Assembly (NCBI GenBank): GCA_964531335.1
Contig: CAZHEV010000003.1
Location: 130,429-194,428 of the forward strand
Source of the DNA: an uncultured bacterium
GTDB taxonomy: Bacteria > Eisenbacteria > RBG-16-71-46 > CAZHEV01
DNA: 64,000 nt
Direction of reading: 5' to 3'
Shown here one piece after another: positions 1 through 64,000 of the stretch (positions within the stretch are counted from its first letter, which is position 1; every line of letters starts with the position of its first letter). The notes under the pieces were generated by a model. The model was not told where the DNA came from. It ran no database searches and worked only from the letters and a program-made list of their open reading frames with translations. A program made the translations under genes and the position numbers.

Positions 1-9
1 CGAGGGCCT

Positions 10-1098
10 TCACCTCGACAACACCTTCTCCAGGTCATCGAGCATGCGACCCATGCTGAACCGGGCCTTTATGTCTTCGCGGGCGCGCTTCGCCATCGCT
101 TCGCTCGCCTGCGGGTCCCGCAGCGCGCGGACGATCGCGGACCTCAGACCCGCCGCGTCTTCCGCCGGGACCAGCAAGCCCGTCTCTCCGTCCTTCACCA
201 GCTCGGAGACCCCCGAGACGTCGGTCGCCACGACCGGCACTCCCGCGGCCATGGCCTCGAGCAGGACGTTGGGCATTCCCTCGAACCTGGAGGGAAGGGC
301 GAAGAGCGACAGCGACCGGTAGAAAGAGTCCATGTCATCGACGAACCCGGAAAGCGAGACCGACTGCGAAAGCCCGAGGTCGCGCACGAGGCCAGCGAGC
401 GACTCGCGCTCGTGTCCCTCGCCGGCGATCGCCAGGACGGCGCCGGCGACGTCCCGCGCCACCCCGGCGAAGGCCTTTATCAAAATGTCGAATCCCTTCT
501 GCTTCGCCAACCTGCCCGTGGCGCCGACGACCGGCGCCCCCGGGATCACGATCGAGTCCTCCGCCTGCGCCGAAGGGCCGGGGGCGTCCGCCCCGGCGGG
601 CTCTCCATTGAGGGATATCCCATTTCTGACCACGGCGATCTTCCCTTCGCTTACGAAGGGGGCCTCCAGGAGCGTCTCCCTCACGCTCTCCGCGTTGACG
701 ATGAAGGTGTCGCAGATCTCACCGAAGAGCAGCCGGTATTTCAGGTTCCTCTGGACCGGCCTGTCTATGCCCAGCCTGAAACATATCCTACCGACGCCGG
801 CGAGCTTCGCCGCCAGACCGCCGAGCCAGTACTCCTTCGATTTCGTCAGGACGGTCGCGTCCGGCTTGAAGCCCCTGAAGATACGGCTCAGCCTGATGAC
901 GCCGGCCAGGTCGCCGTCCCCTCTCAGCCGCAGGCGTTTGAACTCCAGGCCGTAGCGGGAGGCGCGCCGGGCCATCAGGTCGGATTGACCCACCAGCAAA
1001 ACGTGGTGTCCCCTCGCCGCCAGCCCCGATGCCGCCTCGCAGGTCCATTTCTCATTGCCTCCCCATATCCGGGAGCTGTTTACGAAGACCAGTCGCAT
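10..1098 (-). CDS. Glycosyltransferase family 4 (GT1-fold, retaining type)
   Basis: ORF 10..1146; N-terminus MRLVFVNSSRIWGGNEKW...GHHV and C-terminal EGMPNVLLEAMAAGVPVVATDVSG motif typical of GT4. Start moved to the internal Met (cat at 1096-1098) by analogy with the paralog at 3085..4188, which begins MRVLFMNS. Confidence 0.75.
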   Translation of the reverse strand: MRLVFVNSSRIWGGNEKWTCEAASGLAARGHHVLLVGQSDLMARRASRYGLEFKRLRLRGDGDLAGVIRLSRIFRGFKPDATVLTKSKEYWLGGLAAKLAGVGRICFRLGIDRPVQRNLKYRLLFGEICDTFIVNAESVRETLLEAPFVSEGKIAVVRNGISLNGEPAGADAPGPSAQAEDSIVIPGAPVVGATGRLAKQKGFDILIKAFAGVARDVAGAVLAIAGEGHERESLAGLVRDLGLSQSVSLSGFVDDMDSFYRSLSLFALPSRFEGMPNVLLEAMAAGVPVVATDVSGVSELVKDGETGLLVPAEDAAGLRSAIVRALRDPQASEAMAKRAREDIKARFSMGRMLDDLEKVLSR

Positions 1099-1109
1099 GA
1101 GTGAGCCTT

Positions 1110-2027
1110 TCACCCTTTGTTCTCCAGGAGGGCGCTTCTGATCCATCTCCTCAATATCTTCAGCTTGATCGCGGCCCGCCAGTCAATTGCCGCCGCCTCC
1201 GTTATCTCCTCGCGAAAGCTCCGGTATCGCCCGCTCCTGAAGTGATGATGGGCGAGGGTGACGTGACACTCCGCCTGCGCCCGAATCAGGGCCGGTTTCA
1301 GTCTCCGAGGCAGCAGAGCCTCGGCCTTCAACTTCTCTATGACCTTCATCTTGGTCTTGAGCATGAGGTCTTTGTCCCTGGATGTATTGCCCGGATGCAC
1401 TCTCCAGTCGGCGAGCGGCTCCTCCACGGTTCGGAACACGAACCCCGCAATGGCCAGCCTCAACCACATGTCCCAGTCGTCGTGAGGCTCCACCGAGGGA
1501 TCGAAGCCGCCCACCTCGTCGAAGCACGACCTTTTCGCCAGCACGGTTGGCGAGTATATGAAGTTCCCGCGAAGCAAAGCGGACAACATGTCCTTGGACC
1601 GCCTTCGCCTCCGCAGCTCACGCTCCTTGGAGGCGTTGTGGGCCCTGGGCCGGCCCTCGCCGTCGACCTGGGTTACGGGGTGGATCACGACGTCGGCGGC
1701 CGAGCCTCCATCCATCGCAGCGAGCTGCTTCTCGATCTTGTCCCTGCGCCAACGGTCGTCCTGGTCCAGAAAGGCGACGAGCTTTGCGCCGGCGGCGCGC
1801 AGCCCCGAGTTTCTCGCGCCCGCGACGCCCGAATTAGTCTGCTCGATATAGCTTATGAGATCGCCGTGCTTGTCGAGCACGGGCTCGAAGGATCTGTCCG
1901 TGGAGCCGTCGTTCACCACGATCGCCCTCACGTCCGCCATGGACTGTGAGGATAGGCTGGTCAATGCCTCGTCCAGATAGTCCGGGCGAGGGTTGTACAG
2001 CGGTACTATGACATCGACAAGCGCCAT
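1110..2027 (-). CDS. Glycosyltransferase family 2
   Basis: N-terminus VDVIVPLYNPRPDYLDEALTSLSSQS...VVNDGSTD is a GT-A fold signature with a DxD-type region. Confidence 0.75.
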   Translation of the reverse strand: MALVDVIVPLYNPRPDYLDEALTSLSSQSMADVRAIVVNDGSTDRSFEPVLDKHGDLISYIEQTNSGVAGARNSGLRAAGAKLVAFLDQDDRWRRDKIEKQLAAMDGGSAADVVIHPVTQVDGEGRPRAHNASKERELRRRRRSKDMLSALLRGNFIYSPTVLAKRSCFDEVGGFDPSVEPHDDWDMWLRLAIAGFVFRTVEEPLADWRVHPGNTSRDKDLMLKTKMKVIEKLKAEALLPRRLKPALIRAQAECHVTLAHHHFRSGRYRSFREEITEAAAIDWRAAIKLKILRRWIRSALLENKG

Positions 2028-2039
2028 GTGGCGGTACCC

Positions 2040-3092
2040 TCAGCTCCTCGGTCCCTCATCCACAACGGATGTCAAGATATGCTCGAGCTTCTTGAGACAT
2101 ACCCGGAGAGAGTATTTATCCTCGACGGTGCGGCGGGCCCTTGACCCCATCTCCGCTCGCAGTCGGGGGTCCTCGAGCAGCGCGCACAGCTTGGCCGCCC
2201 ACTCTTCGGTCGTGCCGGCGTGCATGCCGTTAACGCCGTCCTCGACCACCTCGAGGTTCATCCCAACAGGACTGCTCACGGTGGGGAGCCCCGCGGCCAT
2301 GTACTGGAGCAGCTTGAACGCGCACTTGCCCCGGCTCCAATCGTCCTCCTCCAGGGGCATGATTCCGGCGTCCAGCGAGGCCAGCCATTCGGGCTCGATC
2401 TTCTCGGACCAGGGCACGTTTCGTACCGCGATAACGTCGGTTTCCAAGAGGGCGTTCGACAGCACGGACAGCTCGACGCCGTGCAGTCTGCTCCGGACCT
2501 TCTCCAGAGCCGGGAGTGCTTTCCTAAGATAGTACAGGTTCTTGGACGTTCCCAGCCAGCCGATGCGGAGAGGGCCCTCTCCACGGGCCGGCGATGGTTT
2601 CGTCTCGCACTGCCGGAACAGGGCGGGGCGGCTCGCTTCGGTATCCACGGGGGTGGGAAGCACGTGCACGTTCCGGTTGTGCCTCTTCGCGTATGAGGCC
2701 AGAAACGAATTGCCCGCGACCACCGCCCTCGCGCGTCTCAGCGCTGCGGTCAGCCTGCCGACAGTCGATTTGGATCCGGGCGCCATTCCGCGCGGCCGCT
2801 GGTTGTAAGGCTCGGGCGCGAAGCTCGCGTCATCGTAGTCGAACACTATCTTCCCGTTGGCGGCGGCCAGGACGGGCAGGAAGACCGGATTGAAGAGCTT
2901 CTTCTGCACGTACACCACGTCCGCCGAAGCGGCGCGGATCAGCAGTGCCGCCCTACGCCCGAGCGTCAGGCCGCTCGCCGGGAACAGCTCCGTCTCGAAG
3001 CCATCCCTCTCCAGCCCGGGCAGGTACTTGTGTATCCGGTATCTGGTGCTGGGCTGGCTCTCGCTCCAGGTCACGAAGAGCACCTTAGGCAT
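2040..3092 (-). CDS. Glycosyltransferase (GT1-like C-terminal domain)
   Basis: C-terminal FKLLQYMAAGLPTVSSPVGMNLEVVEDGVNG motif. Start at Met11 (MPKVLFV), preceded by GGAGGAGG about 10 nt upstream; overlaps the stop of the next gene by 8 nt. Confidence 0.6.
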   Translation of the reverse strand: MPKVLFVTWSESQPSTRYRIHKYLPGLERDGFETELFPASGLTLGRRAALLIRAASADVVYVQKKLFNPVFLPVLAAANGKIVFDYDDASFAPEPYNQRPRGMAPGSKSTVGRLTAALRRARAVVAGNSFLASYAKRHNRNVHVLPTPVDTEASRPALFRQCETKPSPARGEGPLRIGWLGTSKNLYYLRKALPALEKVRSRLHGVELSVLSNALLETDVIAVRNVPWSEKIEPEWLASLDAGIMPLEEDDWSRGKCAFKLLQYMAAGLPTVSSPVGMNLEVVEDGVNGMHAGTTEEWAAKLCALLEDPRLRAEMGSRARRTVEDKYSLRVCLKKLEHILTSVVDEGPRS

Positions 3093-4188
3093 CCGCGCCC
3101 GCCTCCTCCAAAAGCCGCACAAACAGCCGTTCCAGCCTGTCGACCATCGCCTTCACAGTGAAGTTCCGGGCGACGTGGTCTCTCGCCGATTCCCCCAGCC
3201 TTCTTCTACGTTCCGGATCTTCCAACAGGGCGGAGACGGCGGCCCTCAGTCGCCCGACGTCCCCCGGCTCGACCAGCACCCCCAGGTCGGGACAGGTGAC
3301 GACCTCTACTACGCCGTCCACGGCGCCGGCTACGACCGGCTTCCCCGCCGCCATCGCCTCGAGCACCGCATTGGGCATGCCCTCGAAGAGCGACGGCGAC
3401 ACCAGCATGTCCAGCTCGGAGAGGATCTCGGGCACGTCGTCCCTGTGACCTGTGAACGTCGCGCGGTCGCGGAGGCGGAGCTCGTCGCACAGCGCTTCCA
3501 GCTTTGCTCTCTCGCCGCCGTCTCCCACGATCAACAGGTGCCAGGGCTCGTCTATCCCGCTCAAGGCCTTAAGCAGAACGTCCACTCCCTTCTGACGCGC
3601 CAGGTCTCCGACGAAGCCCAGCAGGGGGGTGTCGCTTGAGACGCCGTAGGCCACCCGTAACTTTCCCCCTGTTCCTCCGCGCGGGTAATCGCTCATGTCC
3701 ACGCCGTTATGTATGATTGATATCCCCACGTGATCGAGCCAGGTGTACTCTCTGAACTGCCTCTTTATGGAGCTCGAAGGTGTTACTATATGCTTTATCC
3801 AGTGCCTGTAGATCACCCGGTATCGCCATTTGTCGAAGATGAAAGGCAGTCCTTTCCTCGACACCATTACCGGTCTCGGGCGGCCGATGGTGGCGAGAGC
3901 CGTGAGGCGATTCTCCTTCTCGAAGTTCGTGCAGACTATCTCGACGCGCTCGCGCGCCAGGAACCGCCTGATCTTGAAGGCGGTGATCACGTTCAGGTCC
4001 GCGCCGTAATGGACCGGAAATACGGGCACGCCGCGTGCCTCGGCCTTGGCGGCCAAGACGCCGCCCGGCCGAACGGCGAGAAAGACCGCGTGGCCTCTGC
4101 TGGCGAGACCGGACGCCGCCTCCAGCATCCACTTCTCGCCGCCCCTCCATCCCGAAGCCTTCATGGAGTTCATGAAGAGAACTCTCAT
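3085..4188 (-). CDS. Glycosyltransferase family 4
   Basis: MRVLFMNSMKASGWRGGEKWMLEAASGLASRGHAV...EGMPNAVLEAMAAGKPVV. Paralog of the first gene; ATGA overlap with the upstream GT9 gene. Confidence 0.75.
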   Translation of the reverse strand: MRVLFMNSMKASGWRGGEKWMLEAASGLASRGHAVFLAVRPGGVLAAKAEARGVPVFPVHYGADLNVITAFKIRRFLARERVEIVCTNFEKENRLTALATIGRPRPVMVSRKGLPFIFDKWRYRVIYRHWIKHIVTPSSSIKRQFREYTWLDHVGISIIHNGVDMSDYPRGGTGGKLRVAYGVSSDTPLLGFVGDLARQKGVDVLLKALSGIDEPWHLLIVGDGGERAKLEALCDELRLRDRATFTGHRDDVPEILSELDMLVSPSLFEGMPNAVLEAMAAGKPVVAGAVDGVVEVVTCPDLGVLVEPGDVGRLRAAVSALLEDPERRRRLGESARDHVARNFTVKAMVDRLERLFVRLLEEAGADA

Positions 4189-5273
4189 CTCGCCTTCTCC
4201 GCGATGAGCCTCCGCGCCGCATCTATCACCTCGGCGACGCCGGCGCCGCCCTCGGTCACCCTGACCGCGATGTGGCTACGTTCGTCGTGGTAGCCGTAGC
4301 GCGCGACGTTGTCCTCCAAGAACACCGAGACCGTAGGCACCCCGCAGGCCGCGCCCAGGTGCAAGGGGCCGGTGTCGCCGCAGACCAGCACGTCGCACGC
4401 CCTTATGGTCGCGGCGAAAGAGCCGATCGACATGGGCGGCAGCACGGGAAGTCGTCCGGCCGCGGAGCGCACCTCGCTGTCCCCGGGTCCCGCCGCGAGC
4501 AGCACGTTCGCGCCCCCCTCGCTCAACGCCTCGGCCACCTCGACGTATCTATGGATGCCCCACTGCTTGAGGCGATTGCCCGCCCCCGTGAAAAGAACGA
4601 CCGTCGGCGCGCCGTTGGACCTCGTCATTTCCCGGACAGCTCTCCTTCCGCTTTCGAGGAGGCGCTCCGGCAGGTGAAGCGAGGCGTCGTAAGGGAGGCC
4701 TGAAGCGCCGGCCGGCGAGAGCAGCTCGAGTTGGTTCGCCACGTAGTGCCTCCGCTGGGCGCAGGGCACGAGGATGTTGAGAAAGGCCGGGCTCTCCTTG
4801 TCCTCGAAGCCCACTCTCAGCGGCGCGCCGCTCAACAACGTGATCAGCCCGTTTGTCAGGGAGAAGGACAGGAAGTTCGAGCAGTCCACCGCGAGATCGA
4901 AACGGGCCGCCTTCAGACGCGCCCGGAGGCGGATCAGCCCCACCGGGTTCAACAGGTCCCGCTCCTTGCGAAAGAGGATCAGCTCATCAATGTACGGGTC
5001 TTTCTCGTAGAGCTCCTCGTAGCCCTCTCGCAGCAGCAGCGCCAGGTAAGCCTTGGGAAATCGCGCCCTGGTCGCATGGAAAAGCGGCGTGTTCATGACG
5101 AGGTCGCCTATCCTCATGTCCTGTCGGACGAGCAGGATGCGGCGCACGCCCTCCCAGTCCACCCCGGCGGGATCGACCCGCCCCGAAGGCAGAACCGCGC
5201 CCGCAAGCGACCCAAGCGCGCGCTTGGCGCTCTTCTCTGTCGATTTGAAATCCAACGGGATACTCCCCACCAA
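4185..5273 (-). CDS. Glycosyltransferase family 9 (ADP-heptose:LPS heptosyltransferase-like)
   Basis: ILLVRQDMRIGDLVMNTPLFHA and VLVCGDTGPLHLGAACGVPTVSVF motifs characteristic of heptosyltransferases. First gene of a five-gene minus-strand glycosyltransferase operon. Confidence 0.7.
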   Translation of the reverse strand: MVGSIPLDFKSTEKSAKRALGSLAGAVLPSGRVDPAGVDWEGVRRILLVRQDMRIGDLVMNTPLFHATRARFPKAYLALLLREGYEELYEKDPYIDELILFRKERDLLNPVGLIRLRARLKAARFDLAVDCSNFLSFSLTNGLITLLSGAPLRVGFEDKESPAFLNILVPCAQRRHYVANQLELLSPAGASGLPYDASLHLPERLLESGRRAVREMTRSNGAPTVVLFTGAGNRLKQWGIHRYVEVAEALSEGGANVLLAAGPGDSEVRSAAGRLPVLPPMSIGSFAATIRACDVLVCGDTGPLHLGAACGVPTVSVFLEDNVARYGYHDERSHIAVRVTEGGAGVAEVIDAARRLIAEKAR

Positions 5274-5493
5274 AAAGCCCTTCGGCCGGGGGTCTCCCGG
5301 CCAGAAACGAAGCTATACAGCAATCCATCTCAGTCTATCAGCCGTGCGGGGCCAGTCAAGCGTCCCCGGCCTCATCCCGGGATCGTGGTGAGGGTTGCAA
5401 GACCCAGGCAAGGCGCCCCGCCGAGAGCCGTGCGGGACCGGTCAAGCGCCGCCGGCCTCGAGCGGCCTTGTAATAGAGCACGGGACTTTCGCC

Positions 5494-5522
5494 TTGACAC
5501 TGGGGCACGTCAGGGATAACTT
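5494..5522 (+). promoter_or_regulatory. Sigma-70-like promoter candidate for the sdh operon
   Basis: Perfect TTGACA (5494-5499), 17-nt spacer, TAACTT (5517-5522). About 140-nt leader to sdhA ATG at 5671. Confidence 0.35.
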
Positions 5523-5670
5523 CAACGCGGGAGAGAGCTTCTGGACCCGTGGCTTGGAGATCCGTACTCTCCCCGCAATTGCTCCCGCCCACTACCTCGA
5601 TCAACACGGCGACTTCAATAAGTTGAAGACGGTACATTGTACCCTCTCTTCCACTCCGGGGAGGAATTGG

Positions 5671-7389
5671 ATGTCTGAAAAGATCAGTCACGATCTTCTC
5701 ATTCTGGGCTCCGGGCTCGCCGGACTGCGGGCCGCCGTAGAGGCCCAGCGCTCCAGCGACGGCCGCGTCAACGTGGGCATAATCTCAAAAGTGCAGCTAA
5801 TGCGCTCGCACTCGGTGGCGGCCGAGGGAGGCACGGCCTGCATGCTCAGGCCCGAGGAGGGAGACAGCTTCGATCTCCACGCCTGGGATACTGTCAAAGG
5901 CTCGGACTTCCTGGGGGACCAGGACGTCATCCACCGGTTCGTCCGCGCCATGCCCAACGAGATCCTGCAACTCGACCACTGGGGCATCCCCTGGAGCAGG
6001 ACGGCGGAAGGGCGCATAGACCAGCGCCCCTTCGGCGGTCACAGCTACCCGCGCGCCGTGCTCGCGGCGGACAAGACCGGGTTCTTCGAGATGCAGACCC
6101 TCTACGACAACCTACTGAAGTACGGCAACTTCAATCGGTACGACGAGCTCTTCATAACCTCGATCCTTGTGGAGGACGGCAAGTTCGCCGGGCTTCTGGG
6201 CTTCGACGTCCCGTCCGGCAGGTTCGTGACCCTTCAGGGCAAGGCCCTGATCATTGCCACCGGCGGAGCCGGATGCCTGTACGGCTTCACCACCTACTCC
6301 CAGACCGTGACCGGAGACGGCCTGGCCATGGCCTACCGCGCCGGCCTGTCGCTCGAAGACATGGAGTTCGTCCAGTTTCATCCCACCGGCCTCGCCCCCT
6401 CGGGGATCCTGATAACGGAGGGATGCAGGGGCGAGGGCGGCTACCTGCTGAACGCGGACGGCGATCGCTTCATGGAGAAGTACGCCCCGGAGAAGATGGA
6501 GCTCGCCCCCAGGGATCTCATATCCCGCTCCATGATAACGGAGATCGAGGAGGGGCGTGGGATCGAGGGCGTAGGTGGTTTCGTGCATCTTTATCTGGAC
6601 CTGAGGCACCTCGGGGCGGATAGGATAAACCAGAGGCTGCCGCTGATCAGAGAAGTATGCATAGAGTTTGCCGGCATCGATCCCATCGAGGCGCCCATTC
6701 CCGTCAGGCCGGTCGCCCACTACTCGATGGGGGGCATCGAAACCGACATAGACGGCAGGACCAAGGTGCCCAACGTATGGGTGGCGGGGGAGGCGGCGTG
6801 CGTGAGCCTTCACGGCGCCAACCGTCTCGGCTCCAATTCGACCGCCGAGTGCCTGGTATGGGGAGGCATCACCGGCGCGGAGGCGACCAAGTACATACAG
6901 GGCGGGGCTCACACCACGGAGGCTCCCGAGTCTCGGATCGCCGACGAAGAGAAACGCGTCTTCGAGGGAATCCTGAAGAGCGACGGCCCCGAGAACCCCT
7001 ACGACATCAAACGCGAGCTTCGCGAGATGATGGACGTCAACCTCGCGGTCTTCAGGACGGCCGGGGAGCTCGCGGAGATGGAGGCCAAGGTATCCGAACT
7101 CAATGGGCGCTTCACCGGCATACGGGTTCAGGACAAGCACAGGAGCTACAACTCCAACCTGGTGCACGTGCTGGAGATCCGTAACCTTCTGGATCTCGCC
7201 GAGGTCATGGTCAAAGGGGCGATAGCCAGGGAGGAGTCCCGAGGGGCCCACGCCAGGCGCGACTTCCCGACGAGGGACGATGGTAAGTGGCTGAAGCACA
7301 CGCTGGCCACCTTCACCCCCGAGGGGCCCAAGCTGGACTACAAGGACGTGACCATAAACACCTGGAAGCCTGTCGAGAGGAAGTACTAG
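5671..7389 (+). CDS. sdhA: Succinate dehydrogenase / fumarate reductase flavoprotein subunit
   Basis: FAD-binding GSGLAGLRAAVEA N-terminus, HSVAAEGG, and the conserved C-terminal AHARRDFPTRDD region. Start refined to ATG 5671 (MSEKISHDLLILGSG) with GGGGAGGA RBS 6 nt upstream; the track ORF extends upstream to 5395. Confidence 0.9.
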   Translation: MSEKISHDLLILGSGLAGLRAAVEAQRSSDGRVNVGIISKVQLMRSHSVAAEGGTACMLRPEEGDSFDLHAWDTVKGSDFLGDQDVIHRFVRAMPNEILQLDHWGIPWSRTAEGRIDQRPFGGHSYPRAVLAADKTGFFEMQTLYDNLLKYGNFNRYDELFITSILVEDGKFAGLLGFDVPSGRFVTLQGKALIIATGGAGCLYGFTTYSQTVTGDGLAMAYRAGLSLEDMEFVQFHPTGLAPSGILITEGCRGEGGYLLNADGDRFMEKYAPEKMELAPRDLISRSMITEIEEGRGIEGVGGFVHLYLDLRHLGADRINQRLPLIREVCIEFAGIDPIEAPIPVRPVAHYSMGGIETDIDGRTKVPNVWVAGEAACVSLHGANRLGSNSTAECLVWGGITGAEATKYIQGGAHTTEAPESRIADEEKRVFEGILKSDGPENPYDIKRELREMMDVNLAVFRTAGELAEMEAKVSELNGRFTGIRVQDKHRSYNSNLVHVLEIRNLLDLAEVMVKGAIAREESRGAHARRDFPTRDDGKWLKHTLATFTPEGPKLDYKDVTINTWKPVERKY

Positions 7390-7440
7390 GACACGGAAGC
7401 GCCGCGTCGACGGCGCGCCGCCGACTTGAGGAGACGAAAA

Positions 7441-7920
7441 ATGAGTGAAGGCCTGAAGCACGCGGGCATTCGCAGACCCGGAGAGTTCAGGGACAATCGA
7501 CTCGGCCTGCGCGGATGGCTGTTGGGCGGGCGCTACCCCATCGAGCGGTATCTCTACGCGCTCCACCGGCTCACCGGGCTCGGTATTCTCGCCTACTTCT
7601 TCATGCACATCGTTGTGACCACAATGCGGGTGAGAGGTCCCGAGGAGTGGGATGGGACCATGGCCGGCTTCGGCGGGAGCTTTTTCTTAGTCGGGGAGTT
7701 CCTGGTCTTCGCCGCGTTCGCTTTCCACGCAATGAACGGGTTGAGGCTGGTTGTCACGGAGCTGGGGTGGGGCATGGGCTCGCCGATGCTTCCCATCTAC
7801 CCTTACACGAACGCGGTGCGCAGAGCGCGCCCGATCTTCGTGGTGATGATGCTGATTGCCGTGGTCGTACTTGCCATCGGCGGATATGAATTCATTGGGC
7901 GCATGGGCGGCGGGCACTAG
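7441..7920 (+). CDS. sdhC: Succinate dehydrogenase membrane anchor (cytochrome b subunit-like)
   Basis: Small three-helix hydrophobic protein directly after sdhA, with His in the predicted TM region (LHRLTGLGILAYFFMHIVV). GAGGAG RBS before ATG 7441. Confidence 0.55.
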   Translation: MSEGLKHAGIRRPGEFRDNRLGLRGWLLGGRYPIERYLYALHRLTGLGILAYFFMHIVVTTMRVRGPEEWDGTMAGFGGSFFLVGEFLVFAAFAFHAMNGLRLVVTELGWGMGSPMLPIYPYTNAVRRARPIFVVMMLIAVVVLAIGGYEFIGRMGGGH

Positions 7921-7969
7921 GTCGGTGCCCGGCGTCGGCCGGTATCCTCTTCGAGGAGGGGGTCAGTTG

Positions 7970-8338
7970 ATGAAGGAATCGAGCTTGTGGACACTGCATC
8001 TGGCGGCGGGCGTCGTGATACTCGTGCTGCTGGGACTTCATATGCTCATAATGCATATGCAGACGCTCATGGGCTGGCTGGGGTTGGGTACGGAGAACGT
8101 CATCTCCTTCGAGGCCGTGGCCCAAAGGGGCAAGCAAGTATTCTTCATGGTCACTTACATTATTCTGTTGGGCGCGGCGCTCTACCACGGCCTCTACGGC
8201 CTGAGGAACATCCTGCTGGAGCTGTGGCCCGGCCGCGGGCCCCAGCGGGCGTTCGGCGGATTGCTCATGCTGGTAGGCCTCGCGTTCTTCGCGCTCGGCA
8301 CCTACGCGGCCATAGCCGCGTTCAACATGGAGATATAG
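7970..8338 (+). CDS. sdhD: Succinate dehydrogenase hydrophobic membrane anchor subunit
   Basis: About 120-aa hydrophobic protein (MKESSLWTLHLAAGVVILVLLGLHML) between sdhC and sdhB. GAGGAGGG RBS before ATG 7970. Confidence 0.5.
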   Translation: MKESSLWTLHLAAGVVILVLLGLHMLIMHMQTLMGWLGLGTENVISFEAVAQRGKQVFFMVTYIILLGAALYHGLYGLRNILLELWPGRGPQRAFGGLLMLVGLAFFALGTYAAIAAFNMEI

Positions 8339-8348
8339 GAGGATTGAG

Positions 8349-9215
8349 ATGCGGGACTCGAAGGACTCGCAACACGCGGGCGGCGGCTCAGCGGTCGAGA
8401 CGCGTGAGATAGCCTTCAAGGTTTTCAGATACTCGCCTGAAGAGGGCGCGCGCCCGTACTTCAGCCACTTCAAGGTTCCGGTGTCGGTGGGGATGACCGT
8501 GCTGGAGGGGCTTCACTACATCAAGGAGCACTTCGACGCGACGTTGTCATACCGCTACTCGTGCAGGATGGGCGTATGCGGCTCCTGCGGCATGTTCATA
8601 AACGGCTTCCCCCGGCTCGCATGCAACGTCCAGATCCTGCATCTGGAGTCCGATACGATCGAAATAAAGCCGATGCCCAACCACGACCTCATCAAGGACC
8701 TGGTTCCGGATCTGTCTCGGTTCTTCGAAAAGCACAGGCTCTCGAAGCCGTACGTGGTGAGGCGCGATCCGGCCGAGCAGGAGAATCCCCGGTCCGAGTA
8801 CTTTCAATCTCCCGAGGAGCTTCTCAGGTACCTGCAGTTCGCCTATTGCATCAAGTGCGGGCTCTGTGTGTCGGCATGTCCGACGGCGGCGACCGATCCC
8901 CAGTACAGAGGCCCCCAGGCGCTGGCCATAGCTTACCGCTACAACGCGGACACGAGGGACGAGGGCACGGAGGAGCGGTTGGCCGAGGTGGCCGGCCCGG
9001 CCGGGCCCTGGCGCTGTCACTACGCGGGGGCGTGCTCCGAGGTCTGCCCCAGGGGCGTCGACCCCGCCTTCGCGATTCAGCTTCTAAAAGGGGACATAGT
9101 GGCGCGCAAGCTCCGCCTGCGCAAGAGCCGGGAGGGGGCCAAGCCCATGGAGAAGCGGACCGGACAGAAAAGGCCCGAGGTGCCGGACGCCCCCGAGCCC
9201 ACCGTAAAGAAATAG
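8349..9215 (+). CDS. sdhB: Succinate dehydrogenase / fumarate reductase iron-sulfur subunit
   Basis: 2Fe-2S motif CRMGVCGSCGMFINGFPRLAC, and CIKCGLCVSACP / CSEVCP 4Fe-4S and 3Fe-4S cysteine clusters. Confidence 0.9.
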   Translation: MRDSKDSQHAGGGSAVETREIAFKVFRYSPEEGARPYFSHFKVPVSVGMTVLEGLHYIKEHFDATLSYRYSCRMGVCGSCGMFINGFPRLACNVQILHLESDTIEIKPMPNHDLIKDLVPDLSRFFEKHRLSKPYVVRRDPAEQENPRSEYFQSPEELLRYLQFAYCIKCGLCVSACPTAATDPQYRGPQALAIAYRYNADTRDEGTEERLAEVAGPAGPWRCHYAGACSEVCPRGVDPAFAIQLLKGDIVARKLRLRKSREGAKPMEKRTGQKRPEVPDAPEPTVKK

Positions 9216-9544
9216 CGGGGCAAGCCCTCCTTCAAATACCGTATCCTGAGCTCCGGCCGGCGCCCTGTCAATCCCGCGCCGCCGGCGAGTCTCCCGCCGC
9301 GGATGCCGCAAGCTGTCAACGCCCGCGGCGCCTGGATTTTTCACGCGGCGGGGCCACGTCGGACGCCGGAAGCTGTCGCCGGGCGAAACAATAGTCCCCG
9401 TCGCAACGTTTTTGTTGGTAGCGGGCGTGACAACCGGGCCTAGTTTGCCGGTGACGCCCTTTCCGTCATGGGTTATAATCCGGGTCGTTTTCGGGGAAAA
9501 GGCAGTTCCCTCGCAAGTGATGTTCGGGAAGGGAGGACAATGGC

Positions 9545-11257
9545 ATGAAGGAGTTCCTCAGGACGATTCTCGCGGTTATTGTGGCGATCTTCATCTTGAT
9601 ATTCTTCGTGGGTTTGATCGGCTACGCGAAGAGCTCGGAGAAGCCCAGCGTCGAGAACGGAAGCTACCTCGTGATGAACGTGCAGGGTGAGATAGTGGAT
9701 TACCCAATCAGCGACCTGAGCGCGATGATATTCGGCGACGAGCCGATAAGCCACGCGAAGCTGCTCGAGAACCTCGAGAAGGCCGCCGTGGACGACAGGG
9801 TGGAGGGCGTCGTCCTGCGGATCGAGCCGTCGACACTGGGCTCGGCCAAGATGAAGGAGCTCAGGGATAAGGTGGACGAGGTCCGGGAATCCGGCAAGAT
9901 GGTATATGCCTACAGCGAGTATATGACCGATAGGTTCTACTACCTCGCATCGGCTTGTGATTCGATATTCATGCCGGCTTCCGGGTACATGACCTTCAGC
10001 GGGCCCGCCGGCACGCGGATGTTCGTCAAGAACGCTCTGGAAAAGCTGGGGATCAACCCCAACGTTCACAGGATAGAGGACTACAAGTCGGCGGCGGAGA
10101 TGGTGACGAGGTCCGAGATGAGCGCCGAGTCCAAGGAGATGGCGAGTTGGATCATGAACGACCTGTACGCCGAGTACATAACCGCGGTGGCCGGCGACCG
10201 TTCCATGACCCCCGGCGATATGGAGGGCCTTTTCAAAAAGGCGCTGTTCATGCCCGACGAGGCGATGGAAGCGGGCCTGGTAGACGAGGTGCTCTACTGG
10301 GACCAGATCGAGGACAGGCTGAAGGATCCCGAGGACGAAAAGCTGAAGACGGTGAGTTACGGCTCCTACTCAAAAGTCGAGCGCGATGACGTCGGGCTGA
10401 AGGGCAAGACCATCGCCATAGTGCACGGCCAGGGTCTCATACACGGCGGAAAGAGCGGCATGGATCCGATGTGGGGCATGACCATGGGCGCACAGTCGGT
10501 GATAAGCGACTTGAGGGCGGTGATGGAGGACGATGACGTGGTTGGAGTAGTGTTCCGCGTGGACAGCCCCGGCGGCTCCGGCGGGGCGAGCGACGCGATC
10601 GGAAGGTGGGTGAAGGTAGTGGAGAGCGAGAAGCCGGTCGTCGTGTCCATGGGCGACGTCGCGGCCTCTGGCGGTTACATGGTCAGCCACAGGATAAGGC
10701 CCATCGTGGCCTCTCCCAACACGATAACCGGCTCGATAGGTTCGATCACCGGAAAGTTCAACATGCGGGGACTATACGACAAGCTCGGCGTTACCTTCGA
10801 TTTCGTGACCAAGGCGCCTCATGCCCTTATCTACAGCGACTACTACGACTGGACCGAGGAAGAGCGCGAGATGGTCGCCGAGAACCACTGGGAGAACTTC
10901 AATGACTGGGTTAGCGATATCGCCGAGCACCGCGATATGACGTTCGAGGAGGTCGACTCGGTGGCCAGGGGAAGGGTATGGACCGGCAGGCAGGCGCTGG
11001 AGAGGGACCTGGTCGACAAGCTGGGCGGTCTTGAAGTGGCGATAGCCGAGTTGAAGGAGAAGGCGGGAATCCCGAAGGATGAGAACGTGACCATAGTCCA
11101 CTACCCGGTCAAGAAGGGGCTGATGGAAACTCTGATGTCCGGGAATATGGCGGCTTCGATCAAGGCGGGCTTGGTCTATCAGCTCAGGGCTTACCTGCTC
11201 CAGTGGGCGTTCGAGGGCCGAACGGGCTGGTATGTGATGCCTTACACCTTCAACTAG
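9545..11257 (+). CDS. sppA: Signal peptide peptidase SppA (protease IV, 67K type)
   Basis: N-terminal TM helix (ILAVIVAIFILIFFVGLIGY), two ClpP/crotonase-like repeats with catalytic GDVAASGGY, about 570 aa. Confidence 0.8.
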   Translation: MKEFLRTILAVIVAIFILIFFVGLIGYAKSSEKPSVENGSYLVMNVQGEIVDYPISDLSAMIFGDEPISHAKLLENLEKAAVDDRVEGVVLRIEPSTLGSAKMKELRDKVDEVRESGKMVYAYSEYMTDRFYYLASACDSIFMPASGYMTFSGPAGTRMFVKNALEKLGINPNVHRIEDYKSAAEMVTRSEMSAESKEMASWIMNDLYAEYITAVAGDRSMTPGDMEGLFKKALFMPDEAMEAGLVDEVLYWDQIEDRLKDPEDEKLKTVSYGSYSKVERDDVGLKGKTIAIVHGQGLIHGGKSGMDPMWGMTMGAQSVISDLRAVMEDDDVVGVVFRVDSPGGSGGASDAIGRWVKVVESEKPVVVSMGDVAASGGYMVSHRIRPIVASPNTITGSIGSITGKFNMRGLYDKLGVTFDFVTKAPHALIYSDYYDWTEEEREMVAENHWENFNDWVSDIAEHRDMTFEEVDSVARGRVWTGRQALERDLVDKLGGLEVAIAELKEKAGIPKDENVTIVHYPVKKGLMETLMSGNMAASIKAGLVYQLRAYLLQWAFEGRTGWYVMPYTFN

Positions 11258-11396
11258 ACAGATTGCGGGTCCGCGGGCTGACTCCGGCCCGGGGCGGATC
11301 CGATTGGGCGAAAGCCGCGGCGGCCCGCGCCTCGATACAGGCATGGGCCGCCACGCTTTTTCCCGCGTTCGGCCGGCCGGTCAAGTCTCCGGCCAC

Positions 11397-12421
11397 TCAG
11401 TCTCCGGCCTGGTCCAGGATGCGCTCCATGGTGTCGTCGTCGACCCGGAGAAGGCCTGAGGCTCTGATCCTGGGCGTCAGGATTGCCCAGTTGGGATCGG
11501 CCTTGAAGACCTTCTTGAAAAGAGGCAGGGCCTCACTCTCCCTGCCGACGTTTATCATGGACACCGCCTGCCAGAACAGAAGCTCCAGGTTCTCGGGCGC
11601 AAGCGCGGCCGCAGCCGTGTACTCCCGCAGAGCGCTTTCAAGGTCCCCGCCGGCAAGGTACTCGTCGCCCCTGTTCACGCGCTCGTATGCTTTGTGGAGG
11701 TTCACAAGCCGCTTGAGCTCCTCCACCGGGCTAGGGTGGTCCTCTACGCGCAGGTCCATGATCCGGTCCTGCCAGATCCGCCCGGTGGGTTCCTGTCTGA
11801 CTATCAGAATGGCCGCTGACTGCTGACCTCTTATGTCCCCGCCGGCCTCCTGAGCCGCCTCCAGCGCGGCCAGCATCCTCCCCGCCAGGTCGCCGTCCGT
11901 TCTCTCGAACGCCTCGGCCATCGCGGGCCATACCTCGGGGCTCACCATCATATTCGCCTGGACCGAATAGCCCTCGCCGACAATGTGTCCGGCTTCGGCT
12001 ATACATGACCCGCCCGTGTGGGTGGCTATGCGACCAGCCGCATCCATCATGGCCACTTGGCGGACCTCCGGATGGGCATCCGCCACCAGGAGGGCTTCCA
12101 GAGCCCGATCGGCTGTCTTGCCCGCCTTCATCAAGGCCAATCCCAAGGGGCCATAGGAGATATCTACCAGCGACTGTGTGGCGACGGCGCCCACGCCGGC
12201 TTCGGCCCATGGGACCACGGGTCCTACCGAGAACCAGTGCGACTGGACGGCGACCCCCATCTCTCCGGCCAGCGTGTCCCGAGCCACGATCGAGTACGTG
12301 TGGGCGAGGCGCCCCTCGGGTAGCTTGGCCTCCACGCCGGGGCCGGTGAGGGGTAAAGACGGGGCTGCCGTTAGGCTTACGGCCAGTAGCACGAGCACCT
12401 GAATGAAGCTTGATTTTCTCA
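11397..12421 (-). CDS. DUF1028-family Ntn-hydrolase-like secreted protein
   Basis: Signal peptide MRKSSFIQVLVLLAVSL, then TYSIVARD...GVAVQSHWFSVG as in DUF1028 proteins. Start taken at the internal Met following the track's alternative-start extension. Confidence 0.55.
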
Positions 12422-12740
12422 TGTCCGCGATCCCTCCAGCCAAAGATACGCCTACGCTCCGGAGCCCGCCGCCTGAAGGCCCGCACGGCGAGGTGCCGGC
12501 TCGCCCCGGGCCGCGGCGGTTGCTTTTTCGAATCGATCCGGGTAAGACTAGCACAAGCCATTGTGGATCGGAAGGCGGCTGCCTATAATGGCCGCCCGGG
12601 ATGTTCAGCCGGAGTACCTGCCCTCGGGCCGGACCGGAAGGGAAGACCGACGACTCGGAGGTGAGCGGTATGCAGGTTGCTATAGGGGGTGGTCCCCGTG
12701 ATCGACGAATCGAGACGAAGCCAAAGAAGGGGGAGGTCTA

Positions 12741-15434
12741 ATGCGCTATTTCGCAATAGCGGCGGGCGTTGTGGTTCTGCTTTTCATCGCCTGGGTCGTC
12801 GTGGCGGGCATATCCACCGAGGTGCTGTGGTTCGAGAGTCTCGGCTTCGACCAGGTCTACTGGAAGGCCCTCTGGACCAAGGTGATCCTGTGGCTCGCCG
12901 GCGCGGTCGCGGCCGTGCTGTGGTTCGGGCTCAACTTCCGGGCGGCCGTGAAGCAGCGCGTCTTCATGCCGAAGGGCGACGTGATCGACATCGAGCAGCT
13001 TTTCCCGCGCGGCAAGTCGGTGGGATGGATCGCCGCGCTCGCGGTGTTTCTCTTGGCGACCGCCTACGGTTCGGCCGCGGCCGGGCTGTGGAAGGAGGTC
13101 TTGCTCTTTCTCGACAGGCAACCCTTCGGGAGCGCGGACCCTATCTTCCAAAAGGACGTGGGCTTCTATGTCTTCTCGCTGCCCGTGATAAACGCCCTCG
13201 AGTCAACGGCCCTTTCCATGTCCATAATAGCTGCGGTGGGCGTGGCGCTTTTCTCTTACGCGGCTTCGGGCGCCTACGCGGCGCCCTCGGCCCTGTATAC
13301 GTGGCTTCGCGGGGGCACAAGGCGGCACCTGTTCGCGCTGGGCGCGGTGATAATGGCCGCGGCCGCGTTCGGCTTCTGGTTTCAGAGATATAACATACTC
13401 CTGGGCTCCTCCGCCGTCGTCTTCGGACCGGGCTACACCGACGTTCACGCGCGCATCCCCGGGGTCACCATAATGACCTTCGTCTCCGCGGCGGCGGCGA
13501 TCCTCATGGTGGTAGCCGCGGCCCGGAGGAGCCTCAAGCCCGCCATTGCGTCGGTGGGTGTACTGATCATCGCCGCGATTCTGGCGCTGGGCCTGTATCC
13601 CGCGCTCATACAGGGCATAGTGGTCGGCCCCAACGAGTTCGAGAAGGAGGCGCCGTTCATCGAGCACAACATCGAGGGAACGAGGCTGGCCTACGGGCTG
13701 GAGGACGTGGAGGAGGTTCCGTTCGCGGCCTCGGGCGACCTCACCCCCCAGGACGTAGAGGATAACGACGCCACTATAAGCAATGTGCGCCTCTGGGACT
13801 GGCGTCCCCTCAAGAGCACCTACAGCCAGATCCAGGAGATCAGGCTCTACTACGATTTCGTCGACGCGGACGTCGACCGGTACGTGATCGACGAGGAGTA
13901 TCGCCAGGTGCTGCTGTCCGTCAGGGAGCTCAACCAGAGACAGATTCCGCAAAGGGCCAGGACGTGGGTGAACACCCACTTGATGTACACGCACGGCTAC
14001 GGGCTTTGTATGAGCCCGGTCGACCAGGTCACGCCCGAGGGGCTTCCGTACCTGATCATCAAGGATATCCCCCCGGTCTCCACGGTGGACCTGGAAGTCA
14101 CCGAGCCCGCCGTGTACTACGGCGAGCTCCAGTCGGATTACGTCCTGGTGCGAACCTCGACCGACGAGTTTGACTATCCGCTGGGCGAGCAGAACAAGTA
14201 CACCAGGTACGAGGGAAACGGCGGGGTCCCCATCGGAAGCCTGTGGAAAAGGCTCCTCTACTCGTGGCGCTTCAGGGACAGGCAGCTTCTCTTCACCGAG
14301 CACCTCACGCCCGAGACCAGGATAATGTTCCGCCGGGCGCTCAGGGAGCGCGCCCCCAGGCTGGCGGAGTTCCTGGCCTACGATCGCGATCCCTATCCCG
14401 TGCTCCTGGACGGGCGGATGCTGTGGGTCTGGGACGCGTACACCTTCACCGACATGTACCCCTACTCCGAGCCTTACAGGCCCGGAATGAACTACATACG
14501 TAACTCCGTCAAGGTGGTGGTGGACGCCTTCCACGGCGACGTGAGCTTCTACGTGGTCGATCCCGAGGACCCCATAATCCAGGCCTGCGGCGCCGTTTTC
14601 CCCTCGCTCTTCAAGAGCGTCGAGGAGATGCCCGAGGGGCTGCGCGCGCACTTGAGATATCCCGTGGACCTGTTCGAGATCCAGGGGAACGTGTTTTCCT
14701 CTTATCACATGGAGGCCCCGCAAGTCTTCTACAACAAGGAGGACCAGTGGTCTGTGCCCATCGAGTCCTATGCCGGCGAGCAGCGCAGGATGGAGAGCTA
14801 CTACGTGGTGATGAGGATACCGGGCGAGGAGGACGCGGAGTTCATAATAATGCTGCCCTTCACCCCGACCAACAAGGACAACATGGTGGCCTGGCTGGCG
14901 GGCAGGTGCGACGGCGAGCACTACGGGAAGCTCATGGTCTTCCTCTTTCCCAAGCAGAAGCTGGTCTTCGGGCCCAGGCAGATAGAGGCGCGGATCGATC
15001 AGGATCCGGCCATCTCGGAGCTGCTGACACTGTGGAGCCAGAAAGGATCCAGCGTTGTAAGAGGCAACCTGCTCGTGATCCCCATAGAGCAGTCGCTGCT
15101 CTATGTCGAGCCGCTCTACCTGATGGCCGAGTCGGGAGAGCTGCCCGAGCTCAAGCGCGTGATAGTGTCGTTCGGCGGGAGGATCGCCATGGCGCAGAAC
15201 CTCTACGACGCGATAGACGCGGTCTTCCGGGGCGACGCCCGCGTCGCGGCGGAGGCGCGTGAGGCCGGCGCCGTCTACGGCGTCCCGCCGCAGGAAGAGC
15301 TTCGAACGGTGCTTGAGGTATTCAGGAGGGCGCAGGAGCATCTGCGGAACGGACGATGGGCCGAGTACGGCCGCGATATGGAGGCGCTGGAGCGCGAGCT
15401 CGAGAAGCTGGCGAAGGAGCAGGGGATGGAGTAG
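12741..15434 (+). CDS. UPF0182 family large membrane protein
   Basis: 897 aa, N-terminal multi-TM region (EVLWFESLGFDQVYWKALWTKVILWLAG), large C-terminal soluble region. GGGGGAGG RBS before ATG 12741. Confidence 0.6.
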   Translation: MRYFAIAAGVVVLLFIAWVVVAGISTEVLWFESLGFDQVYWKALWTKVILWLAGAVAAVLWFGLNFRAAVKQRVFMPKGDVIDIEQLFPRGKSVGWIAALAVFLLATAYGSAAAGLWKEVLLFLDRQPFGSADPIFQKDVGFYVFSLPVINALESTALSMSIIAAVGVALFSYAASGAYAAPSALYTWLRGGTRRHLFALGAVIMAAAAFGFWFQRYNILLGSSAVVFGPGYTDVHARIPGVTIMTFVSAAAAILMVVAAARRSLKPAIASVGVLIIAAILALGLYPALIQGIVVGPNEFEKEAPFIEHNIEGTRLAYGLEDVEEVPFAASGDLTPQDVEDNDATISNVRLWDWRPLKSTYSQIQEIRLYYDFVDADVDRYVIDEEYRQVLLSVRELNQRQIPQRARTWVNTHLMYTHGYGLCMSPVDQVTPEGLPYLIIKDIPPVSTVDLEVTEPAVYYGELQSDYVLVRTSTDEFDYPLGEQNKYTRYEGNGGVPIGSLWKRLLYSWRFRDRQLLFTEHLTPETRIMFRRALRERAPRLAEFLAYDRDPYPVLLDGRMLWVWDAYTFTDMYPYSEPYRPGMNYIRNSVKVVVDAFHGDVSFYVVDPEDPIIQACGAVFPSLFKSVEEMPEGLRAHLRYPVDLFEIQGNVFSSYHMEAPQVFYNKEDQWSVPIESYAGEQRRMESYYVVMRIPGEEDAEFIIMLPFTPTNKDNMVAWLAGRCDGEHYGKLMVFLFPKQKLVFGPRQIEARIDQDPAISELLTLWSQKGSSVVRGNLLVIPIEQSLLYVEPLYLMAESGELPELKRVIVSFGGRIAMAQNLYDAIDAVFRGDARVAAEAREAGAVYGVPPQEELRTVLEVFRRAQEHLRNGRWAEYGRDMEALERELEKLAKEQGME

Positions 15435-15451
15435 GGGGGAGACGTCCCGGC

Positions 15452-15937
15452 TCAGGCGGGCTTCTTCTTAACCGATAATATGTGCTCGCAGTATTCGTCG
15501 CCCTGGGGAATGGACTTTCCGATGCGGTAGTCCAGGTCCTCGTCCAGGGCGGCGACCAGGGCCTCTTCCATGCAGGTGTGGGCCTTGCAGATTCCGTCGT
15601 CAGTGAAGGGATACGGGCAGCGGCTGACGCCTATGACCAGGCGCTCGTCCGAGAACTCCCTCACCTCCCAGTCGTCGCTCACCATGTCGAAGACCTTGAT
15701 AAGGTAGCCGCCGACCGCGGCTACTCCCTTCAGCTCGCGGTTCTTCCTCACGTTCGACCCTATGCTCGTTCCGTACTCCCTGCTTACGTCCCTTATGAGC
15801 TCGAGGCCCTCATCGCCGAAGCGATCGTAGATGGCGCCGTACAGGTCCGCGAGCCTCCTCATGTAGCCGCGCACCGCCCTGTGGTACCTCTCTTCGTAGT
15901 CCGGCCTCTCGAACTTCAGCTCCCTGGGGAGATCCAC
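15452..15937 (-). CDS. Small Cys-containing protein, possibly ATC-hydrolase-like
   Basis: 161 aa with CPYPFTDDGICKAHTCMEEA and DEYCEH motifs. Family assignment from memory only; co-oriented and adjacent to the DUF364 gene. Confidence 0.35.
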   Translation of the reverse strand: MDLPRELKFERPDYEERYHRAVRGYMRRLADLYGAIYDRFGDEGLELIRDVSREYGTSIGSNVRKNRELKGVAAVGGYLIKVFDMVSDDWEVREFSDERLVIGVSRCPYPFTDDGICKAHTCMEEALVAALDEDLDYRIGKSIPQGDEYCEHILSVKKKPA

Positions 15938-15961
15938 CGCGACTCTCCTTGCTATGGGATC

Positions 15962-16744
15962 CTAGTCCAGCGCGTATGGACAGATCCTCTCCATTCCCGC
16001 GAGCTCGCACACGCCGGCCGAGGTCACCCCGTACACTATGCCTGTCTTGCCGGCGTCTTGAACGGCGCCCCATATCCCGTCGAAGGTCCCGTTCACGAGG
16101 GTGGTTCCCGTCAGCAGGATAACGTCGGCCCATCCTATCAGGTCCACCGTCCTAATCGAGGCGTCCCACACCTCGACACCGAACTTGATTCCGCCGATCG
16201 ACTTGGGGTTCTTGTCCGTGATGCGGACATTCTCCGGCCCGAAGGCGCGGACCAGCCCTTCGGCTATAGCGGGGTTCAGCCCTATCAGGCCGACCCTCGG
16301 TTTCCCGAACCTGCTCGCGAGATGCCCGGCTATCTCGCGGGCGCAGTCCTCCGGCGCGTCGTCCTTGCAGTGCAGCGTCTTGCTCACGACGCGGAGATGT
16401 CTCAGCACCGCGTTCAACGTGGCTATGAATATCGCCCGGTCGCGATTCGTGGACAGGTCGAGGTTCATGACGGCTCCCAGCGTCCCCTCGTACATCGAAG
16501 GAGCGTCGGTGAACGCATGCCCTCTGGCGCCCAGCACCGAGGCCTCGATCATGCGCTCCACGCCGACCAGGATCGGGAAGTCCCTTCTCCCGGGGTTGCC
16601 TATCGCCTCCTCCGGCGTCAGGGCCTTAGCCTTCACCGATATCGCGGCGTCCGAGATGCCTTCCCTCTCGACGATTTCATTGAATCGCAGTTTGATCTCG
16701 TCGAGAATCGTCTTCTTTCCGTACGGACTCATGGTTGTCTCCAA
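15962..16744 (-). CDS. DUF4213/DUF364 Rossmann-like domain protein (putative metal/cofactor-handling)
   Basis: About 260 aa with typical DUF364 features (GLIGLNPAIAEGL, ILLTGTTLVNGT). Start could alternatively be the Met 4 codons downstream, which has a GGAGA RBS. Confidence 0.5.
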   Translation of the reverse strand: METTMSPYGKKTILDEIKLRFNEIVEREGISDAAISVKAKALTPEEAIGNPGRRDFPILVGVERMIEASVLGARGHAFTDAPSMYEGTLGAVMNLDLSTNRDRAIFIATLNAVLRHLRVVSKTLHCKDDAPEDCAREIAGHLASRFGKPRVGLIGLNPAIAEGLVRAFGPENVRITDKNPKSIGGIKFGVEVWDASIRTVDLIGWADVILLTGTTLVNGTFDGIWGAVQDAGKTGIVYGVTSAGVCELAGMERICPYALD

Positions 16745-16944
16745 ACAAATGTGCGTGGATCGGGCGCCGGTGGGGACGGGGCGGTAAGCGCTGTGGGCCT
16801 ACTTTGGGATAATACCAGCCTTCGGCCGTCACGGCCAGCACTATCCCGGCCGGCGGCATGGAGGGCAGGCAAGGGCACAGGCGGGCGGCGGCCGGGAGCG
16901 GACCGCCCGTGAAGCGCGCCGCTTCCGCACGCGCCCGTGAACGC

Positions 16945-16980
16945 AATAAAGAAAGCGGCGCCTCCGAGGGCGCCGCTTTA
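16945..16980 (-). terminator. Rho-independent terminator downstream of the GyrA-CTD gene
   Basis: Perfect 11-bp inverted repeat AAAGCGGCGCC-tccgag-GGCGCCGCTTT (16952-16980) followed on the minus strand by a U-rich tract (tttctttatt). Confidence 0.6.
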
Positions 16981-17017
16981 CCAGGAGTGGTGAGGGCGGA
17001 TGTTCGCTCGCACGCCG

Positions 17018-17980
17018 TCAGCGCCGGCGTGCAGGCTCCCAGCTCTTGCTTATCGGGGACGCCGTGACGACGCCCTCGCCGTGCTCGGTCTTCATGACAC
17101 GGACACCCGTGCTACCCCTTCCGGTCTCTCTCACGTCCCCGGCTTTGAACCTTATCACCTTGCCGGAGCTGCTTGCGGCGAGCACCTCGTCCTCGGGCTG
17201 CACGGTCATCGTGGCCACCACGGTGCCCGTCTTCCCGACGTTCTTTACGTTCGTAACTCCCTTGCCGCCCCTGGAGGTCTGTCTGTATTCGGAAAGAGGA
17301 GTTCTCTTTCCATATCCGTTTCCGGTTATGGTGAAGACCGTCGCGGTGGGCGCACCTATCACGAACGAGGCCACCTGGTCGCCTTCGGCCAAGTTTATTC
17401 CGCGCACTCCCCCGGCCGTACGGCCCGAGGCCCTGACGTCGGACTCGTCAAACCTTATCGCCTTCCCGTTTCTGGTGGCCATGAAGACCTGGCTCGACCC
17501 GTCCGACACACCGACGCCGACCAGCTCGTCTCCTTCGGCTACCCTTATCGCCTTGACTCCCTTGGTCCTTATCCTGCCGAAGCTCGCAAGGTCGGTCCTC
17601 TTTATCATCCCTTGCTTTGTGGCGGTCACCAGGAAGCCTTGCGACTCGTCGAGATCCTTCACCGACACGCACCCGGTTATCCTCTCTTCCGGCTCGAGGT
17701 CCATGAGCTTGCCCGGCGGGACGCCCTTGGCATAGCGGCCCATCTCGGGCACGTCGGCCGCCTTCAGCTTGTAGCACTTGCTGTGATTGGTGAAGAGCAG
17801 CAAGTCGTCACCGGCTGCGGCGACGTGAAGCTGCCTCACGAAGCCTTCCTCGCCCGGCTTTGTCCCGGCCACGCCCCGCCCTCCGCGGTGCCTCAGGCCG
17901 AAGGCGGAGAGAGGAGTCCGCTTCACCGTTTCATCTTTCGACAGGGAGACAACGAATAGGTTTTCGTCGGAGAGGGCCAT
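17018..17980 (-). CDS. Stand-alone DNA gyrase subunit A C-terminal domain (beta-pinwheel) protein
   Basis: Six-blade repeat pattern with a GyrA-box-like RHRGGRGVAG near the N-terminus (compare QRRGGKG) and VKRTPLSAF-type blade starts. No N-terminal breakage-reunion domain. Start at Met13 with AAGGTGG RBS. Confidence 0.65.
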   Translation of the reverse strand: MALSDENLFVVSLSKDETVKRTPLSAFGLRHRGGRGVAGTKPGEEGFVRQLHVAAAGDDLLLFTNHSKCYKLKAADVPEMGRYAKGVPPGKLMDLEPEERITGCVSVKDLDESQGFLVTATKQGMIKRTDLASFGRIRTKGVKAIRVAEGDELVGVGVSDGSSQVFMATRNGKAIRFDESDVRASGRTAGGVRGINLAEGDQVASFVIGAPTATVFTITGNGYGKRTPLSEYRQTSRGGKGVTNVKNVGKTGTVVATMTVQPEDEVLAASSSGKVIRFKAGDVRETGRGSTGVRVMKTEHGEGVVTASPISKSWEPARRR

Positions 17981-18200
17981 AAGCGTATCCCACCTTTCTT
18001 GTCCACAGTCAGCCATAACTCACAGCAATACGGTAACTTATGTACTTCTTGAGTTTGGACTGGCGATTCCCCCCGAATCGGGTGTAACGTAGTACAGACA
18101 GGGTTGATTGGCAAGTCCAAAATGCGCGGGCCGCCTCGGCGAAGAATGCCGAAGTGGCCTTGTTCTCTTGATTGCAGCGGCCAAGAAGGAGGTCATACGC

Positions 18201-18782
18201 ATGGATATAGACAAGAACGCGGCTTTGATAGTAACCGATATACAGAACGACTTCCTCCCCGGTGGTCCCGTCGCCGTGCCCAATGGGGACGAGGTCATCC
18301 CGGTGCTGAACAGATACATCGAGATCTTCACTAAAGCAGGCGCTCCAATCTTCTTCACGCGGGACTGGCATCCGGAGAACCACATGTCCTTCAAGGATCA
18401 GGGAGGCGACTGGCCGCCTCACTGCGTCCGGAACACCCCCGGCGCGGAGTTTCATCCCGACCTGAACGTGCCCGAAGGGGCCCGGATCATCTCCAAGGCC
18501 CAGGACCCCGACGTCGAGGCGTACTCGGCCTTCAAGGGTACGGACCTGGCCGATAGGCTGAATCGCGCCGGCGTAAAGCGGGTGCTGATCGGAGGCCTGG
18601 CCACAGACTACTGCGTGAAGAACACCGTCATCGACGCCATATCGCAAGGCCTGGAGGTCTATGTTCTCCTCGACGCCGTCCGGGGAGTGGATGTGCGGGA
18701 AGGCGACAGCGAGCGGGCCATAGAGGAGATGAAATCGCGCGGCGCAGTGGAGGTCGAGCTGGCGGAGGTGGGGTCAAGGTAA
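18201..18782 (+). CDS. pncA: Isochorismatase-family hydrolase, nicotinamidase/pyrazinamidase-like
   Basis: ALIVTDIQNDF, DWHPENH, and GLATDYCV (catalytic Cys) motifs. AGGAGG RBS before ATG 18201. Confidence 0.6.
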   Translation: MDIDKNAALIVTDIQNDFLPGGPVAVPNGDEVIPVLNRYIEIFTKAGAPIFFTRDWHPENHMSFKDQGGDWPPHCVRNTPGAEFHPDLNVPEGARIISKAQDPDVEAYSAFKGTDLADRLNRAGVKRVLIGGLATDYCVKNTVIDAISQGLEVYVLLDAVRGVDVREGDSERAIEEMKSRGAVEVELAEVGSR

Positions 18783-18785
18783 CGG

Positions 18786-19964
18786 TCAAGCGAACCACTT
18801 CGCGAGCCGGCTCACTTTCTGCTCTATAGAGTCTTCGGGACAGCTCTCGACGCACGCAAGGCACTCGATGCACTTGGCGTAGTCGATGGTCGAGATGTCG
18901 TGGCGGTCCGGGCTGATGGCGTCCACGGGGCAGGTCTCTATGCACAGGCCGCACGAGGTGCAACGCTCCCTTGTCACGTGGGGGCGCACCCACAGGTAGC
19001 GCCCCATCAGCCAGACGGCCCAGGCAGGGACGAGGTGTATCAGCCGGCTCGACGCAGGCTTGAAATCGGAGACGACCGCGCCCTCCAGGGAGTCGCCGCG
19101 AATATCGATGCGATCGAGCGGTGCGCCGAGCCCCCTCCGCATGGCCGCTACTGTCGTGGGGACCCGACCTTCGGCCATTCCCACCAGGGCCGCCGCCACG
19201 GCGTCGACGGCCACCGCGTCCTCGCCGGCAAGAAGGATCCCCACGTCCCGGGGCGAGCCTTTCGTGGAGGGACCGTCGCCCTCGAGGGCCGTTATCGCGT
19301 CCATTATAGTCAACGTGGGGCTGACGGCCTCGTAGACGTCAACCACTATCTCGGAGAAGGGGAGGGGCTTCGGGGCCAGCTTGTGGAGCTCGGCCTTTCT
19401 GAAGCCGGGTATCGCTCCGAACACGTTCTTGACGCCGCCGGTCAGCACGGTTATGCCGTGCGTCTTGAGCTTGGACACGTTTATCACGACGTCCGAGTCC
19501 GCTATCGCCGCGGCGATGTGATACGTCCGGCCTCTCACCCGGCGCGGCACGACTCCTGCGCCCTCGAGCTTCACAAGCTCCGCGCCCGTGCGCCGCGACA
19601 CTTCCCTGTAGCCCGTCTCGTCCCAGTACCTGTCTATGGACGAGAGCACTCCCGCGGGGCTGTCCCCGACGGATGGCTTCCCTCCGGCTCGCACGATCTC
19701 CTCCACGAGCGACTCGATGACCGCGGGATGCGTGGTTATTGCACGGTGAGGCTTCTTGGCCGTGAGCATGTTGGGCTTCACGAAGACTTTGCTTCCCGGC
19801 CGCACCCACCTGTCGATCCCGCCGAGCTGATCGAGCGCGCGTCGCAACGCCGCGCGGACTCGTTGCGGATCGTAGTCCCGGCAGGCCGTAAGGGCCACGG
19901 GGACGCTGCGACCGTTCCGCTTCTCCACGGCGGCATCCCCCGCATTAGGCTCGATAGACCTCAT
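18786..19964 (-). CDS. DUF362 domain protein fused to 2x[4Fe-4S] ferredoxin domain
   Basis: KVFVKPNMLTAKKPHRAITTHPAV (DUF362 core), plus C-terminal CTSCGLCIETCP and CIECLACVESCP. Start chosen at the internal Met (MRSIEPN); the upstream extension lacks an RBS. Confidence 0.55.
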   Translation of the reverse strand: MRSIEPNAGDAAVEKRNGRSVPVALTACRDYDPQRVRAALRRALDQLGGIDRWVRPGSKVFVKPNMLTAKKPHRAITTHPAVIESLVEEIVRAGGKPSVGDSPAGVLSSIDRYWDETGYREVSRRTGAELVKLEGAGVVPRRVRGRTYHIAAAIADSDVVINVSKLKTHGITVLTGGVKNVFGAIPGFRKAELHKLAPKPLPFSEIVVDVYEAVSPTLTIMDAITALEGDGPSTKGSPRDVGILLAGEDAVAVDAVAAALVGMAEGRVPTTVAAMRRGLGAPLDRIDIRGDSLEGAVVSDFKPASSRLIHLVPAWAVWLMGRYLWVRPHVTRERCTSCGLCIETCPVDAISPDRHDISTIDYAKCIECLACVESCPEDSIEQKVSRLAKWFA

Positions 19965-20209
19965 GCGAAAAGAATAGATTGGCCCGCGGTGAAGGTCAAC
20001 TCGCCGGGGAGCCTCTATGCGCTTGTTTGACATCGCATGGAGGCGTGCTAATCTAACGCCACGGCCCGCACGCAAGTTCCACGTCCGTTTCATTGTAATA
20101 GCCTGCGGGGCCGAGGACGCCGGACAGGCGCGCGGGGACGTAGAGGTTGAGGCGCGAGGCCCTCATGCGATTGCGCCGGCGGAGCCGAGAAAGCGAGGTC
20201 GAGGTCATT

Positions 20210-21175
20210 ATGGAGAAGGGGCACGACGTGAGGCTGGCCTTGATAACCCATCCCGATTGCCTGAAGCATGATCCGGGACCCCACCACGTTGAGAGGCCTA
20301 CCAGGCTCGAGGCCTTACTTGATGCGCTGGAGGGCGACGGGGAGCTTATGGGGCTTGCGGAGAAAGTGACGGCAAGAGAGGCGTCCGAGGAGGAGCTCGC
20401 CATGGTCCATTCCGTGGAGCACGTGAGGTGGGTCGGCGATCGCTGCAGAAGCGGGCCGGCCGTGCTCGACGCCGACGACACTTTCGTCGTGGAGGAGTCC
20501 TACAGGGCGGCCCTTCTAGCCGCGGGTGCCGTCCTGGACGCGGTCGACCGCACGGCGGCCGATCCTGGAGCAAGGTGCTTCTGCGCCGTGAGGCCTCCGG
20601 GGCACCACGCCGAGCACGCGGCTTCGATGGGGTTCTGTCTATTCAACAATGTGGCCGTGGGGGCGCGGTACGCGCAGGGGGCCGGCATGGAGCGGGTGGC
20701 GATAGTCGATTTCGACGTCCATCACGGAAACGGCACCGAGCGGTCCTTCTATCAAGATGGAACCGTCCTTTACGTCAGCCTGCACCAGCATCCCCATTAC
20801 CCCGGAACAGGCGCCGCCGAGGACATAGGGGAGGGCCCGGGGAAAGGCGCCAACCTCAACGTCCCTCTTCCGGCGGGCTCGGGGGAGCCGCAATACATGG
20901 CCGCGGTTGAGTCGATGATAATTCCGGCGCTCAAGGCATTCGCGCCCGAGCTTCTCATGTTCTCCGCCGGTTTCGACGCGCACGAGGCGGACCCCCTCTC
21001 GGGGATATTGCTCACGGAGGGGACTTATCACGACATGACCAGGACGATAATGGAGGCATGCGAGCCCACTACGCTAGGGAGGACGATCTCCGTGCTCGAA
21101 GGCGGCTACAGGCTGGAGTCGCTCGCCGCTTCCGCGAAAGCCCATGTCCGCGCCCTGGCAGGGTTGGGCCGCTAG
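20210..21175 (+). CDS. Histone deacetylase-family (arginase/deacetylase fold) protein, AcuC/APAH-like
   Basis: ITHPDCLKHDPGPHHVERPTRLEA, AVRPPGHHAE, and DFDVHHGNGTE (zinc ligands) motifs. Confidence 0.75.
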   Translation: MEKGHDVRLALITHPDCLKHDPGPHHVERPTRLEALLDALEGDGELMGLAEKVTAREASEEELAMVHSVEHVRWVGDRCRSGPAVLDADDTFVVEESYRAALLAAGAVLDAVDRTAADPGARCFCAVRPPGHHAEHAASMGFCLFNNVAVGARYAQGAGMERVAIVDFDVHHGNGTERSFYQDGTVLYVSLHQHPHYPGTGAAEDIGEGPGKGANLNVPLPAGSGEPQYMAAVESMIIPALKAFAPELLMFSAGFDAHEADPLSGILLTEGTYHDMTRTIMEACEPTTLGRTISVLEGGYRLESLAASAKAHVRALAGLGR

Positions 21176-21235
21176 GAGGATCTGCTTGCGGGCTCGAAGG
21201 CGCGGGTGTGCTCGAACGGTCGGGCCGCCTCGAGA

Positions 21236-22600
21236 TCAGTGCGCCCCGCGGTGGAGCCTTTCGTCCTCAGGCGGGCGGTGCACGGCGCACATCCGCCTCC
21301 ACTCTCGGTCCGCTATGGCCCCGTACTCCGCGGCGGCTCTCTCGACTTGCCGCGCGACCGATCCGTGAAGGATGTCGTCGGCACCAGGGTGGGTCGGCCT
21401 GGCCCCTCCCTCCTCGATCACTTTGTGTAGGATCTCCGGGTGGTCGATGATCATGCAGGGCCGCAGGTAGTTGTGATGATAGGGCTGCCTTTTCCTTATG
21501 GCGCGGAACAGCGGCGAGCCCAGAGCCTCTCCCAGGCTCTTGTCGTGGACGTTGTCGCTTGCGAAGTGCGTGAAGACGCAAGGCTCGACATCGCCTTTGC
21601 TGTTGATGTGGAAGTACTCCCTTGCTCCCGCGATGCACCCGCCCACCAGCGGTCCGTCGTTCCAGAAATCCGCAAGCATGATCGTCTTCCTCTCCCTGAG
21701 GTCGTTGAGCTTGAGCCTGCGTCTGTTTCTCTGCTCGGGAGTCGGGACCAGGTCGGGGTCGGGCGATCGTCCGATGGGGACGTACTGGAAGTACCAGCCT
21801 ATGAAGCAGCCCTTGGACGCGTAGAAGTCCACGAAATCATCGCTCACGATGAGATCGTTGTTATGTCTCGTGGCGGTCGCGGAGAAGCCGAAGAGGACAC
21901 CTCTGTCCCTCAATCTGTCCATCGCGGCCAGGACCTTCTCATAGACCCCGGGCGAGCGGCGCTCGTCCGTCTCCTTTTTGAAGCCCTCGACGCTGATGCA
22001 GGGCAGCACGTTGCCGAGCTCGGCTATTCGATCCGCAAGGCGATCGTCTATCAGCGTGCCGTTGGTGAAGGAAAGGAAGTATACGTCGCTCTGCGCTTTG
22101 TACAGATCGAGGAGGTCCTTTCTCACGTAAGGCTCTCCGCCGGAGATGACGACGAAGTGGATTCCCATCTCCTTGGCCTCGTTGACGACGCGCATGAGCG
22201 TGTCGAAGCTCATTTCCCCCTCTTTGGCGTACTCGGAGGAGTAACAGCCCGCGCACCTCAGATTGCACCTCATGGTGGGACTTACGACCATGAGGAGCGG
22301 GGGGTAGTAGCCGAGCTTCCGGCTGGCTCTCTGCCTCATGGGGCGGCTCAGAATGAGCGCGTTGCCGAGGAAGTTGTTGACCCACTTGCTGCGGCACTGG
22401 GGGGAGCAGTCGGATATGGCGTTCCTGCTGAAGATGACCAGCCTTTTGACGAAGGTGCGGCCCTCTGGAAAGGGTATTTCCTTCATGAGAGGTCCCAGCA
22501 GGGACAGGAGCCGCCTGTCGGAGAGCCTGGGCAGTATGCGCGCGCCGCCTTGAAGGGCGCTCTTAGTTGCTAGGACCTTGAGAGAAGCTACCGGTGACAT
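21236..22600 (-). CDS. Radical SAM enzyme with about 110-aa N-terminal extension
   Basis: CNLRCAGCY (CxxxCxxC) at residues about 112-120, and a Cys-rich C-terminal region (GGCIAG...CVF) that may be an auxiliary-cluster domain. AAAGGAG RBS. Confidence 0.65.
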   Translation of the reverse strand: MSPVASLKVLATKSALQGGARILPRLSDRRLLSLLGPLMKEIPFPEGRTFVKRLVIFSRNAISDCSPQCRSKWVNNFLGNALILSRPMRQRASRKLGYYPPLLMVVSPTMRCNLRCAGCYSSEYAKEGEMSFDTLMRVVNEAKEMGIHFVVISGGEPYVRKDLLDLYKAQSDVYFLSFTNGTLIDDRLADRIAELGNVLPCISVEGFKKETDERRSPGVYEKVLAAMDRLRDRGVLFGFSATATRHNNDLIVSDDFVDFYASKGCFIGWYFQYVPIGRSPDPDLVPTPEQRNRRRLKLNDLRERKTIMLADFWNDGPLVGGCIAGAREYFHINSKGDVEPCVFTHFASDNVHDKSLGEALGSPLFRAIRKRQPYHHNYLRPCMIIDHPEILHKVIEEGGARPTHPGADDILHGSVARQVERAAAEYGAIADREWRRMCAVHRPPEDERLHRGAH

Positions 22601-22948
22601 ACCGTGCTACTCCTTTCTAGATCCGGCCGCGCAACATCGGGAACCCTGGATAACGCAGAGCCTTCAACCTCGACTGTAACACAGAATCTACCGTTACGGA
22701 AGAGGCTGGTAAGTATCGACCGAAATTGCCCTTGTGCCTCTTTCTGACCGGCACTATACTCTATATACACAGCACTTCCTTTTGTGTCAACAGGAGCCTG
22801 TGGGCCCAGCCGGCGGCGTTGTGCCGCCGGCCGAGTGCTTGAGGGGCCGGAGAGGCCTGCGCGTGCCCGAGAGCTCGTGGGCGCGTCGCGCGAAGGGCCG
22901 CGCGGGGGCCGGAGAGGCGCCGGCAGGCGGGACTTGGAGGTGGAGCAA

Positions 22949-23509
22949 ATGAGCCCTACAAAGATCCTCTGCGAAGAGCACGAGATCGTGAAGACCCTGA
23001 CTCGGGTCCTCGAGAATATATGCGGGAGACTGAAGTCCGGTGAGAAGGTGGAGCCCCAACACGTAGAGGACGCGATATTCGTCATCAAGGGTTTCGCCGA
23101 CAGGGCGCACCATATGAAGGAAGAAGACCTCCTGTTTCCCGCGATGGAAAGCGCTGGCCTGTCGAAGGAGGAGATGCTGGTCGAGGCCATAACGACGGAA
23201 CACGACCTCGGACGGGGCTATGTCAGGGGTATAGGCGACGCCCTCATGCACTACTCGCTGGGCGACACCAGGGCCGGTCTTGTGCTATGCGAAAACACCG
23301 GGAAGTACGTCAAGCTCATAGCGGAACACATGGCCAAGGAGGAGGACGTGGTTTTTCCGCTGGCCGACAAGCACCTTTCGGAGGTTGCCAAGCGGGAGTT
23401 GACGCAGGCCTTCGAGAAGATAGATGAGGATGTCATAGGACGCGAGCAGCAAGAGAAGTTCATGAGGATAGTGTCGACGCTGGAGGGGATATACCTGGAG
23501 GAGGAATGA
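22949..23509 (+). CDS. Hemerythrin-like metal-binding domain protein
   Basis: Multiple H/E-rich hemerythrin HHE-type segments (EEHEI, HHMKEEDLLFP, EHDLGRG, HMAKEEDVVFP). GGAGG RBS before ATG 22949. Confidence 0.6.
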   Translation: MSPTKILCEEHEIVKTLTRVLENICGRLKSGEKVEPQHVEDAIFVIKGFADRAHHMKEEDLLFPAMESAGLSKEEMLVEAITTEHDLGRGYVRGIGDALMHYSLGDTRAGLVLCENTGKYVKLIAEHMAKEEDVVFPLADKHLSEVAKRELTQAFEKIDEDVIGREQQEKFMRIVSTLEGIYLEEE

Positions 23510-23551
23510 TCGGCCCGGATGTATCCGGTCCTGAACGCGAGGGGAGAGACC

Positions 23552-24751
23552 ATGCGAAACTTCGAGCTGCGAATGCCCACTAAAATAGTGTTCGGAGCCG
23601 GAGAGCTTTCCAGCCTCGGGCGCGAGACCGCTCAAATAGGCCGCAAAGCACTTCTGGTTACGGGAAAACACAGCACGAAGGAGACCGGCGTCCTGGACCG
23701 CTCGGTCAGGTCCCTGGAAGAAGCAGGGGTTTCGGTCGCCGTCTTCGATCGCGTCGAGCCGAACCCGCGGTCGTCCACCGTCGACGCAGGCGGAGAGGCG
23801 GCGCAACGAGAAGGCTGCGACGTGGTCGTGGGAGTAGGCGGCGGCAGCGCGATGGACGCCGCGAAGGGGATCGCGGTGGCCGCGTACGACCCCGGCAATA
23901 TCTGGAGCTACGTGGATCACGGGGACCCGGACTCGCACATAGAGGCCGAGAAGGCCCTGCCCATAGTTCTCGCGCCTACGCTGGCCGCCACCGGATCGGA
24001 GTTCAACGCGGGCGCCGTCATCACCAACTGGGAGACGCACGAGAAGGCCGTCCTCTGGGTCGCCCCGCTCCTTTCTCCTCGCGTCTCCATAATCGACCCC
24101 GAGCTCACCCTGAGCGTCAACAAGGACTACACCATAGACGGGGCCATCGACATCATCCTTCACGTGATGGAATCCTACTTCAACAACCGCGAGGACACGC
24201 CTCTCCAGGACAGGATATCCGAAGGCTTGATCGCCACCGTAATGGAGTACTTCCCTCGATTGCTAAAGGACCTGCGGGACCTGGAGGCTCGCACACAGCT
24301 TTCCTGGTGCTCGGCCGTGGCCCTGTGCGGAATCGCGTCCTGCGGCCGGGACCGCCTTGGGCATCCCGTCCACGCCATGCAGCACGCGCTCAGCGGCTAC
24401 TACGACATGAGCCACGGCAGGGGGCTTGCGATCCTGACGCCCCACTGGATGGAGTACTCATACAAGGCCGGGCCGGCCCGCTTCGCCCAATTCGCCGGGA
24501 GGGTGATGGGACTGACTCGGATCTCCGGCGAGGGCGACGCAGAGCTCGCCGCAAGAGGCGTGGCCGCGTGGACCGCCTGGATGAAGGACAACGAGGCCTA
24601 CCACACCCTCACCGAGGTCGGCATAGACGACTCGCTCTTCGAGAAGATGGCCTCCGATACCGCTGGAATCTACGGCGACGGAGAGAGGATCGGCGGCATA
24701 CGCCCGCTTGACAAATCGGACATAGTGGCTATCTACAAAAGATCTCTGTAA
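23552..24751 (+). CDS. Iron-containing (group III) alcohol dehydrogenase
   Basis: PTKIVFGAGELSSLG and GVGGGSAMDAAKGIAVAA motifs. Start at Met12 with GGGGAGAG RBS. Confidence 0.8.
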   Translation: MRNFELRMPTKIVFGAGELSSLGRETAQIGRKALLVTGKHSTKETGVLDRSVRSLEEAGVSVAVFDRVEPNPRSSTVDAGGEAAQREGCDVVVGVGGGSAMDAAKGIAVAAYDPGNIWSYVDHGDPDSHIEAEKALPIVLAPTLAATGSEFNAGAVITNWETHEKAVLWVAPLLSPRVSIIDPELTLSVNKDYTIDGAIDIILHVMESYFNNREDTPLQDRISEGLIATVMEYFPRLLKDLRDLEARTQLSWCSAVALCGIASCGRDRLGHPVHAMQHALSGYYDMSHGRGLAILTPHWMEYSYKAGPARFAQFAGRVMGLTRISGEGDAELAARGVAAWTAWMKDNEAYHTLTEVGIDDSLFEKMASDTAGIYGDGERIGGIRPLDKSDIVAIYKRSL

Positions 24752-24755
24752 CCGG

Positions 24756-25086
24756 TCAGGCCGGTGCGGGACGGCGGCCGGGCCGCCTGAGGGCGAAGCC
24801 GCCGGCCCGCGGAAGCCTAACTCGACCGCCTCTTGCGAGCCGCTTCTCGTCCTCGCAAGGTATCAGCCTCCCCGCACTGAAGAGGCCGTACTCGTTCATC
24901 TTCAAGTCCATGCGACGGGCGCGGCCTCTCATCGCCGTATTGTGCTCCGCGCTGCCGGTGAAATGGTGGAACGCGTACGGGTAGTGCATCTCTGTAACGG
25001 CTCTCGCCTTTGAGCTCGAGAAGCACCGCGACCTCGTTCAGGATCGCCGCTATTTCCTTTCTGTCCACCTGTGCGGGTCCTACCAA
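24756..25086 (-). pseudogene. DNA polymerase X (PolX) remnant: N-terminal HhH segment and C-terminal segment in different frames, core deleted
   Basis: One frame gives MVGPAQVDRKEIAAILNEVAVLLELKGE (PolX 8-kDa domain start), then frameshifts. The other frame, 30 codons downstream, gives YAFHHFTGSAEHNTAMRGRARRMDLKMNEYGLF (PolX thumb region). Total span is only about 330 nt. Confidence 0.55.
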
Positions 25087-27968
25087 GGTTGAGAAGTATG
25101 GGTTCCCATGCCGGGACCCAGCACGATCGCGTTCATCAGTAGCCTGCCCGTGCCCAGGTACTGCGCCCTGAAATAGGGATCGTTCAGAAAGAGTATTATT
25201 TGGCCCTCACCCACGCTCTCCCGGGTAAGATATGCGGTCTTCGCCCAGCGTGTCCTGGCCTCGGGCCACAGCAATCCTGAGACCCTCATTTCCGCCTTTT
25301 CCGCCAGCCTGCCGACCGTTTCCACGGGCGGCTTGGACATGAAGGCGCTGCGGCTGAATAGGACTGCCGGCACCTTGTCACCCGATCCTGATGCGAGCCA
25401 GTGCTCCTGGTCGAGGTCGACCCTCAGCATTGCCCCTTGAGGTCTGAACAGGCGAAGCATCTCATCCTCGGCCTTGAGCTCCTGGGACGACTTCTTCGCG
25501 GCCTTCTCGCCCTTCTCTCCGCCCTCGTCGGCTTCCTTCTCCCGTGGGGACCACTCCCAGATCTCCAGGCTGTCTATGGGGGCGGGCTCCACAGGCTCCA
25601 TCTTCAGCGCGTCCTCATATTCGTCGAGCTTATTGATCGCTTGGCGGCGAAGCCTGACCGTGCCGAGCCCAAGGCTGGTATCGGCCAGGGCCGTGGCAGC
25701 CGAGCCCATGGCGATAAGCGTGCCCCCGTCCTCTATCCAACGCTTCAGCTTTCGCACGCCCCCGCGGCCGAGGACCTCTCCGTAAGCTCGCCCCCATGAG
25801 TCGGGCATGATAATCACGTTGTACTTGTCCAGCTCGGCCCGGTGCAGGCGCCCGATGTCCAGCCTAGACGACCTCGTCCCGAGGACATGGTCGAGCATGA
25901 ACCATATGGCGCCGTAGGAGCTCGAAGATATCGGCGATCCACCGAGCAGGCACACCCTGGGCGCCTTGAGGAGCTGGAAACGCCTGGCGCCCAGATCAGG
26001 GCCCTCCTGGCTGAGAGCGCTCGCCGCGCCTATGGCGTCGACGCCGGTTTCCTCGCATACGCGCTCGAGTATGGAATGCAAGTCCTCAGGGTTCTCGACT
26101 CCCCTGAGAAGGAAGCTTCCCCTTACGAAGTCCACTCCGGCCGCGCGGAAGGGCTTCGTCGCGTGGCGGACGCTGCATCCTGCCTCCATCAGGGCGGTCG
26201 CCGCGGAAAGGGCCTTGTCCCTGCGACCGTCGATCAAGTAGCCGTAGGCGCCGTCGCCGCGCACCCTCCCCGGCTTTTGCTCCGGGGCCGTGGCGTGCTC
26301 CAGGTCCCCGCGGACGTCGGAGCTCGACGAATAACACTCGATCCCTGCGGCGATGGGCAGAGACCAGGCGGTCACGTCGTATATCCTGCTTCGCTTGTTC
26401 TTTTCGAGCTCGTATCTCTCCTCCTCCAGAGAGCTGGTGGTCATCCTCGGATCGAACTCCAGCAGGGTCTTGGCCAGAAGCCCCATGGGCTGGGCGAGAG
26501 GCACGACGTAGCTTCCGGGCGCAAGCGTCTTCGAGCCGTAGGATTCGCCCCAGTAATCGGCGAGCCCTCTGGTCTTGACCGCTCCCTGGGCGGTCCTCAC
26601 TTCAATCCCTTGCCGCAGCAGGCTCGCGACGAGCTGGTCCACCCGCCCGGGTTTGTCGCCGGGCACGAGGACGAACGCCTTCTCCTGCGAGCCCAATCGC
26701 CCTTTGCTGGACCTCGACTTCTCCAGGTAGTAGTCCCTCAGCAGCTCGTCCTTGTTCTTGGCCGCCGTTTGGAGGTTCGCCATCGAGCTTATGAATTGAT
26801 GATGCACGGTCTCACCGTAGGTCAGGAAAGACCCGTCGTGGCGCTTGATGAGGGACCCTTCCACTCCGGCCTGCTCGTAGAGTATCCCCAGGGCGCCCAG
26901 ATACAGCGACCATGAGCTGCCGTAGCCGGGGAACCACTCCTCGTTCCACTCCCTGGTGTAGTAGCTCCAGCCGTAGCGGTCGAACGCCCGGGCCTGGTCC
27001 TCCGCGAAGGCCTTCCACCACTTCTTCATCCTGGGAGTCATGTTCGGGTTGAAAGGCTCTCGCGGAGGGGAAAATAGATACGTGTCGAAGGCGCCCATCT
27101 CGTGGGAGTCGACAAAGAGCTGGGGATTCCATTCCACGATGGCCTCCACCTTGCCTTTTGTCTCGGGATGTATCTGGATGTACCAGTCCCTGTTGAGATC
27201 GAAAAGGTAGTGGTTTCCTCTTCCGCCCGACCAGAACCCGGTGTGCTCGAAGCTCTGCGTGTCCCAGTTGGGGCGGACGCCTTCGACCTGCTCCATCATG
27301 GCCAGGAAGCGCTCCCTTCCGTCCGGGTTCTGAAGCGGGTCTATTATCACAACCAGCCGGTGCCGCAACGATTCCGTCAGGCTATCCGTGCCCGCCGCGA
27401 GCTGATAGGCGAGCTGCACGGCGGCGTCCGTGCTGGAGAGCTCGTCGCCGTGGATGCTATAGGCCATCCATGCCACGGCCGGAGTCCTTGCGATCAGGGC
27501 TTCAAGCTCCCTATCGCCTCTTATTTCATTCGTGTGCGCCAGCCGCCTGAGTGAGCCCTTGATCTCGTCCAGGCGCGCCATGTTGTCCCGCGACGACACG
27601 ATCAGGTAATAGAGGGTCCGGCCCTCGTGAGTACGGCCGTACTCGACCATATCGACGAGCGGGCTCGCCCCGGAAAGCTGCTTCAAATAGCCTATTAAGT
27701 CATCGTATCTTACCGGGGAGCGCGCAACCGGCGCGCCCAGGTATTGGGAGGGGGCGGGGACGGCCGGGTCATAGGTGCCGTCCGGGTAGAGGGGCGCGTC
27801 GTACGTAGGCGGCGCTTCGGTTACAGGGCCGACGGCGCCGGATCCCGCGGAAACGTGACCTGGATGAGCCCACAGGGCTGACAGGCACAGGAGCGCCGCG
27901 GCGCACAGAATGTGGCGCCGGCTTGCGGTCGCGCCGCGCCTGTCGGACATCTTCGCAGTCCATCTCAT
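25080..27968 (-). CDS. Secreted M14-family zinc carboxypeptidase, very large multidomain
   Basis: Signal peptide (HILCAAALLCLSALWA), M14 zinc motifs HGDELSS ... HEMG, and a long C-terminal extension. Start set to the internal Met with AAGGAGG RBS (27968) rather than the track's 28325. Confidence 0.7.
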   Translation of the reverse strand: MRWTAKMSDRRGATASRRHILCAAALLCLSALWAHPGHVSAGSGAVGPVTEAPPTYDAPLYPDGTYDPAVPAPSQYLGAPVARSPVRYDDLIGYLKQLSGASPLVDMVEYGRTHEGRTLYYLIVSSRDNMARLDEIKGSLRRLAHTNEIRGDRELEALIARTPAVAWMAYSIHGDELSSTDAAVQLAYQLAAGTDSLTESLRHRLVVIIDPLQNPDGRERFLAMMEQVEGVRPNWDTQSFEHTGFWSGGRGNHYLFDLNRDWYIQIHPETKGKVEAIVEWNPQLFVDSHEMGAFDTYLFSPPREPFNPNMTPRMKKWWKAFAEDQARAFDRYGWSYYTREWNEEWFPGYGSSWSLYLGALGILYEQAGVEGSLIKRHDGSFLTYGETVHHQFISSMANLQTAAKNKDELLRDYYLEKSRSSKGRLGSQEKAFVLVPGDKPGRVDQLVASLLRQGIEVRTAQGAVKTRGLADYWGESYGSKTLAPGSYVVPLAQPMGLLAKTLLEFDPRMTTSSLEEERYELEKNKRSRIYDVTAWSLPIAAGIECYSSSSDVRGDLEHATAPEQKPGRVRGDGAYGYLIDGRRDKALSAATALMEAGCSVRHATKPFRAAGVDFVRGSFLLRGVENPEDLHSILERVCEETGVDAIGAASALSQEGPDLGARRFQLLKAPRVCLLGGSPISSSSYGAIWFMLDHVLGTRSSRLDIGRLHRAELDKYNVIIMPDSWGRAYGEVLGRGGVRKLKRWIEDGGTLIAMGSAATALADTSLGLGTVRLRRQAINKLDEYEDALKMEPVEPAPIDSLEIWEWSPREKEADEGGEKGEKAAKKSSQELKAEDEMLRLFRPQGAMLRVDLDQEHWLASGSGDKVPAVLFSRSAFMSKPPVETVGRLAEKAEMRVSGLLWPEARTRWAKTAYLTRESVGEGQIILFLNDPYFRAQYLGTGRLLMNAIVLGPGMGTHTSQPW

Positions 27969-28391
27969 CGCTTTCCTCCTTGTGATTTTGCGGGTCTTGC
28001 GGGCGCAGCAGCGCCGTATGGATAGCCCCGGGAACACCGTCTGAAGGACGTTTATCAATCCCTCGAGCCCCTGCTCCTCTATGTCCCCCAGGTACCGCGT
28101 GCGCAGCTTCCGCATATGGCCTTCCAGGACCCTCCTGATGGCCCATCTGCCGGCTTCCCTCAGTGAGTCCCGGCCCTGGCCCCGGCAATTCATGCTCTTG
28201 AGGCTGCGGATAGCCTGCCGTACGCTACTTGCGGCTGCAACAACAGCCATCGGGGCGCCTCCTTTCGCTTGACCAGCTTGAAAGTTGACTACTTTGGAGA
28301 TACCCCATTTCCTTGCCTGACACAATCACTTATACATCACCTACTTGCGATAAAGCTTGACTCGAGAAGGCGGCGATGTTAAGATCGCCCC

Positions 28392-28484
28392 CATCGCGGA
28401 GGGATACAATGCTGAGAGCTGGGGCGCTGGTTGTTTCTGCGGGATTCTAAACGAAGTGGCGGACTGCTATGTCCGCCTTTTTTT
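28392..28484 (+). ncRNA. Putative small transcript (sRNA or peptide leader) ending in an intrinsic terminator
   Basis: Candidate promoter TTGACT (28357-28362), 17 nt, TAAGAT (28380-28385). The transcript contains GGAGGG plus a 13-codon ORF (MLRAGALVVSAGF) and ends with hairpin GGCGGAC-tgctat-GTCCGCC followed by TTTTTTT (28458-28484). No flanking plus-strand gene. Confidence 0.35.
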
Positions 28485-28875
28485 GTCCCCTCGAGCCTCT
28501 TCCCCGGCCGGCGGTCGATCCTCCCGAAGTGATAGACTAAACAGTTGTGCGGTTTACTAGGATTTGACCCGGGAGCTACGCCGACGCCGGAGCTATGGCT
28601 CTGGCTCAGCCGTGGTTTTTCGGATGGGGGGCTGGCTGCGAGGACCGGCTCCCCGAAGTCCCATCAGCCCGATGCCGATCGTGCATGGGCGCCCCCATCG
28701 CACAAAGCCGGCCCGGCCAGCCGTCCTGCCGGGCTGGCTTTGAGCAGTTTTGGGGTTCCTTCCTCGCATACTTGACCCGAGTCCACCATGGGATTCCGGG
28801 GGATCTCGGCGCTTCGTGGATTCGCTTGTTCTCTTTGCCGTCGAGACCTCTTCTGAGCCCTCAGGAGAGCGCAGC

Positions 28876-30624
28876 ATGGCGCCTCGCACAGCACCGAAAA
28901 CACACGGGGTCCGCTTTCCACCTGGGTCGCGATTCGTCATCGCCGTGGGCGCAGCCTGTCTGATCGCCGCGGCCCTCCTCTCCGGCTGCCGGGGGAACTC
29001 GCCGGAACGCGGCTGGACTATGCTCGGCTACGGCAGCCGGGGCACCAACTTCTATCCCATAGCCTCCGAAGCGGTCGGGCAGGGGTGGAAGCTCCGGGAG
29101 GACACGGGCCTGTCCGTCGGCCACATCAACTACCCTTCGTTCGAGATAGTTGCCGTGCGCGACGGCGAGGACCGGGCTGTGCCCGTGTCGATACACGGCG
29201 CGGAGTGGTCGGGGTGCGAGATCTGGGTGGGGGACAGGGAGGTCCTCAGCGGTGATGGGCTAACCCTCGTCGGCCAGGTGAACGCCGACGGCGGCCCGCA
29301 GGTGGAGCTCGTTCTGAAAAACACATACCACGAGCTGGTGCGCTCCAGCTCCCCCGATTCCCTGCTGGCCATTCGCAATGTGATCATAGCGGGCTTCACC
29401 GACACCCTTATGGCGATGTGCGGCCCGGGGGACAGCCTCGTGGTCCGAAGCGAGCTGTGCTTCGCGGACCTCGACGGCACCGTGGTGAAGCGTATCCCGT
29501 GCAGGGCGGGTGTGAATCGCATCTGTCAGGTCGGCGGGGGGATCCTTGGAAGGCGGGCGGCACTGGTAACGGACCAGTCGTCCTGGCAGGCATCGGACCT
29601 GCTCTACCAGCGTTACTTCAGGGAGGTCTATTCCGCCGGACACGGCCCGATGTACAGGGCTCTTTCGTACAGCTTCGCCGAAGGGATCGCCACGGAGAGA
29701 GGCGTCGCGGCCATCGACCTCGACTCAGGAGAGGAGCTCTGGTTCTACGCCACGGCGAGCTTCCCGTACATGTACGCCGTGCATGACGTCTGCGGGGACG
29801 AGCAGCCGGAGATCCTGCTTGGCTCTTACAGCCCCCACAACTTGATCAATGCGAGCAACATGACCGATCTCGGACATGCTCATGTGATCCTGCTCGACGC
29901 TTACGGCGCTCCGCTGTGGGTCTACACGCTGCCGGGAATCCACATCGGAGCTAGAACGGGCATAGCCCGGTTGGGGACGGGCGCCGAGTACGGAGTTGTC
30001 GTGGCCGCCGGAAACGCCGCCGCCGAGTGGGGGATGCTGGCCGTGCTCGAGCCTTCCGGCGGCGAGGTCATCGCCTTGACGGTGAGCGAGTTCTCCTACA
30101 CCAGCCTTGTAATCGCGGACCTCGACGGGGACGAAGCGGATGAAATAGTGACCGGCACAACGGACGGCCGGTTTCTGGTCCTCAACGGTGACCTGGATGT
30201 GGTCGCCGAGGCCTCGCCGACACCTCCCGATGAGCTCTTCCGGAGGGTATCGTGCTTCGCGCAATGCGCCAACGACATCGACGGTGATGGATCCATAGAG
30301 CTGGTGGGCGCGTGGGCGAAGCTGCGCTTCGAGGAGCCGACCCGCGAGCGATTGATCGCCGGACCCGCCGATACCGCCTCCCTCTGCGTCGGGGTCTTGT
30401 CGCGGGATCTGGAGCTCTTGGACAGCTTCTGGATCGAACCGGAGCGGGGAGCGCCCGCCTTCGCATGGCATCAGCCTCCCGCCTACTTCGCGCGGGTGTG
30501 CGACGTCGACGGCGACCGGGTAAACGACATAGTGACGAGCTACGGCGGCAGGCTGAGGGTCCTCTCGCCGACCCCTCCGCGTGATATGGCAAAGGCGTCG
30601 GCCGGGGAGGTGAGCGCGGATTGA
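28876..30624 (+). CDS. Lipoprotein with FG-GAP/VCBS-like beta-propeller repeats
   Basis: Signal peptide plus lipobox (AVGAACLIAAALLSGC), and repeated DLDGDEADEIV / DIDGDGSIELVG / DVDGDRVNDIV calcium-binding-like motifs. AGGAGAG RBS; TGA overlaps the TTG start of the next gene. Confidence 0.6.
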   Translation: MAPRTAPKTHGVRFPPGSRFVIAVGAACLIAAALLSGCRGNSPERGWTMLGYGSRGTNFYPIASEAVGQGWKLREDTGLSVGHINYPSFEIVAVRDGEDRAVPVSIHGAEWSGCEIWVGDREVLSGDGLTLVGQVNADGGPQVELVLKNTYHELVRSSSPDSLLAIRNVIIAGFTDTLMAMCGPGDSLVVRSELCFADLDGTVVKRIPCRAGVNRICQVGGGILGRRAALVTDQSSWQASDLLYQRYFREVYSAGHGPMYRALSYSFAEGIATERGVAAIDLDSGEELWFYATASFPYMYAVHDVCGDEQPEILLGSYSPHNLINASNMTDLGHAHVILLDAYGAPLWVYTLPGIHIGARTGIARLGTGAEYGVVVAAGNAAAEWGMLAVLEPSGGEVIALTVSEFSYTSLVIADLDGDEADEIVTGTTDGRFLVLNGDLDVVAEASPTPPDELFRRVSCFAQCANDIDGDGSIELVGAWAKLRFEEPTRERLIAGPADTASLCVGVLSRDLELLDSFWIEPERGAPAFAWHQPPAYFARVCDVDGDRVNDIVTSYGGRLRVLSPTPPRDMAKASAGEVSAD

Positions 30625-33233
30625 GACGCCGACTGAGATCTCTCGTCACGCTTTCCCCATATGCTCTCCTGCTCCTTCCCGCGTGCCTTTGTTGCATCTG
30701 CCTTGCCCTGCCGGCCCAGGCCGCTGAAACGCCGGGTCTTTTCTACCGCCGGCTCCCGCCCTTTATCCCCGAGGGCATATCTTCCGCGTGCCTGGTCTCT
30801 TACGGGACGGACCGGCACGCCGTGGTCTGCGCTCTGCGCGACGGATCGCTCCTGGGTATGATCTATCTCTCAAGTGACGACAACTTTCTAATAAACACTT
30901 TTCATGAATGCGACGATCCTGTTCTCGATCTCACCGTATTCGACATGCAGGTTCGAGGAAAGGCGACGAAATGCTTCGCCGGAATAGGAGCCAGGACACT
31001 GCATCTTTTCTCGGGCGATTTCGCCCTTTTGCTCGAAAAGGAGTTCGAGGGCGCCGAAGCGCCGGCTTTCTTCCTACAGGGAGACGCAGGCGGGCGCGGG
31101 CCTGAAAGCCGCTTGTATTTCTGTAGGGGAAGTGCGGTCTATTCGCTCGCGCTGCCGGGACTGAAGGAGGAGCGGATAGCTACGCTGCCGGCGCCCGCCT
31201 GCGCGGCGCGACTGTGCGTGACGGCGGACGGAGAGAGGCTGGCGGTGGGAGTCACGGAGGGAGGAGACCTGTGGACGGTGGACGTCGAACGAGGATCCGC
31301 GCATGTGGAGCCGAGCGGCCTGCGACCTGTTACCGGGTTGGACCGGAGCGATCTGAACGGAGAACGCGAGGGCTTTCCGGTCTGCGTTTTTCGTGACGGC
31401 CACGGCGGGGCCCGCCTGGCCGTCGCTCATCTAGGCGACGCCGGCGGATCGGCGGCGGCGGCCGTGACATGCTTCGCAATATCGCGCGACGGTATGGAGG
31501 AGCTCTGGACGGTGGACTTCCCGGAGGGTCCATGTATCTCCCTAGCCGCAGGGGATTCGGCCCTGTACGCGGGCGGCGGCACCATCTGGAGGGGCGAGGG
31601 CACGGGAGGATGGATACGAAGGTACGGCCTCGATGGAGAAATGGAGCGCGAGCTGCGGGTGCCGTGCCCGGTGGGATATATCCGGCGCGTGGGAGAGACG
31701 ATCTGCGCCCTGGACCGCATCTCCGACGGCGGGCGACACGATAGCTGGTGTCTCACCGTGGCCTCCCCATCGCTCCGGCGCCTCTGGATGGAAAGCTGCG
31801 TTTTGAACCCAAAGGGGATACTCGCGGGGGACATAGGCGGCGACTCGCGGAAGGACATCGTGGTGGTGGGAGACGTGCTGCGCTTCGTCGGGGAGAGGGG
31901 GGTCCAAGGCGAGCGCGGAGAGGTCGACTGCTATATAAACCGGATGGGCGTGCTCGAGAGGATGGCGCAGACCCACGAGGAAAGCGCCGACGACTTATCG
32001 GCGGAGGGCCAAATCCGCGAGGCCGAAGATGCCCTTTCGCTTGCCCGTTCGATCAGATGGTCCCTCGCAGACGAGGACGCCGCGGGGAGGATTGGAGACA
32101 AGCTGGAAGAAATGAGACTTGCCGAGGCCAGGATGGAGCGGCTCGAGACGGTCACCCTCGTAGTCCTGGCGGTCTTTCTCGTGCCGGTCGTATGGAAGCG
32201 CAAGACCATATCCGCGTTGGCGGAGCGGATCGCCGCCGGCCTGTTCCCGGGCTCACGCAAAGAGAAAGCGCTGAGGGAGCCGCCTTCGGTAAGCCTCGTC
32301 CAGTCCGTTCTGGAGTTCCAGCACAGCGGATCCATCAGCAAGGCGCTCACACGCCTCGGCTTCAACCTCGCCAACACGAATCCACGTACCGAACGAGGTC
32401 GCGAGGCCGCCGCGACGGCCGCCGGGCTGGCGCAGAGCTTCGAAGCCAATTTCAGACGCCAGATCGAAGATATAGCTTCGATCATCAACGAGGTCACCAG
32501 GGACGCACCCGGCCATGGAGAGTCGCTGCAACGCTCGCTCGAGGACCGGTTCTCCGATCTGAAGGAAGAGATACCCGTCTTCGTGGATGCCGTGAGCGCG
32601 GGAGAGGGGCTCACGGAGGCGGCATCGCGTCTGGACAACGCCTGTGAGCGTCTCAAGTCCGCGGTCCTGGATGTGGCCAGGGCGGTCAATCGATCGTTCT
32701 TCTGCTCTGTTGGTGACGCCCTGTCCATGGTGCTCGCGAACGAGGAGAGATCGCTGGCCGAAGCCGGGGTGATCGCGAGGGTGCACGATACGAGATCCAG
32801 GGAGCTCGGCGTTGTGATACGTCCCCATCACCTGATATTCGTGCTTCAGAACCTGGTGGAGAACGCCATAAGGGCGATGTCGCAAAGCGAGGAGAAGGTG
32901 TTGTCCGTCACCGTAAGGGTCGAGGGCGTGGACACGGTGGTCGAGGTGAGCGACACCGGAGCGGGAGTGCCGCAGGCGCTGCGCGGGGTGATCTTCGACG
33001 CGGGCGGTTCCCGGGCTCCAAGCGCGGACTCGCGGGGGAAAGGCGGATTCGGTCTGAATCACTCCAGAAAGCTGCTCCAGGAGTACGGAGGATCCGTTCG
33101 TCTCCTGGGCACCTCCTCGTCAAAGGGATCCACCTTCGCCGTCGGGCTAAGGACATGGCCCCGTGGGGCGCCGATCCCCCGGGATGAGGAAAGAAGCTCC
33201 GGTGAAGGGCCGGCGCGCGGGAGGCCGATGTAG
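30621..33233 (+). CDS. Sensor kinase-like protein: large periplasmic beta-propeller-like domain, 1 TM, C-terminal HATPase_c, no recognisable H-box
   Basis: Signal peptide, about 480-aa periplasmic domain, TM helix (LVVLAVFLVPVVW), N-box LQNLVENAIRAM, G1 DTGAGVP, G2 GGFGLNHSR. No HExxTPL-type phospho-His motif seen in the 250-aa linker. Confidence 0.6.
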   Translation: MRRRLRSLVTLSPYALLLLPACLCCICLALPAQAAETPGLFYRRLPPFIPEGISSACLVSYGTDRHAVVCALRDGSLLGMIYLSSDDNFLINTFHECDDPVLDLTVFDMQVRGKATKCFAGIGARTLHLFSGDFALLLEKEFEGAEAPAFFLQGDAGGRGPESRLYFCRGSAVYSLALPGLKEERIATLPAPACAARLCVTADGERLAVGVTEGGDLWTVDVERGSAHVEPSGLRPVTGLDRSDLNGEREGFPVCVFRDGHGGARLAVAHLGDAGGSAAAAVTCFAISRDGMEELWTVDFPEGPCISLAAGDSALYAGGGTIWRGEGTGGWIRRYGLDGEMERELRVPCPVGYIRRVGETICALDRISDGGRHDSWCLTVASPSLRRLWMESCVLNPKGILAGDIGGDSRKDIVVVGDVLRFVGERGVQGERGEVDCYINRMGVLERMAQTHEESADDLSAEGQIREAEDALSLARSIRWSLADEDAAGRIGDKLEEMRLAEARMERLETVTLVVLAVFLVPVVWKRKTISALAERIAAGLFPGSRKEKALREPPSVSLVQSVLEFQHSGSISKALTRLGFNLANTNPRTERGREAAATAAGLAQSFEANFRRQIEDIASIINEVTRDAPGHGESLQRSLEDRFSDLKEEIPVFVDAVSAGEGLTEAASRLDNACERLKSAVLDVARAVNRSFFCSVGDALSMVLANEERSLAEAGVIARVHDTRSRELGVVIRPHHLIFVLQNLVENAIRAMSQSEEKVLSVTVRVEGVDTVVEVSDTGAGVPQALRGVIFDAGGSRAPSADSRGKGGFGLNHSRKLLQEYGGSVRLLGTSSSKGSTFAVGLRTWPRGAPIPRDEERSSGEGPARGRPM

Positions 33234-33267
33234 GGCGAGGACGCCGATGGAAAGAGGGAAACACCTT

Positions 33268-34668
33268 ATGTCCACGCGATTGCTCATCGTCGACGATGAC
33301 CAGGGTTATTTGAACGACCTCATATCGCAGCTCGAGTCCAGGTACGAGTGCCTGGGAGCGAGCAGCCGCGAGCGGGCCTTGGACCTCATGGAGTCTCATG
33401 CCCCGGACGTGGTCGTGACCGACGTCTTTCTCGAGGGCGAGCGTCCGACCGGGTTCGATTTGCTCGTGGAGTTGAAGAAAAGGGATGAGACTCTACCGGT
33501 CGTCCTGATCAGCGAGCGCCATGATCTTTCATTGGTCCTCGAGCTGGCCGTTCAGGGCGGAGGAGTGGAAGGAGACGGATATCTCGGTAAGCCGTTCTCG
33601 GTGGAGGAGCTCGAAGACAGGATCGAATCCGCCTTGCGCATGAGGAGGGCCGCCGAGGCCTTGGCCCGTCAGAGCGCAGGCCCCGCGGACACGGAGATAG
33701 TGGCCGCCGGCGCGTCCATGCAAAGGGCGATGAGAATGCTGGAAACGTACGCCCCCACCGATGCGACGGTGCTCCTGTTGGGAGAGACGGGCACGGGAAA
33801 GACGCTGTTGGCCAGGGAGCTGCACAGGCGCAGCAGAAGGGCAAGGAAGGCGTTCATAGAGGTGCAGTGCCCCAACCTGCAGCGAGAGCTCGTAAGGAGC
33901 GAGCTCTTCGGGCACGAGAAAGGCTCCTTCACCGGAGCCGGGGAGAGAAGCAAGGGGCGCTGCGAGATCGCGGACGGGGGCACTCTGTGCCTGGAGGAGA
34001 TCGGCGACCTCGAACCGGGCGTACAGGGGTGCCTGCTTAGGCTCCTGGAGGAAGGGGCCTTCGAGCGCGTCGGGGGCGGCGCGACGATCAACGTCGATGT
34101 CAGAGTGATAGCGGTGACCAACGTCGACCTGGAGGAACAAGTGAGGCGGGGCGCTTTCCGCAAAGACCTCTACTACAGATTGAGCCAGTGCCCAATAACG
34201 ATCGACCCGCTGCGAGAGAGAAAGGAGGACATCGAGCCCCTTGCCCGTCGCTTCCTGGACATGTACTGCAGGAAATACTCCGTCATGGTCGAAGGCATAA
34301 GCGCAGATGCCATGGACATGATGCGCGCCTACGAATGGCAGGGCAACGTCCGCGAGCTCGATCACATAATGATGCTCTCCGTCATGAACAGAAAGGCGTC
34401 GGGGAGCACGGGAGAGCTGCGTCCCGAGGAGCTCAGAATAGGTGAGTCGAGCCTCGAGGGCCGGTCATCCCGAATGACATATGATGATCTCAAAGAACAT
34501 CAGCTCCAGGAGTCGAGGAGATACTTCTCTGGGGTTCTCGCCCAAGCCGGCGGCGACGCCGCGAAGGCCTCGAGGATCGCGGGGATACCGCGAGGGAGCC
34601 TTTACCGCAAGTTGAAAAGTCTCGGGATCAGTCCCGGCAAAGGCGGCGGCAAAAGCGTGACGGATTAA
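33268..34668 (+). CDS. Sigma-54-dependent response regulator (NtrC family: REC-AAA+-HTH)
   Basis: REC (LLIVDDDQ...VVVTDVFL), Walker A GETGTGKT, GAFTGA-like GSFTGA, ESELFGHEKGSFTGA, and a C-terminal Fis-type HTH. AGAGGGAA RBS before ATG 33268. Confidence 0.85.
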   Translation: MSTRLLIVDDDQGYLNDLISQLESRYECLGASSRERALDLMESHAPDVVVTDVFLEGERPTGFDLLVELKKRDETLPVVLISERHDLSLVLELAVQGGGVEGDGYLGKPFSVEELEDRIESALRMRRAAEALARQSAGPADTEIVAAGASMQRAMRMLETYAPTDATVLLLGETGTGKTLLARELHRRSRRARKAFIEVQCPNLQRELVRSELFGHEKGSFTGAGERSKGRCEIADGGTLCLEEIGDLEPGVQGCLLRLLEEGAFERVGGGATINVDVRVIAVTNVDLEEQVRRGAFRKDLYYRLSQCPITIDPLRERKEDIEPLARRFLDMYCRKYSVMVEGISADAMDMMRAYEWQGNVRELDHIMMLSVMNRKASGSTGELRPEELRIGESSLEGRSSRMTYDDLKEHQLQESRRYFSGVLAQAGGDAAKASRIAGIPRGSLYRKLKSLGISPGKGGGKSVTD

Positions 34669-34930
34669 CCCGCTCCGCGCCCGGCCGTCGCCCCGAGCCG
34701 CGCTTCCTGTCACATTTCCGCGATTTGATTCTCGCCATCGTGAATCCCGTAACCTTTAGACCCCCATGTAAATAGAGAATTCGCTTTCCCGCGCCGTCAC
34801 CGAGTTGAGAATCCCGGCCGGCGCGGGGCATGGCGGCAGCGACGACCGCGCGCCGGCTTCACCTCCACATCTTCATGTAGCACAGGCAGTAGCGTCGATG
34901 CACGCCTTTGCGCCCGCGGCGAAGGTCCGG

Positions 34931-34946
34931 TGGCACGGCTGGTGCA
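34931..34946 (+). promoter_or_regulatory. Sigma-54 (-24/-12) promoter upstream of the stand-alone receiver gene
   Basis: TGGCACG-gctg-GTGCA versus consensus TGGCACG-N4-TTGCA (one mismatch). About 70 nt upstream of the REC ORF and about 260 nt downstream of the NtrC-family activator gene. Confidence 0.55.
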
Positions 34947-35015
34947 AAGGATGGGGTCGGTTGTGGCTGCATGGGCTGCGTGTGCTTCGTAATGTCCTCC
35001 GACTAGCGGGAGGTT

Positions 35016-35417
35016 ATGGGGTTGTACGGTTCAGGAGATCAGAAGCTCATTCTGCTGGTGGACGACGACAGCGGGTTCCACAGGGACTTCGCTGCCATGC
35101 TCTCACCCAAATACCGCCTCCTGAGCGCGTACAACCCCTCGGAGGCCCTGCGGCTCGCCAAGATCGAAACGCCGTACGTGGCCCTCATGGACTTGCACCT
35201 GCCGCTGACGACCGCCGGATACGAGTACTCCGCGGGGCTCGAGCTGCTCGAGGAGATGCACAAGGTCACCTACGGCGAGCTTCCCATCATAATGCTGATC
35301 GACTGCGATATAGAGCATGGACTGTGCGAGCACATTCTGACCAGAGCCAGGGGCATCATCAAGAAGCCGAGGGAGATGAAGGCCCTGCTGGACGAGATGG
35401 AACGGTGCCTGGGGTAG
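35016..35417 (+). CDS. Single-domain response-regulator receiver (CheY-like) protein
   Basis: LILLVDDDSGF...VALMDLHLP...IIMLID. 133 aa with no output domain. Confidence 0.65.
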   Translation: MGLYGSGDQKLILLVDDDSGFHRDFAAMLSPKYRLLSAYNPSEALRLAKIETPYVALMDLHLPLTTAGYEYSAGLELLEEMHKVTYGELPIIMLIDCDIEHGLCEHILTRARGIIKKPREMKALLDEMERCLG

Positions 35418-35440
35418 TTGGGTAGACTGGATAGGCCGCG

Positions 35441-35487
35441 CCCCGCCGGGTGCGCTTTCGGCGAATTCCGGCGGGGTTGTTTTTTTC
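35441..35487 (+). terminator. Candidate intrinsic terminator after the REC gene
   Basis: CCCGCCGG ... CCGGCGGG inverted repeat followed by GTTGTTTTTTT. The loop is long (about 18 nt). Confidence 0.4.
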
Positions 35488-35489
35488 TC

Positions 35490-35518
35490 TTGACGGGCGA
35501 ACATATGTTCGGTATCAT
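35490..35518 (+). promoter_or_regulatory. lexA promoter with embedded Cheo-type LexA box
   Basis: -35 TTGACG (35490-35495), 17-nt spacer, -10 TATCAT (35513-35518). The perfect palindrome CGAACATATGTTCG (35498-35511) matches CGAACRNRYGTTCG, lies in the spacer and overlaps the -10. Confidence 0.7.
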
Positions 35519-35556
35519 ATGTATAGTCTGAATCGTGAAGGAAAGAAGGGCTTGCA

Positions 35557-36174
35557 ATGAAAGAGCTTACAGATCGGCAGAGGGACGTTCTCGATGTGAT
35601 TCTCTCCTCGGTGGGGGAGACCGGGCGCTTTCCCTCCTACAGGGAGATAGGCCGGGAGCTGGGCATGAGCTCCGTGGCCACGGTCGGCCAGCACATGGAG
35701 GCCCTCGTGGCCAAGGGAGCCCTCAGAAGGGACGGCGACCTCCTTGCGGTGAATCCTGCCCTGAGGGGCGACAAGGGGATCCCCATAGTGGGCCGGATCG
35801 CGGCCGGCGCCCCCATAACGGCCATCGAGCACCTGGAGGGGACATTGGACCTGGCGGGAATCGTAGGCCGCGGGGGGACACACTACGCCGTGAGAGTAAA
35901 GGGCGACAGCATGGTCGAGGCGGGTATCCACGGGGGAGATCTGGTCGTGGTGCGCCTTCAGTCGACCGCCGAGAGCGGCGACACGGTTGTCGCGTACCTC
36001 GGCGAGGAGCAGGAGGCGACGGTCAAGGTTCTCTACAAGCGCAGATGGGGTTACGAGCTTCAGCCCCGGAACGCGGATTACGAGATCATAAAGATAAGGA
36101 GAGACGATCCTCACTTCCGCCTGGGCGGGAAAGTGGTGGCCGTGGTGAGGAAGCTGTCGGGCAAGAAGGTATAA
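35557..36174 (+). CDS. lexA: LexA repressor (SOS regulator, S24 peptidase)
   Basis: N-terminal wHTH (LTDRQRDVLDVI...YREIGRELGMSS), AG cleavage site (IAAGAP), catalytic Ser (KGDSM) and Lys (VKVLYKR). Confidence 0.9.
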   Translation: MKELTDRQRDVLDVILSSVGETGRFPSYREIGRELGMSSVATVGQHMEALVAKGALRRDGDLLAVNPALRGDKGIPIVGRIAAGAPITAIEHLEGTLDLAGIVGRGGTHYAVRVKGDSMVEAGIHGGDLVVVRLQSTAESGDTVVAYLGEEQEATVKVLYKRRWGYELQPRNADYEIIKIRRDDPHFRLGGKVVAVVRKLSGKKV

Positions 36175-36180
36175 CGGGAA

Positions 36181-36435
36181 ATGCAGGTAGAGCACTTGAA
36201 CGAAGCGATCAAGGTAAGGGCGGATTTTCAAGGCGGCAGGATCGTACCGCTCGTCTTCAAGCGGAAGGACAAGAACTACAGGGTGACGCAGGTCAACGCC
36301 GCCTGGGAGGACAGGGAGGGTACGCAAAAGCTCTACTTCTTCTCCGTGACCGCCGACAGCGGAGACGTCTATCAACTGCGATTGAGCGGCAAGGACATGA
36401 CCTGGTATGTCGACCTGGTGATGATGGAGGGGTAG
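36181..36435 (+). CDS. Hypothetical 84-aa protein inside the lexA-polIV-dnaE2 cassette
   Basis: ORF begins 7 nt after the lexA stop on the same strand (MQVEHLNEAIKVRADFQGGRIVPLVFKRKDKNYRVTQVN...). No family recognised. Confidence 0.45.
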   Translation: MQVEHLNEAIKVRADFQGGRIVPLVFKRKDKNYRVTQVNAAWEDREGTQKLYFFSVTADSGDVYQLRLSGKDMTWYVDLVMMEG

Positions 36436-36662
36436 CGGGAGCGGACGGGAGCCACCCACCGTGACTGATTGATTCCGTTCCTGGCTTCTGTCCCACCGGC
36501 CCCCCATCGTCGCCGGGCGCACGGAGCGACCGCGGATCCGAGCGCGTCGCCGAGGATCTCTCCCGCCTTGTGCCGGGCCGGAAAGCCTGGTCATGGCCTC
36601 CGGCGAGATCCGGCTTCGTTCTGAAGTCATAAGCTATCTCTTCCTCCATAAGGGCCCCCTGA

Positions 36663-37865
36663 ATGAGCTCGTCGATAATGCACGTGGACATAGACGCCTT
36701 CTTCGCGTCCGTAGAGCAGCTGCGCAATCCGTCCCTTCGCGGCCGGCCCGTCATCGTGGGGGCCGGCGTGATAGCGAGCTGCTCCTACGAGGCGAGGCGT
36801 TACGGCCTCAAGGCCGGGATGCCGTTGCGCGAGGCGATGCGGCTGTGCCCGGGCGCGGTGATCCTGGACGGCCACGCGCAGGTCTATCGCTGCTTCGCCG
36901 AGCGGGTGTTCGACGTGTGCCGGGAGATCGCGCCGGGCGTTGAGACGCACCTGGACGAGGCCTACTGCGACCTCGGGGGGACCGCGGCTCTCTATGGTGA
37001 CGCGGTCCGCGCCGGCGAGAGGCTGCGCCGGGAGGTCGAGCTGCGGGTGGGCCTTTCGGTGACCGTGGGGCTCGGCGGCAACCGCATGATCGCGAAGCTG
37101 GCCGGGACGACGGTGAAGCCGGGCGGGGTGAGGGTCATAGAGGACGGGCGGGAGCGCGAGTTCGTGGAGGGGATTCCCGTGCGGGATATCCCCGGCGTGG
37201 GCCGCGCGAGGGCGGAGGTGCTTCGAAAGCTCAACGTTCGGACCGCCGGCGACCTGGCGGCCTTTCCGCTTCCGCACCTTCGCATGCTCTTCGGCCGAAA
37301 CGGCGAGGTGCTCTACAGGCGGTGCAGGGGATCGGACGGCGGCCTGCTCGACAACGAGATCCCCAAGTCCATTTCCAGGGAGACCAGCTTCCAGCACGAG
37401 ACGGGGGACCGGGGCGAGATAGAGGGAACGTTGCGATATCTCGTAGGGCGCGCGGCCAGGACGCTGCGTGGGCTGGCGCTCTCGGCGCGAACCGTCTCCG
37501 TCAGGGTGCGGTACGCGGACGGCGAGGGCCGGGAGAGGGCGCGCACGATGCCCCGACCGGCGCGTCTCGACACGGAGCTGTTCGAGCTGTGCCTCTCCTT
37601 GGTCGGGCCGATGCTGGAGCGCCGGTGCGGGCTGCGCCTGGCCGGCGTGTCGCTGTCCTGTCTCTGCCGGGGGTCGGCTCCGCAGGGGGATCTGTACGAA
37701 GAGAGCAGGTCGTTCCGGGAGGCTGAGCTGTGCGGCGGCCTGGACAGGGTGCGCGATCGTTTCGGACACGGCGCCGTCGTGTCGGGGCGTGCTTTATATC
37801 TTATGGGCAAGGTAAAGAGGGACAGATATGGATATATCCTACGCACCCCTTCGCTTACGAAGTAA
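36663..37865 (+). CDS. dinB: Y-family DNA polymerase (Pol IV/DinB-like, catalytic residues intact)
   Basis: HVDIDAFFASVE (catalytic Asp pair) and HLDEAYCDL (Asp-Glu) conserved as in E. coli DinB D8/D103/E104. 3' end overlaps dnaE2 by 38 nt. Confidence 0.75.
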   Translation: MSSSIMHVDIDAFFASVEQLRNPSLRGRPVIVGAGVIASCSYEARRYGLKAGMPLREAMRLCPGAVILDGHAQVYRCFAERVFDVCREIAPGVETHLDEAYCDLGGTAALYGDAVRAGERLRREVELRVGLSVTVGLGGNRMIAKLAGTTVKPGGVRVIEDGREREFVEGIPVRDIPGVGRARAEVLRKLNVRTAGDLAAFPLPHLRMLFGRNGEVLYRRCRGSDGGLLDNEIPKSISRETSFQHETGDRGEIEGTLRYLVGRAARTLRGLALSARTVSVRVRYADGEGRERARTMPRPARLDTELFELCLSLVGPMLERRCGLRLAGVSLSCLCRGSAPQGDLYEESRSFREAELCGGLDRVRDRFGHGAVVSGRALYLMGKVKRDRYGYILRTPSLTK

Positions 37866-40800
37866 CTACTCGCTCCTGGCCGGCACCATGACGCTCGAGG
37901 AGATCGTCGAGCGCGCCTGCCGGATGGGCCTTGGCGCGGTCGCGCTTACCGATATCAACAATCTCTACGGCGCGGTGAGGTTCCAGGAGCTGGCGCGGGC
38001 GCGAGGGCTCAAGGCGATCGTGGGCGCGGAGCTGCGCGCGAAATCGGAGGCGGCCACGCTGTTGGCCAGGGACGGGGAAGGCTACGCGAACCTCTGTCGT
38101 GCCCTGACGCGCCTTCACCTGGGACGGGATGCGGCGGCTGAGGCGGACGCCGCGGGCGAAGAGGCCCCGTTGGAGGGGCTTCTCGAGGGCGGCGCGGGTG
38201 GTCTTTACTGCATGGTGGAGGAGCCGGCTCTCGCCGAGCGGCTGTTGGGTCTTTTCCCGCGCGAGCGCCTGTGGCTCGAGCTTGCCGGCCCCGGCAGGGC
38301 GTCACGGGTCTGGGAGCGTAACGTTCGGGCGGCGCGCTCTATGGGAGTCGGCGTGGTGGCGACGGGGGAGGCGTGGTTCGGCGCCGCCGAGGACTGGGCG
38401 CTCCACAGGGCCCTGCGGGCCGTGGCCGGGAGGACCCTCGTCCAGCGGGCGGGCGCGGTGGAGGGAGTCGCTCATCCCAACGCCTACATGGCCACGCCGG
38501 CCCAGATGACCAGGCGGCTGGGACGGCTGTCCTGGGCTTTGGAGGAGTCGGCGCGCATCGCGCAGGACTGCGACGTGACGCTGGAGAGCGGGGGGCGCGT
38601 CTTTCCGGCCTGCGCGCTGGAGCCCGGCGAGACGGCGCGCTCCAGGCTCACGCGGATGTGCCGTGAGGGGCTCAGGACCCGCTACGGGCCGTCGCCGGGC
38701 CACCGGGTGCGCAGGAGGCTGGAGAGGGAGATCGAGGTAATAGACAATCTCGGCTTCTGCTCTTACTTCATAGTCGTGGGCGAGATCGTGGCCTGGGCCA
38801 GGGGGCGTGGGATAGCCGTGCTGGGCCGGGGCTCCGGAGCGAGCTCCCTTGTTGCGTACCTGCTCGGCATCACCGGAGTGGACCCGCTGCGCTACGGCCT
38901 GGTGTTCGAGCGGTTCATGAACTCGCGAAGGCCGGACTACCCGGATCTGGACGTGGACCTGTGCTGGCGGCGGCGTGACGAGGTAATAGATCACGTCTAT
39001 GAGAAATACGGAAACGACAGGGTAGCGATGATCTCCACTCATGTGACTTTTCAGAAGCGCTCGGCGGTGAGGGAGATGGCGAAGGTGTGGGGCCTCGCGC
39101 CTGATGATCTCCTGAAGACCTTGAGAGAATGGGAGCGGATGCGCGAAAGGGGGCACGGCGCTGCCCTGGAGGGCCGGGGCGGGCCGCTGTCAAGGGAGCC
39201 CCTCAGGACCGCCCTGGCCATGGCGCGCAGGGTGCAGGGCTTCCCGAGGCATATCGGGATTCATTGTGGGGGGCTCGTAATCGCGCCGGGGCCGCTGGCC
39301 GAGATGGCGCCGCTGGAGCGCGCGCCCAAGGGGGTCGTCGTCACGCAGTACGAGATGGACGCGGTGGAGAGAGTGGGCCTTGTGAAGATGGACCTGCTGG
39401 GGAACCGGGGCCTGACGATGGCGCAAGAGTGCATAGAGCTGGCGGCGTCGCGCGAAGGCCGCGCGGAAGGGGACGGCGCTCCGGGCGACGCGCGCGCCTG
39501 GCAGGGCGCGGGCCGGGCGGGCGGCGATCGTTCCCGCGGTGACGGGTCCGCGCCGGATGGCGGTTCGGGCCGGGCGGCGGCGGGCGCCGGCGTACGCGGC
39601 GTGCCCGCGAGCATGGAAGACATACCGGACGGCGACGCGAAGGCCGCGGAGCTCTTGCGTGCGGGCGATACGCTGGGTTGCTTCCAGATCGAATCCCCCG
39701 CCATGCGCCGGCTGCTGTCGATGATCGAGCCCGAGGGCTCGGACGAGGTGATCGCGGCGGTGGCGCTGGTGAGGCCGGGACCTTCGGGATCCGGTATGAA
39801 GGACGTATTCATAAGGCGGAAGCGCGGCCTCGACAGGACGAGATTCACGCACCCTTGCCTCGCTCCGGTGCTCAAGGATACCTACGGGGTGATGCTCTAT
39901 GAGGAGGACGTCCTCAAGGTTGCGGCGGTCGCGGCCGGGCTTCCCCTCGAGGACGGCGACGATCTGCGACGCGCGATGGTCGAGGCCGGCCGGGGCCGAG
40001 AGCTGTCCGAGGTCCGGCGGGGGTTCTTGGAGCGCGCCGCGCGCAGGGGGGTTGACGCAAAGGCGTCCAGGGCGTTGTGGGAGGATCTGTCCAGGTTCTC
40101 TTCATATGCCTTCTGCAAGGCGCACGCCGCGGGCTACGGGCTTCTGGCGTATCGTACTGCATATCTCAAGGCACACTACCCGGCCGAGTACGCCTCCGCC
40201 GTGCTGAACAACCATGCCGGAATGTACCCGACTAGGGTGCACCTCGAGGACGCCCGGCGCCGGGGGATCGGGATAATCGGGCCCTGCGTCAACTCGTCCG
40301 GCGCGGGGTTCACCGTCGAAGGAGGAGCGATCCGCGTGGGGCTCAACCGGATCAGGGGCCTCAGGGCCGCCGCCGTCGATGACATAATCACGGCCAGGAA
40401 GGAGGGCGGCGCCTTCAGGTCCTTTTCGGACCTCCTGGCCCGTGCGGCACTGTCGTCGCCGGAGGCCGAGGCGCTGGCGCTGGCCGGCGCGCTGGACTTC
40501 ACCGGAGCGGCGCGACCGGCCCTTCTTCTGGAGGCGCTCGCGTGGTCGAAGGGCAGGGGGGGCCGGCACGCGGCGGGGCGGCCGCTTCTGCCCGATCTCG
40601 GACTGACCGCGCCCGTTCCGGGGATGCGCGAGTTCGACCCCGGGCTGCGCGCGGAGATGGAGGCACGGCAGCTCGGGCTCACGCCGAGTCGCCATCCGGT
40701 CGAGGACCGGCCGGCTCCGGCGGGTTCCGGCGCACGCGGCGCCGGGCAGCGCTTGACGACGTGCGCGGGGCTGAAGGCGCGGGTGGGCCGGCGTGCCGCG

Positions 40801-41091
40801 ATCGTGGGCGTGGTGTCGGCCCGCAGGCGCATTCGGACCGAGGGCGGGGAGGCTATGCTATTTCTCACAATAGAGGACGCGACCGGGCTCGTGGAGGTGG
40901 TGGTGTTCCCCCACGCGTACAGGCGGGTGCGGGTCGATCTCGACGGCAGGGGGCCTCTGTGTGTGACCGGAAAGGTGGAGGACCACTACGGGGCGCTGAC
41001 ACTGGTGGCGGACGCTGTCGTAGCGGCGGGCCGGATGGAGGACCGCGACTCGGCTACGCGCGGATCCTGTGCGCCGTGGGGAGGAGGCTGA
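37828..41091 (+). CDS. dnaE2: Error-prone DNA polymerase III alpha-family (DnaE2 / ImuC)
   Basis: 1087 aa with a PHP domain N-terminus (MDISYAPLRLRSNYSLLAGTMTLEEIVERA), LVKMDLLGNRGLT and GDTLGCFQIES polymerase motifs. Size and SOS context are typical of DnaE2 rather than replicative DnaE. Confidence 0.75.
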   Translation: MDISYAPLRLRSNYSLLAGTMTLEEIVERACRMGLGAVALTDINNLYGAVRFQELARARGLKAIVGAELRAKSEAATLLARDGEGYANLCRALTRLHLGRDAAAEADAAGEEAPLEGLLEGGAGGLYCMVEEPALAERLLGLFPRERLWLELAGPGRASRVWERNVRAARSMGVGVVATGEAWFGAAEDWALHRALRAVAGRTLVQRAGAVEGVAHPNAYMATPAQMTRRLGRLSWALEESARIAQDCDVTLESGGRVFPACALEPGETARSRLTRMCREGLRTRYGPSPGHRVRRRLEREIEVIDNLGFCSYFIVVGEIVAWARGRGIAVLGRGSGASSLVAYLLGITGVDPLRYGLVFERFMNSRRPDYPDLDVDLCWRRRDEVIDHVYEKYGNDRVAMISTHVTFQKRSAVREMAKVWGLAPDDLLKTLREWERMRERGHGAALEGRGGPLSREPLRTALAMARRVQGFPRHIGIHCGGLVIAPGPLAEMAPLERAPKGVVVTQYEMDAVERVGLVKMDLLGNRGLTMAQECIELAASREGRAEGDGAPGDARAWQGAGRAGGDRSRGDGSAPDGGSGRAAAGAGVRGVPASMEDIPDGDAKAAELLRAGDTLGCFQIESPAMRRLLSMIEPEGSDEVIAAVALVRPGPSGSGMKDVFIRRKRGLDRTRFTHPCLAPVLKDTYGVMLYEEDVLKVAAVAAGLPLEDGDDLRRAMVEAGRGRELSEVRRGFLERAARRGVDAKASRALWEDLSRFSSYAFCKAHAAGYGLLAYRTAYLKAHYPAEYASAVLNNHAGMYPTRVHLEDARRRGIGIIGPCVNSSGAGFTVEGGAIRVGLNRIRGLRAAAVDDIITARKEGGAFRSFSDLLARAALSSPEAEALALAGALDFTGAARPALLLEALAWSKGRGGRHAAGRPLLPDLGLTAPVPGMREFDPGLRAEMEARQLGLTPSRHPVEDRPAPAGSGARGAGQRLTTCAGLKARVGRRAAIVGVVSARRRIRTEGGEAMLFLTIEDATGLVEVVVFPHAYRRVRVDLDGRGPLCVTGKVEDHYGALTLVADAVVAAGRMEDRDSATRGSCAPWGGG

Positions 41092-41124
41092 GCGGCGTAG
41101 GGCGGGCCGGTCGGCCCTCGCGCT

Positions 41125-42480
41125 CTAGACTATTCTGCCGCTCACGGACATCTCCGAGATCTTGACCGTGGGACTGTTCACGGGGCCGCGAAACTTCAGG
41201 TCGTCTCCGATCATCTCGACGCCGGACAGCATATCGAGGCTGTTGGAAGCCATCGTGAGCTCGTGTACGGGGGCCCCCAGGGCCCCGTCGGAAATCCACA
41301 CGCCCGCCGCCTCGTAGGAGTAGTCCCCCGTGTTGCCGTTGAATCCGAAGGCGCCGGTGTTCATCACGTACAAGCCGTTCGATATGCCGGCTATTATCTG
41401 TTCGGGAGTGGTCCCGCCCGGCTCCAGGTACAGATTGTGGTATCCTATACCGGGAGGGGAATCGTAGCCCCGAGACGCGTTGCCCGTGGAGCGGACTCCG
41501 GCGCGGCGGGCGGAGTAGGTGTTGTAGACGAACCTCTTGCAGACCCCCGTGTCTATGAGGTTGGCCCTGCCGGTTGGAACGCCCTCGGCATCGAAGGGCG
41601 AAGTGCCGGCGCCCTCGGGCAAGAGCCCGTCGTCCACCAGATTGACCAGGGGTGAGCCTATGGTCTGGTCCAACTTGTCGCTGAGGAAGCTCGTGTTCTT
41701 CAGGACCTCCTCCCCGTCCAGGCAGTAGAACAGGCTGGCTATCCAGTCCGAGGCCACGTCAGGGCTGAGGACCACAGGCACGCGCTGCGTTCTCACGCTC
41801 TTCGCGCCGAGAAGCGATACGGCCCTTCGCGCGGCTTCTCGCCCCACGTCCTCGGCGCTTTCGGTCTTTGACTTGGCCCGCGCCGAGGAGAAGTAAGCGC
41901 CGGATTGCATCTGGCCGCCCGAGTCGGAGGCGACCAGCGCCGCCACCAGCACGCACCCCGTCGAACGAAAGCCGACCGAGCGGCCCTCCGAATCCGCAAG
42001 CACTACGAGGTCCTCCCCGACCGAGTAGCGGCAGGCGTCGGTGCTTCTTATCCTCTTGTCCATCGAATAGGCGGCCTTCTCCATCGCGAGCGCCTGGGAG
42101 ATAGCCTCCTCGGGAGAGGTTCCGGCCGTAGAAGGATCGTACAGGCCCATCTCATCCGGCGCGAAGGAGAGCCCGACTTCCTCGGGAAGGCCGTTCGCCT
42201 CGTCAGGCGTGCCACTTGCCGCGAGGAAAGCCGCCTTCTCCGCGAGAACCTTCAGCGACTCCGCCCTGAAGTCGGAGCTGAATGCGAAACCCTGCCTGGA
42301 CCCTTTGATGACCCTCAATCCCAGGCCCACGGGATTGGCCTGTAACAGATTTTCGACCTTTCCCGCGTTCACGGAGGCGGTCAACCTTCGCGATGCGGTC
42401 AGAAACACCTCGGCCTGATCGCATCCGGCTCGCTTGGCCTCATTCGCGCACTTTGCGGCCAACTCGGTGTATTCTTTCAT
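41125..42480 (-). CDS. pmbA: PmbA/TldE-family metalloprotease
   Basis: About 450 aa with PmbA_TldD-family C-terminal region (HELTMASNSLDMLSGV). GGGAGG RBS; ATGA overlap with tldD. Confidence 0.75.
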   Translation of the reverse strand: MKEYTELAAKCANEAKRAGCDQAEVFLTASRRLTASVNAGKVENLLQANPVGLGLRVIKGSRQGFAFSSDFRAESLKVLAEKAAFLAASGTPDEANGLPEEVGLSFAPDEMGLYDPSTAGTSPEEAISQALAMEKAAYSMDKRIRSTDACRYSVGEDLVVLADSEGRSVGFRSTGCVLVAALVASDSGGQMQSGAYFSSARAKSKTESAEDVGREAARRAVSLLGAKSVRTQRVPVVLSPDVASDWIASLFYCLDGEEVLKNTSFLSDKLDQTIGSPLVNLVDDGLLPEGAGTSPFDAEGVPTGRANLIDTGVCKRFVYNTYSARRAGVRSTGNASRGYDSPPGIGYHNLYLEPGGTTPEQIIAGISNGLYVMNTGAFGFNGNTGDYSYEAAGVWISDGALGAPVHELTMASNSLDMLSGVEMIGDDLKFRGPVNSPTVKISEMSVSGRIV

Positions 42481-43898
42481 CCCGTGCCTCCCACGGTAAG
42501 CTCGCTGAACTTGACCGTAGGCTGGCCGACGCCTACGGCTTTCGACTGGCCGCTCTTCCCACAGGTTCCCGTCATGCCGTTTATCTCCAGGTCGTTTCCG
42601 ACCATGACTATCCGCATCATCGCGTCCAGACCGTTGCCGGTCAAGGTAACGCCCTTGACCGGGGAGGTTACCCTGCCGTCCTCGATGAGGTAGGCGAGGG
42701 TGACTCTGAAGCTGAAATTGCCGCTCGCCGGATTGACGGAGCCCCCGGCGAGTTTCTTGCAAAGAAGCCCGCGCTTTGTGGACCTTATGATCTCTTCGGG
42801 AGTGTGGGCGCCCGCGTCGATGTAGGTATTGGTCATCCGCGGCATCGGGTAGTGGCGGTAGGATTGCCTTCTGCCGTTGCCGGTGGTCTCGGCTCCCATC
42901 AACTTGGCGTTTAGCCTGTCGTAGAGATAACCGGTCAATACGCCGCGCTCGACCAACACGTTCTTTCCGGCGGGAACACCCTCGTCGTCCACTCCGAATG
43001 ACCCGCGGCTGTACGGGATCAGGCCGGAATCGACTATGGTGACCGTGTCGGCCGCCACCGCGGAGCCCATCTGGGAGGCTCTCAGCGAGGTGCCTTTTCT
43101 AACCGCGTCGGCCTCGAGGCTGTGGCCGAAGCACTCGTGCACGAGAACGCCGCCCCAGCCCGGACCTATCACAACCGGGTAGAAACCGGCCTTGGCCTCA
43201 GCCGCCGAGAGCAGCTCGATCGCTTCGCCCGCCGCCTCCCGGCCCAACGACTCCGGGCTGACCTCGTCGAAGTACTCCTCATCGACGCTTCCACCGGCGT
43301 CCCTATGCGATCCTTGTCGCTCCGTTCCTTCGACGGCGACCGGGGCCACCCTGAGGCGGGACACGAACTGGCTTTCCTCGGCAAGGAGACCTTCGCTGTT
43401 GGCGACGAGAAACGTCTTCGCGCCGTCGCCGTAACTCACGGATACCTGATGGATCCTCTTGTCGTAGTCGCGTGCCGCACGATCGGCCCTGAACAGCCTG
43501 TCGATCTTCTTCTGTTCGGTGGAGGCGATAGGCGCGGGGCTTCGCAATACAAACGGCGGCTCGACCGAGAGCTTGGCGACGGGCACGGCGGCGGTGGACC
43601 CACCGTTTTCGACTATGCCGGCCGCCACGGAAGCGACCTCCTTCAACGCTTGGATGTCGAAATGGTCGGCGTAAGCGTAACCTGTCCTGTCTCCGTCTAT
43701 CACCCTGATGCCCGCTCCCTGCCTTATGCCGTACAAGAGATGCTTGAGTTTGCCCTCGTCCAACTCGAACGCGGAATCCACGATGTACTCGGCGTACACC
43801 TCCGCGAAGTCGCCGCCTTTCGACAGGGCGATCCCGAGCAACTTGTCCAGGTCTCCGCGGTCGAGGAACCCGCTGAGAGAGGGCAGAATGCTGTCCAT
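42477..43898 (-). CDS. tldD: TldD metalloprotease
   Basis: 473 aa including the HExxxH-like ECFGHSLEAD motif characteristic of TldD. Translationally coupled to pmbA. Confidence 0.8.
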   Translation of the reverse strand: MDSILPSLSGFLDRGDLDKLLGIALSKGGDFAEVYAEYIVDSAFELDEGKLKHLLYGIRQGAGIRVIDGDRTGYAYADHFDIQALKEVASVAAGIVENGGSTAAVPVAKLSVEPPFVLRSPAPIASTEQKKIDRLFRADRAARDYDKRIHQVSVSYGDGAKTFLVANSEGLLAEESQFVSRLRVAPVAVEGTERQGSHRDAGGSVDEEYFDEVSPESLGREAAGEAIELLSAAEAKAGFYPVVIGPGWGGVLVHECFGHSLEADAVRKGTSLRASQMGSAVAADTVTIVDSGLIPYSRGSFGVDDEGVPAGKNVLVERGVLTGYLYDRLNAKLMGAETTGNGRRQSYRHYPMPRMTNTYIDAGAHTPEEIIRSTKRGLLCKKLAGGSVNPASGNFSFRVTLAYLIEDGRVTSPVKGVTLTGNGLDAMMRIVMVGNDLEINGMTGTCGKSGQSKAVGVGQPTVKFSELTVGGTG

Positions 43899-44273
43899 TA
43901 TGAGCCTCCGCTGGTGACGGCGAACGACCTCCGCTGTACAAGCCCGAGGATGATGCTCCCTGAAAACCGCTATGGGCCCGGCGCCGGATCCGGATCGTAC
44001 CGCAAGGGCCCAACAAGGGCGTGCCGGCCCGCCGGGAAGCGATCGCGGACGGGCGGCGTGTATCTCCTACACGGTGCATGTTAGGGCATTCAACTTGGCG
44101 GTTCAAAGTGAAAAACGGTCCGAGGGTGATATTGACCAAGAGGTTTGCGTATGCTACTTTGCTTTTACCGTACACCGGTGCGCTGATCGTGAGTGGCATA
44201 CCCTTCGCGCCGGCCCGTCTCAGAACGATCGCTGATCAAACCACCAGCTCCCCGGCTTAAAGGAGCCCTGAAG

Positions 44274-45554
44274 ATGAATGTGGTGCTCTTCGAAGACGAC
44301 TCGCACAGGACGCTCGCTCCGCTTACATACGCTCGCCCTGTCTTCTACATGAGAAACGGGGCCTACACGGCCGACGAGAGGGTCCGCGCCCTCTATCCGG
44401 ACAGCGAGATACGGTACCTGTGCAGGCAGTACCTGGCGCCCAGCGTAAAGAAGATCTCCGGGGGCGCCCAGGTGAACACGGCGCCGGATCAGGGCTGCCT
44501 GTTCCTGAACGGCGCCGCGCTCGCCGGAGGGAGCGACCTCGCGCGCCTTGTGGAGGACCTGCCCGACGGGTCGGCCCTGATATCGGATCGCAGGCTCCTG
44601 GCCGCCAAGGTCGGTCGGTCCGGGGCGTTCGAGCTGTTCGGTTATCTCCAGGTGCTCCTGACCAGGAGCGCGGGAGAGCAGGGCGGCACCGCGCCGGTCG
44701 CCGAGTCCCTGCGGAAGCTGGGCATCGCGACGGAAGAGGCGGGAGCATCGCTCGCCCGCTTCGTGTGGGATATCATAGGCGCCGCGGAGGAGATGCTGGC
44801 GAAGGACTGGGCTCTCTTCAAGTCGTCCGCTTCTTCACTGGACGCTTCGGTCAGCGGCGGAGCGTCCCTGATCTCGAGAGACTCGGTGCATATAGGCGCC
44901 GGCGTCCGCGTGGAGACCGGAGCCGTCATCGACGCGAGCGAGGGGCCGGTCATCCTGGACCATGAGTCCAAGGTCATGGCGAACACGGTGATATACGGGC
45001 CTTGCTACGTGGGCAGGAAGACTTTGATAAAGGCCGGGGCGAAGATATACGGGCCCTGCTCTCTGGGCCCGGTGTGCAAGCTGGGCGGCGAGATAGCCGA
45101 GACGATAGTGCAAGGCTACAGCAACAAGCAACACGACGGGTTTCTCGGGCACGCGTATCTGGGGGAGTGGGTGAACATGGGCGCCGGCACCGAGGTGAGC
45201 GACCTGAAGAACAATTACGGTCCGGTGAAGGTATGGGTCGACGGCGTAATGGTGGATTCGGGGGAAGTCTTCGTGGGGCCCACGATAGGAGATCATACCA
45301 AGACGGGGATAAACAGCATGCTAAACTCGGGATGCGTGATCGGATTCTGCAGCAACGTGTTCGGCTCCGGCTATCTGCCGAAGTTCATCCCGAGCTTCTC
45401 CTGGGGCGGTGGGGACGGCCTCTCGGAGTACGATCCGGCCAAGGCCATGGAAACCGCCAGGGTGGCCATGTCGCGCAGGGGGGTGGAGCTGGACGAGGCG
45501 GGCGAAGCGCTCTTCAGGGAAATATACGACATCACAAGACCGGAGCGCGATTAA
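44274..45554 (+). CDS. Putative sugar-nucleotidyltransferase-like protein with C-terminal left-handed beta-helix (hexapeptide repeats)
   Basis: N-terminal MNVVLFEDDSHRTLAPLTYARPVF lacks the canonical GxGTRL loop. The C-terminal half has repeated [LIV]G hexapeptide pattern (IGAGVRVETGAVI...KIYGPCSLG). AAAGGAG RBS before ATG 44274. Confidence 0.45.
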   Translation: MNVVLFEDDSHRTLAPLTYARPVFYMRNGAYTADERVRALYPDSEIRYLCRQYLAPSVKKISGGAQVNTAPDQGCLFLNGAALAGGSDLARLVEDLPDGSALISDRRLLAAKVGRSGAFELFGYLQVLLTRSAGEQGGTAPVAESLRKLGIATEEAGASLARFVWDIIGAAEEMLAKDWALFKSSASSLDASVSGGASLISRDSVHIGAGVRVETGAVIDASEGPVILDHESKVMANTVIYGPCYVGRKTLIKAGAKIYGPCSLGPVCKLGGEIAETIVQGYSNKQHDGFLGHAYLGEWVNMGAGTEVSDLKNNYGPVKVWVDGVMVDSGEVFVGPTIGDHTKTGINSMLNSGCVIGFCSNVFGSGYLPKFIPSFSWGGGDGLSEYDPAKAMETARVAMSRRGVELDEAGEALFREIYDITRPERD

Positions 45555-45587
45555 GCGCGCTCCTATGAGATCTCAGGCGGCGTTGCA

Positions 45588-45620
45588 AGGCGAAGGCGCG
45601 GACGTTCCCATACGCCCGCG
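45588..45620 (+). terminator. Candidate terminator after the nucleotidyltransferase-like gene
   Basis: GGCGCGG-N14-CCGCGCC stem followed by TTCAGTTTTACT. Confidence 0.3.
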
Positions 45621-45676
45621 CCTTCAGTTTTACTCCGGACATCGCGTTAGCCGGCCCCCGGCCGGCTTCAGACGCC

Positions 45677-45892
45677 TCAAGAGCCTCCGAATCCTATGGT
45701 GACCTTCTCGCCTTCGACTATGACCGGGACCTGCCGGCTGTTGTTGCTGTACGAGAGCATCTTGTTCATGCCCTCAGAGTCCTTGGTCACGTCTATGTAC
45801 GTGAATGGCGTCTTGTTCTTCTCCAGATGCCGCCTGGCATCGGTGGTGTAAGGTCAAGTGTCCTTTCCGAATACCAAGACATTGTCGGGCAT
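45677..45892 (-). CDS. Candidate selenoprotein: glutaredoxin-like (YruB/NrdH-like) thioredoxin-fold protein with in-frame UGA (UPYT in place of CPYC)
   Basis: GGGGAGG RBS 6 nt before ATG (45892); in-frame TGA at 45854-45856; the same frame continues 58 codons to TGA 45677-45679. Translation: MPDNVLVFGKDT-U-PYTTDARRHLEKNKTPFTYIDVTKDSEGMNKMLSYSNNSRQVPVIVEGEKVTIGFGGS. Hairpin GAUGCC-AGGC-GGCAUC starts 12 nt after the UGA. Confidence 0.55.
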
Positions 45893-46042
45893 CTCACACC
45901 TCCCCTGGTTCTCCCACCGGGCCGCTTCCTCGGTTTCCCCGCCAAGATTAACCGCGTGGGGACGTCGAGTCAACCGCCGATGCGCCCGGGACGGCGCGGC
46001 GTCGTCTTGACCGCCCGGCCGCCCGGCTGCTAGCCTCCGTTC

Positions 46043-46483
46043 ATGGTCTCGGTCAAAGTCATCGCCGTGCCCGATCCTCCGGCCGGGCGAGCCTCTTACG
46101 TGCACTATCCGCTTTGGTTCGTGTGCGTCAAGATATCCTGGAAGAGATTCCTTCTCTCCGACAAAGTCGCCCGCGCGTGGTTCTGTGTGGACGGGGCGAG
46201 GGGCGCCGCTTGCAGAGTGGACGGGCTTCCCGAGAACGTCCCCCGCACCCTCGCGGAAGATACGCTCTACCCGCTGGGCGTGGACCGGGAGGCCGCCTTG
46301 AGAGGGGCTATTTCATCCGCTCGATCGTGGGCCAGGGCGAAGCTCTTCTGCTGGTGGCCGCCGTTTCTCGAGGTCGAGGAGACGGCGCTCGTCTACAAGC
46401 CCTACGTCATCGAGGGCGAGAGAGGAGAGTTCGTGAAGGACCTGCTCACGGGGGAGAGGCTGAAGCTGGACAGGCGCGGATAG
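46043..46483 (+). CDS. Hypothetical protein
   Basis: 146-aa ORF in an otherwise uncovered gap. The C-terminal half (VYKPYVIEGERGEFVKDLLTGERLKL) looks protein-like, but there is no RBS and the start is ambiguous. Confidence 0.25.
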   Translation: MVSVKVIAVPDPPAGRASYVHYPLWFVCVKISWKRFLLSDKVARAWFCVDGARGAACRVDGLPENVPRTLAEDTLYPLGVDREAALRGAISSARSWARAKLFCWWPPFLEVEETALVYKPYVIEGERGEFVKDLLTGERLKLDRRG

Positions 46484-46491
46484 GGGGAGTT

Positions 46492-47529
46492 TTAAGTTTC
46501 GGCCCCCACGAGAGTCTCGGCCTTCTCGGATGGATCGCGATGGCGTGCGGCGATCTTCTTGAAACTCTCCTCCGAGTCCAAGAAGCCCTGCACGACGTCG
46601 GGATCGAAGTGTTTCCCGCAGTCCTCGACTATGATCCCCCGGGCCAGGTCATGGTCGCACGCGGCCTTGTACACCCTCTTGGACGTGATGGCGTCATAGA
46701 CGTCTGCGAGGCCGACTATCCTTGCGCAGAGGGGGATGTCATCACCCTTTAGGCCTTTCGGATAGCCTTTGCCGTCGAAGCGCTCGTGGTGGTACATGGC
46801 TATGTCGGCCGCGGATCTCAGGTACGCGACGCCGGAGCATTCTCTGGCTGCCCCCTCGAGCGTTTGGCCGCCGATGACCGAGTGACGCTTCATCACCTGG
46901 AACTCCTCGTCGGACAGCCGTCCCGGCTTGAGCAGTATGTAATCGGGAATGCCGACCTTGCCTATGTCATGCAGCGGAGAGGTCAGATAGAGGTCCGAAA
47001 TGTACTCTGAGGTCAGAATCCGGCTGTAACGGTCGCCCTTGCGCATTGCGGTGGCGATCAGCCTGGTGTATTCACGGATGCGTTCGAGATGCTCACCGGT
47101 CTCCGGGTCTCTGGACTCGGCGAGCTTGGCCAGGGCGAAGATCGCCACGTGCCGCGTCTCCAAGGCTAGAATGCGTTTGCCCGTCGCCACCCTGACGGCG
47201 AGCTCGGGAGGGTCGAAGGGCTTGGTCAGGAACTCATCCGCCCCGGCGGACAGACCCTCTACTACGCTGTTCGCGTCCCTCCTTGCGGTAACAAGGATAA
47301 CGTAGGTGTACCAGGGAAGCCCCGCTGAGCGCAGATGCCTGCAAAACTCCAGCCCGTCCATGACCGGCATCATCCAGTCGAGCACCACCATTCTAATTGC
47401 GTGCTCCTTGAGCTTCCTGAGGCCCTCCTCGCCGTCCGAGGCCGTCACCACTTCGTGATTGTCCCGCTCAAGCATCGATGCCATCAACTGGCGGTTTATG
47501 TCATCGTCTTCGACTACCAGGACTCGCAT
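46492..47529 (-). CDS. Response regulator with HD-GYP phosphodiesterase output domain
   Basis: REC (VLVVEDDDINRQLM...MVVLDWMMP), then HDIGK and HHERFDGKGYP motifs (HD-GYP). Confidence 0.85.
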   Translation of the reverse strand: MRVLVVEDDDINRQLMASMLERDNHEVVTASDGEEGLRKLKEHAIRMVVLDWMMPVMDGLEFCRHLRSAGLPWYTYVILVTARRDANSVVEGLSAGADEFLTKPFDPPELAVRVATGKRILALETRHVAIFALAKLAESRDPETGEHLERIREYTRLIATAMRKGDRYSRILTSEYISDLYLTSPLHDIGKVGIPDYILLKPGRLSDEEFQVMKRHSVIGGQTLEGAARECSGVAYLRSAADIAMYHHERFDGKGYPKGLKGDDIPLCARIVGLADVYDAITSKRVYKAACDHDLARGIIVEDCGKHFDPDVVQGFLDSEESFKKIAARHRDPSEKAETLVGAET

Positions 47530-47559
47530 TTCGCCCCTTCGTGACTGCGTCGGAGCCGG

Positions 47560-47961
47560 TCAGGCTGCTTCCGAACGCGTCATCGCGCCGGCGGCCGCCT
47601 CTTCGAAACGGCCCGCCTCGATTCTCAGTTTTTCGACGTAATGCGGCGCCAGGGCCACGTTGCCTGTCGCACAGGCGTCCTCCAGAGCGGCGGCGGCCTC
47701 GCGGAGAGAAGTTGCCGCGAGGTTGGCCGCGGTGCCCTTCAGCCTGTGCGCCAGCTCGCCCAGAGACCGGAAGTCCTCCCGGGCGAGCGGCCCAGCCATA
47801 TTATCGATCTCATCGCGCAACCGCGCTCTGAAAGCCGTCACCAACCGCGCCGCGAGCCCCGCGTCACCTCCGCAACGAAAGAGAAGCTCATGGTATCCGA
47901 ACACTCGCCCCTGATCGGCGAAGGCGCCCTTGTCAGCCATGACCTGTGCCGTTCCCTCCAT
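47560..47961 (-). CDS. Hpt (histidine phosphotransfer) domain protein
   Basis: About 130 aa with HRLKGTAANLAA around the phosphorylatable His. Immediately upstream of and co-oriented with the REC-HD-GYP gene. Confidence 0.65.
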   Translation of the reverse strand: MEGTAQVMADKGAFADQGRVFGYHELLFRCGGDAGLAARLVTAFRARLRDEIDNMAGPLAREDFRSLGELAHRLKGTAANLAATSLREAAAALEDACATGNVALAPHYVEKLRIEAGRFEEAAAGAMTRSEAA

Positions 47962-48126
47962 CCCCCGCGGCGGCCGGCTCGTGCCGGTCCGGTCGCAGGC
48001 ATCACGAGTCGGAATGCACCTAAAGCATCACTACGGCATCCGAAGACGCCGAAACCCAAGTAGGTTATTTGAATTCTTTGATCGGCATTCCAGCCGGGTT
48101 TGTTTAGTAATAATGGCGGCGCGGAC

Positions 48127-49725
48127 TTATCCGCCTCGTGGGTGGGGGAGTGGATCGATCCTGGCCCGCGATCCGCCCAGCACGAAATCGCTCACAAGCT
48201 CAATGGAGGTCCTGTGCGGGCCGCGGGTGGAGCCGCGCCTTGCGCCGAGGGGGCGGCCGGCTGAGGAGGCCTTCTCCCGGACGTGACTGTCGGGAGGGGT
48301 AGTGACCAGACTCACCAAGTAGACTGCGGCGAGGCTGACCAAGAAGGCGGGAACGAGCTCGTAGAGCGCCGCCTTGAGCGGTGGAATATAGTGCCATGCT
48401 AGAACGGTGGCGGCGCCCGCTATTATGCCCGAGTAGGCCCCGGCCCGCGTCACGCGTCCCCAGTAAAGGGACAAGATCAAGAGCGGACCGAAGCTGGCGC
48501 CCAGTCCGCCCCAGGCGAACAGCACCAGCCAGAAAACAAGACCCCCGGAGTCGTTGGGGTCCTGGCCCAGGGCAACGAACAGCGCGACGACGCCGACGGC
48601 TATGGTCGCGATCCTGCTGAAGCGAACCAGGTTCCGCTCGGACACGTCCCTCTTGAAGAGCTTGTGGTAGAAGTCCTGGACAACGGAAGCGGTGGCCACC
48701 AACAACATCGAGTCCGCCGTCGACATCATGGCGGCCATGGCGGCCGCGATCATCGTGCCGGCCAACCAGGCCGGGAGGACCTGGATCGCCAGTAACGGCA
48801 TGACCCGCTCGGGGTCGCCGGGGTCCTCGGACAGGAGGGCACGCGCGGTCAGGCCCACCAGCACCGCGCCGTAGAGAGAAAGCAGTGACCAGACGACCGT
48901 TATCAATGCCCCCTTCCTTACGTCCCTGGGCCTTCTTATCGCCATGAACCTGGTGAGCACGTGAGGCTGTCCCGGGTAGCCCAAACCTATTCCGAGGGCT
49001 CCTATTATCATGGCGAACAACGGAAACCCGGAGCTGCCGCCGGACATTGTTATGAAGTCCTCTCCCAGGGTCTCGGTCAGTATCGCTATCATCTCTTCGA
49101 ACCCGCCGATGTTGATGATGGCCACCACGGGGAGCGCGACAAGCGCGCCCACCATGAGCATGCCTTGGATCAAGTCGGTCCACGCGACGGCGAAAAGTCC
49201 GCCCATCATCGTGTAGAAAAGTATGACCGCCGCGCCTATCAACACGCCCTGGAGATAGGAGATATCAAACGCCGTGGATAGAGCCTTTCCGGAGGCCACG
49301 AACTGCGCCGCCACGTAAGCGGTCATGAAAGTCGTGATGATCAGCGCCGAGATGATGCGGAGGCCGTGGCTGCGCTCGTCGGCGAAGCGCGCTTCGAGAT
49401 AGTCCGGAATAGTAACCGAGCCGAAGACCTCCGTGATGCGCCGGAGCCGCCGGGCCACCATCGTCCAGTTGAAGAACGTGCCGCCGACCACTCCCAGGGA
49501 GACCCAGAAAGCGGAGAAGCCGGCCGCGAAGGCCTGGCCCGGCAAGCCTATGAGAAGCCAGCCGCTCTCGCTGCTGGCCTTGGCGCTGATGGCGGCCACC
49601 CAGGGCCCCAGCCTCCTCCCGGCCAGAACGAAATCGGCCAGCGTCCTGGTCAGGCGCCACGTTATGATCCCCACGAGTACGAGAATGACCAGGTATACGA
49701 CGAAGGCGATCAGAAGTGAGCCCAC
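48127..49725 (-). CDS. Sodium:solute symporter family (SSF/SLC5-like) transporter
   Basis: 13-TM-type hydrophobic profile, SSF signatures (GRRLGPWVAAISAKASSESGWLLIGLPG; WTDLIQG), GTG start, and about 50-aa charged C-terminal tail. Confidence 0.75.
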   Translation of the reverse strand: MGSLLIAFVVYLVILVLVGIITWRLTRTLADFVLAGRRLGPWVAAISAKASSESGWLLIGLPGQAFAAGFSAFWVSLGVVGGTFFNWTMVARRLRRITEVFGSVTIPDYLEARFADERSHGLRIISALIITTFMTAYVAAQFVASGKALSTAFDISYLQGVLIGAAVILFYTMMGGLFAVAWTDLIQGMLMVGALVALPVVAIINIGGFEEMIAILTETLGEDFITMSGGSSGFPLFAMIIGALGIGLGYPGQPHVLTRFMAIRRPRDVRKGALITVVWSLLSLYGAVLVGLTARALLSEDPGDPERVMPLLAIQVLPAWLAGTMIAAAMAAMMSTADSMLLVATASVVQDFYHKLFKRDVSERNLVRFSRIATIAVGVVALFVALGQDPNDSGGLVFWLVLFAWGGLGASFGPLLILSLYWGRVTRAGAYSGIIAGAATVLAWHYIPPLKAALYELVPAFLVSLAAVYLVSLVTTPPDSHVREKASSAGRPLGARRGSTRGPHRTSIELVSDFVLGGSRARIDPLPHPRGG

Positions 49726-49726
49726 C

Positions 49727-49840
49727 TACTCGCCCTCCTCCTTACCCGCCTTGAAATAGAAATAGATGATGGCCAGAAGAAAAGCGGCCGGAGGAACCAG
49801 CAGGACGGCCCAGGTGGCGTGAGGAACTCCTAAGAACAAG
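49727..49840 (-). CDS. Small (about 37 aa) single-TM ORF immediately upstream of, and abutting, the SSF transporter start
   Basis: AAAGGAG RBS then TTG; translation LFLGVPHATWAVLLVPPAAFLLAIIYFYFKAGKEEGE. The stop TAG is directly followed by the transporter GTG start. Below the 60-aa track threshold. Confidence 0.35.
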
Positions 49841-50159
49841 AGACGCTCCTTTCACTGCGACGGCGACACAGAATCTTAGTCAGCCCCGTCGCTCGTGTCA
49901 ATGGACGCCTTCTTGGAGGTCGCTGTCCCGTACGCGATCGGTCGCGACGGGAGATGGTAAGCCTCCGGCAGCGCCCCTTCGGAGGGAGCGTTCAAAGATC
50001 CACCGGCGAAGCCGCCTGGCTCCCCGAGCCGATCAGGAGCGCAAGTGCGCACGCGGTGCGCCGGCATTTCGATCGACAGGCCGGCGCGGTCCCTGTACCA
50101 TTAGCTCCCGCCGAAAGATTCATATAGAAGGATGAAGACCGCGCAAGATAGGGGGAGCC

Positions 50160-50846
50160 GTGGCGCGCCGCCGCCCGCCGATCAGGGCCATAATCACACG
50201 CCTGGAGAGGGAGTATCCCGGCTCCAGGATAGCCCTTCGCTACAGGAACCCCTTGGAGCTGCTCGTTGCCACTATTCTCGCCGCGCAGTGCACCGATGAG
50301 CGGGTGAATCAGGTGACCAAGACTCTATTCGCCAAGTACAAGGCTCCGGAGGACTACGCCGAGGCGCCCATCGGAGATTTGATGGAAATAGTGAGGCCCA
50401 CCGGGTTCTTCAGGAACAAGTCGAAGAGTATCCAGGCGGCGGCTAGAAAGATAGTGGATGAGCACGGCGGAAAGGTCCCCGACAACATGGTCGACCTGAC
50501 CGGGCTGCCGGGGGTCGCGCGCAAGACCGCAAACATCGTGCTGGGAGACGCCTTCGGCGTATCAGAGGGCATCGCCGTGGACACGCATATGCTGAGGCTG
50601 TCGAGCCGCCTGGGGCTGACCTCGGAGAAAGACCCCGTGAAGGTCGAGAAGGACCTGTGCGCTCTAGTGCCCAGGCGCAAGTGGATCCACTTCCCCCACC
50701 TAACAGCCGATCATGGGCGCGCGGTGTGCAAGGCCAGGAAGCCTCTGTGCGACGCCTGCGCGCTCGCCGATATCTGCCCCTCGCGCGCCGTCTTCCAGAA
50801 GGAGGCCAAAGCCGGGGCGAAGGCGGCCGGCCGGAAGATCAAATGA
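50160..50846 (+). CDS. nth: Endonuclease III (DNA glycosylase/AP lyase)
   Basis: HhH-GPD with catalytic Lys (GLPGVARKTANIVL), then the Asp (DTHMLR) and C-x6-C-x2-C-x5-C [4Fe-4S] cluster loop (CKARKPLCDACALADICP). Confidence 0.85.
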   Translation: MARRRPPIRAIITRLEREYPGSRIALRYRNPLELLVATILAAQCTDERVNQVTKTLFAKYKAPEDYAEAPIGDLMEIVRPTGFFRNKSKSIQAAARKIVDEHGGKVPDNMVDLTGLPGVARKTANIVLGDAFGVSEGIAVDTHMLRLSSRLGLTSEKDPVKVEKDLCALVPRRKWIHFPHLTADHGRAVCKARKPLCDACALADICPSRAVFQKEAKAGAKAAGRKIK

Positions 50847-51783
50847 CAAGCCGGCCGGCATCGAGAATCGTCTTGCCGTCGATCGTAAGGGTCGGATTCA
50901 GCAGAACCCCGTCGAGATGACTCTGGACGCGCACCTTCCCCCCCATGGAGGCATTGTCTCCTATGGCCACGTGCACCGTCCCGAGGACCTTTTCGTCCTC
51001 GAGGACCAGGCCGGTCACCTTGGCCTTGTAGTTTGTGCCCACGCCCAGCTCGGCTATGTTGAGGGCCGGCTTGCCGAAAGGCTTGGTGATCTTCTTCAGG
51101 GTCGATGCCTGCGGGCCTCCCGAGATCTTCGTCACGTAGCCCTTTGTGACCTCCAGAATCAGGGGCCGCGGCAACAGGCCTATTCCCGCCATCGAGCCGT
51201 CGATAACGAGCATGCCCTCCGTCTTGCCCTCGAGCGGCGCCAGGTACGCCTCGCCCGCCGGAAGATTGGTGTACTCGCCCTTCTTGTGTGTCAGTCCCGT
51301 GTCCTCGCTGGCCTTCCGGCCCGAGATGTCCATGGTCAGGTCCGTGCCGGTCGGCGTGATCACGTGGGCCGTCCTGGCCTTGGTGAGTATGCGGACCAGC
51401 TTTCGCGTAAGGACCGCGATTTTCTTGTAATCCGCGGAAAGCGTCCGGCTCATGCTGTCCTCGGTGATGCCGGGAAGTGTCGCTATTCTGGCCCCTTTCT
51501 TACACGCGTCCCGTCGGGCGGCCGTGTGGGTGAGCGACTTGCTGGTAGGCGCAAACACCACGTCGACTGATGCCATGAGCTTCGCCACGGGCGGAGGAGG
51601 TTCCTCTCCATTTGTCTTTCGCGGCGTTATCTCGATCATCATCGCTTCCTTCGCGACCTTCGCGGCTTCCTCCCACAGGGCCATCCCGACCCCCCGGCAA
51701 GGCTCATCGGTGATGACAAGCACCGTCTCGGACTTTTTCACTTTCATACATTGCTTGATCGCTACTGATGCCGCTCTTTGCAT
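50839..51783 (-). CDS. Aminopeptidase-like protein (AmpS/M29-like fold, tentative)
   Basis: 314 aa (VLVITDEPCRGVGMALWEEA...AELGVGTNYKAKVTGLVLEDEKVLGTVHVAIGDN). Family assignment tentative, based on overall pattern. Confidence 0.35.
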   Translation of the reverse strand: MQRAASVAIKQCMKVKKSETVLVITDEPCRGVGMALWEEAAKVAKEAMMIEITPRKTNGEEPPPPVAKLMASVDVVFAPTSKSLTHTAARRDACKKGARIATLPGITEDSMSRTLSADYKKIAVLTRKLVRILTKARTAHVITPTGTDLTMDISGRKASEDTGLTHKKGEYTNLPAGEAYLAPLEGKTEGMLVIDGSMAGIGLLPRPLILEVTKGYVTKISGGPQASTLKKITKPFGKPALNIAELGVGTNYKAKVTGLVLEDEKVLGTVHVAIGDNASMGGKVRVQSHLDGVLLNPTLTIDGKTILDAGRLVI

Positions 51784-52076
51784 TATCGAACCTCCGTTTG
51801 ATTCCGCTGGTCAAGAAGCCGCGCCCCGGTGCGCCGATTCCTTTCTCTTGGAGCGGTGAGGCGCGGTTGGTTTCTTTAGGTATATAGAATAGAATGCGCC
51901 GGCAGGCGTCATGTCAAGTGGAAACGGCGACTCCGGGCCCGGCGCGTCCGTTGGCGTGCCTCGCGCTGGCCCTTTCTTGACCGTGCGGGAGCCCTATTGA
52001 TAGACTGGCGTGAGCTGATTTCAGAGGCATGCTCGCATGATAACCGGGGCGTTGCGAAGCGGGGAATAGGGATATC

Positions 52077-52745
52077 TTGAGGGTACGACGACTGCATAGC
52101 TGGGAAGTGACTCCCCGGGCCGCGCGCGAGATACAGGAGCGCCTGCGCTCGAAGGTCACCGACTCGTGGGACGGCCGTGGGATCGAGATAGTGGTGGGAA
52201 CCGATGTTTCCTATCCCTCGAAGAACCGTGTGCTCGCCGCGGCGGTCGCGGTCTCCTATCCGCGGCTCAAGGTGATCGAGACCGTGGTCGAGAAGGGAAG
52301 ATGCACGTTCCCGTACGTCCCAGGTCTGCTCTCCTTCAGAGAGATCCCGGTGTTGGCCGGGGCGCTCGAGGCCATGAAGACCGCCCCGGACGTCATACTT
52401 TGCGACGGGCAGGGCATGGCGCATCCCCGAGCAATGGGCTTGGCGTGCCACTTGGGGCTGGTGATGGACAGGCCGACGATAGGGTGCGCCAAGTCGCGGC
52501 TTTACGGCGAGTTCGATCCTCCCGCGCCGAAAAAGGGGAGCCGGTCGCCTCTTAGAGACAAGGCCGGGGAGACGGTGGGTGTCGCCCTGCGTACCAGGGA
52601 CAATGTATCGCCGGTCTTTGTCTCCGTGGGGCACAAGATAGACCTCACAAAATCGATAAGGGTGGTCTTGACCTGCTCGCCCAAGTACAGGATTCCGGAG
52701 CCGTTGAGGATGGCGCACAAGCTCGCGGGCGGAGAGCCGGTGTGA
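52077..52745 (+). CDS. nfi: Endonuclease V (deoxyinosine 3'-endonuclease)
   Basis: GTDVSY, PYVPGLLSFREIP, DGQGMAHPRAMGLACHLG, and PTIGCAKSRL motifs match Nfi throughout. TTG start. Confidence 0.85.
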   Translation: MRVRRLHSWEVTPRAAREIQERLRSKVTDSWDGRGIEIVVGTDVSYPSKNRVLAAAVAVSYPRLKVIETVVEKGRCTFPYVPGLLSFREIPVLAGALEAMKTAPDVILCDGQGMAHPRAMGLACHLGLVMDRPTIGCAKSRLYGEFDPPAPKKGSRSPLRDKAGETVGVALRTRDNVSPVFVSVGHKIDLTKSIRVVLTCSPKYRIPEPLRMAHKLAGGEPV

Positions 52746-52815
52746 CCGACCCTCCGCCGGAGCGGACATTCAATGTGACCTTGACGCCGGGGCGATCGAG
52801 GGAGGATCCCGGGCG

Positions 52816-55800
52816 TCAGCGAGCTACGACCATCTTCTTCGTCTTCACCTCTCCGCCCGCCTTGAGCCTGTAGAAGTAGACTCCTGAGCCGAGCCCTTCC
52901 GCGCTCCATGGAACCGTGGTCACCCCGGCCTTGTGGACCTTCCCATCCACGAGGACATCCACCCGCCTTCCCTTGGCGTCGAAGATCTCGAGGAAGACAG
53001 GGCCGTCCTTGGGCAGATAGAAGGATATGCTGGTGCCGGGTGAGAAGGGGTTCGGGGCGTTCTGCCAGAGACGTACGGCGTCGGCCCGGGGATGTCGATC
53101 TCCCGGAAGCCCGACCGTGGGCTCATAGACTACGTTGAGGCTGTCGCTCTCGTCCGTCCCCGCGTTGAGGCTGGGGTCGTAAGCGATGACTTTCACCATG
53201 GCGCTGTCCGTGGGAGCGGCAGGAACGTACCATGGGTAGAGGCCGTCATTGATCTCTCCCGATGCTATGAGCGAGTACTGGCCGCCTCCGTCGGAGGAGT
53301 AGTATATGCTCACAGAGTCAACGCCGCCCGCGTCCGTGGCGGTCCAGGTTATATCGTACGTCGCCCCCGTCTCGAGAGAATCGCCCTTGTCGGGGGTCAG
53401 AACCGTGACCGCCGGAGGCACCGTGTCGGGCAGGCCCTCGATGGTGAACAAGGTGTCGCTGCTATCCTCTCCCTCGTTCAGGGCCATGTCGTAGGCCACG
53501 ACCTTGACCAGAGCGCTGTCGCTGGGAGTGTCGGGTACCGTCCACGGGAAGACTCCGTCGTTGGGCTCTCCGGTGGCTATCGAGTGCGGGAAGGTGGCGC
53601 CTCCGTCCGTAGAGTAGAGAATGCTCACCGACTGGATGTCGGACGGTGAGGCAGCGACCACGTTGTCGAAGAAGGCCGTATGTGAAGACGACGCCGAGAC
53701 TCCCGCCGCGCCCGAGAGAATCGGGTCGGGGTCGGTTACGTCTATCAGCTCCTGCCCGTCGACCGACACTTTGATGTCCGCGCCGCCGGCGAGTATGCTG
53801 ACGTGATACCACACGCCCGTAGTGAACGACTGGCCGGGCGCGGTGGCCAATGTCTCCGTTGAGATCAGCGTGTGGCGGGTCAGGACCGCCCTCGCCGGAA
53901 GCAATCTGACCTTGTAATAGGTGTCCCAGTCCACGAACCGGAAGATGACCGCCCTGGTGTCGCCGGAGTCAATCCTCACGTCCGCCTCGAACATGTAATC
54001 CGACCATCCGTTTGTAGCGTCCAGGGTGCTTATCGCCGGACCGGGATCGGCCTGAACCTCGTAGACGCCGCCCGAGACCGTGTAGTTGCACGTGGGGTTA
54101 TAGCACCAATGACTCCAGCCGACGTCGTCCCCGTCGGCGAAGTCGTCGGTAGCGGCGAAGGTGGGGTCGTAGGCGCTCCACTTGATATCGCAGCTCTCGG
54201 CGACCTTCAAGGTGTCGCCGCCGTCCGGGGCCACGACGGTCGCCACCGGCGCCTCGGTGTCCATGGCTATCTCAAAGACCCCGTCGCTTACGTCTTCGCC
54301 TTGATTGAGGCTGGGGTCGTATGCGATCACCTTGACCACGGCTGTGGCCGTGGGGGTCGAAGGCACTGTCCAGGCGTAGCCCCCGTCGTTGGGCTCCTCG
54401 GCCGCGACCAGCTCGAAGTCCGCGCCGCCGTTTGTGGAATAGTATACGCTCACCGAATCGACGCCTGAGTCGTCCGAGGCGCTCCATGTCACGTCATATA
54501 CCAAGCCCGCGTACCAGGTCTCGCCGCCGTCGGGCGCGGTAACCTCGACCGCGGGGTCGGTCGTGTCGGGAGGAGGCGATATTGTGAAGAAGGCGTCGCT
54601 GGTGTCCCCCGCCGCATTGGCCCATGGGTCGTAAGCTATGACCTTGACGACGGCGCTGTCGCCGGGGGCGTTCGGAACCGTCCACGAGTACGTTGAATCG
54701 TTGGCCTCGCCGGACGCCACGGGGGAGTAACTTGCGCCGCCGTCCACGGAGTAGAGAATGTCCACGTAGTCGATACCGTGCGCGTCGGTGGCGGTCCACG
54801 TGATGTCATGCACGGTGCCCACCGTCCAATCCTCCCCGCCGTTCGGCGTCGCCACGGCCGTGACGGGCGGCGTCGAGTCATGCCCGCCTGCGTCCATAGG
54901 CCGGGACGACACCAGCGAGTACCACTGGTCGCCGGAGAGGTTGCCCTTGTGCGAGACGATCGCCATGTAGCTCCCGGCGGCCGGAGATCCGATATAGACT
55001 TGCTCGACGTTGTCCCTTGTATTGTCGCCGGTCGTCGCCGCGTTGGCGGGATTCGAGGGATCCAGAACATAAGGCAGGTGCGTAGTGGGCCCGCCCTCGT
55101 ACACAACGCGCAGATCCAGGTCGTTCACCAGCATCAACGTGGTCGGGTTCAGGGTGTAGGAAGCCGGCGGCGATCCCTCGGGGTCCGTCCACGCCAGCGT
55201 CAGGCGGATGGGATCGATCCCGTCACTGTAGAAATAAAGGGTGTCCGAGTCGCCGCCTCCGGCGTCGGCCAGAAAATCCTCCTTGATTATGGTCGGCGTT
55301 TCCGCATCGGCCGATATCTCATCCGCGGCATGTAGTGTGTTCAACAGGCCCCATCCGTGCATGTAGTCCGGTCCGGTGTAGTCTCCGGCCTCGTCCGCCG
55401 TCTGTATCGTCAAGGCCTTCATGGTGGAGGACAGCGGGGTCGTGCCGCCGTGCGTGTCCTCGTAGTGGCGGACCAGCAAGTTCAGTGATCCGGCCAGATT
55501 GGGCGAGGACATGGACGTTCCGCTCAGGGTGGTGTACTCGGTGTCTCCGGTGTCGTGTGTGGAGTACAGGCCTTGTCCGTTCGCGACCAGGTCGGGCTTT
55601 ATACGGCCGTCGTCGGTCGGCCCCCAACTGCTGAAACTCGTCACCGCCACGTCGGAGGGTTGCGTGTAACCGTCATAGATATCGTTCACCGCGCCTACCA
55701 CTATTATGTTTTTCGCGGTTTCGGGCGAGCTCAGACAGTCGTAGTGATCCGCGCCTCCGTCTATCTCGTGGTGGTCGTTGTCCCAGACCCATCCTCCGTC

Positions 55801-56655
55801 CCAATGATAGTGATAGCCCGAGCCCCCGGGGCCGATGTCATTCCTGTGGTTGCCGGCCGAGCTGACTATGGTGTAGTAGGGCGCGTCGTAGGAGATTTCG
55901 TCCCAGTCCCTGGCGTGCGAGTCGTAGAACCCGAACTTCCAGTCCTCCGTCGTGCTCACGGACAGATCGCCGTACCAGTACCAGTCACCGTCGTAGTCCC
56001 AGCCGGCGACGTAGCCGTAGGAGTGGTTGGACACGTTCATCCCCGATGCCGCCGCCGAGGCCATCTCCGATTCGTCGTTGCTCCAGTCGTAAGCGGCGAG
56101 GTTCGCCTCGTAAGACATCCCCTTTGCCGATGAAACGACTCCGGCCGCGATCATCGTGCCGGCCACGTGAGTGGCGTGATAGTGCGTGCCGCCGGGACTG
56201 TCAATCTGGGTAACCCGGCCCCCGAACTCCTGGTGGGTGGTCAGGACTCCCCCTCCGTCCCATACTCCCAGCTCGCCCAGCGCCGTGCCCGCCCCCGTCA
56301 GGGAATGGCCGTAGCCTTGCCCGGGCCAGACCGGTCTCGTGCTGACGGTTCTGGCGGCGGTCAAGTTATGGACCTCGTAGTAGCGGGGTATTCCCCTCTC
56401 GGTTACGTACATCAGCTCCTTGTCCTCGGATCGATTGAGAGCGACCTGGGCCGGGTCGGTGCTCCGGAGCAGCTCTCTGTAGGCAGGCCCTCTGCCTTCG
56501 AGGAACTTGGCCTGCAGCCGGAGAGCCAGGGCATCGAGGGTTGACTTGTCCGTCTGCGGACGGGATCTCCCTGAGGGCTCCTGCGCAAGGGCCGGCGAGA
56601 TCAGGGTCGAAAGGGCCAACAGCACTGGGGCGATCAGGCGACGAGAGAGAAGCAT
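52816..56655 (-). CDS. Secreted S8-family (subtilisin-like) serine peptidase with four about 100-aa internal repeats and C-terminal T9SS sorting domain
   Basis: Signal peptide, catalytic motifs (HATHVAGT; GTSMSSPNLAGS), four repeats with a conserved core (VVKVIAYDPSLN...), and a C-terminus NAPNPFSPGTSISFYLPKDGPVFLEIFDAKGRRV matching Por-secretion tail domains. Confidence 0.75.
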   Translation of the reverse strand: MLLSRRLIAPVLLALSTLISPALAQEPSGRSRPQTDKSTLDALALRLQAKFLEGRGPAYRELLRSTDPAQVALNRSEDKELMYVTERGIPRYYEVHNLTAARTVSTRPVWPGQGYGHSLTGAGTALGELGVWDGGGVLTTHQEFGGRVTQIDSPGGTHYHATHVAGTMIAAGVVSSAKGMSYEANLAAYDWSNDESEMASAAASGMNVSNHSYGYVAGWDYDGDWYWYGDLSVSTTEDWKFGFYDSHARDWDEISYDAPYYTIVSSAGNHRNDIGPGGSGYHYHWDGGWVWDNDHHEIDGGADHYDCLSSPETAKNIIVVGAVNDIYDGYTQPSDVAVTSFSSWGPTDDGRIKPDLVANGQGLYSTHDTGDTEYTTLSGTSMSSPNLAGSLNLLVRHYEDTHGGTTPLSSTMKALTIQTADEAGDYTGPDYMHGWGLLNTLHAADEISADAETPTIIKEDFLADAGGGDSDTLYFYSDGIDPIRLTLAWTDPEGSPPASYTLNPTTLMLVNDLDLRVVYEGGPTTHLPYVLDPSNPANAATTGDNTRDNVEQVYIGSPAAGSYMAIVSHKGNLSGDQWYSLVSSRPMDAGGHDSTPPVTAVATPNGGEDWTVGTVHDITWTATDAHGIDYVDILYSVDGGASYSPVASGEANDSTYSWTVPNAPGDSAVVKVIAYDPWANAAGDTSDAFFTISPPPDTTDPAVEVTAPDGGETWYAGLVYDVTWSASDDSGVDSVSVYYSTNGGADFELVAAEEPNDGGYAWTVPSTPTATAVVKVIAYDPSLNQGEDVSDGVFEIAMDTEAPVATVVAPDGGDTLKVAESCDIKWSAYDPTFAATDDFADGDDVGWSHWCYNPTCNYTVSGGVYEVQADPGPAISTLDATNGWSDYMFEADVRIDSGDTRAVIFRFVDWDTYYKVRLLPARAVLTRHTLISTETLATAPGQSFTTGVWYHVSILAGGADIKVSVDGQELIDVTDPDPILSGAAGVSASSSHTAFFDNVVAASPSDIQSVSILYSTDGGATFPHSIATGEPNDGVFPWTVPDTPSDSALVKVVAYDMALNEGEDSSDTLFTIEGLPDTVPPAVTVLTPDKGDSLETGATYDITWTATDAGGVDSVSIYYSSDGGGQYSLIASGEINDGLYPWYVPAAPTDSAMVKVIAYDPSLNAGTDESDSLNVVYEPTVGLPGDRHPRADAVRLWQNAPNPFSPGTSISFYLPKDGPVFLEIFDAKGRRVDVLVDGKVHKAGVTTVPWSAEGLGSGVYFYRLKAGGEVKTKKMVVAR

Positions 56656-57094
56656 TCGCTGCTCCTTTCCACGGAACGGCGGGGCCTATGACGAGTCCCC
56701 GTAACCGGTGTGAACCTGCACGCTCCCATTGCCATAGAAAGACGCCGGCCACTTCGGTCGCTTGGGTAGAACTGCCGGGGGAGGACGGCCGAGCGGCTTG
56801 ACGCCGGGAGCACTCGACAAGTACTCGATGCAAGAAAGGCTCCCGTGACTCCCGGAGAGCACTTACTATTATTGTAACACAGGCTCCTTCCGGTGCCAAG
56901 ACTAACCGTCTGCGAAGCAACCAGTTGTGCTGTGCCTCTCCTAACGGCAACCTCGCGCGGCGGTTATCCCGCTCCGATAAGAGAGTTGGTTGTGTGAGGC
57001 GGCACGACCGAATGTTGCGAATCGCCGGGTGCCGTGCAATTCTAAAGGTGGAGTTTTGGGCAAGGGCGCGTAAGCGCGATCTTTGGAGGCGAAG

Positions 57095-57388
57095 ATGTAC
57101 TGCCACTTCTGCGGGGCAAAGATCCATACTGGTGACAGGGTGGACTTCAGGGCGGAGTGCGACTCGTGCGGAAGAGACGCCCATGTCTGCGTCAACTGTT
57201 CGCTCTATGACCCCGGTGCGCACAACATGTGCAGGGAGCCGCAGGCGGAATGGGTTTCGGACAGGGAGAAGGCCAACAGGTGCGAGTACTTCCGTCCCTC
57301 CGCGTCTCCCGGCAAGCGCTCAAAGCGGGCCGAGGACGCCAGGTCCAAGCTGGATTCGCTCTTCAAGAAGAGCGAGGGTGAAAGCTGA
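57095..57388 (+). CDS. Small zinc-ribbon (Cys-rich) protein
   Basis: GGAGG RBS; MYCHFCGAKI...CDSCGRDAHVCVNCSLYD...CREP has eight Cys in CxxC pairs, then a basic C-terminal tail. Confidence 0.45.
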   Translation: MYCHFCGAKIHTGDRVDFRAECDSCGRDAHVCVNCSLYDPGAHNMCREPQAEWVSDREKANRCEYFRPSASPGKRSKRAEDARSKLDSLFKKSEGES

Positions 57389-57531
57389 GAAGGCGACCGC
57401 GATCGCCGGGGAGGTCCCGCCGCCAGGCAGGGACCTCCGGTTCTTCTTCGGGGTCCTGGTCGCGCATTATGCCCCGGCCGGGTCTTGTCCGGCCGTGCCC
57501 GGTTTCCCTTGAGCTGGGCCCGGAACGGGCG

Positions 57532-57915
57532 TCAAGCGAGGGCGACCACGTCTATCTCGACAAGGGCTCCCGCCGGCAGGCCCTTGACCGCGATGGCGCT
57601 TCTTGCGGGTTTCGCGGCTGCGAAGTGCTCGGTGTAGACCTCGTTCATCGCCCCGAAGTCGCTCATGTCGGAGAGATAGACGCCCGCTCTAACGACCTTG
57701 GAGAGAGAGGATCCCGAGGCCTCGAGCACGACCTTCAAGTTCTCGATCGCGCGGGCGGTCTGCTCCTTGACCCCTCCTTCGACCATCTTTCCGGTGGACG
57801 GATCCAAGCCGACCTGTCCGGATAGAAAGACGAAGGGGCCGGCTACTACCGCCTGCTCATAAGGCCCGATGGGAAGAGGCGCGGATTCGGTTCTCACTGC
57901 TCGTCTCTCGCTCAC
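57532..57915 (-). CDS. ridA: RidA/YjgF-family reactive-intermediate deaminase
   Basis: APLPIGPYEQAVVAGPFVFLSGQ and the C-terminal ARSAIAVKGLPAGALVEID motif. Start set to the in-frame GTG with AGGAGC RBS. Confidence 0.65.
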   Translation of the reverse strand: MSERRAVRTESAPLPIGPYEQAVVAGPFVFLSGQVGLDPSTGKMVEGGVKEQTARAIENLKVVLEASGSSLSKVVRAGVYLSDMSDFGAMNEVYTEHFAAAKPARSAIAVKGLPAGALVEIDVVALA

Positions 57916-57993
57916 TTTGCTTGCTCCTTTCCTATGTAGCACGTGCAGGCAGTTGCTCGGCCCGTGGCCGGGGACATGTTTCAGGCGGGCGGG

Positions 57994-59349
57994 TCACTTT
58001 GACTGCGGTTCTGTCAGGCCGTACTTCTTAATGCGATATAGTAGCACGTGACGGGGAATGTCAAGGAGCTTCGCCGCCTTGGACTTGTTCCATCCGCTCT
58101 TCTGGAGGGCCTCGAACACCATCTTCTTCTCCGCGTCGGGGAGCGACAATTGCCTGCTCGCTTCCGGCCCCCGTTCCCTGGGCTTGGGATCGAAAGCGCC
58201 GAAATCCCGGGGAAGATCTTCCATGGTGAGCCGGTCGGAGCTTCTCAGAAGCACCATGCGCTCGATCAAGTTCTGAAGCTCCCTGACGTTGCCGGGCCAG
58301 CGGTAGTCGATCAGCCGTTTCATGAGCTCGGAGTCGATCGAAACCTCGGCGCCCCCGGCCACTCGGCGCAGAAACTCCCGGGCGAGCAGTGCAACGTCTT
58401 CTTTTCTCTCCCTCAGGCTGGGAACCCTTATCGGGACCACGTTCAAACGGTAGTACAGATCCTCCCTGAAGGACCCGTCCCTGACGCGCTCCTCGAGACT
58501 CGTGTTGGTGGCGGCTATCAACCGCACGTCGCATTCGCCGGGCCTCTCGGCGCCGATCGGCTCGATAACGCGCTCCTGGAGGACGCGCAGCAGCTTGGCT
58601 TGAAGGTCGAAGGCGAGCTCGCTGACCTCGTCCAGAAGCAGCGTCCCTCCGTCCGCGAGCGCGAACTTCCCGCGCTTGTTCCTGACCGCGCCGGTGAAGG
58701 CGCCCTTCACGTGCCCGAAAAGCTCCGACTCCAGCAGATCCTTTGGTATCGCGGCGCAGTTGACTGCCACGAACTCCCTGTGCTGCCTCGGGCTCATGGA
58801 ATGCATCGTGCGCGCGACCAGCTCCTTCCCGGTGCCGGACTCGCCTATCAGAAGGACCGTGGCGTCCGTCGCGGCGATCTTCTCGACGGTCTCCATCATC
58901 TCCGCGAAGCTCCTGCCGGCCCCCATCAATCGGTCTCTCTGTGAGGTGGCGTTCAACTCCTGACGGAGCCGCCGGTTCTCGCGCTCGAGCGTGTCGAACT
59001 TCAGGGCCTTGTCGATCGCGACGAAGAGCTCCTCGTCCTCGAAAGGCTTGGTTATGTAGTCGAACGCGCCGAGCTTCACCGCCTGAACGGCCTGCGAGAT
59101 AGTCGCATAAGCCGTAATCAGGATGACTTTTATTCCGGGCCTGAGCGATATCGCCCTCTCGAGGAGCTCGATGCCGTCGATCTTGGGCATGCGAATGTCC
59201 GAGATCAGCAGGTCGATAGGGCTCTCTTCGAGGATACCGACGGCCCGGCGTCCGTCCGCCGCGGAAACGACGTCGAACCCTCGCTTGCTCAGCTTGAACT
59301 CCAGCACCCGCCTGAGGGAGGTGTCGTCGTCCGCGAGCAGTATTCGCAT
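57994..59349 (-). CDS. Sigma-54-dependent response regulator (NtrC/AtoC/ZraR family)
   Basis: REC (ILLADDDTSLRRVL...LLISDIRMP), GESGTGKE Walker A, ESELFGHVKGAFTGA, and a C-terminal Fis-type HTH. Confidence 0.85.
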   Translation of the reverse strand: MRILLADDDTSLRRVLEFKLSKRGFDVVSAADGRRAVGILEESPIDLLISDIRMPKIDGIELLERAISLRPGIKVILITAYATISQAVQAVKLGAFDYITKPFEDEELFVAIDKALKFDTLERENRRLRQELNATSQRDRLMGAGRSFAEMMETVEKIAATDATVLLIGESGTGKELVARTMHSMSPRQHREFVAVNCAAIPKDLLESELFGHVKGAFTGAVRNKRGKFALADGGTLLLDEVSELAFDLQAKLLRVLQERVIEPIGAERPGECDVRLIAATNTSLEERVRDGSFREDLYYRLNVVPIRVPSLRERKEDVALLAREFLRRVAGGAEVSIDSELMKRLIDYRWPGNVRELQNLIERMVLLRSSDRLTMEDLPRDFGAFDPKPRERGPEASRQLSLPDAEKKMVFEALQKSGWNKSKAAKLLDIPRHVLLYRIKKYGLTEPQSK

Positions 59350-59355
59350 AGTGAT

Positions 59356-60414
59356 CTACTCCTTGGGGGACAGTGGGAGCCGCACTGACGCCACCGCTCC
59401 GCCCCCGGTCTTGTTATCAAGAGATATCTCGCCTCCATGCCTCTCGACTATGGACTTGGCTATGGCAAGTCCAAGTCCCGTTCCGGACGGCTTGGAGCTG
59501 AAAAAAGGCTCGAATACCCTTTTCATATCGCCCTCGGGGATCCCGGGGCCGCTATCCTCCACCTCTGCCAGCGCGCGGCCGTCTCGGGCGTCCGCGGACA
59601 GAAGGATGCGCACCGCGGACCCGCGGTCCGAGGCCTCCAGGGCGTTGAGCAGTAGATTGAGCAGGACCTGATGCATCTTTTCACCGTCCCCTTCTATGTA
59701 CACCTCGTCCTGCGTGTCCTCTAGGACCTCGACCCCGCGCCTGCTTGCCTGCGCCCTGACCTGCTTCACCGCGCTGCGGACGGCCTCGGAAAGGTCGAAG
59801 CGCCGCGAGTCGGTCTCGGACGGCCGGGCGAACTCGAGAAAATCGGTAACCGACCTGTCGATCCGTTTTATCTCCTTGACCACTATCTGCCTGAACTCTT
59901 GTTTTTCCGAAGCGGAGGTGGACTCGTCGCCGAGGATCTCCATCGCCCCTTTGATAGACGCAAGTGGGTTCTTTATCTCGTGAGCCATGCCGGCCGCGAT
60001 TCTGCCGACAAGGGAGAACCTCTGAGAGCGCTCCAGCTGGACCCTTGCGTCATGGGCCCTCTTGCGCGCTTTCAACTCCTTGTCGATCAGGGCGCCGGCC
60101 AGCACGGCGATCGCGAAATAGAAGACTATCTCCGCCAGCTCGTCGGCGAGGCGATTCGGCTCGAGCCCCGCTCTCGTCAGGTAAGGTATCAACAGGAGCG
60201 ATATGACGGCCGCGGCAAGCACCCCTCCGCGGATGCCGAACCACGCGGCGGAGATAACGATGGGTATGTAGCAGAACCGCCCGTGTATGGCGTGCAGCCA
60301 GTGAACTTGCCCGAAGAACGGCTCGACCAGCCAACCGTAGTGCACCCCGAGCGTAACGGCCACCACCCCGGAGAGGATGGCTATCTTTGAAGCGTTCGCC
60401 CTAGGTTTCCACAC
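59356..60414 (-). CDS. Membrane sensor histidine kinase (HisKA + HATPase_c)
   Basis: Several N-terminal TM helices, H-box GMAHEIKNPLASIKGAMEIL, N-box LNLLLNALEA, G-boxes DSGPGIP / GTGLGLAIAK. The track's TTG at 60447 lies inside the sigma-54 -12 element, so the start is placed at the downstream GTG, which has a GGGGGAA RBS. Confidence 0.75.
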   Translation of the reverse strand: MWKPRANASKIAILSGVVAVTLGVHYGWLVEPFFGQVHWLHAIHGRFCYIPIVISAAWFGIRGGVLAAAVISLLLIPYLTRAGLEPNRLADELAEIVFYFAIAVLAGALIDKELKARKRAHDARVQLERSQRFSLVGRIAAGMAHEIKNPLASIKGAMEILGDESTSASEKQEFRQIVVKEIKRIDRSVTDFLEFARPSETDSRRFDLSEAVRSAVKQVRAQASRRGVEVLEDTQDEVYIEGDGEKMHQVLLNLLLNALEASDRGSAVRILLSADARDGRALAEVEDSGPGIPEGDMKRVFEPFFSSKPSGTGLGLAIAKSIVERHGGEISLDNKTGGGAVASVRLPLSPKE

Positions 60415-60442
60415 CTTGATGATTCCCCCTGATCTCACAACT

Positions 60443-60458
60443 GGCAATGGTCGTGCCT
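60443..60458 (-). promoter_or_regulatory. Sigma-54 (-24/-12) promoter for the HK-RR operon
   Basis: Minus-strand aGGCACG-acca-TTGCc versus consensus TGGCACG-N4-TTGCA. Lies about 20 nt upstream of the SD/GTG of the kinase gene. Confidence 0.5.
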
Positions 60459-60747
60459 AATTCCCCCGTGACCGAACCATGCTTGTAACGAATTCTTTCA
60501 TAGTGCGTTACACAGCCCGATCCCGGGCTGCCAGAGGGATTCTGAACGGGTGTTCAGAGAATAGTATACACAACCGTAGCATATTGTGCGTAAATGGACA
60601 ATATTCTACTGAAAAAAGGGTGAAAAAAGGGTCGATCACGGGGCGATCGATTCGTAACTCTCGTATTGTCAGGTGCTTAGATCGCTTGGCATGGAGCTTG
60701 ATCCTACAATTTAGCGATTGGCCAGGAACGGACAAGGGAGGGGCGCC

Positions 60748-62103
60748 ATGAAGCACATTCTCTCCATAGCGGCGATCGTCTTCGGAGCGGCCGGAGCCAC
60801 CGGGGAGCCGGGGGCCGCGGTGCCTGCGTGGAATCCGATAACGGCGGATTCTCTCGGCGCGGCCTTCGAAGAGCCGGGCGCGGCGGCGGTCGAGATAGAC
60901 TCGACCTTCACGCTCGATGACTACCTGAGGCTGGCGGCGCAACGGAGTCCGGCCTTGAGGGCCGCCTTCTTCGAATGGCGGGCCGCGGTCGAGAGGTCGG
61001 GCTACGCCGGTTCTCTTCCCGAGCCTGTCCTGACCTACACGCGCTTCTTGGAGAACGTGGAGACGCGGGTGGGGCCGCAGAATCAGCGCCTCAGTCTGAG
61101 GCAGTCCTATCCATGGTTCGGGACTCTCGGCGCCAGGGAGGATGTGGCACTCGAAGAGGCGAACTCCGCCTATGGCAGGTTTGAGGCCGAGCGGCTCAGG
61201 ACCTTCTATCGGGTCAAGTCTGCGTTCTACCAGTACTACTTCCTGGGCAGGCGGATAGCCCTGGCCGAGGAGAACATGGAGCTTTTGAGGTTCTGGGAGT
61301 CGGTGGTGCGCACGAAGTACAAGACGGCCCTGAGACAACATCCGGACGTAATCCGAGCGCAGGTGGAGTTGGGCAAGCTCGAGGATCTGGTGCTGTCGCT
61401 GAAGGACGAGGTGGACGCCGCGGCTGCGAGGCTTGGAGCCGTACTCAATCTGCCTCGCTCCACGTCCTTGCCTGTGCCGGGGGCGGTGCAGGTGAAGGAG
61501 CGGGAGCTGGATGGTCGAGGCGTGGTGAAAGCGGCCGTGGAGCATAATCCCGACCTGAGGGCCCTGCGGCACCTCGCGGACAAGGAAGAGGCGGCGGTCC
61601 GACTGGCGAAGAAATCGTACTATCCGGATCTCTTCTTCGGTGTGGACTATATCGAGACAGGCGAGGCGATCAATCCCGCGACTTCGGAGAGCGGCAAGGA
61701 TGCCTGGATGGTCGGCGTGGGCGTTGAGCTCCCCGTCTGGTTCGGCAAGTACAAGGCGATGACCAGGGAGGCGAAGGCTCGGCGCGCGCGTGCCAGATAC
61801 ATGATACAGGAGTCGCAGAATGAGCTTGCGGCGCTCGCGGAGAAGGTGAAGTTCGAGCACGACGACGCGTTGCGCAAAGTGAGGCTGTACCGGGACGGCC
61901 TGGTGCCGAAGGCAAAGCAATCGCTCAACGCCAGCTACACGGCCTATCAGGCCGGAGAGCTGAGCTTCCTGGACGTGCTCGACGCGCAGCGCCGGCTCCT
62001 GGACTTTCAGCTGGAGTTCGAGCGCTCCGTTTCCAGGCTTGGGACGAAACAGGCCGAGATCGAGATGATAACCGCTAGGCCCGTAGACGAGCTGGCCATC
62101 TAG
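60748..62103 (+). CDS. TolC/CusC-family outer-membrane efflux protein
   Basis: Signal peptide (MKHILSIAAIVFGAAGA) and OEP-family repeat structure (TLDDYLRLAAQRSPALRAA ... YYPDLFFGVDY). Confidence 0.75.
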   Translation: MKHILSIAAIVFGAAGATGEPGAAVPAWNPITADSLGAAFEEPGAAAVEIDSTFTLDDYLRLAAQRSPALRAAFFEWRAAVERSGYAGSLPEPVLTYTRFLENVETRVGPQNQRLSLRQSYPWFGTLGAREDVALEEANSAYGRFEAERLRTFYRVKSAFYQYYFLGRRIALAEENMELLRFWESVVRTKYKTALRQHPDVIRAQVELGKLEDLVLSLKDEVDAAAARLGAVLNLPRSTSLPVPGAVQVKERELDGRGVVKAAVEHNPDLRALRHLADKEEAAVRLAKKSYYPDLFFGVDYIETGEAINPATSESGKDAWMVGVGVELPVWFGKYKAMTREAKARRARARYMIQESQNELAALAEKVKFEHDDALRKVRLYRDGLVPKAKQSLNASYTAYQAGELSFLDVLDAQRRLLDFQLEFERSVSRLGTKQAEIEMITARPVDELAI

Positions 62104-62130
62104 TGGTCGGCCGAGAGAGGGGAGTACGTC

Positions 62131-62610
62131 ATGTCTGTCTTTAGAATCACCCTGACGGCTCTTGCGTTGGCCGCGCTCCCGGCGGGAGCGGCCCAGGAGG
62201 GAGATCGCGTGGAATTGAAGATGCAGACCCGCTGCCCTGTAATGGGAGGCGTGATCGATTCGACGGCGTTCACCGACATCCAAGGACAAAGGGTCTACCA
62301 CTGCTGCGCGGGATGCTCGAAGATGCTCGAGGCGGATCCCGACAAGTACTTCAAGAAGGCCGCCGCGGACAGCGTGCTCTTCGAGAACATCCAGGTGGCC
62401 TGCCCGGTGTCGGGCGAGCCGCTGGAGGAGAAGTCGGTGTACGCGGACTACGAAGGCCGGCGCGTCTTCTTCTGTTGCGAGAACTGCGTGGGGTCCTTTG
62501 CGGAGGATCCGCATAAATACCTGAAGAGGTTGGATGAGATGCCGGAGGATCCGGCCAAGGCCGAGGCTATGGGCGGTTGCCCGCACCATGAGCCCGAGCG
62601 CTCCCACTAA
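62131..62610 (+). CDS. Periplasmic protein with two YHS/TRASH-type metal-binding domains
   Basis: Signal peptide, then CPVMGGVID...RVYHCCAGC and CPVSGEPLEEK...RVFFCCENC repeats, and a C-terminal His-rich tail (CPHHEPERSH). Confidence 0.65.
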   Translation: MSVFRITLTALALAALPAGAAQEGDRVELKMQTRCPVMGGVIDSTAFTDIQGQRVYHCCAGCSKMLEADPDKYFKKAAADSVLFENIQVACPVSGEPLEEKSVYADYEGRRVFFCCENCVGSFAEDPHKYLKRLDEMPEDPAKAEAMGGCPHHEPERSH

Positions 62611-62642
62611 AGAGCGCTATTTGCAGCCGGGGGAGAGAAGCC

Positions 62643-64000
62643 ATGACCGAGCAGACTTCGAGGGACACAAGAGGGCGGGGATTTTTCCCGCGAGGAAGGC
62701 GCGCGTTGATAGGCGTGGTTATCGTCGCCGTCGTGGCTTTCTTCCTGGGCGGCCTGTTGCTGGGCGAAGGCCCGTCTCCGGAAAAGACCGAGCCCGGTCG
62801 TGATTCGGCGGAGGCCGGAGCGCCCGAGCAGCAGCTCTGGACCTGCTCCATGCACCCGCAGATCCAGCTTCCGGAGCCCGGCAAATGCCCCATTTGTTTC
62901 ATGGACTTGATTCCGGTCGAGAGCGGAGACGGCGAGGGTCTCGATCCCAGGCAGATTCGGATGTCGGAAACGGCGAAGAGGCTGGCGCGGATAGAGACGT
63001 CCGTGGCGCGCAGGGGCTTCGCCGAGCACGAGGTGAGGATGGTCGGCAAGATCTCCTATGACGAGACGAGCTTGGCGTACATAACGGCCTGGGCGCCCGG
63101 GAGGCTCGATCGTCTGTACGCGGACTACACCGGCATAACGGTCAAGAAAGGGGAGCACATGGTGTACATGTACTCGCCCGAGTTGCTCGCCGCCCAGGAA
63201 GAGCTCCTTCAGGCCAAGGCCGCGGTCTCCGCGCTCGGCGGAACCCGTAGCGAGGTTCTCAAGTCCACGGCCGACGCGACCCTCGACGCCGCAAGGGAGA
63301 AGCTCAGGCTCTACGGGCTGACCGCGCGCCAGATCGAGGAGATCGAGGCCTCGGGCGAGCCTTCGGACCACCTGACGATCTACGCCCCGATGGGGGGAGT
63401 CGTGGTCGAGAAAGACGCGCTCGAGGGCATGTACGTTGAGACCGGAACTCGCATCTACACGATAGCCGATCTGTCGAAGCTGTGGGCGCAGTTCGAGGCG
63501 TACGAGTCGGACCTGCCCTGGCTGCGTTACGGGCAGCGCGTGCGGTTCACCTCGCCCTCGTTCCCTGGCGAGTCGTTCGAGGCGGCGATCAGCTTCATCG
63601 ACCCGGTCGTCGACCCCAAGACCCGGACGGTGGACGTGCGCGCGATCGTCGAGAACGTGGGCCTCAAGTTGAAACCCGGCATGTTCGTGAGAGGAACGCT
63701 CGACTCGAGACTCAACGCCGAGGGCGAGGTCATAAGCGAGAACCTCGCCGGCAAGTGGATAAGCCCCATGCATCCGGAGGTGCTCAAGGAGGGCCCCGGA
63801 CTCTGCGACGTCTGCGGCATGCCCCTGGTGCCGGTCGAAAGCCTCGGCTACGCGGACCCTTCGGAATCCCGGGCCACCGCGCCTCTCTTGATACCGGACT
63901 CCGCTCCCTTGATTACCGGGAAAAGGGCGGTGGTCTACGTCGAGCTGCCCAGCGACGACGGCCCTCTCTTCGAAGGACGTGAGGTGGAGCTCGGGCCGAA
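62643..64000 (+). CDS. RND efflux periplasmic adaptor (CusB/CzcB-like) with two heavy-metal-binding CxxC motifs; 3' end beyond window
   Basis: Not in the ORF track because there is no stop within the window. GGGGGAG RBS before ATG 62643; TM anchor; CSMHPQIQLPEPGKCPICFMDL and ISPMHPEVLKEGPGLCDVCGMPL motifs; HlyD-like beta-barrel/lipoyl region in between. Confidence 0.7.
   Translation, partial: MTEQTSRDTRGRGFFPRGRRALIGVVIVAVVAFFLGGLLLGEGPSPEKTEPGRDSAEAGAPEQQLWTCSMHPQIQLPEPGKCPICFMDLIPVESGDGEGLDPRQIRMSETAKRLARIETSVARRGFAEHEVRMVGKISYDETSLAYITAWAPGRLDRLYADYTGITVKKGEHMVYMYSPELLAAQEELLQAKAAVSALGGTRSEVLKSTADATLDAAREKLRLYGLTARQIEEIEASGEPSDHLTIYAPMGGVVVEKDALEGMYVETGTRIYTIADLSKLWAQFEAYESDLPWLRYGQRVRFTSPSFPGESFEAAISFIDPVVDPKTRTVDVRAIVENVGLKLKPGMFVRGTLDSRLNAEGEVISENLAGKWISPMHPEVLKEGPGLCDVCGMPLVPVESLGYADPSESRATAPLLIPDSAPLITGKRAVVYVELPSDDGPLFEGREVELGP

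What the first reader, a model, noticed from the sequence alone, without database searches (positions are those of the whole stretch)
28876..35417. Lipoprotein / atypical sensor kinase / sigma-54 activator module feeding a sigma-54 promoter that drives a lone receiver protein
A beta-propeller-repeat lipoprotein gene (28876..30624) is translationally coupled (TTGA overlap) to an 870-aa membrane protein. That protein has a signal peptide, an about 480-aa periplasmic domain with similar repeat character, one TM helix and a bona fide HATPase_c (N, G1, G2 boxes), but no recognisable HisKA/H-box in its 250-aa linker; the only nearby His are EFQHSGS and RPHH. It is followed 35 nt later by an NtrC-family activator gene. 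About 260 nt downstream of that gene sits a near-consensus sigma-54 promoter (TGGCACGgctgGTGCA, 34931-34946) in front of a single-domain CheY-like gene (35016..35417). This is an unusual wiring: periplasmic sensor complex, then a kinase-like ATPase without a canonical phospho-His, then an enhancer-binding protein, then sigma-54-dependent expression of a stand-alone receiver.
Basis: partly seen in the sequence, partly recalled or inferred. Interest (0 to 1): 0.55.

Follow-up and report, generated by a model that had tools for sequence, protein, structure and literature searches.

The report
Rare sensor module with odd kinase
A four-gene envelope-sensing regulatory module, known from only two or three uncultured bacterial lineages, is built like an ordinary two-component system. 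Its membrane kinase has no recognisable phospho-histidine domain, and its only predicted target is a small, partly degenerate receiver protein.

Summary
The only relative found (47/38/54/43% identity) keeps the same order: lipoprotein, HATPase_c sensor, NtrC-type activator, lone receiver. It also carries a TGGCACG-N4-TTGTA motif upstream of its receiver gene.

The 870-aa sensor has an intact ATP-binding domain. No HisKA, Hpt or related family was detected by Pfam, NCBIfam, profile-profile comparison, or an exhaustive HMMER search of 1.84 billion proteins. Its predicted cytoplasmic fold nevertheless matches the DHp+CA core of histidine kinases. The best-conserved linker block, VLEFQHSGSI..L.RL.FNLAN, holds the only conserved non-CA histidine, H568, 180-181 aa before the N-box in both orthologues.

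I read it as a very divergent but probably functional kinase for the adjacent activator, whose receiver active site is intact. A pseudokinase is not excluded.

The lone receiver is atypical. The conserved Thr/Ser is missing in both lineages, and the phospho-Asp is Ser in the relative. It is more likely a phosphorylation-independent feedback or adaptor protein than a CheY-like phospho-acceptor.

This is a lineage-restricted variant of a known kind, of modest interest.

The parts
28876..30624 (+). Lipoprotein gene (582 aa). It has a lipobox LLSG|C and four conserved D-x-x-G-D-x3-(D/E)-(I/L) loops of FG-GAP type. It is a probable beta-propeller-like periplasmic co-sensor.
   Evidence: Searches give the ORF, Shine-Dalgarno site and lipobox. 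One search gives sub-threshold hits to Beta-prop_CGLA (E=1.7e-4), FG-GAP_3 and BBS2_Mid. Searches show one homologue, P0004, at 47% identity with the loops conserved.
30621..33233 (+). Membrane sensor gene (870 aa). It encodes a signal-peptide-like N-terminus, a beta-rich periplasmic domain of about 470 aa, one TM helix, a helical cytoplasmic stalk and a GHKL (HATPase_c) domain.
   Evidence: Based. By exhaustive HMMER, residues 1-730 match only itself, one orthologue (P0005) and one fragment (P0006) among 1.84e9 representatives.
32142..32201 (+). Transmembrane helix, residues 508-527.
   Evidence: Hydropathy scan.
32280..32402 (+). The most conserved linker block (residues 554-594): PP.V.LV..VLEFQHSGSI.K.L.RL.FNLAN...RT..GR. 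It contains H568, the candidate phospho-acceptor.
   Evidence: See the alignment. Of 28 identical residues, 13 use different synonymous codons. H568 lies 180 or 181 aa before the N-box in the two orthologues.
32391..32696 (+). Three long predicted helices (residues 591-625, 632-660, 664-692) that form the DHp-like stalk before the catalytic domain. There is no conserved His in them.
   Evidence: The AF2 model has pLDDT of about 80-95 in this region. Foldseek aligns 220-240 columns to the DHp+CA of WalK, HK853, ZraS and DivL at E of about 1e-9.
32826..33149 (+). HATPase_c catalytic domain (residues 736-843). The N-box (NLVENAIRAM), G1 (DTGAG) and G2 (GGFGL) boxes are conserved in both orthologues.
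   Evidence: hhalign probability 99.5% to canonical CA domains.
33268..34668 (+). NtrC-family enhancer-binding protein. Its REC has D9-D11, D53, S82 and K108. Its AAA+ domain has a GSFTGA loop. It ends in an HTH.
   Evidence: One search gives Sigma54_activat at E=4e-60. One search shows it is below every equivalog cutoff. Searches show 54% identity to the orthologue.
34931..34946 (+). Sigma-54-type -24/-12 promoter motif, TGGCACG-GCTG-GTGCA.
   Evidence: The orthologous locus has TGGCACG-CCGC-TTGTA 98 nt before its receiver gene. No sigma-70-like site was found in either spacer.
35016..35417 (+). Single-domain atypical receiver (133 aa, or 131 aa from the TTG at 35022). The DDD motif, D59 and K are present. 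The Thr/Ser position is Ile. There is a 5-residue insert after beta3.
   Evidence: One search gives Response_reg at 35.8 bits. In one search the orthologue has Ser at the phospho-Asp position and Ala at the Thr/Ser position. One search shows the same Ser codon in three assemblies.
35440..35490 (+). Intrinsic-terminator-like hairpin (11-bp G+C-rich stem) followed by a U-run. It closes the receiver transcription unit.
   Evidence: MFE -29.3 kcal/mol, but z = -1.7 only. It is not present in the relative.

Best explanation
This is a lineage-restricted, two-component-type envelope-sensing module. A periplasmic lipoprotein with FG-GAP-like loops and the large beta-rich periplasmic domain of the membrane sensor are inferred to detect an unknown envelope or extracellular cue together. 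This rests only on conserved adjacency.

The sensor's cytoplasmic part is a helical DHp-like stalk plus an intact ATP-binding GHKL domain. I propose that it is a highly divergent but functional histidine kinase. It would autophosphorylate on H568 in the conserved VLEFQHSGSI motif. An extra helical hairpin of about 63 aa would lie between that helix and the catalytic domain. The phosphoryl group would pass to D53 of the adjacent NtrC-type activator. All of this is inferred.

The phosphorylated activator would then drive the sigma-54 promoter 260 nt downstream of its own gene. The motif is shown, and it is conserved in the relative. Its function is inferred.

The only conserved product of that promoter is a small receiver-fold protein. 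It has lost the Thr/Ser switch residue in both lineages and the phospho-Asp in the relative. I therefore infer that it acts without phosphorylation, most likely as a feedback regulator or adaptor that binds the sensor or the activator. The signal and the final physiological output are unknown.
For: Module conservation:
- The gene order is conserved in the only relative, together with upstream synteny (hemerythrin, Fe-ADH, M14 peptidase), while the downstream genes differ.

Sensor:
- The CA domain has N, G1 and G2 boxes conserved in both orthologues.
- In the AF2 model the helices have pLDDT of about 90. Foldseek top hits are all DHp+CA kinase cores at E of about 1e-9 over 220-240 columns.
- H568 is the only conserved His outside the CA domain. 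It lies in the best-conserved linker block, which is kept at the protein level despite 13 synonymous changes.
- The H568-to-N-box distance is 180/181 aa in both orthologues. Two kinases with canonical HEINxP boxes have 134 and 205 aa.

Activator:
- Its REC keeps DD, D, S and K, and its AAA+ domain keeps the GAFTGA-type loop.

Promoter and target:
- A one-mismatch sigma-54 motif lies upstream of the receiver gene in both loci, whose spacers otherwise cannot be aligned.
- No sigma-70-like site was found there.
- A terminator-like hairpin follows the receiver gene in the window.
- The receiver active-site changes are shown.
Against: - No sequence method detects a DHp, H-box or Hpt.
- The residue after H568 is Ser, not the usual acidic residue.
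- H568 sits at the end of a short, only moderately confident helix (pLDDT about 62-67). A Pro-rich, low-confidence segment precedes it, rather than a continuous signalling helix.
- The two helices that Foldseek and phmmer equate with the DHp (632-692) carry no conserved His.
- A very weak HMM match (4.5 bits) aligns the H568 block with the end of DHp helix 2 rather than the H-box.
- The model rests on a two-sequence alignment, and I could not inspect its coordinates.
- Only two full orthologues exist, so 'conserved' means conserved across one comparison.
- The -12 element of the relative's motif reads GT, not GC.
- No shared upstream activator site was found.
Confidence: 0.5

Rival explanations
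1. The sensor is a pseudo-histidine kinase. It binds ATP or ADP and keeps a DHp-like dimerisation hairpin, but it has no phospho-acceptor. It would control the activator or the lone receiver through protein-protein contact, in the manner of DivL-DivK or NifL-NifA. The activator's REC would be phosphorylated by another kinase or by small-molecule donors.
For: - No H-box, HisKA or Hpt was found by any sequence method.
- The structurally DHp-equivalent helices lack a conserved His, and helix 1 there is poorly conserved.
- The segment between the membrane and the conserved motif is Pro-rich and flexible.
- The co-conserved receiver is itself degenerate, as expected for a binding partner rather than a phospho-acceptor.
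- DivL is among the Foldseek hits.
- Pseudo-kinases are an established class (PMC4211667; PMC12632262 section 6).
Against: - The activator REC keeps every phosphorylation residue in both lineages, and no other kinase gene lies in the module.
- H568 sits in the most strongly conserved cytoplasmic block.
- All ATP-binding boxes are kept.
- DivL and similar pseudo-kinases keep a recognisable HisKA domain with the His replaced, which is not the case here.
Confidence: 0.27
2. The phospho-acceptor follows CheA-like logic. H568 lies on a short tethered helical element that acts as a substrate domain. The downstream hairpin without a His serves only for dimerisation, as the P3 domain does in CheA. This would be a new phospho-acceptor arrangement for a membrane sensor kinase.
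For: - The conserved His block is set off by a flexible Pro-rich linker on its N-terminal side.
- A His-less hairpin directly precedes the CA domain and aligns structurally with DHp.
Against: - There is no Hpt or H-kinase_dim signal.
- The block is only about 30 residues (two short helices), not a four-helix Hpt bundle.
- The motif HSGSISK does not fit H-x-x-K-G.
- The arrangement of the helices could not be inspected, and it rests on a two-sequence AF2 model.
Confidence: 0.12
3. The sigma-54 motif is a chance match. The receiver gene would be transcribed from an unrecognised promoter or by read-through from the activator gene, so the 'activator drives receiver' wiring would not be real.
For: - 1.23 sites with at most one mismatch are expected per 64 kb, and 72% of shuffles have at least one.
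- The relative's site has GT instead of the GC doublet at -12.
- No conserved upstream activator sequence was found.
- No terminator was seen between the activator and receiver genes.
Against: - In each locus it is the only site with at most one mismatch.
- In both loci it is on the coding strand, 69-98 nt before the receiver start, in spacers that otherwise do not align. The joint chance for those two spacers is roughly 1e-5 by my estimate from the shuffle rates.
- It lies immediately downstream of an enhancer-binding-protein gene.
- No sigma-70-like site was found in either spacer.
Confidence: 0.12

Closest known systems
NtrB/NtrC-type two-component systems with sigma-54 output (for example ZraS/ZraR, AtoS/AtoC)
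   Same: The gene order is sensor kinase then REC-AAA+-HTH activator. The activator has an intact receiver and a GAFTGA-type loop. A -24/-12 promoter lies next to the activator gene. The CA domain is closest to this group and the DcuS group in NCBIfam and PDB searches.
   Different: The sensor has no detectable HisKA or H-box. There are 180 aa between the candidate His and the N-box, against 112-119 in typical kinases. The activator scores below every NCBIfam equivalog cutoff. The only conserved target is a degenerate receiver rather than a metabolic or stress operon.
Sensor kinases with an accessory lipoprotein (MtrB-LpqB, CpxA-NlpE, RcsF with the Rcs system); compared from my own knowledge
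   Same: A lipoprotein gene is genetically linked to a membrane sensor kinase, which suggests joint sensing in the envelope.
   Different: There is no sequence relationship to LpqB, NlpE or RcsF, and no Pfam or NCBIfam hit to them. Here the lipoprotein gene precedes the kinase gene, and no physical interaction was tested.
Pseudo-histidine kinases such as DivL (PMC4211667), and NifL
   Same: These are HK-fold proteins that keep the CA domain but not a canonical phospho-His. They partner with a single-domain receiver (DivK) or a sigma-54 activator (NifA). DivL is among the fold matches.
   Different: DivL keeps a recognisable HisKA domain with Tyr at the His position, whereas here no H-box is recognisable at all. 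NifL has PAS domains and its partner NifA lacks a receiver, whereas here the activator has a complete receiver.
Pseudo-receivers and aspartate-less receivers (PMC12632262, PMC4395418)
   Same: The protein has a receiver fold with missing active-site residues: the Thr/Ser in both lineages and the Asp in the relative. Such domains make up about 6% of bacterial receivers.
   Different: The window's copy still has the Asp and the acidic pair, so it sits on the border between atypical receiver and pseudo-receiver. Its expression from a sigma-54 promoter inside its own signalling module is not a described feature of that class, as far as I know.
Periplasmic beta-propeller sensor kinases of Bacteroidota (Reg_prop/Y_Y_Y hybrid kinases, for example hit P0013)
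   Same: Both have a large beta-rich periplasmic sensor domain in front of a kinase core that carries a long insertion between the H-box and the N-box (205 aa in P0013).
   Different: There is no Reg_prop or Y_Y_Y signal. P0013 has a canonical AHEINTPL H-box. Similarity is confined to the CA domain.

Membership tests
Histidine kinase (HisKA-type two-component sensor) | GHKL catalytic (CA) domain with N, G1 and G2 boxes | tested here: met
   HATPase_c scores E=3.2e-16. hhalign to 8 canonical kinase cores gives 99.5% probability over residues 736-843. The boxes are conserved in the orthologue.
Histidine kinase (HisKA-type two-component sensor) | DHp / HisKA-family domain with an H-box recognisable by sequence | tested here: not met
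   There is no HisKA, HisKA_2, HisKA_3, HWE_HK, His_kinase, SPOB_a, H-kinase_dim or Hpt hit at E<=10, on the whole protein or on the linker of either orthologue. NCBIfam hits cover only the CA domain. hhalign aligns only the CA domain. phmmer of residues 1-730 against 1.84e9 proteins finds no kinase.
Histidine kinase (HisKA-type two-component sensor) | DHp-like helical hairpin preceding the CA domain in three dimensions | tested here: inconclusive
Histidine kinase (HisKA-type two-component sensor) | Conserved phospho-accepting histidine | tested here: inconclusive
   H568 is conserved in the single orthologue, inside the best-conserved linker block. It is not in the helices equated with the DHp. 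H632, H736 and H737 are not conserved. Phosphorylation itself cannot be tested here.
NtrC-family enhancer-binding response regulator | Receiver with DD/D/S-T/K, AAA+ sigma-54 interaction domain with GAFTGA loop, and C-terminal HTH | tested here: met
   Response_reg scores E=4e-15 and Sigma54_activat E=4e-60. HTH_8 scores only 18.7 bits, below its cutoff of 22. D9-11, D53, S82, K108 and GSFTGA are seen in the alignments. No NCBIfam equivalog cutoff is reached.
Sigma-54 promoter | TGGCAC-N5-TTGCW with GG and GC 10 bp apart, upstream of a gene and near an activator | tested here: met
   There is one mismatch (the T before the GC is a G) at 34931-34946. The orthologous locus has one mismatch (GC to GT) at the equivalent place. 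Function was not tested.
CheY-like phospho-accepting receiver | Five active-site residues: acidic pair, phospho-Asp, Thr/Ser and Lys | tested here: not met
   The window protein has DDD, D59 and K, but Ile at the Thr/Ser position. The orthologue has Ser at the Asp position and Ala at the Thr/Ser position. The Ser codon is confirmed in three assemblies.
FG-GAP / beta-propeller lipoprotein | Lipobox plus FG-GAP-type repeats detected above family thresholds | tested here: inconclusive
   The lipobox LLSGC is present. All propeller-family hits are below their cutoffs, the best being Beta-prop_CGLA at 21.6 against 26.8 bits. Four D-x-x-G-D loops are conserved. PDB profile hits to YesW/YesX have E of about 1. 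No structure was predicted for the lipoprotein.
CheA-type kinase | Hpt (P1) domain, H-kinase_dim (P3) and CheW-like (P5) domains | tested here: not met
   None of these families was hit at E<=10.

The most novel reading that the evidence does not exclude
The sensor would represent a new phospho-acceptor architecture. It would be a membrane kinase whose phosphorylatable His (H568, motif EFQHSGS) sits on a short tethered helical element outside a His-less dimerisation hairpin. A partner lipoprotein would work with it. A sigma-54-induced receiver that has lost its phosphorylation chemistry would bind the kinase or the activator as a feedback element.
Probability: 0.13. Interest if true: 0.6.

Novelty: new variant of a known kind. 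Interest (0 to 1): 0.3.

Why it matters
If H568 is a genuine phospho-acceptor, the EFQHSGS block would define a previously unmodelled H-box or DHp type. Annotation pipelines currently miss it. It would also give a natural example of a kinase core with an extra helical hairpin.

If the sensor is a pseudokinase, the module would be a compact case of an HK-fold protein and a degenerate receiver co-evolving with a fully competent sigma-54 activator.

In either case the family is known from only two or three uncultured lineages among about 15 billion proteins. Its general impact is therefore limited, and the signal and output remain unknown.

Tried and rejected
- Word-index homologue searches with the sensor, alone and as a two-sequence profile, returned only itself plus generic kinases matching the CA domain.
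- A scan of 185,579 species genomes with the lipoprotein profile found nothing. The metagenome scan found only the JGI contig already known.
- SdhA from the window was used to place the organism. The best matches are only 65-69% identical and spread over Acidobacteriota, KSB1, Gemmatimonadota and Chloroflexota. The lineage stays unassigned.
- AF2 of the periplasmic sensor domain failed (mean pLDDT 41.9; mostly beta strands plus three C-terminal helices). It was not used for fold search.
- Forced global hhalign and a home-made DHp HMM gave no meaningful H-box alignment.
- A PDB profile search of the linker hit only a designed coiled-coil bundle.
- No upstream activator site is shared between the two spacers. 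Shared 8-9-mers are at chance level, and the palindromes differ between loci.
- No Rfam family was found in 28200-35100.
- The idea that the S8 peptidase next to the module in the relative is the orthologue of the window's S8 peptidase was rejected. Only the repeated Ig-like domains match.
- Two long minus-strand ORFs beside the second kinase/activator pair look like spurious antisense ORFs.
- Cluster look-up gave no names or accessions.
Full report
**1. What is there**

- A 582-aa protein is encoded at 28876-30624. Its ATG follows an AGGAG site, and it begins with a lipoprotein signal (LLSG|C).
- Its TGA overlaps the TTG start (30621) of an 870-aa protein. That protein has a signal-peptide-like N-terminus and a periplasmic region of about 470 aa. 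It has one further hydrophobic helix (residues 508-527), a 208-aa cytoplasmic linker, and a HATPase_c domain at 736-843 (E=3.2e-16).
- Thirty-four nucleotides later an NtrC-type activator starts (33268-34668). It has REC, Sigma54_activat (E=4e-60), an AAA lid, and a weak HTH_8.
- TGGCACGGCTGGTGCA lies at 34931-34946. The receiver gene (35016-35417) scores 35.8 bits on Response_reg, against a cutoff of 30.2.
- After its stop comes a G+C-rich hairpin and U-run (35440-35490). Then lexA follows with its own promoter. In this genome the receiver gene therefore looks like a monocistronic unit.

**2. Is it more than chance?**

The sigma-54 motif is the only site with at most one mismatch in 64 kb. 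However, 1.23 such sites are expected per window, so it proves nothing alone. The comparison with a relative settles it.

- The lipoprotein has exactly one homologue in the 5.8-billion-protein index: P0004, at 47% identity.
- Its contigs come from JGI, ENA and Logan assemblies. They carry the same four genes in the same order, and the same upstream neighbours (hemerythrin, Fe-ADH, M14 peptidase). The downstream genes differ.
- The spacers between activator and receiver cannot be aligned. Yet the relative has TGGCACGCCGCTTGTA 98 nt before its receiver gene. This is the only site with at most one mismatch in that 21.6-kb locus.
- Neither spacer has a sigma-70-like site.

From the shuffle rates I estimate the joint chance of such sites in those two spacers, on the right strand, at about 1e-5. 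The -12 doublet of the relative reads GT rather than GC, which is a weakness.

**3. How rare is it?**

An exhaustive HMMER search with residues 1-730 of the sensor against 1.84 billion cluster representatives found three proteins:

- the sensor itself;
- the relative's 919-aa orthologue (P0005);
- a 173-aa fragment on a 641-bp contig (P0006).

Scans of GTDB species genomes and JGI metagenomes with the lipoprotein profile added nothing. SdhA from the window is at most 69% identical to any GTDB species, across several phyla. The host is therefore an unsampled deep lineage.

**4. The kinase question**

*Sequence evidence against a canonical DHp is consistent.*

- No phospho-acceptor family appears in Pfam or NCBIfam, even at E<=10 on the isolated linkers of both orthologues.
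- Profile-profile comparison with eight canonical kinase cores aligns only the CA domain.
- A PDB profile search of the linker hits only a designed coiled coil.

*Three observations argue that this is still a kinase core.*

- The CA domain keeps the N, G1 and G2 boxes in both orthologues.
- An AF2 model of residues 528-870 predicts two short helices (555-568, 573-584) and three long ones (591-625, 632-660, 664-692; pLDDT about 80-95). The CA domain follows them. Foldseek's top 50 PDB hits are all DHp+CA cores or proteins containing them: WalK/YycG, HK853, ZraS, DivL, KinB, CpxA and CusS. They score E of about 1e-9 over 220-240 aligned columns.
- The best-conserved part of the whole linker is residues 554-594, PP.V.LV..VLEFQHSGSI.K.L.RL.FNLAN...RT..GR. 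Twenty-eight residues are identical, and 13 of them use different codons.

H568 in that block is the only conserved histidine outside the CA domain. H632, H736 and H737 are not conserved, and H722 lies on a CA-domain strand.

H568 is 180 or 181 residues from the N-box Asn in the two orthologues. Seven typical kinases have 112-119. Two kinases with canonical HEINxP boxes have 134 and 205. One extra helical hairpin of about 63 aa would account for the difference.

*Points against H568.*

- The next residue is Ser, not acidic.
- H568 ends a short, moderately confident helix that follows a Pro-rich flexible segment.
- The helices that phmmer and Foldseek equate with the DHp (632-692) lack a conserved His.
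- A 4.5-bit HMM match pairs the block with the end of DHp helix 2 rather than with the H-box.

I could not inspect the model's coordinates. The alignment behind it has only two sequences. My estimates are: divergent functional kinase about 0.5, pseudokinase about 0.27, and a CheA-like tethered-His arrangement about 0.12. These overlap partly with the main model.

**5. The activator**

It is ordinary. D9-D11, D53, S82 and K108 are present. The GSFTGA loop (GAFTGA in the relative), the Walker motifs and a C-terminal HTH are conserved at 54% identity. It reaches no NCBIfam equivalog cutoff. A fully competent receiver in both lineages is the best indirect argument that a cognate kinase exists. The adjacent sensor is the only candidate in the module.

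The same window also holds a fully canonical kinase/activator pair: DUF4118+HisKA+HATPase_c at 59356-60447 and an activator at 57994-59349, both on the minus strand. This organism therefore also uses standard HisKA kinases.

**6. The lone receiver is not CheY-like in chemistry**

In an alignment with four other receivers:

- The window protein keeps the acidic cluster, D59 and the Lys, but has Ile at the Thr/Ser position.
- The relative has Ser (AGT, identical in three assemblies) at the phospho-Asp position and Ala at the Thr/Ser position.
- Both share a 5-residue insert after beta3.

By the criteria reviewed in PMC12632262, the relative's protein is a pseudo-receiver and the window's is borderline. 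A function common to both lineages is therefore unlikely to need Asp phosphorylation. The simplest idea is a binding protein that feeds back on the sensor or the activator, but nothing here tests that.

**7. The sensory side**

- The lipoprotein gives only sub-threshold FG-GAP or propeller hits at residues 386-477.
- It has four D-x-x-G-D-x3-(D/E)-(I/L) loops conserved in the homologue.
- It gives E of about 1 to the YesW/YesX propellers.
- The sensor's periplasmic domain has one such loop (GDIGGD..D.VV).
- The two proteins are not detectably homologous (BLASTP E=0.19).
- The AF2 model of the sensor domain was unusable (pLDDT 41.9).
- Translational coupling is not conserved. The relative has about 360 nt between the two genes.

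Joint sensing by the two proteins is an inference from conserved adjacency only.

**8. Comparison with known systems, and verdict**

The module works like an NtrB/NtrC-type two-component system with an accessory lipoprotein. The activator is a member of its family. The promoter fits its class.

I cannot file the sensor as a HisKA-type kinase, because the defining sequence feature was tested and not met. The fold-level test is suggestive but inconclusive. The receiver fails the five-residue test for phospho-accepting receivers.

Two refinements apply:

- 'No phospho-His' is unproven, and there is a specific candidate, H568.
- The output protein is a degenerate receiver.

This is a new, very narrowly distributed variant of a known kind of system. 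Interest is modest (0.3) unless biochemistry shows a new phospho-acceptor arrangement.

Noticed in passing
window 35490-41091: This looks like an SOS mutagenesis cassette. lexA (35557-36174) has a sigma-70-like promoter (TTGACG-17-TATCAT) overlapping a perfect GAACATATGTTC palindrome at 35500-35511, which I recall as a Cheo-type LexA box. It is followed by a DUF6504 protein (36181-36435), a Y-family polymerase (36663-37865) and a DnaE2-like polymerase (37828-41091).
   Followed up: partly
window 28357-28487: The divergent spacer upstream of the lipoprotein gene holds a sigma-70-like promoter (TTGACT-17-TAAGAT with TG). It also holds a 13-codon ORF, MLRAGALVVSAGF (28410-28451), behind GGAGGG, and a clean intrinsic terminator (28458-28487). 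This could be a small peptide gene, a leader or a small RNA. No Rfam family matches.
   Followed up: partly
window 57994-60447 (minus strand): A second, fully canonical kinase/activator pair is present. It consists of a DUF4118+HisKA+HATPase_c kinase (59356-60447) and an NtrC-type activator (57994-59349). The long minus-strand ORFs beside it (60508-62607, 62607-63773) look like spurious antisense ORFs.
   Followed up: partly
window 35018-35028 and L002 16603-16613: The 11-mer GGGGTTGTACG is shared at the translation-start region of the receiver gene in both loci, although the spacers otherwise do not align. In the relative it is out of frame with the receiver ORF, so it is not conserved as coding sequence. 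It could be a 5'-UTR or RBS element, or chance (about 0.07 expected).
   Followed up: no
L086 (641-bp contig, ENA ERZ28655138): A 173-aa fragment (P0006) matches the N-terminal periplasmic part of the sensor, at 30% identity to the window protein. From the printed sequences it looks closer to the relative's protein. This points to a third lineage carrying the family. The contig is too short to show neighbouring genes.
   Followed up: partly
window 25080-28325 (minus) and L002 4701-7592 (minus): A large M14 carboxypeptidase gene diverges from the module in both genomes. In the relative an S8 peptidase of 1324 aa follows the receiver gene without an obvious terminator. The window's own S8 peptidase (52816-56655) is not its orthologue, since only the Ig-like repeats match. 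A link between the module and secreted proteases is possible but untested.
   Followed up: partly
window 46492-47529 (minus strand): This is a response regulator with an HD_5/HD output domain. From my own knowledge that would make it an RpfG-like HD-GYP type. It is another signalling gene in the window.
   Followed up: no

Follow-up and report, generated by a model that had tools for sequence, protein, structure and literature searches.

A probable lexA-imuBC-polY-dnaE2 SOS operon with two error-prone polymerases in an uncultured bacterium

The window, by which we mean the whole 64-kb stretch of DNA analysed here, carries a probable DNA-damage-inducible SOS operon with two error-prone polymerases, in the order lexA-imuBC-polY-dnaE2 (Table 1). 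A preliminary description made from the sequence had recognised an SOS (LexA-controlled) mutagenesis cassette, and this has been confirmed for the operator, the promoter and the gene families, as well as for the four open reading frames and their coordinates, the ATG of the 84-aa gene 7 nt behind the final base of the lexA stop codon and the 38-nt overlap between polY and dnaE2. Tight linkage of all four genes had also been claimed, which holds for lexA with the 84-aa gene and for polY with dnaE2 but not between these pairs, because an untranslated spacer of 227 nt lies in between. Neither an Rfam family nor any other recognisable element was found in this spacer (fold z-score -0.66), and given its length, co-transcription of imuB-C and polY is an assumption.

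Table 1. Features of the cassette and its upstream region, in window coordinates
Feature	Position	Strand	Basis or remark
Terminator-like GC-rich hairpin with U-run	35438..35486	+	Ends upstream response-regulator gene (35016-35417)
Sigma-70-like promoter TTGACG-17-TATCAT	35490..35518	+	10/12 matches
LexA operator, perfect palindrome CGAACATATGTTCG (GAAC-N4-GTTC type)	35498..35511	+	Inside promoter spacer
lexA, autocleavable SOS repressor, 205 aa	35557..36174	+	TIGR00498; Pfam LexA_DNA_bind and Peptidase_S24
imuB-C, standalone ImuB-C of GSU0042 type, 84 aa, six-stranded beta protein	36181..36435	+	Profiles, model, homologues
Intergenic spacer, 227 nt	36436..36662	+	No recognisable element
polY, DinB-like Y-family polymerase, catalytically intact, 400 aa, with C-terminal extension	36663..37865	+	IMS, IMS_C and HhH domains
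Beta-clamp-binding-like pentapeptide QGDLY, PolY aa 341-345	37683..37697	+	Orthologue alignment column
RecA-N-terminus-like motif REAELCGGLDRVRDRFGHGAVVSGRAL, PolY aa 352-378	37716..37796	+	Conserved in 48/48 orthologues
Nearly invariant PolY C-terminal tail YGYILRTPSLTK, aa 389-400	37827..37862	+	Codons overlap dnaE2 start
dnaE2-like C-family polymerase, 1087 aa	37828..41091	+	PHP, DNA_pol3_alpha, finger, HHH_6 and OB domains

The hairpin that closes the upstream response-regulator gene is directly followed by the run TTGTTTTTTT, and its region (35436-35489) is predicted to fold at -27.9 kcal/mol (z -3.3), a value reached by 2 of 200 shuffles; it marks the 5′ boundary of the cassette transcription unit. 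The promoter is the only promoter-like site in 35200-41400, and the perfect LexA box lies within its spacer, as had been described. CGAAC-N4-GTTCG has one exact match in 64 kb against 0.08 expected, with at least one match anywhere in 8 of 100 shuffles, and a search allowing one mismatch found 5 against 3.2 expected, placing the four extra matches at chance level. Among related loci, CGAAC-N4-GTTCG(G) lies upstream of cassette-linked lexA in about 11, with close variants in two more, while relatives without an adjacent lexA have their cassette preceded by a different palindrome, TGCAC-N4-GTGCA. LexA itself scores 156 bits against TIGR00498 (cutoff 111) and possesses an Ala-Gly cleavage site (RIAAGAP), the GDSM serine and the TVK lysine.

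By sequence comparison, the 84-aa protein is a standalone ImuB-C of the GSU0042 type. This family was defined in 2013, with GSU0042 of Geobacter sulfurreducens as founding member (Aravind et al.; PMC3765255), and work from 2019 and 2026 assigned it to PolY-ImuBC(-DnaE2)-RecA systems. The published models regard ImuB-C as the detached C-terminal beta-barrel of ImuB and give the role of ImuA to RecA, to which the polymerase binds by its RecA-N-terminus-like motif (PMC6511836; PMC12926913). Our family profile matches GSU0042 over its full length with 71.9 bits and the Calditerrivibrio ImuB-C with 59.4 bits, the window protein being 32% identical to GSU0042 over 79 aa, and profile-profile comparison (hhalign) against five further standalone ImuB-C proteins from the literature gave a probability of 95.2% (E 2.5e-8). 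Moreover, Trp75, Lys11, Arg13 and Arg28 are invariant in the family, in agreement with the published hallmarks (PMC3765255). Pfam DUF6504 matches 40 of the 62 family members, the window protein itself being a sub-threshold match, and also the actinobacterial ImuB-C proteins VEP41449 (1e-13) and QBR94233 (1e-16). In hhalign the protein is weakly similar to the C-terminal domain of genuine ImuB proteins (E 0.016-0.043, probability <3%), and a true ImuB C-terminal-domain profile matches the window protein with P 5e-5, a score reached by 1 of 2000 shuffles. The reading frame is a real gene: a 90%-clustered collection contains 44 equally long homologues, and at E<=0.001 the homologues comprise 613 cluster representatives. 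Between it and its closest relative, 19 codons differ synonymously and 7 non-synonymously, with 22 of 30 base changes at third positions. Its AlphaFold2 model is confident (pLDDT 94.8) and all-beta, in line with the earlier remark that it has no RecA fold, and no PDB fold match was found for this model.

PolY retains the acidic residues of DinB, as had been proposed: HVDIDAFF and HLDEAY (D9, D11, D98 and E99) align with the catalytic residues of solved DinB/Dpo4 structures and are conserved in 48 orthologues. Its C-terminal extension holds three further elements. The first is a column that is Q-x-x-L-F in the majority of orthologues (QGALF and QMDLF, for example) and QGDLY in the window, which we infer to be a clamp motif from the QL[SD]LF consensus. 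The second, REAELCGGLDRVRDRFGHGAVVSGRAL, belongs to the RecA-N-terminus-like class defined in PMC6511836, and the best match of its profile, weak at P 0.002-0.07 in the two alignments inspected, is the N-terminal oligomerisation segment of RecA. The third is the tail, nearly invariant in the 48 orthologues with the consensus G[FY][VI]LRTP[SC]LT[KR] and kept where dnaE2 is non-overlapping or absent. This arrangement agrees with the model from the literature, where RecA takes over from ImuA and ImuB-C is the C-terminal domain of ImuB as a separate protein.

Gene order was surveyed in 67 species-level loci, mostly from Candidatus Eisenbacteria and Planctomycetota, counting evaluable loci as denominators. 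A same-strand polY follows imuB-C in 48/58, at a spacing of 3 to 4720 nt (median 153), dnaE2 follows in 24/44, and lexA precedes imuB-C in 22/60; the complete four-gene order occurs in 8 of the 67. It is conceivable, albeit improbable, that ImuB-C is instead a damage sensor, DNA-binding module or SOS regulator acting with LexA or with several repair systems, polY/dnaE2 being one context among many. Indeed, in about 7-10 loci imuB-C adjoins lexA but has no polymerase in its vicinity (at least 7 such pairs with none within reach), Aravind et al. reported standalone ImuB-C associated with genes for Ku/ligase, SplB photolyase, SRAP and metallopeptidase and proposed damage recognition (PMC3765255), and the invariant Lys11, Arg13 and Arg28 are basic. 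However, the predominance of same-strand polY downstream speaks against it, as do published AF3 models with confident contacts of ImuB-C to PolY/RecA and to the PHP domain of DnaE2 (PMC12926913), and the covalent fusion of the ImuB-C domain to the Y-family module in ImuB. Some apparently polymerase-free pairs may have a polymerase slightly further off, since in two loci with a lexA-imuB-C pair (L031 and L057) polY lies only ~5 kb downstream. Given the lexA-linked loci without polymerase and the Ku/ligase and photolyase contexts, the role of ImuB-C may still exceed that of a DnaE2 adaptor.

The last gene encodes a DnaE with an intact polymerase site (the PDLDVD and MDLLG aspartates) and a degenerate PHP site, the first, N-terminal metal-binding His-x-His being replaced by Arg-Leu-Arg. 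It ends ~24 aa after the OB fold, lacking the tau-binding C-terminus, and an internal clamp motif of the QxxxF type was not found. With 645 bits it stays below the curated NCBIfam cutoff of the error-prone model (939), and with 706 bits below that of the replicative PRK05673 (1002); its assignment to DnaE2 is based on architecture and context. The better score for the replicative model, together with the many relatives having imuB-C-polY without dnaE2, could be taken to mean a replicative Pol III alpha or second replicative-type copy that lies downstream by chance, behind a Geobacter-like lexA-imuB-C-polY unit. We consider this very unlikely, given the fact that the replicative cut-off is missed by ~300 bits, that the PHP site, the missing tail and the lack of a recognisable clamp motif all argue otherwise, and that the nearest matches of its N-terminal region are the DnaE of a plasmid lexA-PolY-DnaE operon and Treponema caldarium DnaE2B. 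Furthermore, dnaE2 starts inside the polY tail and the 38-nt overlap is conserved in four relatives (L021, L045, L061 and L065), implying translational coupling. As for the proposal in the preliminary description that the 84-aa protein replaces ImuA as a hitherto unknown accessory factor of the mutasome, its place upstream of the Y-family gene, where classical cassettes have imuA, the lack of an NCBIfam model and the sub-threshold Pfam match had spoken for it, but the homology to GSU0042 (71.9 bits) and other published ImuB-C proteins (E 2.5e-8), the all-beta structure and the family and operon contexts published in 2013, 2019 and 2026 (PMC3765255; PMC6511836; PMC12926913) refute it almost completely.

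Hence, with a probability of roughly three in four, this is an SOS operon autoregulated by LexA that serves a "split-ImuB" complex for translesion synthesis. From the gene identities, catalytic residues, 84-aa family membership, operator and conserved gene order observed here, with physical contacts and order of action inferred from published AlphaFold models and work on ImuA-ImuB-DnaE2, the following scenario can be drawn. In the undamaged cell, LexA bound to the palindrome in the promoter spacer would block transcription of the operon; upon DNA damage, RecA filaments would trigger LexA self-cleavage and hence expression. PolY, as an active DinB-like polymerase, would be the organising subunit, its C-terminal extension offering a clamp-binding-like peptide, a RecA-N-terminus-like motif recruiting one RecA protomer, and the invariant tail, so that RecA would stand in for the absent ImuA. 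ImuB-C, a free-standing counterpart of the ImuB beta-barrel, would serve as a non-catalytic adaptor coupling PolY (and RecA) to the DnaE2 PHP domain, where AF3 models place it (PMC12926913). DnaE2 in turn would reach the clamp at the stalled primer end via the PolY/ImuB-C scaffold, as suggested by its intact polymerase site, dead PHP site, absent tau-binding tail and lack of a recognisable clamp motif. Since both polymerases look active from their sequences, a division of labour is likely, in which PolY inserts opposite the lesion and DnaE2 extends.

As the family of its 84-aa gene has already been described, the cassette is a further example of a known system, now in an uncultured bacterium. 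It differs from the classical imuA-imuB-dnaE2 type, as had been recognised: no imuA, imuB or recA was found within the 64-kb window. The canonical mutasome of Pseudomonas, Mycobacterium and Caulobacter, compared here via the Cupriavidus plasmid locus L075, likewise unites an SOS-linked Y-family module, an ImuB-C beta-barrel and DnaE2, but its Y-family protein is dead and longer (~490 aa against 400 aa), its ImuB-C is a fused C-terminal domain, whereas the window encodes it separately upstream of the polymerase, and the window DnaE2 shares only ~30% identity with the Cupriavidus DnaE2A. Bacteroidetes PolY2-DnaE2 operons (Cellulophaga algicola) also combine a Y-family polymerase with DnaE2, both of which look active, in one SOS-type operon, yet without an ImuB-C gene (PMC6511836). 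In the "split ImuB" DnaE2X-iPolY-ImuBC-RecA systems (Sphaerobacter, Dehalogenimonas, Deinococcus deserti lexA-imuY-dnaE2), ImuB-C, Y-family and dnaE2 genes are separate too, often with lexA, and RecA is likewise the presumed ImuA substitute; their Y-family protein is inactive, however, whereas that of the window appears active, and their ImuB-C is closer to the ImuB C-terminus (P ~1.5e-6, ImuB1-C profile), reaching ~9-10 bits against our family profile.

Geobacter sulfurreducens lexA-GSU0042(imuB-C)-dinB (PolY-ImuBC-RecA, "GeoPolY-like") has the same order of lexA, ImuB-C and active PolY (PMC3765255; PMC6511836; PMC12926913), with ImuB-C of the same subfamily and a PolY that is 32% identical over 383 aa and also carries the clamp motif, the RecA-N-terminus-like motif and the tail, although the tail reads ISPAWRP where the window has LRTPSLTK. 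That operon has been reported to be a damage-induced, single transcription unit (PMC6511836). Its LexA operator is GGTT-N10-AACC as opposed to CGAAC-N4-GTTCG, and it has no dnaE2, whereas in the window dnaE2 overlaps polY; an active PolY had been argued to render DnaE2 unnecessary (PMC6511836). DnaE2 with active PolY and ImuB-C (+RecA) is nevertheless an already named system in the 2026 survey, and the actinobacterial DnaE2B-PolY-ImuBC-RecA (Tessaracoccus lapidicaptus) has the same four-part composition as the window, without imuA (PMC12926913). In both, the DnaE2 falls outside the clade associated with ImuA/ImuB, PolY looks active and bears a RecA-N-terminus-like motif, and ImuB-C is standalone. 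The two are probably independent assemblies of the same modules, because the window and its relatives are Eisenbacteria-/Planctomycetota-like, the actinobacterial ImuB-C forms the core of DUF6504 (52-61 bits) but scores only 15-17 bits against our family profile, and similarity between the N-terminal region of the window DnaE2 and Tessaracoccus DnaE2B is confined to patches. Since this composition occurred only in Actinobacteria among the published complete genomes (PMC12926913), the window widens its known range.

Profile comparisons establish the 84-aa protein encoded between lexA and polY as a standalone ImuB-C protein of the type of GSU0042, the Geobacter sulfurreducens founding member of that family. 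The ImuB-C superfamily was defined from small proteins like GSU0042, whose genes lie between lexA and dinB, and it was tied to the C-terminal domain of ImuB as an all-beta domain with a conserved C-terminal tryptophan and basic residues (Aravind et al., 2013; PMC3765255). The association of standalone ImuB-C with mutagenic polymerases has been a prediction since 2013, and published models depict ImuB-C as a beta-barrel of novel fold touching the PHP domain of DnaE2 (Venclovas laboratory, 2026; PMC12926913). The neighbourhood in the window is that of this family, with LexA, a DinB-like polymerase and DnaE2 encoded around the small gene.

A word-indexed search returned 44 same-length homologues of the 84-aa protein and an exhaustive profile search at E<=0.001 gave 613 cluster representatives, few of them outside 80-90 aa, and substitutions in the gene are strongly biased to synonymous changes. 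The HMM built on the protein and its homologues matches GSU0042 over the full length with 71.9 bits (P 1.9e-24), Calditerrivibrio ImuB-C with 59.4 bits and Herbinix ImuB-C with 21.4 bits, while in blastp the window protein and GSU0042 are 32% identical over 79 aa (E 9e-11, database of 4 sequences). The HMM recognizes five more ImuB-C proteins from the literature at a per-sequence P of 3e-7 to 7e-5, and profile-profile alignment (hhalign) of the window family with the same five reaches a probability of 95.2% (E 2.5e-8); the reference ImuB-C sequences are those tabulated in the supplement to PMC12926913. In size and make-up, too, the protein corresponds to the family (about 80-110 aa, beta, C-terminal Trp, basic residues, no catalytic pattern). 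W75, K11, R13 and R28 do not vary among 27 sequences, which fits the published hallmarks of ImuB-C; in a more diverse set of 62, W75 and P23 are unchanged throughout. AlphaFold2 predicts with confidence an all-beta structure of six strands (pLDDT 94.8), for which Foldseek found no match in the PDB at E<=0.001 (best 0.26), in agreement with a novel fold. Among PDB chains the sequence profile gave only chance SH3 matches, at E 0.1 or above.

Pfam DUF6504 (PF20114), which recognizes actinobacterial ImuB-C at E 1e-13 and 1e-16, matches 40 of the 62 members of the window family at E<=0.01 (best 1.4e-7) but scores the window protein itself at 18.1 bits (E 0.0032), under the gathering threshold of 24.2 bits; the window protein therefore belongs to a related but divergent subfamily. 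Some of its relatives carry the NCBI name "DUF6504 family protein". Homology to the C-terminus of ImuB proper is a weaker link than that to the GSU0042 family. A profile of 117 ImuB C-termini gives the window protein 9.3 bits (P 4.9e-5), a score reached by 1 of 2000 shuffled sequences, and hhalign of the window family with proteobacterial ImuB C-termini is collinear over 68 columns but weak (E 0.016-0.043, probability below 3%). A transitive route also leads to ImuB, DnaE2X-type ImuB-C proteins matching the ImuB profile at P about 1.5e-6. Given membership of the GSU0042 type, the proposal of the preliminary description that the 84-aa protein is a new mutasome factor is unlikely.

The cassette belongs to one same-strand gene block (35438-41091) that is bounded on both sides. 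The hairpin upstream of the promoter folds at -27.9 kcal/mol (z -3.3), and the palindrome in the promoter spacer is the sole exact match to CGAAC-N4-GTTCG in 64 kb (expected 0.08), one-mismatch matches elsewhere in the window being at chance level. The cassette LexA passes the curated cut-off of TIGR00498 (156 bits against 111), and it has the Ala-Gly cleavage site, the serine of GDSM and the lysine, as in self-cleaving LexA proteins. The roles of these three elements are established for E. coli LexA. With a bona fide LexA and a predicted palindromic operator in its own promoter, the cassette has the make-up of an SOS operon.

Features of the cassette and its borders (window positions unless stated otherwise)
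Feature	Position	Size or sequence	Remark
Response-regulator gene (stand-alone receiver protein)	35016-35417		Upstream of the cassette, followed by a GC-rich hairpin and U-run
Sigma-70-like promoter	35490-35518	TTGACG-17-TATCAT	Directly 3' of the hairpin; only such site of the region
Perfect palindrome	35498-35511	CGAACATATGTTCG	Within the promoter spacer
lexA	35557-36174	205 aa	
84-aa ORF (imuB-C)	36181-36435	84 aa	
Y-family polymerase (polY)	36663-37865	400 aa	
Q-x-x-L-[FY] peptide	PolY aa 341-345	QGDLY	Beta-clamp-binding type
RecA-N-terminus-like segment	PolY aa 352-378	REAELCGGLDRVRDRFGHGAVVSGRAL	Resembles the N-terminal oligomerisation motif of RecA
Terminal peptide	PolY aa 389-400	G[FY][VI]LRTP[SC]LT[KR]	Nearly invariant
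DnaE-like polymerase (dnaE2)	37828-41091	1087 aa	
Convergent PmbA/TldD pair	from 41125		Downstream boundary of the cassette

The preliminary description of the cassette was accurate except in its tight linkage, which is broken by a spacer of 227 nt between the 84-aa gene and the polymerase. This spacer neither matches an Rfam family nor folds unusually, and no Rfam match, tRNA or rRNA was found elsewhere in the window. Two minus-strand ORFs, of 371 aa (35515-36630) over lexA/imuB-C and 380 aa (36627-37769) over polY, lack gene support and were set aside as the usual artefact of high G+C. The regulator genes upstream (30621-35417), which encode a histidine-kinase-like protein of 870 aa, a sigma-54-dependent response regulator (33163-34668) and the receiver protein, show no evident link to the SOS cassette.

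Solved structures of DinB and Dpo4 align with PolY over the whole of its core (E 8.5e-53 to 1e-40). HVDIDAFF and HLDEAY are the positions of the catalytic Asp and of the Asp-Glu pair, D9, D11, D98 and E99 being present and aligned with those of DinB and Dpo4, and the catalytic residues are kept in all 48 orthologues extracted, which bears out the earlier statement that the Y-family protein retains its acidic residues. The RecA-N-terminus-like motif LDRVRDRFGHGAVVSGRAL is also conserved in the 48 orthologues. Active "GeoPolY-like" polymerases have been described in lexA-imuB-C-polY operons of deltaproteobacteria, Deferribacteres and Planctomycetes (Timinskas and Venclovas, 2019; PMC6511836). 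In canonical ImuB the Y-family part is catalytically dead and fused to ImuB-C; PolY has intact D/E residues and ends, at 400 aa, in a short tail, and its match to Cupriavidus ImuB is weak and local (E 0.004, 25% identity over 277 aa).

Orthologue alignment reveals three conserved elements in the C-terminal 60 residues of PolY, as listed in the table. A motif profile of the RecA-like segment has its best match, although weak, at the position of the RecA N-terminal oligomerisation motif (P 0.002-0.07). PolY is thus apparently active and carries a putative C-terminal RecA-N-terminus-like motif, as in systems of the DnaE2B-PolY-ImuBC-RecA type. The polY and dnaE2 genes overlap by 38 nt, and at 37827-37865 the 12 tail codons of PolY (YGYILRTPSLTK) are read in a different frame from the first 12 codons of dnaE2 (MDISYAPLRLRS), a stretch that contains the degenerate PHP motif of the latter. 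Conservation of the PolY tail is not merely a by-product of this overlap, because the tail is kept also in loci without the overlap or without dnaE2.

No imuA, imuB or recA was found in the 64 kb; with two ImuA proteins and RecA as queries, tblastn over the entire window gave nothing below E 0.9, and the imuA of the canonical imuA-imuB-dnaE2 arrangement is thus absent from the cassette. A spurious ImuB match at 6985-7245 (29% identity) lies antisense to a succinate-dehydrogenase flavoprotein gene.

DnaE2 has its polymerase aspartates (PDLDVD at aa 371-376, and MDLLG), and the first His-x-His of its PHP metal site is replaced by Arg-Leu-Arg, the N-terminus reading LRLRS in place of LHVHS. Its OB fold occupies aa 992-1063 of 1087 and the protein ends about 24 residues beyond, and thus it has no tau-binding domain; no internal clamp motif is recognizable in it. 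Judged by these residues, PolY looks active and the DnaE2 PHP site looks dead. The protein lies below both NCBIfam cut-offs, that of the error-prone PRK05672 (645 against 939 bits) and that of the replicative PRK05673 (706 against 1002 bits), and the name DnaE2 therefore rests on architecture and context: intact polymerase aspartates, a degenerate PHP site, the missing tau-binding C-terminal domain, location in an SOS operon and the overlap with polY. That it is instead a replicative enzyme, the profile with the higher raw score, is unlikely. A low-complexity insert of about 60 residues, rich in Gly/Ala/Arg/Asp (aa ~545-605; window ~39460-39640), separates the palm (NTPase) from the finger domain and is skipped by the Pfam domain matches.

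The comparative scan, with one genome per species, covered 67 loci encoding relatives, most of them from Candidatus Eisenbacteria MAGs and several from Planctomycetota (Brocadiia, Kuenenia, Phycisphaerales); the closest species representatives are only 55-65% identical in the cassette proteins, so that the window itself is no more than putatively Eisenbacteria-like. In 48 of 58 evaluable loci a tail-bearing polY lies downstream of imuB-C in the same orientation, and lexA lies upstream within 1 kb in 22 of 60. The preliminary description had suggested examining the co-occurrence of 84-aa homologues with dnaE2, and dnaE2 is found downstream in 24 of 44 evaluable loci. The window order lexA-imuBC-polY-dnaE2 is seen in 8 loci, imuBC-polY-dnaE2 without lexA in 20, imuBC-polY only in 8 and lexA-imuBC only in 7, and a polY/dnaE2 overlap of about 35 nt recurs in four of the related species-level loci (L021, L045, L061, L065). 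Insertions of 0.5-4.7 kb separate imuB-C from polY in several loci. A 224-aa "gene" in this position at 8255-8929 of Candidatus Eiseniibacteriota CALOCN010000001.1 (L001/L012) was considered as an ImuA analogue; its translation has no Pfam match, is Arg/Gly/Ala-rich and of low complexity with repeated self-matches in tblastn, and it was judged a repeat-rich spacer or insertion, neither a protein nor a counterpart of ImuA.

The putative operators and other upstream motifs of these loci are of several types. CGAAC-N4-GTTCG(G) or a close variant precedes the linked lexA in 13 loci. A palindrome of equal geometry and different half-sites, TGCAC-N4-GTGCA, lies 30-220 nt upstream of imuB-C in 23 of 43 lexA-less loci as against 1 of 25 lexA-linked ones, often inside a TTGAC...TAnnnT promoter spacer, and 25 of its 44 matches in the 832 kb scanned are concentrated in 16.6 kb of upstream sequence; it does not occur in the window. 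The lexA-less loci that carry it are L011, L019, L020, L022, L025, L026, L028, L033, L035-L037, L041, L043, L046, L047, L049-L051, L055, L056, L059, L062 and L069. This distribution suggests that the cassette is under a different LexA in the genomes of these loci, and we take the palindrome to resemble the LexA box of Fibrobacter succinogenes. In six Eisenbacteria loci (L012, L016, L018, L023, L030, L034) a third motif, approximately TACTCATGTGTTTGGTA, stands about 50-70 nt 5' of imuB-C instead of both palindromes, and the Kuenenia and planctomycete loci L066 and L067 have repeated TTAGTAT...TAGG elements upstream instead.

From published models and work on ImuA-ImuB-DnaE2, a course of events can be proposed. 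DNA damage would trigger LexA cleavage and derepress the cassette; PolY would bind the clamp and a RecA protomer, RecA standing in for the absent ImuA; and the free ImuB-C barrel would bridge PolY/RecA to the DnaE2 PHP domain, and so play in trans the part that ImuB assigns in cis to its own C-terminal domain. Since both polymerases look active, a division of labour between PolY and DnaE2 as inserter and extender is plausible, and we conjecture that the invariant PolY tail may be the docking site of ImuB-C.

A bolder reading, to which we give perhaps three chances in ten, is that this mutasome with two polymerases was assembled independently of the actinobacterial system and differs from it, a Geobacter-type lexA-imuB-C-polY module having captured DnaE2 in Eisenbacteria- and Planctomycetota-like lineages; the PolY tail would be a docking peptide for the free ImuB-C barrel, and their contact the non-covalent precursor of the PolY-ImuB-C fusion in ImuB. 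The main rival to the course of events proposed above, in which ImuB-C would have a wider part in sensing or regulation, draws on the lexA-imuBC pairs without a nearby polymerase and on the diverse ImuB-C contexts in the literature, and we hold it to be improbable beside the frequent linkage to polY. If independent assembly is true, it would contradict the case made in 2019 that DnaE2 can be dispensed with where PolY is active. A cassette under at least two operator types (CGAAC-N4-GTTCG with linked lexA, TGCAC-N4-GTGCA without) would likewise offer a natural system for the co-divergence of a LexA duplicate and its operator.

The occurrence of ImuB-C with an active PolY and DnaE2 beyond Actinobacteria, widespread in uncultured Eisenbacteria- and Planctomycetota-like bacteria, supports the view that the split form of ImuB is common and probably ancestral. 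The compact set of proteins (of 84, 400 and 1087 aa, besides RecA and the clamp) could serve to reconstitute a mutasome with two active polymerases. For annotation, a small gene called "hypothetical" and flanked by lexA and a dinB-like gene deserves comparison with ImuB-C; Pfam DUF6504 and NCBIfam miss the window subfamily.

Group DnaE2B is defined by a genome without imuA and imuB and a protein in the DnaE2B clade (Venclovas laboratory, 2026). Over its N-terminal 400 aa the window DnaE2 has its nearest matches in the DnaE that a Desulfosarcina plasmid encodes in a lexA-PolY-DnaE operon (38%) and in Treponema caldarium DnaE2B (32%, 180 bits), and it gives 174 bits with Cupriavidus DnaE2A. The Desulfosarcina locus, on the mobilizable Desulfosarcina ovata plasmid Do28_1 (L074, NZ_AP021877.1, 2333-8108), carries, besides the gene of this DnaE, the closest plasmid-borne relative of the window protein (36-38%), lexA, a gene for a DUF72 protein and a Y-family gene whose annotation is "hypothetical"; its Y-family protein has FV at the catalytic DE and a RecA-N-terminus-like C-terminus, and the locus has the look of a DnaE2B system with an inactive PolY that is carried by a mobile element.

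The protein family, the operon contexts and the four-part composition are already published. In complete genomes DnaE2-PolY-ImuBC-RecA has been found in Actinobacteria only (PMC12926913), and in Geobacter-type operons DnaE2 has been argued to be dispensable (2019; PMC6511836). Against this background, what comparison of these loci adds is the range, the composition extending to uncultured Eisenbacteria- and Planctomycetota-like lineages; the putative operator types across lexA-linked and lexA-less loci; and the combination of modules, a Geobacter-type ImuB-C with a DnaE2 that appears unlike the actinobacterial one, Tessaracoccus DnaE2B not being the closest to its N-terminal 400 residues.

Follow-up and report, generated by a model that had tools for sequence, protein, structure and literature searches.

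UXX-star selenoproteins take their name from the way they end, with selenocysteine (Sec), two residues and a stop, and families of this kind are reportedly described by Haft and Tolstoy (mSystems, 2025). One of them is curated as NCBIfam NF041114, "UXX-star selenoprotein family 1". A 2026 review lists this family as "Distant Grx-like protein 1", with the motif UxxT and two Sec residues. The same review gives the bacterial SECIS model (bSECIS) as an apical loop of 3-9 nt on an upper stem of 4-16 bp, with a G in the first two loop positions and the loop 16-37 nt from the UGA. Sec at the first active-site position is also found in the selenoprotein glutaredoxin of Clostridium oremlandii (UxxC; PDB 4TR1 and related entries).

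Here we describe a gene in a 64,000-nucleotide stretch of DNA, referred to below as the window, which adds one member, from an uncultured lineage, to this known selenoprotein family. The stretch flagged by the original prediction is, with high probability, a real, intact and unannotated gene in which both in-frame UGAs are most likely read as Sec. The proposed Sec-containing glutaredoxin-like protein was upheld, its translation scoring above the cut-off of the curated family. As the family is already curated and reviewed, the finding is not new; what makes it interesting is the annotation failure and the two-SECIS architecture, not the novelty of the family.

Reading frame and family of the gene

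The gene lies on the minus strand (Table 1). The ribosome-binding site and the ATG were read directly from the DNA; from the ATG, translation yields 12 sense codons (MPDNVLVFGKDT) leading to a first TGA. Past this codon the frame is open for 58 further codons to a second TGA, beyond which come GGC GUC and then a third TGA. The motif UPYT occupies residues 13-16 of the translation. Support for the ribosome-binding site comes from two relatives, L081 and L084, which have GGAGG at the same place, and support for the start from homologues beginning at the same M-x-x-x-V-L-I-F position.

Table 1 Predicted features of the selenoprotein gene, in positions of the window
Feature	Position	Strand	Description
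RBS GGGGAGG	45899..45905	-	6-nt spacer TGTGAG before ATG 45892-45890; read directly
Complete CDS (predicted)	45668..45892	-	74 codons + stop: MPDNVLVFGKDT-U-PYTTDARRHLEKNKTPFTYIDVTKDSEGMNKMLSYSNNSRQVPVIVEGEKVTIGFGGS-U-GV-stop
First in-frame UGA, predicted Sec13 of UPYT	45854..45856	-	position of thioredoxin-fold nucleophilic Cys
SECIS 1 (candidate)	45823..45846	-	core 6-bp stem and lower stem; inside coding region
Second in-frame UGA, predicted Sec72	45677..45679	-	third residue from C-terminus; TGA in homologues
Predicted true stop UGA	45668..45670	-	after Gly73-Val74; family profile ends here
SECIS 2 (candidate)	45649..45667	-	8-bp stem AGCCGGCC/GGCCGGCU, loop GGG; wholly 3' UTR

All coordinates given by the original prediction for the ribosome-binding site, spacer, ATG, first TGA and 58 open codons proved correct. 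The second TGA had been taken for the stop of a 71-residue protein, and this part had to be revised: reading through it fills the family profile and raises the score from 98.8 to 107.9 bits, giving a product of 74 residues. With this TGA as a second Sec codon, the gene therefore extends to the third TGA and comprises 74 codons.

Also accurate was the statement that the open reading frame track had missed the gene. The gene calls of the source contig (Logan SRR7048218_620, 109 kb) lack it and place only a 51-aa ORF there, on the opposite strand (45696..45851, +). No Pfam or other family matched this ORF, whose whole length overlaps the conserved gene on the minus strand; the in-frame UGAs have almost certainly given rise to a spurious call. 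The lesson for annotation is that standard gene callers miss such a gene and put a spurious antisense ORF in its place.

For profile scans against Pfam and NCBIfam, the translation was used with U replaced by C. Against NF041114 (cut-off 72 bits), the alignment of the 71-residue version ended at profile position 67 of 70, while that of the 74-residue version covered positions 1-70 of 70. The 58 codons downstream of the first TGA scored 78.3 bits against this profile when taken alone. The Pfam Glutaredoxin model PF00462 was matched at E = 5e-13 (49.4 bits; threshold 22.9). The label "YruB/NrdH-like" given by the original prediction stands insofar as the fold is glutaredoxin-like, as the PF00462 match indicates. 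Membership in either family does not stand and was ruled out by low scores (48.5 bits against a cut-off of 88.55 for YruB, TIGR02196; 29.7 against 85.75 for NrdH, TIGR02194) together with the missing CxxC, UPYT being without the second Cys and the CVQC-type motif of NrdH being absent. Comparison with classical glutaredoxins gave a mixed result: the Pfam domain is present, which indicates the fold, but the score did not reach equivalog level (37.2 bits against a cut-off of 90 for Grx3, TIGR02181), and scores against the GRX_euk and GrxA models fell far under their cut-offs, so that the protein does not look like a classical Grx.

The features that define membership in NF041114 are all present, namely a U-X-X-stop end, an N-terminal [U/C]-x-x-T motif and a score of at least 72 bits. 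Judged by its predicted sequence, the protein is a member of this family. Common to the protein and NF041114 are the [U/C]xxT motif, Sec as third residue from the end, the number of Sec residues (two) and the size, about 70 residues; nothing essential differs between them.

Conservation of the UGA codons and their hairpins

A protein search returned 328 relatives, which for the most part have 68-72 residues and carry the name "glutaredoxin 3" or "UXX-star selenoprotein family 1". These protein records all finish at ...TIGFGG[ST] because they are truncated at the C-terminal UGA. In P0001 (locus L081, 79% identity) and P0009 (locus L083), W is recorded at both Sec positions because the contigs were translated with a table in which TGA is Trp. 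Public records of homologues are thus either truncated at GG[ST] or carry Trp at the Sec positions.

The DNA sample comprised 80 loci from one-genome-per-species contigs, 58 metagenome loci and the contigs of P0001 and P0009. Lineages represented included Vicinamibacterales and other Acidobacteriota, Binatia, Methylomirabilota, Thermodesulfobacteriota, Deltaproteobacteria, Syntrophobacteraceae, Anammoxibacter, Tectomicrobia and Eisenbacteria. Pattern parsing yielded 118 genes, of which 114 were distinct, and 23 further loci lay outside the pattern. The homologues are related, so the counts given here do not represent independent events.

In every one of the 118 parsed homologues the codon after GG[STA] is TGA, and exactly two codons and then a stop follow it. 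The last two residues are GV in 60, EV in 38, AV in 7 and SV in 5, and the final stop codon is TGA in 47, TAG in 44 and TAA in 27. The same ending, with a variant GG motif, was seen at 21 of the 23 loci outside the pattern; taken together, about 139 of the 141 homologous loci, which span many phyla, have the C-terminal TGA, two codons and stop. By chance, a stop would fall at exactly that place in about 4% of genes.

Of the 114 distinct homologues, 73 have TGA at codon 13 and 41 have TGC or TGT; among the homologues, the active-site motif reads UPYT in 65, CPYT in 42 and UPFT in 6. A comparison with homologues had been suggested in the original prediction, and its outcome is favourable: Cys aligns with the first UGA in those 41 genes. 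Position 13 alternates freely between Sec and Cys in the sampled homologues, and the C-terminal Sec is never Cys. Two distant homologues (L140 and L141, 37% identity) combine a true CPFC motif with a U-G-F-stop tail; the C-terminal Sec therefore also occurs beside a complete CxxC site.

The candidate SECIS element after the first UGA (SECIS 1) is translated, encoding D-A-R-R-H-L. Its core, GAUGCC-AGGC-GGCAUC (45841-45826), begins 12 nt after the UGA, and a 3-bp lower stem (CCA/UGG) across a 2-nt bulge extends the hairpin to the limits given in Table 1. The loop of 4 nt (AGGC) has G as its second base and starts 18 nt after UGA-13, in agreement with the bSECIS model. Segments of 42-61 nt around the hairpin fold at -12.5 to -16 kcal/mol, with z = -2.9 to -3.2 against dinucleotide shuffles. 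The 6-bp hairpin named in the original prediction was thus recovered with the same sequence and at the same place, folding beyond shuffles and conforming to published bSECIS criteria. The folding check proposed for positions 45800..45860 gave a divided answer: the single-sequence fold was clear (at the z values above), while no family-wide consensus structure after UGA-1 was obtained with RNAalifold on a MAFFT alignment, because the register of the lower stems shifts from lineage to lineage.

Conservation in related genomes, which had also been raised as a check, was found in the two closest relatives. L084 (83% identity) has GAUGCC-AGGA-GGCAUU at the place of SECIS 1, and L081 (79% identity) has AAAUGCC-AGGA-GGCAUUU. 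In L081 a compensatory exchange turns the closing pair from G-C into A-U, through two non-synonymous changes (D to N and L to F). The window lineage (the window, L081 and L084) differs from the common family in having Arg-Arg instead of Arg-Glu after Ala19. It therefore has an AGGC or AGGA tetraloop on a perfect stem of 6-7 bp, whereas the top of the hairpin in the common family is GCC-CGUGA-GG.

Only two apical pairs can be aligned family-wide at site 1, and pair statistics are weak there. Of 69 sequences, 66 have C-G at the first of these pairs (columns 20-28) and 64 at the second (columns 21-27). A scan for contiguous stems, which under-detects interrupted hairpins, found stems at 37% of sites against 20% of shuffles, and a codon-level comparison was used in its place. 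Ala19 is encoded by GCC in 71 of 73 UGA-type genes against 14 of 41 Cys-type genes (p = 9e-14). The only two genes with GCU at this position both have a compensating A at the partner position. Arg20 is never CGC in the 73 UGA-type genes (CGU, CGG or AGG only), against 14 of 41 Cys-type genes (p = 1e-7). Codon usage at the top of the hairpin thus shows a constraint at the level of the RNA that is specific to UGA-bearing genes.

The second candidate element (SECIS 2) begins at the first base after the stop. It lies wholly behind the stop and is therefore free of coding constraint. Its loop starts 17 nt after UGA-72, and the hairpin agrees with the bSECIS model in loop size, stem length, loop G and distance. 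The original prediction was unaware of this hairpin, which is the stronger of the two and directly follows the true stop. No T-run was found 3' of it, and the hairpin is therefore unlike an intrinsic terminator.

Stems of 5 bp or more that fit the model are present at site 2 in 97% of 112 homologues. Raising the minimum to 6 bp leaves 83%, compared with 23% of shuffled sequences (p = 5e-41). From UGA to loop the distance is mostly 16-19 nt, and the loop starts with G; the commonest loops are GGC, GGUC, GGU and GGG, carried on 85 different 5' arms. RNAalifold on the MAFFT alignment gave no consensus after UGA-2, the stems being out of register between lineages, and this problem was solved with a covariance model. 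The model (R1) was built from 19 homologues of one geometry, with the window and its close relatives left out. Searched against 128 kb, both strands, with filters off, its top match was 45645-45679 (-), at 28.4 bits and E = 3e-7. The runner-up in the window, 25090-25121 (+), scored 13.6 bits (E = 0.018); it reads UGA GAA GUA UGG with no stop two codons on and was judged a chance match.

In a structural alignment of 72 sites, 95.1% of positions were paired, compared with 58.7% in shuffled sequences and 23-41% with the partner slid; as the alignment was fitted to the model, it favours pairing, and its sequences are related. Double changes occurred in all seven of seven pairs (151 cells), and none of 500 shuffles reached the observed covariation score.

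Genomic surroundings and competing explanations

In tblastn searches with E. coli SelA, SelB and SelD, there was no match below E = 1 in the 64-kb window, and selA, selB and selD were likewise absent from the flanks of the 141 homologous loci. ARAGORN found no tRNA genes in the window, tRNA-Sec included, and a scan of the whole window at Rfam gathering thresholds gave no match. A search of the window for other UGA read-through or selenoprotein genes yielded nothing convincing. Predicted Sec insertion in this organism rests on the signals of the gene itself and on the behaviour of its family. Elsewhere in the window UGA is an ordinary stop, ending for example the 1087-aa DnaE2 gene. With TGA as an ordinary stop in a window of 63% G+C, the recoding is a local matter, and the genetic code itself is unchanged.

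The convergent neighbour is a sugar nucleotidyltransferase of the NTP_transf_4/hexapeptide type (44193..45554, +), and the same nucleotidyltransferase adjoins the gene in L081 (363-1661, -). Further neighbours are a 146-aa hypothetical protein, a response regulator with an HD-GYP-type domain and an Hpt protein. When the neighbours at 114 loci were clustered, no partner gene common across phyla emerged. At 34 of the 114 loci the gene is followed by a kinase and a nucleotidyltransferase, by eye aminoglycoside-phosphotransferase-like and MurU-like; this pairing is lineage synteny. A nucleotidyltransferase stands near the gene in both arrangements, but it differs between them, and its presence may be coincidence. 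The gene appears to stand on its own. A single sigma-70-like promoter match was found in the region (46104-46131, -; TTGACG, 16 nt, GATAGT), about 210 nt upstream of the ATG.

An additional observation concerns the DnaE2 gene (37828-41100, +), which ends ...WGGG-TGA; the next codons are two for Ala and a stop, and the loop of a hairpin, GGGCC-GGTC-GGCCC, lies 17 nt past this TGA. Formally this is the U-X-X-stop arrangement, but chance together with a terminator is the probable explanation, given that model R1 had no match at this place. LexA, an 84-aa ORF, a Y-family (IMS) polymerase and DnaE2 follow in a row at about 35600-41100 (+), a row that resembles an SOS-inducible imuA-imuB-dnaE2 mutagenesis cassette.

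Several other accounts of the selenoprotein locus were weighed against recoding at both UGAs. If only UGA-13 were recoded, the TGA at 45677-45679 would be the stop of a 71-residue protein and the hairpin behind it a terminator shared with the convergent gene. A terminator would indeed be expected where the hairpin lies, since the genes on either side of this 113-nt gap converge, and public gene calls end the homologues at the C-terminal TGA. Against this, every parsed homologue continues with two sense codons and an in-frame stop, with Val conserved as the last residue; the loop keeps its fixed distance from the UGA and its first G; the T-run is absent; and the curated profile itself holds the three extra residues, whose addition brings 9 bits. 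We consider this account improbable. A pseudogene account, in which a glutaredoxin gene is decaying and yields no full-length protein after its Cys codon (TGC or TGT) turned into TGA, is very unlikely, and so is an assembly error with the same effect. A single base change would suffice for this, a Cys codon is indeed present in 41 of 114 homologues, and the annotation of the source contig has no gene on this strand; yet TGA occupies the exact codon in 73 of the 114, in several phyla, and independent metagenome contigs (79-83% identity) carry both TGAs and both hairpins. The downstream 58 codons are intact and by themselves exceed the family cut-off, and synonymous sites in the hairpin are constrained in UGA-13 genes only. 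Decay would be expected to show as frameshifts or extra stops among close relatives, or as TGA genes that have lost the hairpin; neither was seen.

That the UGAs are read as Trp or another standard residue, whether by an alternative code or by near-cognate suppression, is hardly credible. The W recorded at both positions in P0001 and P0009 might seem to favour it, but these residues derive from the translation table of the gene callers. Moreover, the G+C content of the window and the long genes in it that stop at TGA speak against such a reading, the residue aligned at codon 13 is Cys and never Trp, and a dedicated hairpin accompanies each UGA. Insertion of Sec at both UGAs thus remains the preferred reading of the locus.

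Possible role of the two predicted selenocysteines

Under recoding at both UGAs, each UGA would be served by its own hairpin, whose apical loop, 17-18 nt downstream, would recruit SelB with Sec-tRNA(Sec). By analogy with established knowledge of SelB, from which the delivery step is taken, SelB-GTP-Sec-tRNA(Sec) would bind the hairpin loop and deliver Sec when the UGA is in the A site.

As predicted from its sequence, the protein is a minimal glutaredoxin/thioredoxin fold. Only five residues follow the last beta strand (strand 4), and the usual C-terminal helix is absent; 7c12, among the closest solved glutaredoxins, has about 17 more residues beyond this chain end. Residue 13 would stand at the start of helix 1, where a thioredoxin fold has its nucleophile. 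UPYT has Thr where CxxC has its second Cys, and so would provide no resolving Cys. Sec72 would sit on a Gly-rich tail, GFGGS-U-GV, probably beside the loop that borders the active site in glutaredoxins. Given no resolving Cys and a Sec72 close to the active-site loop, the two selenols are probably a redox or ligand-binding pair. The most likely pairing would be a Sec13-Sec72 diselenide here and a Cys13-Sec72 selenenylsulfide in the Cys13 homologues. Such a pair would be comparable to the mobile C-terminal GCUG arm of mammalian thioredoxin reductase. The invariance of Sec72 in about 139 homologues, with residue 13 being Sec or Cys, suggests that the tail Sec is the indispensable group.

To our knowledge, textbook accounts place bacterial SECIS elements in coding sequence. 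We propose, tentatively and as a single joint reading, that a 3'-UTR SECIS for a C-terminal Sec is a natural exception conserved across several phyla, and that the protein may be either a Sec13-Sec72 diselenide oxidoreductase or a two-selenolate ligand for a metal or metalloid, with Sec72 as a catalytic residue supplied through the 3'-UTR SECIS. Metal or metalloid binding has been raised for UXX-star proteins in the 2026 review.

The 225-nt gene would be a compact natural case of two differently placed SECIS elements, one translated and one in the 3' UTR, and this layout could serve the engineering of C-terminal selenocysteine tags.

Compared with known proteins of similar fold, the window protein shares with YruB and NrdH (TIGR02196 and TIGR02194) its small size, the layout of beta1, active site and alpha1, and a V-P cis-proline segment. 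Sequence matches to solved glutaredoxins are weak (7c12, E = 2e-4; 4tr1, E = 0.01). It differs from the Clostridium oremlandii glutaredoxin and from classical glutaredoxins (PDB 7C12 and 7C10) in its UPYT motif, without the second motif Cys, and in lacking the C-terminal helix and the GG-x-DD glutathione-binding end, having instead its predicted second Sec on a short tail.

A Sec placed a few residues from the C-terminus on a Gly-rich tail is likewise found in mammalian thioredoxin reductase, which ends in GCUG. That enzyme is an unrelated flavoenzyme, and any likeness to the UXX-star tail would be one of function. In 1999, Arner et al. (J Mol Biol) reportedly expressed thioredoxin reductase in E. 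coli with an engineered SECIS after the stop codon. There, too, a bacterial-type SECIS worked from the untranslated region after a stop; that arrangement was engineered, whereas the one proposed here would be natural and conserved.
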